From NCBI RefSeq assembly GCF_001412535.1, contig NZ_CP011774.1, forward strand, positions 3,260,539 to 3,292,538: a stretch of 32,000 nt of DNA, read 5' to 3'. Origin of the DNA: Limnohabitans sp. 63ED37-2. Its GTDB lineage: Bacteria > Pseudomonadota > Gammaproteobacteria > Burkholderiales > Burkholderiaceae_C. Below, piece after piece: positions 1 through 32,000 of this stretch. The stretch's first letter is position 1; every line of letters starts with the position of its first letter. The notes under the pieces are model-generated. The model worked only from the letters and a program-made list of their open reading frames with translations, ran no database searches and was not told the DNA's origin. A program made the position numbers and the translations under genes.

Positions 1-2
1 TG

Positions 3-617
3 TTGCTGCAAGGCCTCGATGTGGATCAGCCCTGGCGCATTCTGGATGCCTGTGCCGCCCCGGGGGGTAAAACAGGGCACCTGCTGGCCTGCTACCCCCA
101 GGCGCAGGTTTTGGCGCTGGATGTAGACGCCACGCGGTGCCAGCGCATCGAAGACAACTTGAAGCGCTTGGGCGCGCAGGCTCAGGCCCGTGCCCAGGTG
201 CGCGCTGCCGATGCCGCCCAGCCTGCACAGTGGTGGGACGGTGTGGCTTTTGACGCGATCTTGCTGGATGCACCCTGCACCGCTTCCGGCATCGTGCGCA
301 GACACCCCGATGTGCGCTGGCTGCGCCGCCCTGGCGACAGCGCACAACTGGCCCAGACTCAGGCCCAGCTGCTCAAGGCCCTGTGGCCCTTGCTGGCCCC
401 GGGGGGGCGCTTGCTGTACTGCACTTGCTCGGTTTTCCATTCGGAGGGAGAAGACACCGTGCAAGCGTTTCTTCAGCGCAACACCCATGCACGAATGCTG
501 CCCTCACCCGGTCATTTGATACCCGGGAAAATACCCATGGGCCTTCCTCTCAAGCACAATGCATTGGGTGAACACGACGGTTTCTATTACGCACTGCTGG
601 AGAAGATTCGGGATTGA
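3..617 (+). CDS. rsmB: 16S rRNA m5C methyltransferase RsmB/Sun family, C-terminal part (5' end outside the window)
   Basis: The ORF is open at the window edge. It has the SAM-binding motif DACAAPGGKT and the catalytic-Cys motifs DAPCTASGIVRRHPDVRW and LLYCTCS typical of RsmB/NOP2-type m5C methyltransferases. Codon usage is GC-rich like the rest of the core. Confidence 0.85.
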   Translation: MLQGLDVDQPWRILDACAAPGGKTGHLLACYPQAQVLALDVDATRCQRIEDNLKRLGAQAQARAQVRAADAAQPAQWWDGVAFDAILLDAPCTASGIVRRHPDVRWLRRPGDSAQLAQTQAQLLKALWPLLAPGGRLLYCTCSVFHSEGEDTVQAFLQRNTHARMLPSPGHLIPGKIPMGLPLKHNALGEHDGFYYALLEKIRD

Positions 618-1212
618 GCTGGGCGCTTGGTTGACCCGGGCTTTGCTCATGGCCGTGCTGGGTCTGGGCAGTGCATGGGCGCAGACCTCCAGCGTGGAGC
701 TGACCGAGCTCATGCCGGTGCGCAAAGACAACGCCTTGCTGCTCAACGCCCAGCTCAAACTGGAGTTGGGCCCGGCCGTGGAAGACGCCCTCATCAAAGG
801 CCTGGCGGTGCACTTTGTGGTGGAAGCCGAGGTGTTGCGCGAGCGTTGGTACTGGACCGACAAAAAAACCGGCGCGGCCAGCCGTTATTACCGCTTGGCT
901 TTTCAGCCCCTGACCCGCCGCTGGCGGCTGAACGTCTCCAGCGAGCCGATTTCTGGCACGGGCCTCGCGGGCAGCATTTCTCAGAACTTCGAAACCCTGG
1001 CCGAGGCCCTGAGCGTGATCCGCCGTCAATCGGCCTGGAAAATCGCCGACGCCCAGAGTCTGGACCCCGATGCCCGACAACGCCTGCGTTACGAATTCAA
1101 GCTCGATGTCACCCAATTGCCCCGCCCTTTCCAAATTGCGGCGGGTAACCAGGCCGACTGGAACCTGCAGGTGATCAAGACCTTGCGCCTGAGCGAAGAG
1201 CTGGTGCGCTGA
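559..1212 (+). CDS. DUF4390-like exported protein
   Basis: The longest ORF overlaps the rsmB stop at 617. A TTG at 631 would give a cleaner signal peptide (TRALLMAVLGLGSAWAQ), so the start is uncertain. The motif RERWYWTDKK and the position between rsmB and an NtrY-like kinase match my recollection of the DUF4390 family. Confidence 0.6.
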   Translation: MHWVNTTVSITHCWRRFGIELGAWLTRALLMAVLGLGSAWAQTSSVELTELMPVRKDNALLLNAQLKLELGPAVEDALIKGLAVHFVVEAEVLRERWYWTDKKTGAASRYYRLAFQPLTRRWRLNVSSEPISGTGLAGSISQNFETLAEALSVIRRQSAWKIADAQSLDPDARQRLRYEFKLDVTQLPRPFQIAAGNQADWNLQVIKTLRLSEELVR

Positions 1213-1213
1213 C

Positions 1214-3511
1214 ATGGCCTGGCTCAAAGCAACCCGCGCACCCTTGACCGAGAGGCCCTCCCGGACCAGCCGCTGGTTGATGCTGGTGGGCGCTGTGAGC
1301 GTGGCCGCCATTGGCATTGGCTTGCTGGTGCTCATGACACAGGCCACCGGCAACCGGGAGCGCTACAACCAGAACTACGAATGGCTGGTGCTCATCAACG
1401 CGGTGGTGGCCAGTGGCTTGTTGATCACCATCTTGTGGGGCATGGTGCGCTTGTTGCGCAGCTTGTACAAAGGCCAATTCGGTTCACGCTTGCTGGTCAA
1501 GCTCGCTGGCATTTTTGCCTTGGTGGGTGTCATTCCGGGCTTGCTGATTTATGTGGTGTCTTACCAGTTCGTCTCGCGCTCGATCGAAAGCTGGTTTGAC
1601 GTGAAAGTGGAGGCGGCCCTCGTGGCGGGCCTCAACCTGGGGCGGGCCACCTTGGACACGCTCAGTGAAGACCTGAACAAGCAAGGCCGTGCTGCCGCTG
1701 CCAATTGGGCAGAAGCCAGCGAGCTCAACCCGGCCCTTGCAGCCGAAAAAATCCGCACCCAATTGGGCGCCAGCGATGTGGCCATCTGGAGCTTGGGGGG
1801 CCAAATGGTAGCCAGTGCGGGCCCTTCGCGCTTTCAACTCAGGGCTGACCGCCCCACACCCCAGCAACTGCGGGAGGCCCGTCAAAACGGCAGTCTGGCC
1901 TGGGTGGAGGGACTGGACGAAGCCATCCCCGGTGGTGACAAGGGCCGAATCAAGGTTCTGGTGCTGTTTCCCCAATGGAGCCTGGCCCTGAACGAAGACC
2001 GGCGTTTGCTGATGGTGACCCAGGAGCTGCCCCCCACTCTGGTCAACAACGCGCTGGAGGTGCAATCCGCCTACCGCGAATACCAAGAGCGGGCCCTGGC
2101 CCGTGATGGCCTGCGGCGCATGTACATCGGCACCCTCACACTGAGCCTGTTCCTGGCCGTGCTGGGGGCCATCTTGCTGGCTGTCTTGCTGGGCAATCAA
2201 CTGGCGCGTCCCCTGCTGCTGTTGGCCCACGGCATGCGCCAGGTGGCGGCGGGCGACTTGCGGCCCAAACTGGCACTGCAAGGCAAAGACGAGTTGGGCG
2301 GCCTGACCCGCTCGTTTGCGGACATGACGCAGCAACTCGCCGATGCCCGCGCCAACGGCGAGCGCAGCCTGAACCAGCTCGACCAGGCCAGAAGCAAGCT
2401 GCAAACCATCCTGGACAACCTGACAGCCGGGGTCATGGTGCTGGACGCACAAGGCACCATCGCATCGGCCAACCCTGGGGCCACACGCATCTTGCGCGTG
2501 CCCGTCAGTGCGCACGAAGGCCAGGGCCTGCAAGGCTTGCCGGGCTTGCAGGCTTTTGCGCAAGAGGTGGACGCGCAATTCAAGGCCTTGCATGCCGGCA
2601 ACGACGCACGCGAATTGGACCACTGGCAAAAATCATTCGACATCCATGCAGCGGGTCAGGGCTTGAGCCAGACCGGTGTGACCTTGCTCGCACGCGGGGC
2701 CGTCTTGCCCGATGGCATGCGCTTGTTGGTGTTCGACGACATCTCGGAAATTGTCTCGGCCGAACGCGCCCAGGCTTGGGGCGAAGTGGCCCGCAGGCTG
2801 GCACACGAAATCAAGAACCCGCTCACGCCCATTCAGTTGTCGGCCGAGCGGCTGGAAAGGCGCCTGATCGGTAAATTGGAAGCGCAAGACGACGCGGTGT
2901 TGGCCAAATCGGTCAAGACCATCGTCGACCAAGTGGAGGCCATGAAACGCCTGGTCAATGAATTTCGCGACTACGCCCGTTTGCCATCGGCCGAACTCAA
3001 GCCCCTGCAACTCAATGCCTTGGTCAGTGACGTGCTGGCCCTGTATGCCAGCGAACCGCACGACAGCGTGGCGCGCGCCACCGTGGTCGCTGAGTTGGAT
3101 GCTGCATGCCCCCTGATCTTGGGAGACGAACAGCAATTGCGCCAGGTCATTCACAACTTGCTGCAAAACGCACAAGACGCCTGCGAAGCGCGTGGCCAAG
3201 GCCTGACCACAGCCCGAGTGCAGGTGCGAACCGAGTGGCGTGCGCAGCGCCAGCGGGTGCGTTTGACGGTGACCGACACCGGCCCTGGCTTTGCCCCCCA
3301 TATCTTGCAACGGGCCTTTGAACCGTACGTCACCACCAAGGCCAAAGGCACCGGACTGGGTTTGGCGGTGGTCAAAAAAATAGCCGATGAACACGGCGCA
3401 CGCATCGACATGACCAACGTGCAAGAGGGCGACAACATTCAGGGTGCGCAAGTCTCGTTATCATTCGCAGTGGCGCAAACCGCACAGGGGCTGGAACAGC
3501 CCCCTTCATGA
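1214..3511 (+). CDS. NtrY-like PAS/HAMP sensor histidine kinase
   Basis: 765-aa ORF starting 2 nt after the previous stop. It has N-terminal TM segments, a HAMP-like linker (LARPLLLLAHGMRQVAAGDL), a PAS-like region, the H-box HEIKNPLTPIQLSAERL, and the ATP-binding boxes DTGPGF and GTGLGLAVV. Confidence 0.85.
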   Translation: MAWLKATRAPLTERPSRTSRWLMLVGAVSVAAIGIGLLVLMTQATGNRERYNQNYEWLVLINAVVASGLLITILWGMVRLLRSLYKGQFGSRLLVKLAGIFALVGVIPGLLIYVVSYQFVSRSIESWFDVKVEAALVAGLNLGRATLDTLSEDLNKQGRAAAANWAEASELNPALAAEKIRTQLGASDVAIWSLGGQMVASAGPSRFQLRADRPTPQQLREARQNGSLAWVEGLDEAIPGGDKGRIKVLVLFPQWSLALNEDRRLLMVTQELPPTLVNNALEVQSAYREYQERALARDGLRRMYIGTLTLSLFLAVLGAILLAVLLGNQLARPLLLLAHGMRQVAAGDLRPKLALQGKDELGGLTRSFADMTQQLADARANGERSLNQLDQARSKLQTILDNLTAGVMVLDAQGTIASANPGATRILRVPVSAHEGQGLQGLPGLQAFAQEVDAQFKALHAGNDARELDHWQKSFDIHAAGQGLSQTGVTLLARGAVLPDGMRLLVFDDISEIVSAERAQAWGEVARRLAHEIKNPLTPIQLSAERLERRLIGKLEAQDDAVLAKSVKTIVDQVEAMKRLVNEFRDYARLPSAELKPLQLNALVSDVLALYASEPHDSVARATVVAELDAACPLILGDEQQLRQVIHNLLQNAQDACEARGQGLTTARVQVRTEWRAQRQRVRLTVTDTGPGFAPHILQRAFEPYVTTKAKGTGLGLAVVKKIADEHGARIDMTNVQEGDNIQGAQVSLSFAVAQTAQGLEQPPS

Positions 3512-3530
3512 ACAGAGACAAAACAGGCAT

Positions 3531-4193
3531 ATGGCAAATATTTTGGTGGTGGACGACGAGCTGGGCATACGCGACCTGCTCTCAGAAATCCTCTTTGACG
3601 AGGGGCACCAGGTGGAGCTCGCTGAAAACGCCGCGCAAGCGCGCGAGGCTCGCCAGAACATGCGCCCTGACCTGGTGTTGTTGGACATCTGGATGCCCGA
3701 TACAGATGGCGTGAGCCTTCTCAAGGAATGGGCCGCCAGCGGATTGCTGAACATGCCCGTGATCATGATGAGTGGGCACGCCACCATCGACACCGCAGTG
3801 GACGCGGTCAAGATCGGCGCACACGCCTTTCTTGAAAAGCCTATCACCTTGCAAAAACTGCTCAAGGCCGTCGAGCAAGGCTTGGCCCGCGACCAAGTTC
3901 AGCAGGCCATGTTGGCCGCCAGCCCGCCCCCGCCACCCAGTGTGTTGTCCATGGCCACGGTCGTCGTCACGGAAAACAACGTGGCCCCCGATGTGCAGCA
4001 AAGTTTTGAACTCGACCGCCCGCTGCGCGAAGCGCGCGATGCTTTCGAAAAAGCCTACTTTGAATTCCATTTGGCCCACGAAGGTGGCTCCATGACCCGG
4101 GTTGCCGAAAAAACGGGCCTGGAGCGCACCCACCTGTACCGCAAGCTCAAGCAACTCGGCGTGGACCTCACACGCAGCAAACGCAGCCCTTGA
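3531..4193 (+). CDS. Response regulator with receiver domain and C-terminal Fis-type HTH (NtrX-like, no AAA+ module)
   Basis: An ATG at 3531 gives MANILVVDDELG... with the receiver motif LVLLDIWMPDTDG. A PPPPP linker follows, then a C-terminal HTH (GSMTRVAEKTGLERTHLYRKLKQLGV). The longer ORF from 3444 only adds overlap with the kinase gene. Confidence 0.85.
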   Translation: MANILVVDDELGIRDLLSEILFDEGHQVELAENAAQAREARQNMRPDLVLLDIWMPDTDGVSLLKEWAASGLLNMPVIMMSGHATIDTAVDAVKIGAHAFLEKPITLQKLLKAVEQGLARDQVQQAMLAASPPPPPSVLSMATVVVTENNVAPDVQQSFELDRPLREARDAFEKAYFEFHLAHEGGSMTRVAEKTGLERTHLYRKLKQLGVDLTRSKRSP

Positions 4194-4292
4194 TGGATCT
4201 CGCGTGGCCACGCATTCGCACTCTCGAGCATGTGCCCCGCTACTCCATACCGGTATTTTTTGAAGCCCTCGCTCATAAGCACACAAAAGACC

Positions 4293-4301
4293 TGCTAGAA
4301 T
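4293..4301 (+). promoter_or_regulatory. Extended -10 element (TGcTAGAAT) of the chromosomal tRNA-Phe promoter
   Basis: TGCTAGAAT lies 10 nt upstream of the tRNA-Phe 5' fragment. A near-identical TGCTACAAT sits at the same relative position before the intact tRNA-Phe (17543-17551). No good -35 lies at 17 nt. Confidence 0.4.
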
Positions 4302-4311
4302 ACAAGGCTCA

Positions 4312-4349
4312 GGCCCGGTAGCTCAGTTGGTAGAGCAGCGGATTGAAAA
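4312..4349 (+). pseudogene. tRNA-Phe 5' half (nt 1-38, ends at the anticodon loop); left junction of the accessory region
   Basis: 38/38 identical to 17564-17601 (acceptor 5' strand, D arm, anticodon stem 5' strand and loop TTGAAAA). Identity stops at 4350. Confidence 0.85.
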
Positions 4350-4750
4350 AGTCCGCTCGGCGCTAGAACTTCAGCATTAATGGCGCCTGCAAATTGGGTG
4401 CAAAACGGTGCGGCACACTCTGTGCTGACAGTGCCAAATCCCCCCTCTTAAAGTAAATCAAAGTAGTTCAAAACTGCTGTGCTGGCAGCTGCTTGGTTGT
4501 CTGTTGGCGCAGCGCTTCAGCTAGCGTAGCCCCCAGCTTTTTCCAGCGTCCTGCAACGCATTTACAAGCCCTACAGCACGCTTTTAGCCCAGCGGGCAGG
4601 CACTGGGTGCTGGATGGAGCGTTTTTCGCTTGTATAGCTTCTGCTGCACATCTAGCGATTTGAGCGTAAAGAAAAATTACGCTCGTGAGACACCTACGTC
4701 GACTAATTAAGACCCCCGCATAGGACGAAAGGAGATGAATAGCTAAATTG

Positions 4751-4788
4751 TTGACAGCAACAATTACAGTGTCATAATTACACTGTAA
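4751..4788 (+). promoter_or_regulatory. Sigma70-like promoter (TTGACA, 16 nt, CATAAT) overlapped by a perfect 9-bp inverted repeat operator
   Basis: TTGACA lies at 4751-4756 and CATAAT at 4773-4778. The palindrome is TTACAGTGT (4764-4772), a 7-nt spacer, then ACACTGTAA (4780-4788). An AAGGA Shine-Dalgarno sequence and the ATG at 4799 follow directly. Confidence 0.5.
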
Positions 4789-4798
4789 AGGATTAAGC

Positions 4799-5530
4799 AT
4801 GTCAGTTATTCAAAGCCACAAAGCCTTTTGGGGACCCATCGCAGAGCTTATCGAACGAGCAAGGATCGTTAGCAAAGGTATGGGTCTTAACTCTGAAAAA
4901 ATGACCGATAGGCTTATCAGATATTACGCAGCCCAAGGCGTATTAGACAAGCCGGACAGGTTGGGGCGCGATGCCGCCTACAACTACCGTCACCTTCTCC
5001 AGTTGCTGACGGCAAGGCGCCTATCTGAGAAAGGTGTGTCGTTGGAGATCATTGGTCGGCACAACTTATCTACAACCACTGAACTACTTGAAAAGGGACT
5101 GATCAAGCCTGTTGAGATGGAGGTGTTTGTCACACCCCCGAAGAGCGAGGCGAATGTCATGGTTCCTAAGACATTGAATGGCAGTCCTCTCGCCATGGTC
5201 GATGTGCTGTCAGAAGTGCGGGCGTTGAAAGACCAGTTCAACAAGGATCATGAGGAATTGCGTCGAGTGCGTGAAGCCGTGGGTGAATTTGCGTCACAAC
5301 TCAAGGAATTTCATGCGGGGCTGGACGGAATAAAAGTTGAGCTGGAAGCGGTAGTTCGACTAGTCAAAACAGGCCTGGACAAGATGTATCAAACCGAGGA
5401 CAAATTCGGATACATGCTCGAAAAGAATCTCAGTGCTCACAATGAAAAATTCAACTATTTGGTTGAAGGCATTGAACGGGTTGAGCGCACCTTACTCAAG
5501 ATAGAAATCAACAGCGGTCAGGCCAAATGA
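4799..5530 (+). CDS. Hypothetical protein with MerR-like HTH/wing segment and C-terminal coiled coil
   Basis: Good promoter and RBS. The segment LIRYYAAQGVLDKPDRLGRDAAYNYRHLLQLLTARRLSEKGVSLEII resembles the RyYe..GLl.P.R....R.Y....l..L..I..l...G.sL.eI core of MerR-family DNA-binding domains. The C-terminal 100 aa is heptad-like and charged. Confidence 0.65.
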   Translation: MSVIQSHKAFWGPIAELIERARIVSKGMGLNSEKMTDRLIRYYAAQGVLDKPDRLGRDAAYNYRHLLQLLTARRLSEKGVSLEIIGRHNLSTTTELLEKGLIKPVEMEVFVTPPKSEANVMVPKTLNGSPLAMVDVLSEVRALKDQFNKDHEELRRVREAVGEFASQLKEFHAGLDGIKVELEAVVRLVKTGLDKMYQTEDKFGYMLEKNLSAHNEKFNYLVEGIERVERTLLKIEINSGQAK

Positions 5531-6060
5531 GGACCAATATGGAAATCATCTTTCGACCAATGGCCTATGACACAAGGATGAATCCGATCAATCGAATGTT
5601 CGGCTATGTCCGCTCATTAGAGTCAGACACGGTATCGGTGACGGCTAACCCTATGCCAGGATCGCCACTCTCAATTGTTGTTGATCAACTTAACCTCGAT
5701 AGAGCCCGCATCCACAAGGCTGCAGTGAAAAGTAACAGGCACTCAAAAATTGCCGTACTAGAGAGCATGACGCCAAGGATTTTCTTAATACCGAAAACGA
5801 CAGGAGACAAAGAGGCATCGGCGATCATCGATGCGCTGATTGAAAACGCCGCAGAGTGCGAGTCGGAAGTTCTGAACTTCACACACTACGGACTGATCAG
5901 GGGTAATGTGCCGGAAGCGGAAGTGACCAGCATCTTTGAACGTTTTGCAGAAAAAAGCAATGAGTCAAAGATCAAGGTAATAGTTTGGGACGTAGACGCA
6001 CGACACGTTCAGACTTTTCGCTCTTTACACCAAAAACATTTCCTTGGACGTCGGCAATGA
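5527..6060 (+). CDS. Hypothetical protein, no recognisable domain
   Basis: The ATG overlaps the upstream stop (ATGA at 5527-5530), and its own stop overlaps the next ATG (ATGA at 6057-6060). Composition looks coding. I recognise no motif. Confidence 0.6.
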   Translation: MRTNMEIIFRPMAYDTRMNPINRMFGYVRSLESDTVSVTANPMPGSPLSIVVDQLNLDRARIHKAAVKSNRHSKIAVLESMTPRIFLIPKTTGDKEASAIIDALIENAAECESEVLNFTHYGLIRGNVPEAEVTSIFERFAEKSNESKIKVIVWDVDARHVQTFRSLHQKHFLGRRQ

Positions 6061-6866
6061 AATCTAGGAAACGAAACGGATTGCTTGCCCTCATGCTGAT
6101 GAGCCTAGTGGGCTTGGTGGTGTATTCCATATGGATAGAGCCGCAACGTATTGAAGTTGTTCAGCATGACATGAGTGCCCAATCAGAGGAAGTGTCATTC
6201 AGGTTGATACAAGTGTCAGACTTACACCTTCGTGGGTATGGTGAGCATGAAAAATACATTGCTCAAACGATCAAGGATATGAATGCGGATCTTGTGGTGC
6301 TAACAGGGGATGCGATTGATCGACAGGAGGCTATACCCTGGCTACGATCGTTCGTGAAAGAGTTGGGCACTGTCCCTGTTCTCCATGTCCTTGGAAACTG
6401 GGAACACTGGAGTGATTTGAGCCTAGAGTCATTGAACAGCACGGGCGTGAGGCTGTTGCTGAACGAAAGATGGACGCTAATAAAAGGCCAGAGACGTCTG
6501 GAAATTATTGGGTTAGATGACTACACGGCAGGACAACCCGACCTGGGTCTCATTTCCATAAGTTCATCATTCAGTCGAGATAAATCCACAGTGCTTGTAC
6601 AGCACTCTCCAGGATTTTTTGATCAAGCCAGTGTCACTCGAGAAATGGGCGCACAACGATTTGATTTGTGCCTTGCTGGGCATACACATGGAGGACAGGT
6701 GGCGATATTTGGTTGGGCCCCGATGAAGCCAGTGGGCAGTGGGCGTTTTACAGCAGGTTTTTACGATGTACCAGGTTGCCGTCTATACGTATCACGTGGC
6801 TTGGGTACATCTGTCATGCCCATCAGGCTGGGATCGAGGCCAGAGGTGGCTGTGTTTGAATTTTAA
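6057..6866 (+). CDS. Membrane-anchored calcineurin-like metallophosphoesterase (YaeI/YkuE-like)
   Basis: The internal ATG at 6057 is translationally coupled to the upstream gene. It has an N-terminal TM helix (LLALMLMSLVGLVVYSIWI) and the metallophosphoesterase motifs VSDLHL, LTGDAID, GNWEHW and GHTHGGQ. Confidence 0.8.
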   Translation: MKSRKRNGLLALMLMSLVGLVVYSIWIEPQRIEVVQHDMSAQSEEVSFRLIQVSDLHLRGYGEHEKYIAQTIKDMNADLVVLTGDAIDRQEAIPWLRSFVKELGTVPVLHVLGNWEHWSDLSLESLNSTGVRLLLNERWTLIKGQRRLEIIGLDDYTAGQPDLGLISISSSFSRDKSTVLVQHSPGFFDQASVTREMGAQRFDLCLAGHTHGGQVAIFGWAPMKPVGSGRFTAGFYDVPGCRLYVSRGLGTSVMPIRLGSRPEVAVFEF

Positions 6867-6880
6867 GCGGTGAAACAGAA

Positions 6881-7201
6881 ATGAAATTCAGAGAAGAGAT
6901 TAGAAACTTCAAGAATGAGAGGGTCAACCGCATAAAGACCAACGTGATCGTTGGTGCTGGTTTTTTAGCCCTCGTATTGGGTGCGGCTATGTTTTATCTG
7001 TCGTATGTGTATGGAATTCGAGGATTTATATCAGTAGGTAGCATACTGATTTTCATAGTCTTTCCAGTCAGTCTTGTTTATCCGATAGTGAGATTTTTCA
7101 TGGGTGGAAAAGATAGTGTTGTGGGCGTCGTCATATCTGTGGTGATTGAAGAGCACTTGAAAGGGAAGATCAAAGAAAAAATCCGAAAGATTGAAAAATG
7201 A
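6881..7201 (+). CDS. Small two-TM membrane protein with lysine-rich tail
   Basis: Starts 15 nt after the phosphoesterase stop. It has two hydrophobic helices (VIVGAGFLALVLGAAMFYL and ILIFIVFPVSLVYPIV) and a KGKIKEKIRKIEK tail. Confidence 0.55.
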   Translation: MKFREEIRNFKNERVNRIKTNVIVGAGFLALVLGAAMFYLSYVYGIRGFISVGSILIFIVFPVSLVYPIVRFFMGGKDSVVGVVISVVIEEHLKGKIKEKIRKIEK

Positions 7202-7332
7202 TGGTGGTAGTGAGCGTCAAAAAAATTTACTCTTGAATTCGCAACTCGGTATCCGCCCAGACTGGCGGGCTATCGGTTGTCCATATTGGTAGTCTGAAAA
7301 CAAACTGCGTTCAACAAGAAAGGACGCAGAAC

Positions 7333-7689
7333 ATGTCACTGTTTGACTTATCCACGCTGACCGAATTTACGGGCACAGAGCGCTACTACCGCATCAGCCG
7401 TAGGCACTTGCTGACCGATGGAACCAAATACCTTGCCGAGCAAGCGCAGTGTTTTTGGATGATGGATGCCATCGCTAGCCATTTGATGGAAATTGGTACG
7501 GCGGATTGGTTTGTTGTTGTCAAGACCATGGTCAAGAACGCTGCGGCAGTCATGGTCTATGAGGATGGCAACGGACATGAACACGCAAGGCAGGAAATTC
7601 CTTACACAGATTTTCCGCTTGCTGAAATCACACTCTACGCCTGCTGGGACGGCGAGCATTGGGTGATCATGTTGCCAAGCGAGTATTGA
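7333..7689 (+). CDS. DUF6876-like protein (family common on plasmids and ICEs)
   Basis: AAAGGA lies upstream of the ATG. The motifs FTGTERYYR, LTDGTKYLAEQAQCFWMMDAIAS, YTDFPLAEITLY and the C-terminal MLPSEY match my recollection of the DUF6876 family. Confidence 0.65.
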   Translation: MSLFDLSTLTEFTGTERYYRISRRHLLTDGTKYLAEQAQCFWMMDAIASHLMEIGTADWFVVVKTMVKNAAAVMVYEDGNGHEHARQEIPYTDFPLAEITLYACWDGEHWVIMLPSEY

Positions 7690-7847
7690 AAGCGATCAGG
7701 CTCCAAGCGGGCTTCAAGCAAGCCCTGCAATGCATGGAATGCGAGCGCATAAGCCGTCTCAGTTGCGGAAAGAAAAATGACAGCGCGTAGGGCTTTTTGC
7801 TGCTGAAGCATCCGCGCTATACCTCTCAGCCCCATGGCAATAGAACT

Positions 7848-8907
7848 GGCGGATTCAAGTACGAGGTGCAACAAAGATAAACCCGGTGATGGGTGGCTGA
7901 GGATGTCAAGGCATCATGGCCACTCAAACCGCCAAGTCCAAGTTGCCAGATGTACAAGCACCTCAGCCGAGAAGAACGATACCAAATTCACAGCCTCTTG
8001 AAAGCCAAACAGACCATCAGCGAGATCGCCCGTTCATTGGGCAGGAGCCGCAGCACCATCAGCCGCGAACTCAGCCGTGGCCGCGGTCAGCGTGGCTATC
8101 GCGCCGAACAAGCCTGCGCCAAGGCTTCTGAGCGGGCACAGCGAAGCCGTAATGCCCGCCGTTTAGATTCCAAAGTCTGGTCCGATGTGGATTTCTACCT
8201 TGGCATTCAATGGAGCCCCGAGCAGATTGCAGGCAAGGTGGCGGTCAGCCATGAGAGCGTCTATTTGTATGTCTATGCGAACAAGGCTGCCGGTGGTGAT
8301 TTACACACGCACCTGCGTAGCCAAAAGCCTCGGCGCAAACGCCACCTGTGCGGGCGTGATAGACGTGGTCAGATCCCGAACCGCCGCCCGATCAGCGAGA
8401 GACCAAGCCACATTGAAGATCGCAAGCAAGTGGGCCACTGGGAAGGTGATACCGTTATTGGCGCGGCTCACAAACAAGCCATCGTGACACTGGTAGAACG
8501 CAAGAGTGGCTTTGCTGTGCTGGCCAAAGTGCCCAACAAGTCTGCTGATTTGGTGGGCCGGGCTATTGAAGGCATGCTCAAGCCCCTGAGCTCACGGGTG
8601 AAGACCTTGACGGTAGACAACGGCAAGGAGTTTGCCGATCACCAGGCCATCGATCAGGCCCTTGGCATCCAGACTTACTTTGCCGATCCGTATTGCAGCT
8701 GGCAGCGCGGCAGCAACGAGAACTTCAATGGTTTGCTGCGCCAATACATTCCCAAGAAACGGCGCATGGAAACTGTCACCGATGAGGAGTTGACTATGAT
8801 CGAAAACAGATTGAATCACCGGCCCAGAAAGCGGCTGGGATTCAAGACACCCCACGAGGTGTTTCACGCCTCGTTAAACCGTGTTGCAGTTCGTACTTGA
8901 ATCCGCC
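7848..8907 (+). mobile_element. IS30-family insertion sequence, copy 1 (1060 bp)
   Basis: 25-bp terminal inverted repeats: GGCGGATTCAAGTACGAGGTGCAAC at 7848-7872 and the complement of 8883-8907, matching 23/25. A 3-bp target duplication ACT lies at 7845-7847 and 8908-8910. There is a single transposase ORF. Confidence 0.9.
7950..8900 (+). CDS. IS30-family DDE transposase
   Basis: MYKHLSREERYQIHSLLKAKQTISEIARSLGRSRSTISRELSRG... is the typical IS30 N-terminal HTH. The DDE region includes HWEGDTV and SWQRGSNENFNGLLRQY. A GTG at 7893 would add 19 aa and is less likely. Confidence 0.9.
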   Translation: MYKHLSREERYQIHSLLKAKQTISEIARSLGRSRSTISRELSRGRGQRGYRAEQACAKASERAQRSRNARRLDSKVWSDVDFYLGIQWSPEQIAGKVAVSHESVYLYVYANKAAGGDLHTHLRSQKPRRKRHLCGRDRRGQIPNRRPISERPSHIEDRKQVGHWEGDTVIGAAHKQAIVTLVERKSGFAVLAKVPNKSADLVGRAIEGMLKPLSSRVKTLTVDNGKEFADHQAIDQALGIQTYFADPYCSWQRGSNENFNGLLRQYIPKKRRMETVTDEELTMIENRLNHRPRKRLGFKTPHEVFHASLNRVAVRT

Positions 8908-8987
8908 ACTGAAAAATTCAAGTGAATTTCAGTAGAAAACCCAGCACTTTTGGGGTGAATCTGTCGGAATTAGCGAACGAGACAGGC

Positions 8988-9242
8988 TCAGCTGAAACGC
9001 AAGTTTGATTTGACCCTGCGCCTGCGAGCAGCTTTCAACTTGATCGGCTTGGGTTTGACCGCTCGACTCTTTGCCCAGATTTGCTGCTGCTTGAGTTTTT
9101 GCTGTTGTTGCCTAGCTTGCTGCGCTACCTGTCGTTTTTGTTTGGCTGCTGCGTCACGCTGCTGAGTAACGGCGCTGTACTCAGCGGGTGACATGGAGCC
9201 ATAGGACGTGATGTTTTCTAGAAGTTCGGCGATACGCATCAT
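8988..9242 (-). CDS. Small Gln/Lys/Arg-rich hypothetical protein
   Basis: 84-aa ORF. Its low-complexity charged part (QQARQQQQKLKQQQ, KPKPIKLKAARRRR) resembles the C-terminal tail of the island 2 ORF 23831-24169. Confidence 0.4.
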   Translation of the reverse strand: MMRIAELLENITSYGSMSPAEYSAVTQQRDAAAKQKRQVAQQARQQQQKLKQQQIWAKSRAVKPKPIKLKAARRRRVKSNLRFS

Positions 9243-9272
9243 GTATTTAATGCCGCGTATGCCGAGCTCACA

Positions 9273-9422
9273 TCAATCTAGAACCTCTGTGTAGTTCAGC
9301 ACATTGCCCTTGCCGAATTGAGCCTCACCGAGCAATTTGGCGTCAATGGCATTGACGGCGAACACGATGGTGTGGGTCGTCTGCGTTACTGACAGACGTA
9401 CCCAGAGTTGAAATCGCTTCAT
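9273..9422 (-). CDS. Small conserved island protein (homologue of the N-terminal part of 23831-24169)
   Basis: MKRFQLWVRLSVTQTTHTIVFAVNAIDAKLLGEAQFGKGNV aligns with MNKYLVTVRVGGQLVKTAVFADSTIHAKLLCQYKYGMNSI of island 2. The ATG at 9422 is preferred over 9461, which overlaps the upstream gene. Confidence 0.5.
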   Translation of the reverse strand: MKRFQLWVRLSVTQTTHTIVFAVNAIDAKLLGEAQFGKGNVLNYTEVLD

Positions 9423-9435
9423 ATCGCTCAAGACT

Positions 9436-9882
9436 TCAGCGTTGAAAACTGGAGCGAACATTTCCAGCTGTGGTTTCCAATTGCGTATCCAACTCGCCTA
9501 CTTCGATGGCAGATTTGATGACTTCCAAAGTGGAGACTAATTCGTTTGGGCTTGAGATTTCAATGGCGAACTTTCCCTTGGCTAGCTCCAGTACGCGAGC
9601 ACCGTAGCGGACAGTAATGGCTGTCTTGCCGTTCTCAGCAATGAACCACCAAGCCTTCACTCGCTTGGGTACTTCAACCTGTTTTCGTACTCCGGTTTCG
9701 GAGTCAATGATTGTGCGAAATTTGCTGGCACTGAATTGACTTCCGGAAGTCTGTGCTTTTGCCAGTTGAATCTGCTCCCACAGACGTTTGCTCATCTTGT
9801 TGCGGCGAAGTTGTACGGGATTGATGCTGGTGCTCTTTTGGGCTGCGGTCAATTTGAGTCCTGCCAATGTTGCTGTTGCCAT
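9436..9882 (-). CDS. Conserved island backbone protein of unknown function (148 aa)
   Basis: The ATG at 9882 has a strong AAGGAGA RBS. By eye, about half of the residues are identical to 23260-23700 (LKLTAAQK, RRNK..KRLWEQ..LAKAQ, WWF, VRYG..VLELAKGK, GELD). Confidence 0.75.
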   Translation of the reverse strand: MATATLAGLKLTAAQKSTSINPVQLRRNKMSKRLWEQIQLAKAQTSGSQFSASKFRTIIDSETGVRKQVEVPKRVKAWWFIAENGKTAITVRYGARVLELAKGKFAIEISSPNELVSTLEVIKSAIEVGELDTQLETTAGNVRSSFQR

Positions 9883-10588
9883 TTCGTTTCTCCTTTGTAT
9901 GAATGGACAACGCAAGTGTGTTTTCGAGATACTGATCTGGGCAACCAACCAGTGATGAGCCCATTCAAGTTGGCGGGACTCTCCAAAGATTTAGCCAGTT
10001 TTCATGAGGCTTCATTTGGTCTTCGCTAAATAAAACTGACAGGCAGAGCGAATCACAGTCTCTGTGCTGCCATTTATCACTACTGATTACGAGCCGCGTC
10101 ACTCACTTGTTATGACGCCCAGAAACTGGACAACGGTGTCTCAGGGAAGGAAGATTTGCGCAGTAGCAAAGATTTGTCGAAACCACTTTCACCAGTGGAG
10201 TTATGGATTGCAACCTATTACTGACAAAGGAAAAAAAGCACAAAGATGGAAGGCTCTAAGCCTTCAGCATCACGAGCAAGTAATAACTGATAACTTGCAA
10301 GCACTGCGATCGGTTGGCACTTCAGCCATCGCAGACGCTGCGTTTCAAAGCAGCACATAAAAGGAGATCGCGAAACCGCCCTTGCCTATAAAAAGGTTGT
10401 GCAGAAGTGCTGTGGTAACGAACTCACCAAAAGAGTCCTATCCACACTGAGCCCTGTGTAGGCTCAGTGTGGGTTGAATCTTCCAAAAGTCTCTAAGTCA
10501 AACCAATCGATCGAATTCTTCGGAGACTGAAATGAAGAAGAAATGTGCGATGAGCGAATGCGAAGAGCAAGCGAACGCGAGTTCGCTC

Positions 10589-11089
10589 TTAACCTAGTGC
10601 TGCAATGTATGCGGCCTTGAGAGCTTCATCTGTGACGCAAAGGCGTACCCAGTTCAATGAGGTGTCATCCCACTCAGGTGATCGCAATACCTTGGCAGTG
10701 ATCTCGGCAGCTAACTCCACCGGAAACTTGAAAACACCAATACCCATTGCAGGCATGGCAACAGACTCAATGTTGTGAGCCACGGCGATGGACAGCGCCG
10801 ATCTAAATGCCGACTCTAGATAGGCCTCAGCCTCTTCCTCAAATAAGTAATGTCCAGCACGGGCGTGGATCACATACTGATTGGGTAACTTGAAGCCCGG
10901 GGTGATCACTGCCATGCCTAGAGCGAGTGGGGCAAACTGCTCGCAGTAGTCCTCAAGCTCATCACCAGCAGCCGTATGAATTGCACCAGCAACACCAGAT
11001 CCAAGACGCAGGTTGGCATTGGCAGAATTGATCACCGCTTGGGCATCTGGCTGCTTGACTAAATTGGCAACGACGACTTGGATGTCCAT
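10589..11089 (-). CDS. Stand-alone macro domain protein (ADP-ribose binding/hydrolase family)
   Basis: The motifs VINSANANLRLGSGVAGAIHTAAG and SVAMPAMGIGVFKFP are the two signature glycine-rich loops of macro domains. The 166-aa size fits a single domain. Confidence 0.85.
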   Translation of the reverse strand: MDIQVVVANLVKQPDAQAVINSANANLRLGSGVAGAIHTAAGDELEDYCEQFAPLALGMAVITPGFKLPNQYVIHARAGHYLFEEEAEAYLESAFRSALSIAVAHNIESVAMPAMGIGVFKFPVELAAEITAKVLRSPEWDDTSLNWVRLCVTDEALKAAYIAALG

Positions 11090-11217
11090 ATGGGCAGATC
11101 AGTAGGTGGGGTTAGATTAGATCACCAGGGGTACGGTTCTCAGTCCCCCTTGAAAATTGCGCAGCAAAATTTTGCATAGCGAAGATTGATTTTCTGGGGA
11201 TTTCTAAGGGCCGATAT

Positions 11218-11922
11218 TTACTCATCTTCAGAGGTTTTTATTTCATAATAATCACGCCAGATACCTTGTGAATCTGGTTTAACAAGATACAAGCCACCAC
11301 CACAGATACCGCTAAAGTTCAGCTCGAATGAGGCGGGTTCACCTTTGTATTGAAGGTTAAGAATGTCATATTCAGCGCCATTGAGGAGTCCTGTCATGTA
11401 TGTCGCTTCAGACAGATCCGAGCTGGTATCTAAGTCTCTTACTTCGAGCAAAAAGTCTTTCAATTCAACCATCTTGTCAGTCGTTTGAAGCTCAGTAATC
11501 AACTCGCCGTCATCATATTCAACCACCTCTACAAGCAGGTGCATTCCTTCTGGAACCATAAAGTCGTGATCTTGATTTTCTGCGTAACGCATTAAGAGTG
11601 CACTCTCAACATCATGTGTCTCATCTTCGAAGGGGTCATCTATCTCCAGAGATTCAACCTGTATCGCTTTCCCATTAAACTTAATTGCAATACTAGGATC
11701 TTCATGCATTCCGTGACAGATGAATTTGCAAATCGCTGTTGCGTCATCAAGAATTTCTGAGGTCTCGAAAGGCGTGGTCAAGTCACTTCCCGAGTCAGAG
11801 ATTTTGATTTCATACTTCCGCATGAAGTTGTCATCAACGAAATAAGCGTATGCCTGAACTCCGGAGCCGGAAAAACAGGCTGTGATCGTGTTGATCTTGG
11901 CTGCATTGGTTGTTTTGGACAT
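11218..11922 (-). CDS. Strongly acidic hypothetical protein (234 aa)
   Basis: An AAGGA RBS precedes the ATG at 11922. By my count it has about 48 Asp+Glu versus about 16 Lys+Arg. I recognise no catalytic motif. It lies 128 nt upstream of the macro gene on the same strand. Confidence 0.65.
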   Translation of the reverse strand: MSKTTNAAKINTITACFSGSGVQAYAYFVDDNFMRKYEIKISDSGSDLTTPFETSEILDDATAICKFICHGMHEDPSIAIKFNGKAIQVESLEIDDPFEDETHDVESALLMRYAENQDHDFMVPEGMHLLVEVVEYDDGELITELQTTDKMVELKDFLLEVRDLDTSSDLSEATYMTGLLNGAEYDILNLQYKGEPASFELNFSGICGGGLYLVKPDSQGIWRDYYEIKTSEDE

Positions 11923-12239
11923 CTACATTCCTTTAGTCATTAGATGGGGCAGAAGCAACGTGTACTGTTTTTAAGCAGCGAAATGATCCGGCTTGTGACA
12001 GCTAGCCGCCGCTATAAGAGAATTCCAAGATTATTAGATTATTCATTCAATCGTGTCCATCGCGCCACATTCCAAGCAGAAATTCGGCACCAAAGAGAAC
12101 ATACATAGTCTTTGAGCTCAGCTGTAAGTCGTTGATTTTGAACAACTCTTTATCGAGCCCGAGCAGCTCAAAATTCTGGTTGCCCAGACCGGGGTAAAGA
12201 TCACACACTAAATACGCACAAATTCATAGGAGAGTGCGT

Positions 12240-12788
12240 ATGCCGCAAGCCAAAACTTTGACCCCCGTAGAAATTGAAAAAGTGTTGCTGTACATCGCCA
12301 GCAAGCCCAACGCCCAGCGCAACCGGCTCATGTTCCTGCTGACAGTGTGGGCAGGGTTTCGAGTCAGTGAGGTTGCAGGGTTGAGGATCAGCGATGTACG
12401 AAACGTGGACGGCTCTGTACGAGCAGAGGTGTACTTGTCCGCTGAAAGAGTCAAGCACGGGCACGAAGGTGTGGTCTATCTCAATGAGCGGCTGCAGGCT
12501 GAGTTGGTTAAATTCATCGAGTCGCGTAATTGGCATGCTGCAGATCAGGCATTGTTCTGCACACAAGCTAATCCGCGAAAGGGTTTTTCAGCAAATACCA
12601 TGACTCAGCATTTCCACTACCTCTACAAAAGAACGGGCATTGCAGGTGGTAGCAGTCACAGTGGTCGGCGCACCTTCATCACAACACTGGCAAATAAAGG
12701 TGTCAGTGTGCGCTTGCTGGCAAGCCTTGTGCGGCATGCCAACATCGCTACCACCCAGCGTTACATCGATGTCAATGACGACATGAAA
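12240..12788 (+). pseudogene. FimB/FimE-sized tyrosine recombinase, 3' end cut off by IS30 copy 2
   Basis: AGGAGA RBS and ATG at 12240. About 50 percent identical by eye to 21330-21902. Catalytic signature present: GFRVSEV, HSGRRT, RHANIATTQRY. Homology ends at ...DVNDDMK at the IS boundary (12788), and the remaining ORF is read-through into the IS. Confidence 0.8.
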
Positions 12789-13848
12789 GGCGGATTCAAG
12801 TACGAACTGCAACACGGTTTAACGAGGCGTGAAACACCTCGTGGGGTGTCTTGAATCCCAGCCGCTTTCTGGGCCGGTGATTCAATCTGTTTTCGATCAT
12901 AGTCAACTCCTCATCGGTGACAGTTTCCATGCGCCTCTTCTTGGGAATGTATTGGCGCAGCAAACCATTGAAGTTCTCGTTGCTGCCGCGCTGCCAGCTG
13001 CAATACGGATCGGCAAAGTAAGTCTGGATGCCAAGGGCCTGATCGATGGCCTGGTGATCGGCAAACTCCTTGCCGTTGTCTACCGTCAAGGTCTTCACCC
13101 GTGAGCTCAGGGGCTTGAGCATGCCTTCAATAGCCCGGCCCACCAAATCAGCAGACTTGTTGGGCACTTTGGCCAGCACAGCAAAGCCACTCTTGCGTTC
13201 TACCAGTGTCACGATGGCTTGTTTGTGAGCCGCGCCAATAACGGTATCACCTTCCCAGTGGCCCACTTGCTTGCGATCTTCAATGTGGCTTGGTCTCTCG
13301 CTGATCGGGCGGCGGTTCGGGATCTGACCACGTCTATCACGCCCGCACAGGTGGCGTTTGCGCCGAGGCTTTTGGCTACGCAGGTGCGTGTGTAAATCAC
13401 CACCGGCAGCCTTGTTCGCATAGACATACAAATAGACGCTCTCATGGCTGACCGCCACCTTGCCTGCAATCTGCTCGGGGCTCCATTGAATGCCAAGGTA
13501 GAAATCCACATCGGACCAGACTTTGGAATCTAAACGGCGGGCATTACGGCTTCGCTGTGCCCGCTCAGAAGCCTTGGCGCAGGCTTGTTCGGCGCGATAG
13601 CCACGCTGACCGCGGCCACGGCTGAGTTCGCGGCTGATGGTGCTGCGGCTCCTGCCCAATGAACGGGCGATCTCGCTGATGGTCTGTTTGGCTTTCAAGA
13701 GGCTGTGAATTTGGTATCGTTCTTCTCGGCTGAGGTGCTTGTACATCTGGCAACTTGGACTTGGCGGTTTGAGTGGCCATGATGCCTTGACATCCTCAGC
13801 CACCCATCACCGGGTTTATCTTTGTTGCACCTCGTACTTGAATCCGCC
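12789..13848 (-). mobile_element. IS30-family insertion sequence, copy 2 (1060 bp), inverted relative to copy 1
   Basis: Same terminal repeats and length as copy 1. The encoded transposase is identical. The only differences I found are two adjacent synonymous bases (8759-8760 AC versus the equivalent GA at 12936-12937 on the coding strand). The flanks AAA and AAC share only 2 nt. Confidence 0.9.
12796..13746 (-). CDS. IS30-family DDE transposase
   Basis: Translation is identical to 7950-8900. Confidence 0.9.
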   Translation of the reverse strand: MYKHLSREERYQIHSLLKAKQTISEIARSLGRSRSTISRELSRGRGQRGYRAEQACAKASERAQRSRNARRLDSKVWSDVDFYLGIQWSPEQIAGKVAVSHESVYLYVYANKAAGGDLHTHLRSQKPRRKRHLCGRDRRGQIPNRRPISERPSHIEDRKQVGHWEGDTVIGAAHKQAIVTLVERKSGFAVLAKVPNKSADLVGRAIEGMLKPLSSRVKTLTVDNGKEFADHQAIDQALGIQTYFADPYCSWQRGSNENFNGLLRQYIPKKRRMETVTDEELTMIENRLNHRPRKRLGFKTPHEVFHASLNRVAVRT

Positions 13849-14495
13849 AACTCATACTTCACACCCTCCTTTTGTGCGTACATGGCATACCTGAAGTAAT
13901 TTCTTCGCGGTTCAAGAATGACCTCAATCCCTTGCTTTTCAAGTCGCTCGATGATTTCATCAGCGATACACAAGGCGCGGATTGCATTCTTAGCCGTGGC
14001 GACTATGGGGATTTGCTCTTGCCGAGAGTGAAAGTAGCTGAATTCAAAGAGGGTGGTTGGGGGCCATTTGGCAGGTTGATGCATGGCAGACTCAAAACTC
14101 TGACTTATCTTTTTCTCAATGGCTTTGATGTGTGCCTTGATACCTTCTGCAGTTTTAATGCAGCGTAAGTCGTGCAGTTGTTCAATGGTTCGAAGTTGGG
14201 GCTGCTCTGGCGGTTTTTTAGCTGCTTTGACGATTGCGCCTCGCGACCTGTTCTGTTCCGCTTGAACCTCGTCGGGCAAGTTGATGGTGGGGTTGTGATT
14301 AGGGTAAGGCAACTCAGGGCGTGCATCTTCTTTGCCCAGCTGCTTCCTTGTCCAGTGCCCAGATCTGGGCAGCGGAATGCCCTGCTTTTTGCAAATTTTT
14401 CTCAGTCCAACATCACTGAGATTTAATTTTTTAGCCAGATGGATCATGGGCGTTTCCCAGACCATTTCGAAAAGCTCTATGCGAGTAGTTTCCAT
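13849..14495 (-). pseudogene. Hypothetical protein with N-terminal HTH-like motif, 3' end interrupted by IS30 copy 2
   Basis: The N-terminus METTRIELFEMVWETPMIHLAKKLNLSDVGLRKICKKQGIPLPRSGHW resembles a widespread uncharacterised N-terminal module. The ORF runs without a stop into the IS end at 13848 (after ...GVKYEL). Confidence 0.6.
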
Positions 14496-14581
14496 ACATG
14501 CTCCACAAAGTGTGATTCATGTATGAGGGTGTATCAGAGGTTAGGCTTACTCCCAGTCGCAAGCGTCAAAAAAATTGACAC

Positions 14582-15898
14582 TCAATCAGCCAACTTTCCT
14601 GCTGCCATGGTTGCTGTCAATTTCGAATAGTGCTTTTCCAGCATCAAGATGGATGTACCCATCTGCCTAGCCAATGTGTGGATGTCGGTGCCAGCCAGTA
14701 ATTCCATAGTGGCGTAGGTGTGCCGCAACGAATACAGGGTGCGCTCTTGGCCGCTGCTCATGTCCCGACTTAACCCAGCCGCAGCCAACATGCGCTTGAA
14801 CGTGCCCTGAAATCCATAGGGCTGTGCGCCATCATCAAATGCAAACACCTTGTGTGGCAGCTTGGCAGCGATGGCTTCATCCAATGTCATTGAAACGGAT
14901 TCCTGTCGCATAGCCAACCGAGCTAATGCTTCTGCAGCACGGTGTTTTGCAATTAACCACCGACCACCCGTCTTGCCCGAAACCCAAATGCGAAGGTATC
15001 GCTGATCACCCACCTGATGCCACTCAATGTGTTGCCACAGCATGTTGAGACTTTCACGCCCAGTACGCATGCCTGTTGCCAGCAGGACCTCTACATAGTC
15101 CCTCAATAGCAACTTGATCTGGCGACCCGTATGTCTATGTGCGTCACCATCAGCCCAAGTTTTCAGAAACTCCAAAAGCCGTTGAACCTCTTCAGCTGTG
15201 AAACCCGGGCGAGCCACACTTTTCTTACCTCGTCTGCTGAGTCTTGGTACAGGTGTATTGGCGGACAGCCAACCACGCTCAATGGCTAAGTCAATGATCC
15301 GACTGTAGGCACTGGCATGGGTCATTAGTGTGCTGGCTTTGGGCACTGTGCCCATTTGTTCGTTCCGCCACAGTTCATATTTGCGTACAGTTGCGATGTC
15401 AATGTTGGTCAGGTTGTACTTGCCGAAAAAGGGAATCAAGTACTTGCGGATCACCCGCTGATAGTCAGCACAGGTCCGTGGTTTGATGCCCTGTTCAATT
15501 TCCAGTTCTAACTGTTTGTAGCAAGCCTGAGCCACGACGCCGAAGGTTTTGGTCTGCAATGGCAGTCCCATTTCTTCTGCGAATCTGGCACGGTCATAGA
15601 TTGTGCTGGCGACACGCCGCGCGTATTCCAAGTCCTTGTGCTTGGTGGTGTAGTGGTGCCACTTCTGGTCAAACAGTTTGAATCTGACCTGCCATACGGT
15701 GCTTTGTGTCCGCTTGTACAAGACCACGCAACCATCTCGCATGTGATGCAGGCGGTCACTGTCGCTGCTGCGCCCACCCACAAGTTTGAGGTGGAAGATG
15801 TTGCTCTGGGGTGCGGGGAATTGGTCGGGCTGGTTTTCGGTAATCCGCTGCTCAATGGTCAGGGAGTTTTTGCTGGATTTCACGCTGGCACGCTCCAA
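14582..15898 (-). CDS. Tyrosine integrase of island 1
   Basis: 438 aa. The catalytic region has ATGMRTGRE, LYSLRHTYATMELLAGTDIHTLARQMGTS and LEKHYSKL. It is clearly homologous (about 45-50 percent by eye) to the island 2 integrase. It is transcribed away from the intact tRNA-Phe. Confidence 0.9.
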   Translation of the reverse strand: MERASVKSSKNSLTIEQRITENQPDQFPAPQSNIFHLKLVGGRSSDSDRLHHMRDGCVVLYKRTQSTVWQVRFKLFDQKWHHYTTKHKDLEYARRVASTIYDRARFAEEMGLPLQTKTFGVVAQACYKQLELEIEQGIKPRTCADYQRVIRKYLIPFFGKYNLTNIDIATVRKYELWRNEQMGTVPKASTLMTHASAYSRIIDLAIERGWLSANTPVPRLSRRGKKSVARPGFTAEEVQRLLEFLKTWADGDAHRHTGRQIKLLLRDYVEVLLATGMRTGRESLNMLWQHIEWHQVGDQRYLRIWVSGKTGGRWLIAKHRAAEALARLAMRQESVSMTLDEAIAAKLPHKVFAFDDGAQPYGFQGTFKRMLAAAGLSRDMSSGQERTLYSLRHTYATMELLAGTDIHTLARQMGTSILMLEKHYSKLTATMAAGKLAD

Positions 15899-15979
15899 AA
15901 AAGTGCAGCGTAATTTCGGACCTGTGTCCTGGACAACCGGGTGGAATAAAACCTTTGCTTCTTTTGAAACCTGGATTTG

Positions 15980-17134
15980 CTACAACAAATCAGGTAGCTG
16001 GTTAATTTTGTAGCCTAGAGATGCCAAGATATTTTTGGTTACCCCAGGGCTGACGTTGTCACGATTACCCGGCACGATGAGCGTGGGGCTTCCAGATTTT
16101 TTCAATTTTATATGGGACCCTTTTCCGCCAGGGGTCACGTTGTAGCCGTGCTTACCACAGACCTTAATGATTTCGTCACTTGAGCATGTTCTGAGTGGTG
16201 TAGCTGTAACTGGAACAACAGACCTTTTGGAGCGTGGAACGATTGTCCATATGTCGCTATTTATGTTGAGGAAGGCATGATTAATTCGCGGAGCCATATT
16301 CCAATATAGCTGATGGTGCGTTGGGTTTTGAAGACCTTCTAGTACTTTTGAAAAAAGTTGATGTTGGCCATTTTCAAAATTCTTTTTAGTAAGGTATTGG
16401 GGTGCTAAGCGATATCCTGGTGGATTTCTCGGAAACGATTTTTGCAAGTATGACTGTGCCGCCTTTTTCAATGAATCTGAGACCCACAAAGACTCACCAA
16501 CATCTCTGTACATAAAAGCATTCGCTAATGCCTCTTCTAACTGAAGGTCAGTTCCTGCGGCAACTTTGTAAACATTGTTGAAGTACGGCAAGTATGAAGA
16601 GCGTCTTTGAACGGCATGAAGTCGAAGTCCAAGGCATTCAGTCTTATGGTGATACAACTCGTGGTGATAAAAAACAGAGAAAGCTGTACGAAGCAGTCCT
16701 TTCGTAAAGATGGTGCGTTGCGAAGAATTAAGTGACGCTCCAACAATTCCGGTTTCGATATAGATCTTTTTTGCTAATCGTTTTAGGCATTCCTCTTTGA
16801 TGAAGATGCCCCAGTCGTAGCCATGGAAGTGAATCGGTTGGTACCAAGCGCAGACGTCCCATTCTTCCGGTTTTGAGGCATCCTGATCAGATCCCTCTTC
16901 GAAAATTTCATATGGAGTCTCACTGTCAATCTCCCAGTCATCACCATAGATTTCCCAGTCGTTGTCAGGACTTCTGTCTTGTGGCTTGCTGTTTGGGAAG
17001 AGCCTGCCCCAATCTACTTGTCTAATTTCGTAGCGATCATGATCAATTTCTTTGTGCCATGGTGACTGCCCCAACTCAAGACTATTGTCAGCATCAAGCA
17101 CACTGATGATTTCATCTATTCTGTTCATGTTCAT
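15980..17134 (-). CDS. Fusion protein: N-terminal domain with HExxH motif plus C-terminal HicA-like toxin domain
   Basis: 384 aa. HELYH occupies residues 158-162 (nt 16649-16663), with a possible third ligand in LQLEEALANAF about 40 aa downstream. The C-terminal about 60 aa (SSDEIIKVCGKHGYNVTPGGKGSHIKLKKSGSPTLIVPGNRDNVSPGVTKNILASLG) matches the HicA/YcfA pattern, including the GSH histidine. Confidence 0.75.
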   Translation of the reverse strand: MNMNRIDEIISVLDADNSLELGQSPWHKEIDHDRYEIRQVDWGRLFPNSKPQDRSPDNDWEIYGDDWEIDSETPYEIFEEGSDQDASKPEEWDVCAWYQPIHFHGYDWGIFIKEECLKRLAKKIYIETGIVGASLNSSQRTIFTKGLLRTAFSVFYHHELYHHKTECLGLRLHAVQRRSSYLPYFNNVYKVAAGTDLQLEEALANAFMYRDVGESLWVSDSLKKAAQSYLQKSFPRNPPGYRLAPQYLTKKNFENGQHQLFSKVLEGLQNPTHHQLYWNMAPRINHAFLNINSDIWTIVPRSKRSVVPVTATPLRTCSSDEIIKVCGKHGYNVTPGGKGSHIKLKKSGSPTLIVPGNRDNVSPGVTKNILASLGYKINQLPDLL

Positions 17135-17542
17135 TCCGTTTTTATATAGGTCAATCTCAGGGCAGGCAATAAGCGGCTATCAACCAGCGAGCTTTGTTGA
17201 AATATACAAGGGCTTGGACGGGCTGACTAAAGGGCACATCTTCGTCTAAGCTGAAGGCCCGCTTCGACCCAACTCATTCTTCTGGCTTGGCAACGGTCCA
17301 GAGCATAGCCGTCACTCAGCCTCCACTAAGCGTCAATTTTCTTTACGCTTTTGCGCCCACCCCTACTTCTAGCAGACAACCCCGGTCAACCTCAAGCCGG
17401 TGGCGCATCCCCACTCCGCACGGTGCTCAAAAAGTGTGCAACGGCTGTGCTAAGACGCTGGCACAGCAAAACCGAAGCCCAAGTTAGGGTCTCCCGGTGA
17501 AGCACTTTTTTGGACACAGCAGGCATCCCCACGGAAAAGTCC

Positions 17543-17551
17543 TGCTACAAT
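17543..17551 (+). promoter_or_regulatory. Extended -10 element (TGcTACAAT) for the intact tRNA-Phe
   Basis: Lies 12 nt upstream of the tRNA 5' end. The surrounding 21 nt (17531-17551) match 4281-4301 at 17/21. A T-run plus TTGGAC (17510-17515) sits 30 nt upstream, with the same geometry as TTGAAG (4260-4265) at the chromosomal copy. Confidence 0.45.
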
Positions 17552-17563
17552 CTCTTGCTTACC

Positions 17564-17639
<76 letters not shown>

Positions 17640-17644
17640 GTTCT

Positions 17645-17680
17645 ACACCGTAAGTGCGAAAGTGCTTACGGTGTTTTACT
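17645..17680 (+). terminator. Rho-independent terminator after the intact tRNA-Phe
   Basis: The stem ACACCGTAAG(TGC) / (GTG)CTTACGGTGT has a GAAA tetraloop and is followed by TTTT. Confidence 0.7.
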
Positions 17681-17750
17681 TTGTAGTGTTAGCGTAATAC
17701 ATATGCTGCCAACGCTGCCTCAACTTGCTACACGCAGAGAGGCTTGCTAA

Positions 17751-19043
17751 ATGCAGCAGCCACCGCACTCCACCTTGTATTTAGAGGCAGAGCGACACGC
17801 GGATGGAAAAAAGTCTGCGTTTCAAAAAACCACCCTCCGCAGCACCCTCACAGCCCTCCACGCTGCTCAACCGCAGTCCATCTACTTGCGAGACGGCGAA
17901 CTTGTCTTGTATCGACGCAGCCGCAGCCTGCTCTATCAATGTCGCTACCGTTTGGCTGACGGCAGTTGGGTAAGACAGACAACGGGTAAAGCAGCGTTAG
18001 AACACGCCATAGCCCGTGCTTGCGACATCTACGACGAAGCCAGATACAGACAAAGGTTGGGTTTAGCACACCGCACACACTCTGTCGCACAGATTGCTGC
18101 TGTTTGCTGTGCTGCGTTGCGGCAGCAGATTGACGGCAAAGGCAAGAAGACGGCGTTGAATGACTACCTCAGCATAATTGAACGCTACTTCGTGCCTTAC
18201 TTTGGTGAGCGGCAGTTGGAGACATTGACGCACACGGATGTGCGTGAGTTTGAGTTGTGGCGGGATAGGCAAATGACACGCAAGCCTAAAACCAGCACCC
18301 TCAACAATTTCACCAGTGCTTGGAGCAGGCTGGTTGCCACAGCCGTAGAGCAAGGCTACATATCAGAGCGTGTGCCAGTGCCCAAACTCACAAGCAAGGG
18401 CGAGAAGGGTAAAACACGCCCAGCGTTTAGCAAGGAAGAGATAGAGCAGTTGTTGGAGTTTGTGGAAACTTGGCAGCACAAGGGCAAGTTTGCTGTGGAG
18501 CACGAAATCCGTCCCTTGCTGCGTGACTACATTGAGATGTTGCTTTACACGGGTATGCGGCACGGCACAGAGGCAATGGGCATTAGGTGGCGGGACTTGG
18601 AGTGGCACACAAAAGATGGTGTGCGTTATCTGCGTGTATGGGTTGATGGAAAAACGGGCGGACGCTGGCTCATTGCCAAGCACAAGGCAGTTGATGTCTT
18701 GCGTAGGCTACACGCACGACAGAAGGACATTGCCTCTGTGCCGTTTGAAGATGTGCTCACTACACGAGTGCCGCACTTGCTGTTCCGCTTCAGTGATGGA
18801 CATCAGCCGCATAGTTTGGTGGGAACTTTTAGAAAGTTGATGCGGGACAGCGGCTTGTTGGTGGATGGTGCAGGGCAAACGCGAACACTCTACAGCCTAC
18901 GACACACCTACGCCACGCTGGCGTTGCTGGAGGGTGGGGCTGATATACACACGCTGAGCAAGCAGATGGGCAATAGTGCGGCAATGATTGAACGGCACTA
19001 CAGCAAATTGACAGCGACAATGGCGGCGGATAGGTTGGCTTAA
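17751..19043 (+). CDS. Tyrosine integrase of island 2
   Basis: 430 aa. Motifs: YTGMRHGTE, LYSLRHTYATLALLEGGADIHTLSKQMGNS and IERHYSKL. It is a paralogue of 14582-15898. Confidence 0.9.
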   Translation: MQQPPHSTLYLEAERHADGKKSAFQKTTLRSTLTALHAAQPQSIYLRDGELVLYRRSRSLLYQCRYRLADGSWVRQTTGKAALEHAIARACDIYDEARYRQRLGLAHRTHSVAQIAAVCCAALRQQIDGKGKKTALNDYLSIIERYFVPYFGERQLETLTHTDVREFELWRDRQMTRKPKTSTLNNFTSAWSRLVATAVEQGYISERVPVPKLTSKGEKGKTRPAFSKEEIEQLLEFVETWQHKGKFAVEHEIRPLLRDYIEMLLYTGMRHGTEAMGIRWRDLEWHTKDGVRYLRVWVDGKTGGRWLIAKHKAVDVLRRLHARQKDIASVPFEDVLTTRVPHLLFRFSDGHQPHSLVGTFRKLMRDSGLLVDGAGQTRTLYSLRHTYATLALLEGGADIHTLSKQMGNSAAMIERHYSKLTATMAADRLA

Positions 19044-19098
19044 CAAATTTGTTGATTCTTTATTTGAGATGTGTATGATTAAAGAGAATGGAGAATTT

Positions 19099-19350
19099 AT
19101 GAAATCATTTTTAAAAACAACTGTATTCGCTTCAATTGTTATTGTGGTGAGTGGCTGTGGTACATCACCATCGTATCAACCTCAACCACAAAGACAACTC
19201 ACACCATTAGAGGCCTGTTTAAATGAAGCAAAAAGAGCGGAAGCGAGATGTTCGTTGCCGCACCTTTTTCAAAATAGACCGCAAGAAATTAGAGCGTGTG
19301 AAGATAGAGAGTTAATTCAGCAAGATAGATGTTATGCAAGATTTAAATGA
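19099..19350 (+). CDS. Small lipoprotein, Cys-rich mature part
   Basis: A GGAGA RBS lies 4 nt before the ATG at 19099. The signal peptide MKSFLKTTVFASIVIVVSGC has a lipobox VSGC. The mature part has four further Cys residues. Confidence 0.6.
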   Translation: MKSFLKTTVFASIVIVVSGCGTSPSYQPQPQRQLTPLEACLNEAKRAEARCSLPHLFQNRPQEIRACEDRELIQQDRCYARFK

Positions 19351-19562
19351 TTGAACATCTAAAATTAAAAGTTTTGTTAATAGCCTGCTGTTCTGCATCA
19401 GGACTGGCGTTGGCAAGTGCTGGGACATTAAGAAGTTGTGAAGGTATCAGCACCAGTGCTGGCTACAAGTATGTGGGAACATACTGTGTAGATTACGAAT
19501 GTAAATTTGTAGTGAGAAAAATATTCAACGAATATTGCCCGTATCTTTTGCCCAATGAATGA
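19347..19562 (+). CDS. Small exported Cys-rich protein
   Basis: ATGA overlap with the upstream gene. It has a hydrophobic N-terminus (KVLLIACCSASGLALASA, possible lipobox LIAC) and four Cys residues in the 45-aa mature part. Confidence 0.5.
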   Translation: MIEHLKLKVLLIACCSASGLALASAGTLRSCEGISTSAGYKYVGTYCVDYECKFVVRKIFNEYCPYLLPNE

Positions 19563-19576
19563 AGGATAAATGTTAA

Positions 19577-19837
19577 ATGAGCACACCACAACAACGACTT
19601 GAAGAAATAGCCAAAGAAAAAAAGGCACTTGCAGATGAAGAAGCACAGTTGCTGGCAGCGTCGAAAGATGCTGACTTGGAACTGGTGAAGAAGTTGTGCA
19701 AGCAGCACGGATTCACAGCAACACAACTGCGTGGATGCTTGGCAACTAAAGGCAAGAAAAAGCCTGCAGCAGCGGCTACGGAAAAGAAGCCAGCAGCAAA
19801 GAAGACTGCTGCGAAGAAAACAGCCAAATCCAAGTAA
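19577..19837 (+). CDS. H-NS N-terminal-like coiled-coil protein with Lys/Ala-rich basic tail
   Basis: 86 aa. The N-terminal heptad region and the segment LVKKLCKQHGFTATQL resemble the oligomerisation domain and the ..YGIT..EL segment of betaproteobacterial H-NS-like proteins. The C-terminus KGKKKPAAAATEKKPAAKKTAAKKTAKSK is histone-H1-like. The canonical H-NS DNA-binding motif is absent. Confidence 0.6.
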   Translation: MSTPQQRLEEIAKEKKALADEEAQLLAASKDADLELVKKLCKQHGFTATQLRGCLATKGKKKPAAAATEKKPAAKKTAAKKTAKSK

Positions 19838-19859
19838 TCTCAACTTGATGTAGCAAGAG

Positions 19860-19891
19860 CAGCGTGGGCTAACAACTCACGCTGTTTTTTT
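19860..19891 (+). terminator. Rho-independent terminator after the H-NS-like gene
   Basis: A 7-bp stem CAGCGTG / CACGCTG with an 11-nt loop is followed by 7 T (19885-19891). The next ORF's ATG (19892) abuts the T-run with no Shine-Dalgarno sequence. Confidence 0.55.
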
Positions 19892-20503
19892 ATGCCAAAA
19901 CTTGACGGAACACACATACTTGAGCGTTTGAAGAAACGCATTGAGCAACTGGAAGCGGGTGATGAAATTGCTGACAAAGAAATCCGCAGTCTGCTCAACG
20001 ATGCACAACGAGCGGAGTTGGACGGTGCTTGGGAACAGCAGCAGCAACTACGAAAGAACAAAAGAGCAAGAACAGAGCAAGAACAGCAAGCATTAGGATG
20101 GAAGAGCAAACGACAGGTGCGGATAGAAGTGCTGAAGGCTGCACTGAAAACTGCTTGGGATGGGATTGAAGCAGAGTTTGATCGGTTGAAAGATCAAGCA
20201 GAAATTCGCGGTGCCAAAATTTTCTTTGACACACTGACCCAAGCATTGAAAGATGGCAAGGACAAGCAAGTTGCTGAGAAATTGGCAAACAATGCAATGA
20301 CAAGAGCAGGCTTGCGGCGAATGGACGGACAGCAAGTTGGACAGCAAGGACTGACCAAGCGAGACAGAGAGATTAGGGCAATGGAAGATGCGTTGCTTGA
20401 AAAGGCAGTGAGTGAAATGGACGACTACGAGCGTGAGCAGTATGAGTTAGGGCAAGAGCACGAAAAGGCACTGCGTGAAAGAAGCAAAAAACTTGGTAGG
20501 TAG
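19892..20503 (+). CDS. Hypothetical helical, charged protein (203 aa)
   Basis: Long ORF with coding-like composition and no recognisable motif. The start lacks an RBS, so expression and start position are uncertain. Confidence 0.55.
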   Translation: MPKLDGTHILERLKKRIEQLEAGDEIADKEIRSLLNDAQRAELDGAWEQQQQLRKNKRARTEQEQQALGWKSKRQVRIEVLKAALKTAWDGIEAEFDRLKDQAEIRGAKIFFDTLTQALKDGKDKQVAEKLANNAMTRAGLRRMDGQQVGQQGLTKRDREIRAMEDALLEKAVSEMDDYEREQYELGQEHEKALRERSKKLGR

Positions 20504-20551
20504 GCTGGAAGGCAGGTGAATAGTGGCTTTGCGGGGTTTGGGCAGAGTTAA

Positions 20552-20620
20552 AGGGTATGGTTTATTGAAAAGCAGGGTTTTTGCCAGTGCAAGTTTGGTG
20601 CTGTGAAAAACCCTGCTTTT
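20552..20620. repeat. Island 2 intergenic repeat, copy A: 35-bp conserved block plus long hairpin
   Basis: 20552-20586 (AGGGTATGGTTTATTGAAAAGCAGGGTTTTTGCCA) is identical to 23714-23748. A 15-bp stem AAAAGCAGGGTTTTT (20568-20582) pairs with AAAAACCCTGCTTTT (20606-20620) across a 23-nt loop. Confidence 0.6.
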
Positions 20621-20660
20621 TGCTAAACCCTATGTGTTTAGCGTAGCAAATGGAGCATCG

Positions 20661-21329
20661 ATGGCAACAGCAGCGAAAACAACCAAGCAAATAATCCAAG
20701 CATACAAAGCAGTGCGACAGGTTGAAGCACTGACGCAAGCGAAGTTGGATGCACTGCTGGAAACAAACACACTCTACAAGTTGTTCGAGCCAGACACACG
20801 ACATCCTTACTATGTGTTGGCAGATGCTGGGAAAAATACACTTGCTGCTTTTGAATCGGCAATTGCTGGCGTGCTTGATTGGAAGATTGGAAGTTCAACT
20901 ATTGGTGAAGAACTGGACAAAGTGAAGGCAAGGCAGATAGTGAATGAAGAAGCGGAAGATGCAGACTTGGATGCATTGCGACTCATACAGCCAGTTGCAA
21001 TGACTGAAGAGCAAGTGGCAGATAAATTGATAACCGCTTACTACGCTGCTTGTTCGGTTTGGATTAAAGCAAAAGACAGCGTGGTCAATGCTGAATTGTC
21101 AGATTTGTTTGGGAAGAAAAATGCTGAGCGGCATAAAGAGACACCTGCTGTAAAACTGACAAAAGAAGCAAACGCAGCGATTCGTAATATTATGAAATCC
21201 ACTCAGCAAATGAGAGACTATGGAAATGGCACCAACACACTTCGACGAGAACTTGAAAAGAAGCAAGTGATGCGTGGATTGAGTGGTCAAGGCATAGATG
21301 CTGCAATTAAACTGATGTTGAAACCGTAA
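20661..21329 (+). CDS. Hypothetical protein (222 aa)
   Basis: A GGAG RBS precedes the ATG at 20661 (the ORF track starts at an upstream GTG, 20634). No motif recognised. Its stop abuts the stop of the convergent recombinase gene. Confidence 0.6.
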   Translation: MATAAKTTKQIIQAYKAVRQVEALTQAKLDALLETNTLYKLFEPDTRHPYYVLADAGKNTLAAFESAIAGVLDWKIGSSTIGEELDKVKARQIVNEEAEDADLDALRLIQPVAMTEEQVADKLITAYYAACSVWIKAKDSVVNAELSDLFGKKNAERHKETPAVKLTKEANAAIRNIMKSTQQMRDYGNGTNTLRRELEKKQVMRGLSGQGIDAAIKLMLKP

Positions 21330-21902
21330 TCAGACCAACTCCACGGCCTTGCGAAGAACATCATCTGCAGTCGTCACATACCTCATCGTTGTTTTTATGT
21401 CGCGATGACCGGCTAATTTTGCTAAAACAAATACAGAGATTCCTTGCGAGGCCAAAGAGGACAGAAAAGTTTTTCTTCCGCTGTGCGAACTGGCGTTGCT
21501 AACACCAGCCTTGCGATACAACCAGTAAAAGTGCTGGGCGAGTGTGTTGGGTGAAAAACTGCAGCGTGGTCCGCGATGTGTGGGGAACAATGGCAACGCT
21601 GGGTCTTTGTTGGTGCGTGTAGCAATGTAGTCTGCCAACTCTTGCTGCAAACGGCTGTTGATGTAGATAGTGCGAGCGTGATTGTGTTTGACACGATGAG
21701 CAGCAAGAAAGACCTCGCCACGCACACAACCCGTGCTGTCCAACACATCACCAAGTGTCAGCCCAGCAACTTCGCTGACACGCAAGCCTGCTGCAACCGT
21801 CATCATCAGCATTGCTCTGTTGCGTTGTGCGTAGGGTTGAGTTGCTGTGTAAGTGAGCACTCGATCAAGTTCTGCGGGTGTAAGTGATTTTGCTGTTGCC
21901 AT
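21330..21902 (-). CDS. FimB/FimE-sized tyrosine recombinase (catalytic domain only, 190 aa)
   Basis: GGAG lies 6 nt before the ATG at 21902. Motifs: LTPAELDRVL...AQRNRAMLMMTVAAGLRVSEV, HSGRKT and GHRDIKTTMRY. The length and the N-terminal LT..E...L.....P.A.RN pattern resemble FimB/FimE-type invertases as I recall them. Confidence 0.85.
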   Translation of the reverse strand: MATAKSLTPAELDRVLTYTATQPYAQRNRAMLMMTVAAGLRVSEVAGLTLGDVLDSTGCVRGEVFLAAHRVKHNHARTIYINSRLQQELADYIATRTNKDPALPLFPTHRGPRCSFSPNTLAQHFYWLYRKAGVSNASSHSGRKTFLSSLASQGISVFVLAKLAGHRDIKTTMRYVTTADDVLRKAVELV

Positions 21903-22782
21903 ATGTTGCTCCAAATAATGTGCGTGAAATAAGTGTGCGTTCTTATCGGTGTTGAGAACAAGAGAAACCCGATGCTTTGGCGGGTTGATAGTGATCTGTT
22001 CTAAAACAAGAGGTTGCGTTGCCGTCCAAGTAGTTTGTGTATTCTGTTATCTCTCAAGTATTTACGCTGCAGCGTGGGCAGTGAGCAACGAAACGAGCAA
22101 GAACGCATAAAAAGCCCTACAACGGCGTTTTGACCGCCGCCAGCATCGCAGCGAGCAAGGACGAAAAAATCACTGCGTGTAGGGCTGATTTGAGGTGCTG
22201 CTGCGTGTTTTTGCCCGAAAGTAAGTTGTTGCCACAAAAAATCTGCTGCGTAATTTCTGCGTGGTTGCGAGATCTCGGGTGTTGGTGATTTGCTCTAACA
22301 CGGGTGTTGGACAAGAGTGTGGTCATACTTTCGTTTGACCGATGTTTTGCTGACAGATGAAACAAGGGTGTAGAGCGAACTGGCGTTCGCTGTGCTGTCG
22401 TAATGCTCAGGTCGCTTCGCTCTGTCGCATTACTCAGCACCACTTGCTTCGCGTTCGGTATTTGGTATTGACTGGTTTGGGAAAGTTTTGAGCAAACGAC
22501 GGCTATGTCATCGCAAGATGAACAGAAGCCGCCGTGTCGTTCTGGTCAGTGCAAAGCCCATCGCAGGACGAGATTGAAAGAGTTTGACGCAAGACGAATG
22601 TATTGGAACTTGCAAACTGCTTCTGCATTGATTTGCATTGCAGCAACTCTGCGGCTCACTCAGTGCAACAAGCCTTCAATCCAACCTGTTGCGAGTGCGG
22701 GGTCATTAGCCGTCATATTACAACCCGCGTTTTTTCCCTTTGTTAGAGCAGTGGAGTATCTGCTGTAGTAGTGCCTGAATGT

Positions 22783-23106
22783 TTAGTGTTGTGCCTGTGC
22801 CAAATGTCGGTGCTGTTTGAATAGTTGCCTGTTGATTTTGCTGCTGATGTTAAGAATGGGATTGGCTGCTGTGGGTTTGAGTTTAATTCTTGTGTTCTTG
22901 TGTGCCATTTGATGCTGAAATGTTTCCAGTGTCGTGCGTTGAGATTGGGTCAGTAGGTTGCTGTGTTGTGTGAGTAGAGCGTGTGCCTGTTGTTGTGCCT
23001 GAAGTAGTCGAATGTGCGTAGTGCCAAATGTCTGAACAGCAATGCCGTTGTCTCGCAACCAGTCTGCTGTCAGTCCGTCATCCATAAAGTTCTTGTATTT
23101 GTTCAT
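22783..23106 (-). CDS. Possible small Gln/His-rich hypothetical protein
   Basis: The ORF is divergent from 23260-23700. An ATG at 23106 (MNKYKNFMDDGLTADWLRDNG...) is more plausible than the 23181 start. No homology recognised. Weak call. Confidence 0.35.
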   Translation of the reverse strand: MNKYKNFMDDGLTADWLRDNGIAVQTFGTTHIRLLQAQQQAHALLTQHSNLLTQSQRTTLETFQHQMAHKNTRIKLKPTAANPILNISSKINRQLFKQHRHLAQAQH

Positions 23107-23259
23107 ACAAGTATTTAGCAACGACCAAACAATGCCTGTGTAAAAGTGAATGATTGTTTGGTGTGTGTGGCAGATTGACACTGGACGGCAGAAAGAGGTT
23201 GTCCAGATGTTGGTGATGAAAATAAAGTTAGTTCATTGCTACATAGAAAGGACAACGCA

Positions 23260-23700
23260 ATGACAGCACTTACAGGTTTGAAATTGACGGCGGCACAGAA
23301 GCCCACGCAAATGAGCCCCGTTCAGCAACGCCGAAACAAGTTGGCAAAACGCTTGTGGGAACAGGCAGAGTTGGCAAAGGCACAGCAAACGGGTGGCACA
23401 TTTGCACCCAAAAAGTTCCGCTCGATTACAGATGCGAACACTGGCGAACGCAAGCAAGTTGAGCAATCCAAAAAAATCAAGCAGTGGTGGTTCGTTGCAG
23501 ATAGTGGCAAGTTGGTGTTGAGCGTGAGATACGGCACCAAAGTGCTTGAGTTGGCAAAGGGCAAGTGGGCAGTGGAAGTGGGTAGCGAAAAGGATTTGGT
23601 GCCTACGCTTGAACTGCTGAAGGGTGCGGTGCTGGGTGGTGAGTTGGATGCACAGATTGAAGCAGCGTCCAACAAACTGCGTGAGGGCTTTGGAGGGTAA
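23260..23700 (+). CDS. Conserved island backbone protein of unknown function (146 aa)
   Basis: An AAAGGA RBS precedes the ATG at 23260. It is a homologue of 9436-9882. Confidence 0.75.
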   Translation: MTALTGLKLTAAQKPTQMSPVQQRRNKLAKRLWEQAELAKAQQTGGTFAPKKFRSITDANTGERKQVEQSKKIKQWWFVADSGKLVLSVRYGTKVLELAKGKWAVEVGSEKDLVPTLELLKGAVLGGELDAQIEAASNKLREGFGG

Positions 23701-23713
23701 GGATTGGGGGTAG

Positions 23714-23779
23714 AGGGTATGGTTTATTGAAAAGCAGGGTTTTTGCCACGCTACTTGGGTAGGGTGAAAAACCGTGCTT
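23714..23779. repeat. Island 2 intergenic repeat, copy B
   Basis: The 35-bp block is identical to 20552-20586. The equivalent hairpin (23730-23744 with 23767-23779) has one mismatch. Confidence 0.55.
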
Positions 23780-23830
23780 ATCGATAAACAGGGGCTGTTG
23801 ATGCAGCAATGTGTGGGCACTAAATACTTG

Positions 23831-24169
23831 ATGAACAAATATTTGGTGACCGTGCGTGTAGGTGGGCAGTTGGTGAAAACAGCAGTATTTGCTGACAGCA
23901 CCATTCACGCAAAACTGCTGTGTCAATACAAGTATGGGATGAACAGCATTGCTGTAAGTCCTGTGCGTGTAGATGAAGCAGAAGATGACAGCACATTGCT
24001 TGACAGCACCATCAAGCCCAAGCCTCCAGCAACACCAGCACAAGCCCGCATCAACTCGCTCAAGCAAGGCGTGGAGCGTAGTAGAGAGCAACTACACGCA
24101 GAACGCGAGCGACAACGACAACAGCGTGAAGCAGAACGCAGACGCAAGCAACAACAGCAACGCTTCTAA
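23831..24169 (+). CDS. Small conserved island protein with Gln/Arg-rich tail
   Basis: The ATG at 23831 gives MNKYLVTVRVGG..., homologous to 9273-9422. The tail (KPKPPATPAQ..., ERERQRQQREAERRRKQQQQRF) resembles 8988-9242. Confidence 0.5.
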   Translation: MNKYLVTVRVGGQLVKTAVFADSTIHAKLLCQYKYGMNSIAVSPVRVDEAEDDSTLLDSTIKPKPPATPAQARINSLKQGVERSREQLHAERERQRQQREAERRRKQQQQRF

Positions 24170-24419
24170 CGCTGCGTAGTGCTGTGCTTGACAGCGTAAT
24201 GCAACGCTGAAATGTTGCAAAACGGCGTGAATATGCGGGTTATGGCGACGAAATGTAGTGATTTAGAAAAACACGGCGACATCAATGACAGGCATAGTTA
24301 AAATGGTGCGAGATACTTTGCAAGCAGCGTTTTGCGAAATGCAGCAAAAACACGCACACCCCACTTTTGCAACGCTGCAGATGCTTGTGCTACAATGCAT
24401 TATCAGTTTGGGGACAGCG

Positions 24420-24465
<46 letters not shown>

Positions 24466-24468
24466 ATC

Positions 24469-24509
24469 AAACGTCGTAGAAATGCAAGTTTCTACGACGT
24501 TTTATTTTT
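24469..24509 (+). terminator. Rho-independent terminator downstream of the tRNA-Phe 3' half
   Basis: A perfect 14-bp stem AAACGTCGTAGAAA / TTTCTACGACGTTT with loop TGCAAG is followed by TATTTTT. Confidence 0.7.
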
Positions 24510-24523
24510 CAAGTCATCCCTGT

Positions 24524-24599
24524 TCCTCAATAGCTCAGTCGGTAGAGCGCCGGACTGTTAATCCGTAGGTCCCTGGTTCGAGCCCAGGTTGAGGAGCCA
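24524..24599 (+). tRNA. tRNA-Asn (anticodon GTT)
   Basis: TCCTCAATAGCTCAGTCGGTAGAGCGCCGGACTGTTAATCCGTAGGTCCCTGGTTCGAGCCCAGGTTGAGGAGCCA. The acceptor is TCCTCAA/TTGAGGA. Close to the E. coli tRNA-Asn as I recall it. Confidence 0.93.
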
Positions 24600-24625
24600 T
24601 TCAGGCCATGACGAGATGCTTGCCG

Positions 24626-24702
24626 GGAGTGGTAGTTCAGTTGGTTAGAATACCGGCCTGTCACGCCGGGGGTCGCGGGTTCGAGTCCCGTCCACTCCGC
24701 CA
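24626..24702 (+). tRNA. tRNA-Asp (anticodon GTC)
   Basis: GGAGTGGTAGTTCAGTTGGTTAGAATACCGGCCTGTCACGCCGGGGGTCGCGGGTTCGAGTCCCGTCCACTCCGCCA. The acceptor is GGAGTGG/CCACTCC. Confidence 0.93.
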
Positions 24703-24713
24703 AAGTGATGCAT

Positions 24714-24789
24714 GCGGGAATAGCTCAGTTGGTAGAGCGCAACCTTGCCAAGGTTGAGGTCGCGAGTTCGAGCCTCGTTTCCCGCTCCA
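24714..24789 (+). tRNA. tRNA-Gly (anticodon GCC)
   Basis: GCGGGAATAGCTCAGTTGGTAGAGCGCAACCTTGCCAAGGTTGAGGTCGCGAGTTCGAGCCTCGTTTCCCGCTCCA. The acceptor is GCGGGAA/TTCCCGC. Confidence 0.93.
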
Positions 24790-24794
24790 GATTC

Positions 24795-24831
24795 AAGCCC
24801 CTCAGGCGCCAGCCTGAGGGGCTTTGTTGTT
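24795..24831. terminator. Bidirectional hairpin terminator between the tRNA cluster and the convergent hydrolase gene
   Basis: A 12-bp stem AAGCCCCTCAGG / CCTGAGGGGCTT with loop CGCCAG is followed by TGTTGTT. It lies 6 nt from the stop of the minus-strand gene. Confidence 0.65.
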
Positions 24832-24837
24832 GGGGCT

Positions 24838-25761
24838 TCACGTGTTGTGCAACACGCCGTCCACCTCTTGCACGGCGCCACTGCGCGCCAACTCGGCCAG
24901 CATCATGTCCAGCCAAGTGCTCAGGCTGTGGCCATGGCCAAAGCGGTGGTGCAATGCGCGCATGTAGGGCACCTTCATGGCCCAAGCGCTGAAATCGGCG
25001 TGCGTGATGTGGCCCCATTCAAGCAGTTTAAATTTGAGCAGCACCTTGGCGCCATATCGTGCGTGGCGCTCGGGGTTTTGCGCGAAGCCTTCGAGTTTGC
25101 TGCGGGCCAAGGCCAGTGCTGGGCCCACTTCGGTGAAGACCGCGCCATGCCCCGGGATGATGGTGGCAGGAGCGAGTTGTTCGATCAGGTCCAGTGTCTG
25201 CGATACCTCGTCAAAGGCTTCGAGGCCTTCGAGCGCCGGGAACACCACACCAAAGCCGTTTTGCCAGAGCGCATCGGCCGACATCAGCAGGCGGTGTTCG
25301 GGCGCAAACAAGATCACCGAGTGCGGGTCGTGTCCGGGTGCGGCGTGCACTTGCCAGTCCATGTCGGCCCAGCGGTGGGTGCTGCCCGGTTGCAGTAAAC
25401 CGCTAAACGTAAAGGGGGGGCAGTTCTGGCCTGAGGGTTGGTAGCTCAACTCGTCTTCGCGCCAATGCTGAACGGCTTGTGACAGGCCGGGTGGTATCCA
25501 GGTTTGGAGTCCCGGGTAGTGCGCTTGCAGGGCCTGGTTGCCGCCACAGTGGTCGCTGTGCAGATGGGTGTTGACCAGTTGGTCCAGCATGCGGCCTTGC
25601 AGGCCTTGCGCCACCAAGGCCAGGGTTTGGGCCTGGTGGGTGACGTAGCCGCTGTCGACCAAGGTGGCGCTGTCCGCGTCCAGCAGAAGCACGTTGTTGG
25701 CCGACAACCAGCCGCGTTCGAACACGCGCACGCCTGGTGGCAGGGTGCAGGGTGGATTCAT
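24838..25761 (-). CDS. MBL-fold metallo-hydrolase
   Basis: The ATG at 25761 (MNPPCTLPPG...) overlaps the fadD stop (ATGA). The HLHSDHCGG motif is the beta-lactamase-fold zinc site. The ORF-track extension to 25974 lies inside fadD and is not needed. Confidence 0.8.
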   Translation of the reverse strand: MNPPCTLPPGVRVFERGWLSANNVLLLDADSATLVDSGYVTHQAQTLALVAQGLQGRMLDQLVNTHLHSDHCGGNQALQAHYPGLQTWIPPGLSQAVQHWREDELSYQPSGQNCPPFTFSGLLQPGSTHRWADMDWQVHAAPGHDPHSVILFAPEHRLLMSADALWQNGFGVVFPALEGLEAFDEVSQTLDLIEQLAPATIIPGHGAVFTEVGPALALARSKLEGFAQNPERHARYGAKVLLKFKLLEWGHITHADFSAWAMKVPYMRALHHRFGHGHSLSTWLDMMLAELARSGAVQEVDGVLHNT

Positions 25762-27443
25762 TTGGCGCTGCGCAGGTCGCGGCGCAAAATTTTGCCCACG
25801 TTGGACTTGGGCAACTCGTCGCGGAACTCGATGTATTTGGGACGCTTGTAGCCCGTGAGTTTGTCCTGGCAAAAGCGCGAGACAGCTTCTTCGGTCAGCA
25901 TCGGGTCGTTGCGCACCACAAACACCTTGATGGTTTCGCCCTGCATGGCGTCGGGAATGCCCACGGCCGCGCACTCGACCACACCAGGGCAGGTGGAGAT
26001 CAGGTTTTCCAGCTCGCTGGGGAAGACGTTGAAGCCACTCACGATGATCATGTCCTTCTTGCGGTCCACGATGCGGGTGAAGCCCCCTTCGTCCATGATC
26101 CCGATGTCGCCCGTGCGCATGAAGCCGTCTTCGGTGAAGGTCTTGGCGTTTTCAGCGGGCTGGTTGTAATAACCCGTCATGACGTTGGGGCCGCGGATGC
26201 AGATTTCTCCCGAGCTGCCCACCGGCAGGCTGTTCCCGTCGTCGTCTTTGATGGCGATGTCGATGCTCGGCAGAGGCAGACCGATGTTGCCGCTGAAGGT
26301 CTTTTGCGTCACGGGGTTGTTGGTACCGATCGCGCAGGTCTCGCTCATGCCCCAGCCTTCGATCATGGCGCTGCCCGTGGCTTTTTGCCAGTTGTGGGCT
26401 GTGCCTTCCGATGCGGCCATGCCACCCGCTTGGGTGAGCTTGAGCGAGGAAAAATCAATGGTCTTGAACATCGGGTGCTGCATCAGGGCGTTGAACAGCG
26501 TGTTCACGCCGGGCAGCACATGGAAGGGGCGCTGCTTGAGGACCTCGATGAATTTGGCAAAGTCACGGGGGTTCGGCACCAGGGTCAGGTAGGAGCCTTG
26601 GCGGATGGCCAGCAAACACAGCGTGAGCGCAAAGATGTGGTACAGCGGCAAAGCCGCGACGTTGTTCACTTTGCGCAGGTCAGGCACATCGGCCAAAGCA
26701 GGCGAGAACCAGCCTTCGGCTTGCAGCATGGCGGCCACCACGTTGCGGTGTGTCAGCACGGCGCCTTTGGACAAACCGGTGGTGCCACCCGTGTATTGCA
26801 AAAAGGCGATGTCGTCCATGGTTTGCGTGGTGGGGCGCAAGTTCAAGATGCGGCCTTGTGCAATGGCTTTTTTGAACGAGGTGACGGTGCGGCCGTTGCT
26901 CAAAGGCAATTCGAAGGGCGGCACCATTTTGGCCAGGTGACGCACGGCAAAGGTCAGCCAGCGGCCATTGATGGGGCCCAACAAATCGCCAATGGACGCC
27001 AACACCACATGCTGCACGGCGGTGCGCTCGACCACTTCTTGCAGGGTGGCGGCAAAGTTTTCCAGAATGACGATGGCGCTGGCGCCGGAATCCTTGAGTT
27101 GGTGCTCCAACTCGCGCGGGGTGTAGAGCGGGTTGACGTTCACGCAGGTGTAGCCGGCCCGCAAGATGGCAGCCATCGTGACCGCAAATTGGGGCAGGTT
27201 GGGCAGCATGATGGCCACCCGGCTGCCGGGCTCCAAGCCCTTGTTTTGCAGCCAGGCCCCCAGCGCGGTGGACAACTCGTCGAGCTGCTTGTAGCTCATC
27301 CAGCGGTTCATGCAGACCGAAAACGGGTTGTCGCTGTGCTCGCGAAAAGCCCTTTCCATCAAATCCGTCAAACTTTTGTATTGTTCTGTGTCGATGTCGT
27401 GGGGCACACCGGGGGGGTAATTCTTCAGCCAAATACGTTCCAT
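25758..27443 (-). CDS. fadD: Long-chain-fatty-acid--CoA ligase
   Basis: 561 aa. The N-terminus is MERIWLKNYPPGVPHDIDTEQYKSL. AMP-binding motifs are LQYTGGTTGLSKGA, GWGMSET and the C-terminal KSNVGKILRRDLR. This is the typical FadD architecture. Confidence 0.9.
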   Translation of the reverse strand: MERIWLKNYPPGVPHDIDTEQYKSLTDLMERAFREHSDNPFSVCMNRWMSYKQLDELSTALGAWLQNKGLEPGSRVAIMLPNLPQFAVTMAAILRAGYTCVNVNPLYTPRELEHQLKDSGASAIVILENFAATLQEVVERTAVQHVVLASIGDLLGPINGRWLTFAVRHLAKMVPPFELPLSNGRTVTSFKKAIAQGRILNLRPTTQTMDDIAFLQYTGGTTGLSKGAVLTHRNVVAAMLQAEGWFSPALADVPDLRKVNNVAALPLYHIFALTLCLLAIRQGSYLTLVPNPRDFAKFIEVLKQRPFHVLPGVNTLFNALMQHPMFKTIDFSSLKLTQAGGMAASEGTAHNWQKATGSAMIEGWGMSETCAIGTNNPVTQKTFSGNIGLPLPSIDIAIKDDDGNSLPVGSSGEICIRGPNVMTGYYNQPAENAKTFTEDGFMRTGDIGIMDEGGFTRIVDRKKDMIIVSGFNVFPSELENLISTCPGVVECAAVGIPDAMQGETIKVFVVRNDPMLTEEAVSRFCQDKLTGYKRPKYIEFRDELPKSNVGKILRRDLRSAK

Positions 27444-27578
27444 GCGCTTGTCTCCTGTAGCGCTTCATTGTCACCAGCTCTTGTTGGGGTCGACACAGGG
27501 CAAGTCCTGAGATGAGGGCTTGCAGGTCTCAAAGGCGACAAAACCCGTGTCACCCCCGGGCAGGCAAATCGGTGCAAA

Positions 27579-28355
27579 ATGGGGTTAACCCTAGGTGTCA
27601 TCATGAATACCCCTTCAGAACCGCGTACCAAGCGACTCACTCTTGTGCTTCGTCAGCTGTGGCAAAGCGTGTTCGGCGTGGCCGACGTGGGGCTGTCTTC
27701 CTCGGGCGGGGTGGCCCGCAAGAGCGCCAATTGGGTGCCGATCCGATCGCTGTCGCCACGCCACAAGCCGCGCATTGCGCGGCATTTGCGCGCCCTGCCC
27801 GCACAAGACCGTTACCTGCGTTTTGGTTACGCCGCCACCGATGAGCAAATTGACCGCTATGTGGCGGGTCTGAACTTCACGCGGGACGAGATCTTTGGGG
27901 TTTTCAACCGCCGCTTGGAGTTGGTGGCCATGGCGCACTTGGCGTATTCGGTCGACCCGCAATGGGCCACGTGTGCCGAGTTTGGCGTGTCGGTGTCGCC
28001 CCATCAGCGTGGCAAAGGCCTGGGCGCCCAATTGTTTGGCCATGCGGTGATGCATGCCCGCAACCAAGGGGTGAGCCTGTTGTTCATCCACGCCTTGAGC
28101 GAGAACGTGGCCATGCTCAAGATCGCGCGCCACGCTGGGGCCGCGGTGCAGCGCGACGGCAGCGAAAGCGAGGCCTATCTGTCTTTGCCGCAAGCCACTT
28201 TGGACAGCCAGCTCAGCGGGCTGGTGCAGGAACAAATGGCCGAGCTCGACTACCAGCTCAAAATGCAGGCGAACCAGTTTCGCCAGTGGCTGGCCACGGT
28301 GCAAGAGATCCGCCAAGGCGTGCGCGATGCCCGTCACACTTCGCGCGGCCCCTGA
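27579..28355 (+). CDS. GNAT-family acetyltransferase-like protein
   Basis: The motif QRGKGLGAQLF (acetyl-CoA binding loop Q/RxxGxG/A) is present. The start is ambiguous between ATG 27579 and ATG 27603. Confidence 0.65.
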   Translation: MGLTLGVIMNTPSEPRTKRLTLVLRQLWQSVFGVADVGLSSSGGVARKSANWVPIRSLSPRHKPRIARHLRALPAQDRYLRFGYAATDEQIDRYVAGLNFTRDEIFGVFNRRLELVAMAHLAYSVDPQWATCAEFGVSVSPHQRGKGLGAQLFGHAVMHARNQGVSLLFIHALSENVAMLKIARHAGAAVQRDGSESEAYLSLPQATLDSQLSGLVQEQMAELDYQLKMQANQFRQWLATVQEIRQGVRDARHTSRGP

Positions 28356-28427
28356 AAAGACGGTTTGTCATCCAAATCCGCTATCCTAGTAGTTTATTCA
28401 CTACAGCATGTCCTGCCAGCCTAGACC

Positions 28428-29369
28428 GTGTCTGACCCCTACCCTGCGCGCCACGCCGAGCGCGAAGACAAGCGAAGTTTTCTGCAAAAACTCGCGGAGT
28501 TCATCCACCCTGGACCCGATTCGGCCGATGAACTGATCGAGACCTTGGCCGAGGCCGAGGACAACCAGATCATCAACACCGAGAGCCGTTTGATGCTCGA
28601 AGGGGTGATCCGCATGGCCGATATGACCGCCAGCGATGTGATGCTGGCCGCGCCGCGCATGGACCTGCTGAACATCGAAGACCCCATGGACGAGTTGCTG
28701 CACCAAGTGATTGACACCGGGCATTCGCGCTTTCCGGTCTTCGAGGGTGAGCGCGACAACATCATCGGCATATTGTTGGCCAAAGACCTGCTCAAACTGC
28801 AGCGTGCGCCCGAGTTGAACATCCGCGCCTTGTTGCGTCCGGCGGTGTTTGTGCCTGAAAGCAAGGGCCTGAACGATTTGCTGCGCCAGTTCCGCGACAA
28901 CCGCAACCACCTGGCCATCGTGATCGACGAGTATGGCCGCACGGCTGGGCTGATCACCATCGAGGATGTGCTCGAGCAGATCGTGGGTGAGATCGAGGAC
29001 GAATTCGACATCGCGGAGGATGCCGGTGATATTTTCGGGCTGCCCGACCGCAGTTTCAGGGTCAGCGGCGACACCGCCATCGAGCGCGTGGACGAGGCCT
29101 TTGGGGTGGATTTGAGGCAAGCACGTCAAGCCGATGACGACCATGATTTCGACACATTGGGCGGCTTGATCGCCCACGAAATGGGCCATGTACCGCACCG
29201 GGGGGAAAACTTCGAGCTGGCGGGCCTGCGCTTTGTGGTCTTGCACACCCGCGCGGGTGCCGTGCGCTGGTTCAAGGTGTCCCCCTTGCCTGCCCTTCGC
29301 AGCGAACCGTTGGGCAGCGAGCAGCCCAGCAACACAGCCAACTCACCTGCACCCGGAACCGCTCCATGA
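28428..29369 (+). CDS. corC: CorC/HlyC-family CBS-domain magnesium/cobalt efflux protein
   Basis: The GTG start gives MSDPYPA.... Pattern: LMLEGVIRMADMTASDVM, CBS pair, IVIDEYGRTAGLITIEDVLEQIVGEIEDEFD and a C-terminal transporter-associated domain. Gene order with lnt is conserved in proteobacteria. Confidence 0.85.
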   Translation: MSDPYPARHAEREDKRSFLQKLAEFIHPGPDSADELIETLAEAEDNQIINTESRLMLEGVIRMADMTASDVMLAAPRMDLLNIEDPMDELLHQVIDTGHSRFPVFEGERDNIIGILLAKDLLKLQRAPELNIRALLRPAVFVPESKGLNDLLRQFRDNRNHLAIVIDEYGRTAGLITIEDVLEQIVGEIEDEFDIAEDAGDIFGLPDRSFRVSGDTAIERVDEAFGVDLRQARQADDDHDFDTLGGLIAHEMGHVPHRGENFELAGLRFVVLHTRAGAVRWFKVSPLPALRSEPLGSEQPSNTANSPAPGTAP

Positions 29370-30937
29370 GGGGTATGCCGCCACGCGAGCGGGGATGGCA
29401 GGCCGTCTGGCCCGCGTTGGCGGGGGCTGCGCAGGCCGCGTCCATCGCCTGGCCGGGCAGTGGCCAGGCCCAGGGCTGGTTGCAGGTGTTGAGTTTGACG
29501 CTGCTGGCCGCTGGGCTGGCGCGCATGGCCCGTTCAGGCTTGACGCAGGACCGTGGGGGCCCACTTCTCAAGCGGGCGGCTTGGTTCGGTGGTGTGTTTG
29601 CCACGGCTTGGTTGGCCGGGTGTTTTTGGTGGCTGTATGTGTCGATGCACCATGTCGGCGGCTTGCCCGCGCCCTTGGCGGTGCTGGCCGTGCTGGCCTT
29701 GGCAGCGGCGCTGGCGCTGTACTATGCCGCCGCCTCGGCCGTTTGGGTGAGCCTGGCGCGGGGCTTGGTGAGCAGGCGGCCGGGTTTGGCTAGCGTATTG
29801 TTCGCCGCGCTATGGACCTTGGCCGAACTCATGCGAGGGCGCTGGCTGACGGGTTTTCCTTGGGGGGCCGGGGGCTATGCGCATGTGGACAGCGCTTTGG
29901 TTGCCTTAGCGCCATGGGTCGGTGTGTACGGCATGGGGGCTGTCGCCGCTTGGCTGGCCATGCGCTTGGCGTTGGTGGGGTGGCACTTGCGGGCGCTCAA
30001 GTCCTTACTGGGCGTGGGCATCGTGACTTGGGCTTTGCAGGCATTCGGGCCTGTGTTCACCACCTCTGCTGGCTTGGGGCAAGTGCAGTTGCTGCAGGCC
30101 AATATTTCGCAAACCGACAAGTTCCAGGCCGCCAGTGGCGTGCGAGATGCGCTGCAGTGGTACGACGAACAATTGCGCGCCAGCCAGCAGCCTTTGGTGG
30201 TGGCCCCTGAAACCGCCATCCCCCTGCTGCCGCGCCATTTGCCACAGGGTTACTGGTCCGGCTTGCAGGCGCATTTCTCAGAGCCGGGCCGACCGATGGC
30301 CTTGGTGGGCCTGCCTTTGGGCAGCCTGGACCAGGGCTACAGCAACTCGGTCGTGGCGCTCGGGCCTCAGGGCATAGCGCCCTACCGCTACGACAAATCG
30401 CACCTGGTGCCCTTTGGCGAGTTCATCCCGCCGGGTTTTGCCTGGTTCATCCGCATGATGAAAATCCCTTTGGGCGATTTCAAATCGGGCGCGTGGGACC
30501 AACCTTCTTTGGCCTGGCAAGGCCAACGCTTGGCCCCCAACGTTTGTTACGAAGACCTGTTCGGCGAAGAACTGGCCCTGCGTTTCAAGGACCCGTCCAC
30601 CGCGCCCACGGCCTTGGTGAATGTGAGCAACATCGCCTGGTTTGGCGACACGCTGGCGGTGGACCAGCACTTGAACATCTCCCGCCTGAGGGCCATTGAG
30701 TTGGGCCGACCCATGCTGCGCGCCACCAACACCGGGGCCACGGCCATCATTGACCACCAGGGGCGCGTGACACACCAGTTGCCACGTTTTACCCGGGGCA
30801 GTCTGACCGGTTCTTTTGAGGGGCGCCATGGCCTCACACCCTTTGCCCGCTGGGCCAGTGCATGGGGTTTGGCCCCTCTGTGGGCGCTGTGCTGTGTGGT
30901 GGTGGCTTGGGCTTTTTGGCAGCGGCAAAGGCCGTAA
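29366..30937 (+). CDS. lnt: Apolipoprotein N-acyltransferase
   Basis: ATGA overlap with corC. It has a multi-TM N-terminal half and a CN-hydrolase C-terminal half with NVCYEDLFGEE. Confidence 0.85.
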   Translation: MRGMPPRERGWQAVWPALAGAAQAASIAWPGSGQAQGWLQVLSLTLLAAGLARMARSGLTQDRGGPLLKRAAWFGGVFATAWLAGCFWWLYVSMHHVGGLPAPLAVLAVLALAAALALYYAAASAVWVSLARGLVSRRPGLASVLFAALWTLAELMRGRWLTGFPWGAGGYAHVDSALVALAPWVGVYGMGAVAAWLAMRLALVGWHLRALKSLLGVGIVTWALQAFGPVFTTSAGLGQVQLLQANISQTDKFQAASGVRDALQWYDEQLRASQQPLVVAPETAIPLLPRHLPQGYWSGLQAHFSEPGRPMALVGLPLGSLDQGYSNSVVALGPQGIAPYRYDKSHLVPFGEFIPPGFAWFIRMMKIPLGDFKSGAWDQPSLAWQGQRLAPNVCYEDLFGEELALRFKDPSTAPTALVNVSNIAWFGDTLAVDQHLNISRLRAIELGRPMLRATNTGATAIIDHQGRVTHQLPRFTRGSLTGSFEGRHGLTPFARWASAWGLAPLWALCCVVVAWAFWQRQRP

Positions 30938-31007
30938 AATGAAGGGTTCGCGCAAAGCTTGCGCCCATCCCTAACTCCAGCCAGCTCGCTGCTGGCCTGC
31001 TCAGGCC

Positions 31008-31913
31008 ATGTTGACCTTCCAGCAAATCATTCTCAAACTGCAGCAATACTGGGATGCCCAGGGCTGCGCCTTGCTCCAGCCCTACGACATGGAAGTCGGC
31101 GCGGGCACCAGCCACACCGCCACGTTTTTGCGTGCCATCGGCCCCGAGCCATGGAAAGCCGCTTATGTGCAGCCCAGCCGCCGCCCTAAAGACGGGCGCT
31201 ACGGCGAGAACCCCAACCGCCTGCAGCACTACTACCAATACCAGGTGGTCTTGAAGCCCGCCCCCAGCAACATCCTAGAGCTGTATTTGGGCTCGCTCGA
31301 AGCACTGGGTTTTGATCTGAAAAAGAACGACATCCGCTTTGTCGAAGACGACTGGGAGAACCCAACACTCGGCGCATGGGGCTTGGGCTGGGAAGTCTGG
31401 CTCAACGGCATGGAAGTCACGCAGTTCACCTACTTCCAGCAAGTGGGCGGCATCGACTGCAAGCCGATCACGGGTGAGATCACCTACGGCCTGGAGCGCT
31501 TGGCCATGTACCTGCAAGGCGTGGACAACGTCTACAACCTGCAATGGACCGATGGCTTGACCTACGGTGACGTGTACAAACAAAACGAAGTCGAGCAATC
31601 AACCTACAACTTCGAGCACAGCGATGCCGAGTTCTTGTTCACCGCTTTTGGCGCACACGAAAAGCAGGCCCAGCACCTGATGGGCGCGCAGCTGGCGCTG
31701 CCTGCTTACGAGCAAGTGCTCAAGGCCGCACACACCTTCAACCTGCTGGACGCGCGTGGTGCGATCAGCGTGACCGAGCGCGCTGCCTACATTGGCCGCA
31801 TCCGCAATCTGGCCCGCAGCGTGGCGCAGAGTTATTACGAGAGCCGCGAACGTCTGGACTTCCCGATGGCCCCGCGTGAATGGGTTGCCCAAATGCCCAA
31901 GAAAGCCGCGTGA
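31008..31913 (+). CDS. glyQ: Glycine--tRNA ligase alpha subunit
   Basis: [49 protein letters not shown]... is the highly conserved GlyQ N-terminus. The 301-aa length fits. Confidence 0.95.
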
Positions 31914-31925
31914 GGGAGAAACGAC

Positions 31926-32000
31926 ATGACAACACAAAACCTTCTTGTTGAACTGTTTGTGGAAGAGCTGCCGCCCAAGGCGCTCAACAAACTCGGTGCG
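31926..32000 (+). CDS. glyS: Glycine--tRNA ligase beta subunit, first 25 codons (continues beyond the window)
   Basis: A GGGAGA RBS precedes the ATG at 31926. MTTQNLLVELFVEELPPKALNKLGA matches the conserved GlyS N-terminus and its position after glyQ. Confidence 0.8.
   Translation, partial: MTTQNLLVELFVEELPPKALNKLGA

Follow-up and report, generated by a model that had tools for sequence, protein, structure and literature searches.

In canonical HicAB systems, among them S. pneumoniae HicBA (5yrz), the B. pseudomallei system (6g26) and HicA3 of Y. pestis (4p78), the HicA toxin has an adjacent partner, the antitoxin HicB, which adopts a partial RNase H fold and usually carries an HTH or RHH DNA-binding domain. 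The closest described relatives of the protein considered here are the class 13 fused HicBA proteins, catalogued by computation and given one descriptive sentence: they are monocistronic, 340–440 aa long, and join a predominantly alpha-helical N-region to a C-terminal HicA domain, with WP_067334119.1 as representative (Gerdes 2024, PMC10865869). The same study drew an analogy between classes 11–13 and CapRel and proposed that such fusions are self-regulated defense toxins. Two further systems bear comparison. PrrC, within EcoprrI, is a latent anticodon nuclease in a type I R-M operon that is released on phage infection, and HEC-07, a RelE fusion of several domains embedded in Hma systems, has been shown by experiment to act against phages.

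We analyzed a 32,000-nt stretch of contig NZ_CP011774.1 from Limnohabitans sp. 63ED37-2 (the window), in which a single gene encodes a protein with the class 13 architecture: 384 aa, helical over residues 114–280, with HicA at residues 320–374. Matched by this described architecture, the fusion family is very likely Gerdes class 13. With canonical HicAB it has in common the fold of HicA and its G-x-G-S-H motif; it lacks a hicB gene, a HicB fold and a DNA-binding domain, and its toxin forms the C-terminal end of a protein of 384 aa. The features of the locus are as follows.

4312–4349, plus strand: attL of island A at its far end, a copy in direct orientation (100% identity) of the first 38 nt of tRNA-Phe
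14582–15898, minus strand: tyrosine integrase of island A (Pfam Phage_integrase; likely start at ATG 15742)
15980–17134, minus strand: fusion gene, HExxHH N-domain plus C-terminal HicA (open reading frame list, Pfam, alignment of relatives)
16013–16177, minus strand: HicA domain, residues 320–374 (Pfam, PDB sequence match, Foldseek, conservation)
16112–16114, minus strand: codon of the invariant catalytic-type His341 (translation)
16205–16849, minus strand: conserved core of the N-domain, residues 96–310, a beta-hairpin and then a helical bundle (alignment, models)
16517–16537, minus strand: EEALANA, residues 200–206, at the start of helix 199–211 (alignment, DSSP, translation)
16637–16663, minus strand: HELYHHKTE, residues 158–166, within the long helix 137–176 (alignment, DSSP, translation)
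16829–16849, minus strand: AWYQPIH motif, residues 96–102, with H102 invariant (alignment, translation)
16850–17134, minus strand: acidic Trp-rich segment, residues 1–95 (charge count, family conservation)
17135–17563, no strand assigned: non-coding leader separating the fusion gene from tRNA-Phe (open reading frame list, site scans)
17564–17639, plus strand: tRNA-Phe (GAA), whose 5' 38 nt form the attR of island A and whose 3' 49 nt form the attL of island B

The open reading frame at 15980–17134 (minus strand) encodes 384 aa counted from its first ATG, with HicA at the C-terminus, as a preliminary description made from the sequence had stated and as the open reading frame list, Pfam and Foldseek bear out. 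The real start is likely the second ATG (MNRIDE..., position 17128), which gives 382 aa, because that is where most relatives, and a homologue of 99% identity, begin. Relatives are mostly 379–443 aa long. In a run labelled RNA-seq, contigs cover 16174–16461 and 17244–17580; these are undirected and may derive from DNA, and so were set aside as evidence of transcription.

The C-terminal domain is readily recognized. Pfam HicA_toxin (PF07927) matches residues 320–374 at E=7e-8, with 32.9 bits against a GA cut-off of 27, and likewise matches 44 of 44 relatives. A PDB sequence search retrieves 5yrz_B at E=2.5e-5 with the single sequence and at 8.8e-9 with the family profile, and Foldseek aligns the AlphaFold model to the same chain with a TM of 0.83 and an rmsd of 1.5 Å (0.79 for 6g26_F and 0.74 for 1whz). 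DSSP assigns to this part of the model a helix at 319–328, strands at 332–334, 341–345 and 352–355, and a helix at 363–372, which together with the Foldseek matches gives the dsRBD-like alpha-beta-beta-beta-alpha fold of the HicA family. H341 of GKGSH, the histidine singled out in the preliminary description, is invariant in all 44 relatives, and G336, G337, K338, G339 and S340 are each kept in 43 of them. By sequence, then, the C-terminal ~65 aa constitute a HicA RNase domain, predicted to be catalytically competent.

Conservation of the remaining ~310 residues was assessed in an alignment of 44 family sequences, 37–85% identical to the query. The acidic, Trp-rich start and the HELYH and EEALANA motifs reported earlier are all present in the translation. 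Residues 1–95 have a net charge of -19 and contain five Trp residues (family mean charge -17 ± 5). Within HELYHHKTE, residues H158, E159, H162, H163 and E166 are invariant across the 44 sequences, as are E200, E201, A204 and A206 of EEALANA. Some 24 N-domain positions are invariant at 37–45% overall identity, more than in HicA, and G302, P308, P313 and S318 in the linker (residues ~296–318) are near-invariant. By our own estimate, an HExxH occurs by chance in ~1% of proteins of this length; its invariance across phyla argues that it is not a chance motif here. The invariant His/Glu cluster (H102; H158-E-x-x-H-H163-x-x-E166; E200-E201) is likely a metal or catalytic site, with metal binding the most probable role.

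The N-domain also occurs well beyond the fusion. Its family comprises 1,663 clusters at 50% identity (E≤1e-3), in which it is mostly paired with HicA but is found alone too; N-only proteins are common, N-extended forms exist, and all motifs are intact in them. The ~24 invariant positions, the 1,663 clusters and the confident models indicate that the N-domain is real and selected; in the favored reading it is an ancient, independently occurring module. N-only proteins that carry every motif are an observation against a cis-antitoxin role for the N-domain: forms that keep the motifs imply a function without HicA, a poor fit to a mere cis-antitoxin.

A gluzincin or ImmA/IrrE-like arrangement had been suggested for this region, and here the earlier reading did not hold up beyond the motif itself. 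AlphaFold models of the full-length protein (pLDDT 90.5) and of the N-domain alone (pLDDT 87.2) place H158-E-L-Y-H162 on a helix, as in zincins, and DSSP shows residues 114–280 to be dominated by helices. No zincin fold emerged: Foldseek with the N-domain model against PDB returned 44 hits, no peptidase among them, with E≥3 and a probability of at most 0.05 throughout, and Foldseek overall, run on the full-length model (PDB and BFVD) and on the N-only model (PDB), gave HicA-like matches only. Profile similarity to a peptidase family was equally absent: Pfam assigned no peptidase family to any of the 44 family members at a threshold as loose as E≤1, the N-domain had no match in NCBIfam, PADLOC or PHROGs, and its profile retrieved nothing among PDB sequences, where the single sequence and two profiles matched HicA only. 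ImmA/IrrE (M78) and Lit-type peptidases likewise carry HExxH in a mobile-element or defense context, but neither profile nor fold similarity to the fusion was detected, and H163, E166 and H102 lie outside their signatures. Foldseek matches to TenA and FtsH (probability ≤0.03, rmsd ~15 Å) were dropped, and weak matches to Hypoth_Ymh/TIGR02391 (E 0.014–0.14, in 1 of 44 members), which lack the Rx4-6H motif, were treated as noise. Neither model matched a HicB chain, although the library contains HicAB complexes. For the N-domain as modeled, the PDB search thus turned up no related fold, zincin and HicB included.

The absence of an adjacent antitoxin gene, a central claim of the preliminary description, was substantiated both in the window and among homologues. 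The leader (17135–17563) contains only open reading frames of 46–66 aa, none with a Pfam match, and no open reading frame adjoins the start of the gene from upstream. Neither the window nor any of about 50 related loci has a HicB-like gene, or a partner of another kind, next to the fusion, and clustering of the genes at positions ±4 in 36 loci revealed no conserved neighbor or small partner. An overlapping upstream open reading frame of 148 aa was considered as a partner and rejected; it occurs only in an 85%-identical relative (L044–L046), and nothing in the window corresponds to it. The leader has a minus-strand site that resembles a promoter (17229–17201), in a sequence where such sites are no more numerous than chance predicts, and, at 17329–17349, a single copy of AGCGT-N11-ACGCT, a palindrome of the island; by inference, it also supplies the promoter of the hybrid tRNA-Phe.

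The surrounding DNA is a tRNA-targeting integrative island. Island A spans ~4350–17563 (~13 kb) in tRNA-Phe and is bounded by the 38-nt repeat pair at 4312–4349 and 17564–17601; it encodes an integrase and differs in composition from its surroundings (GC ~0.48, against 0.61–0.63 in the flanks). Its genes include MerR-like, metallophosphatase, DUF6876, IS30, DUF6641 and Macro genes. The fusion gene lies, as first proposed, in the slot between the integrase (14582–15898) and tRNA-Phe (17564–17639), as stand-alone cargo at the integrase/att end of the island, with the integrase downstream of it in the same orientation. The order integrase, fusion gene, tRNA recurs in a freshwater metagenome contig at ~94% identity.

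No restriction system lies beside the fusion gene in the window, whereas many relatives are placed in R-M-type clusters. Type I R-M genes are the commonest neighbors: when the two closest large genes to either side are considered, Methylase_S is present in 5 of 36 loci. The relative sits in the order hsdM-hsdS-[gene]-hsdR in five loci (L004, L014, L018, L020, L060), a type I system adjoins it in two more (L061, L054), and a Dpd cluster contains or adjoins it in L049, L053 and L055; further neighbors include HmaB-HmaC, DrmD-DrmMI (DISARM-like), type IIG and Mrr/AspBHI genes. A clear restriction or defense context was found for 7 of the 10 homologues that we looked up. Four loci turned up among 2.9 million viral contigs. 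Two observations run counter to a defense reading: the window has no adjacent restriction system, and some relatives (L052, L044) sit among housekeeping genes.

Because relatives lie mostly within restriction-type anti-phage clusters, the fusion gene is probably a one-gene phage-defense toxin. The preliminary description had envisaged a self-contained toxin with a cis-acting domain, and this is still the most economical reading: we narrowly favor, at somewhat better than even chances, a single-polypeptide, cis-regulated HicA RNase acting in abortive-infection-type defense. The ~310-aa N-domain would take the place of a separate HicB antitoxin. At rest, the N-domain would keep the basic HicA domain to which it is joined inactive; a cue from the phage, or the breakdown of a restriction system nearby, would then act on the N-domain and free HicA to cleave RNA, so that the infected cell would arrest and phage yield would drop, following the logic of abortive infection. 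This mechanism is patterned on proposals for CapRel-type fused toxins and on the latent RNase PrrC in R-M operons. Like CapRelSJ46 and HEC-07, the fusion combines a type II toxin domain and a regulatory or sensor region in one polypeptide, and some of its relatives adjoin HmaB/HmaC; the toxin domains differ (RelA/SpoT-like and RelE rather than HicA), and the partner domains are unrelated. PADLOC 2.0 contains HEC models but none for the HicA fusion. PrrC too is an RNase effector, and relatives of the fusion lie between hsdS and hsdR as prrC does, but PrrC is unrelated, with an ABC-ATPase N-domain and another nuclease, and the gene in the window has no adjacent R-M system.

A contact between the N-domain and HicA in cis is possible, to judge from pLDDT and DSSP differences between the models: residues 51–70 have pLDDT values of 85–89 and form beta-bridges in the full-length model only, and lose these in the N-only model. 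Charge complementarity between the N segment (-17) and HicA (+6.5) is kept family-wide. Antitoxins and sensors normally evolve fast, and a domain as invariant as this one would be unusual for either, which counts against cis-regulation.

Two other readings make the N-domain itself an enzyme. It could be a true zinc metallopeptidase, a new or highly divergent zincin with H158, H162 and E200 or E201 as ligands and E159 as base, which might free HicA on activation by self-cleavage in the linker or, as a second effector, cleave a host or phage protein as Lit does. The HExxH and the downstream Glu-bearing helix, both invariant in 44 of 44 sequences, would suit this, as would the 37–38 residues between them, which is within the gluzincin range, and the E-x-x-A-[N/D] pattern, which we take to resemble the M48 'ExxAD' Glu-helix motif (a lead only). 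The beta-hairpin ahead of the helices and the near-invariant linker residues point the same way, and N-only forms imply an autonomous enzymatic function. We nevertheless regard a peptidase as unlikely, given the silence of the peptidase families even at E≤1 across all 44 members, of PDB sequences searched with the N-domain profile and of Foldseek (best probability 0.05 for the N-domain model, the FtsH match of the full-length model, at probability 0.02, being noise); the additional invariant H163, E166 and H102 fall outside any zincin signature, and the HExxH lies halfway along a 40-residue helix. Rather improbable, in our judgment, is a two-activity effector whose main enzyme is the N-domain, using a metal to hydrolyze or modify RNA, protein or a nucleotide, while HicA, with its dsRBD-like fold, serves mainly in RNA binding or targeting or as an auxiliary nuclease. 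Free-standing and N-extended forms with intact motifs, and an N-domain with more invariant positions than HicA, accord with this idea, yet the HicA histidine and GKGSH are preserved so strictly (44/44) that RNase chemistry is favored over binding alone, and Pfam, the PDB profile search and Foldseek detected no similarity to a known enzyme.

Two further explanations were weighed. The island edge beside the integrase, and the recurrence of this arrangement in the freshwater contig, would suit an addiction module that stabilizes island A by post-segregational killing, like classical TA pairs on mobile elements. However, toxin and antitoxin in a single polypeptide cannot differ in stability unless the chain is processed, relatives mostly lie in restriction-type clusters and not beside integrases, and 2.9 million viral contigs yielded only 4 loci; we therefore rate addiction as very unlikely. 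An ordinary fused HicB-HicA, in which the N-region is a HicB-type antitoxin, had been named in the preliminary description as an outcome that would undo its interpretation. Gerdes does label the class 13 N-region 'HicB', but by position only (PMC10865869), and in our analysis the domain is mainly helical by DSSP, matches no HicB profile or PDB sequence, and yields HicA but not HicB chains in Foldseek with either model; these results contradict such a reading, which we hold to be barely credible.

A more far-reaching version of the defense reading, which we advance as a speculation with a small chance of being right, would make the N-domain a new-fold, metal-dependent hydrolase that guards DNA-modification-based restriction (type I R-M, Dpd, Hma, DISARM). 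On sensing anti-restriction activity of a phage, or the collapse of a restriction complex, it would unleash HicA, possibly via self-cleavage in the linker; proteins with the N-domain only would belong to the same family of sensor enzymes and act as effectors by themselves.

For the favored reading of a cis-regulated, one-gene toxin, the wider setting is that fused, partner-less toxins such as CapRel and HEC-07 are emerging as one-gene phage sensors. The HicA-fusion family is very large, with its 1,663 clusters spread over many phyla, and its N-domain lies outside every Pfam, NCBIfam, PHROG and PADLOC 2.0 model; public annotation reads "HicA family toxin" or "hypothetical". The description of class 13 mentions neither the invariant HExxHH/EE His/Glu site, nor the free-standing forms of the N-domain, nor the placement of relatives inside R-M, Dpd and Hma clusters. 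Should the protein prove ordinary, its annotation would still be corrected, as neither an ImmA/IrrE peptidase nor a HicB fusion. An invariant His/Glu site, N-domains found both fused to HicA and free of it, and repeated insertion between hsdS and hsdR and in Dpd, Hma and DISARM-like clusters make the family a tractable case for learning how one and the same chain can silence a toxin and set it off, and why RNases travel as passengers in restriction systems.

The open reading frame at 15980-17134 (-) is real and encodes 384 aa from an ATG, as the preliminary description held, but the gene probably starts at 17128, because the second ATG (MNRIDE...) is where a 99%-identical 382-aa homologue and the majority of relatives start. 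Its C-terminus is a genuine HicA toxin domain, as had been proposed. Residues 320-374 match Pfam HicA_toxin above the curated cut-off; phmmer and profile searches recovered the solved HicA toxins 5yrz, 4p78, 4c26, and 6g26; and in a confident full-length AlphaFold model (pLDDT 90.5, pTM 0.90) the HicA part superposed, in a Foldseek comparison, on 5yrz_B with a TM of 0.83 and an rmsd of 1.5 Å. The histidine of the GKGSH motif (H341, codon 16112-16114) is unchanged in 44/44 aligned relatives. Judged by these residues, the HicA catalytic domain is intact, and RNase activity is predicted. Across the family the domain carries a net charge of +6.5 ± 1.4.

The reported lack of an adjacent antitoxin-like partner also held up: the 429-nt leader (17135-17563) contains only ORFs of 46-66 aa, none matching any family, no gene lies between the fusion gene's stop codon and the integrase, and comparison of relatives' loci found no conserved small gene beside the fusion. 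The protein is thus a HicA toxin without an antitoxin in trans. In three loci (L044, 7595-8008; L045, 7562-8008; L046, 3-497), a 137-164-aa ORF shares 8 nt with the beginning of the fusion gene of an 85%-identical relative. This ORF, which may be either a partner confined to that lineage or an artefact of annotation, has no Pfam match on record and no counterpart in the window or the other loci.

The remainder of the protein, the N-domain (residues ~1-310), contains HELYH (158-162) and EEALANA (200-206) as described. Both belong to a larger invariant set in an alignment of relatives otherwise only 37-45% identical: A96, W97, Y98, P100, H102, H158, E159, H162, H163, and E166, and further Y184, Y189, E200, E201, A204, A206, and Y241. 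Residues 1-95 have a net charge of -19 (family, -17 ± 5). By DSSP of the models, the N-domain opens with a short helix and an acidic segment; a beta-hairpin (96-99, 109-113) follows and leads into a helical bundle. HELYHHKTE lies on one 40-residue helix (137-176). The spacing of H158, H162, and E166 (i, i+4, i+8) places them on the same helical face, with E159 and H163 on the adjacent one, and the natural reading of these His/Glu residues is a putative metal or catalytic site.

The gluzincin or ImmA/IrrE-like assignment made earlier from this motif found no support in profiles or folds. Pfam searches of 44 family members at E ≤ 1 returned no peptidase and no family other than HicA; the N-domain had no match in NCBIfam, PADLOC 2.0, or PHROGs; and whole-protein and N-domain-only profiles recovered nothing other than HicA among PDB sequences. 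Searching the full-length model against PDB and BFVD gave no meaningful N-domain neighbour, and the best PDB match of a model of the N-domain by itself (residues 1-312, pLDDT 87.2, pTM 0.89) had E = 3 and a probability ≤ 0.05, with peptidases accounting for 0/44 matches. The preliminary description had also allowed for a HicB-type N-domain; an ordinary fused HicB-HicA is contradicted, because no HicB chain matched in the structure search even though the library contains HicAB complexes. By the searches made here, the predicted N-domain fold is novel.

At E ≤ 1e-3, an N-domain profile searched among 1.84 billion representatives matched 1,663 clusters (50% identity); tightening the cut-off to E ≤ 1e-30 left 267. 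Members occur in Planctomycetota, Verrucomicrobiota, Actinomycetota, Alpha- and Gammaproteobacteria, Chloroflexota, Cyanobacteria (a divergent branch that still has HicA), and a few archaeal MAGs, with only 4 loci among 2.9 million IMG/VR contigs. They are labelled "type II toxin-antitoxin system HicA family toxin" or "hypothetical protein" in RefSeq. A Burkholderiaceae MAG contains the closest named relative of the Limnohabitans protein (69% identity), and metagenome searches found its sequence only in freshwater, river, and lake samples. A typical member has 379-443 aa, including HicA. Some proteins of 304-322 aa end directly past the N-domain (P0142, P0144, P0150, and L015 7989-8954), and other HicA-less forms carry an unannotated N-terminal extension of 90-170 aa (P0146, P0157, P0180). 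All keep every motif; the N-domain is therefore an autonomous module, more than a HicA appendage. HicA-less loci also include L022 (7557-8816) and L026 (7746-8981), and such forms occur in archaeal MAGs (Bathyarchaeia, Thermoplasmata).

The recurrent neighbours of relatives are restriction-type defence systems. Counting the two nearest large genes per side at 36 genome loci, type I R-M specificity subunits were the commonest family (5/36), followed by HsdR domains. L004, L014, L018, L020, and L060 share the order hsdM-hsdS-[gene]-hsdR, and type I genes adjoin the fusion in L061 and L054. As type I systems number roughly one per genome, this placement exceeds the chance level, on a rough estimate, by about two orders of magnitude. 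Dpd (7-deazaguanine) clusters house three independent relatives: one flanked by folE/queCDE and dpdA (L053), one after DpdD (L055), and one amid DUF87, DEAD, UvrD, and PDDEXK genes next to TGT (L049). Other neighbours are HmaB-HmaC (L033), DrmD-DrmMI with a DruE-like helicase (L006), an HKD/Snf2 helicase, type IIG R-M, and NERD-kinase (L011), and an Mrr/AspBHI endonuclease with a DUF4011 helicase (L047). Exact-sequence look-up of ten homologues showed a clear restriction or defence context for seven and no such context for two (L052, L044).

In L060 (1-15215), the part of the type I R-M operon that separates hsdS from hsdR is crowded with passenger genes: Abi_C, DUF1848, the HicA fusion, DUF4145, and a Schlafen/AlbA_2 protein. 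Embedded defences could be studied well at this locus. In two Chloroflexota MAGs (L032, 1527-1994; L033, 8034-8501), a 155-aa N-domain fragment directly past HmaB-HmaC begins past the HExxHH motif and lacks HicA, probably because the copy has decayed.

In the window, GC content falls from 0.61-0.63 to ~0.48 across roughly 4.3-24.5 kb, where two integrative islands of opposite polarity share one tRNA-Phe:

about 4350-17563, island A
17564-17601 and 4312-4349, island A repeat (5' 38 nt of tRNA-Phe)
4799-5530 (+), MerR-like regulator
5985-6866 (+), calcineurin-like metallophosphoesterase
7848-8907 (+) and 12789-13848 (-), IS30-family copies
10589-11089 (-), stand-alone Macro-domain protein (E = 2.6e-31)
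14582-15898 (-), island A integrase
4663-4683, 7213-7233, 14562-14582, and 17329-17349, palindrome AGCGT-N11(A/T-rich)-ACGCT
about 17644-24468, island B
17595-17643 and 24420-24468, island B repeat (3' 49 nt of tRNA-Phe)
17751-19043 (+), island B integrase (430 aa)
21330-21914 (-), second, short tyrosine recombinase of island B (194 aa; Phage_integrase, E = 1.4e-25)
24524-24789, tRNA-Asn/tRNA-Asp/tRNA-Gly cluster directly past the island B attR repeat

The fusion gene and integrase occupy the tRNA-proximal end of island A, bearing out the suggested cargo position, and a 2,966-nt freshwater metagenome contig matches the integrase-fusion-tRNA order at ~94% identity. The two repeats overlap within the anticodon loop (TTGAAAA); the functional tRNA-Phe is thus hybrid, with island A supplying its 5' half and promoter, and restoration of the 5' rather than the 3' half is an unusual orientation. 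Because the Asn, Asp, and Gly tRNAs adjoin the island B attR, the native locus is a Phe-Asn-Asp-Gly tRNA cluster split by the islands. The integrases are paralogous (46% identity over 393 aa) and oriented away from the common tRNA; their alignment starts at residue 52 of integrase A, with an ATG at 15742, and the listed TTG start is probably over-extended. Besides the MerR-like, metallophosphatase, and Macro-domain genes, island A carries DUF6876 and DUF6641 genes and the inverted, 99.8%-identical IS30-family copies, which enclose ~3.9 kb with the DUF6641 and Macro-domain genes and may form a composite transposon with it. Island A has no restriction system, so the fusion gene stands alone here. 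Most remaining island B ORFs have no Pfam match. The palindrome is present in four copies where about one is expected (3/100 shuffles reach four) and is a candidate operator or arm-type site. Its copies are all intergenic and within island A: one near each end, oppositely oriented, one abutting the integrase stop, and one in the fusion leader.

We propose that the N-domain holds HicA silent in cis until a trigger lifts the silencing, whereupon released HicA would cut RNA and the infected cell would arrest. The acidic residues 51-70 have pLDDT 85-89 and beta-bridges in the full-length model, versus 58-72 and no bridges in the N-only model, and the pairing of an acidic leader with a basic HicA is kept family-wide; both fit, weakly, with cis masking. 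By contrast, the existence of N-only proteins and the enzyme-like invariance of the N-domain count against a pure antitoxin role, and for this reason two alternatives stay in play. The N-domain may be a metallopeptidase of a new type that cleaves the conserved linker of its own chain or, like Lit, a target in trans; or it may be the primary enzyme, with HicA as its RNA-targeting or second nuclease module. A classical addiction module is unlikely for a single chain.

Gerdes (mBio 2024, PMC10865869) divided HicA contexts into 14 classes and proposed a CapRel-like role for classes 11-13. The fusion shows each stated feature of class 13 fused HicBA and, matched by description, is very likely the same as that class (representative WP_067334119.1); it is of a kind already catalogued, by computation alone. 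The His/Glu site, the N-only forms, and the embedding in R-M, Dpd, and Hma systems are absent from that account. Functional analogues are PrrC of EcoprrI, a latent RNase lying between type I genes and freed on T4 infection, and HEC-07, a multi-domain RelE fusion inside Hma whose anti-phage activity has been measured; HicA goes unmentioned in the paper on HEC-07, and our literature search found no paper linking HicA with dpdA. Of the preliminary description, the fused, partner-less toxin and its island-cargo position stand, and the gluzincin or ImmA/IrrE assignment is unsupported. HicA's partner domain is conserved, its His/Glu site is invariant, and relatives are associated with defence clusters; a large, unannotated family whose fold is novel by the searches made here, strikingly placed inside restriction systems, is worth study.
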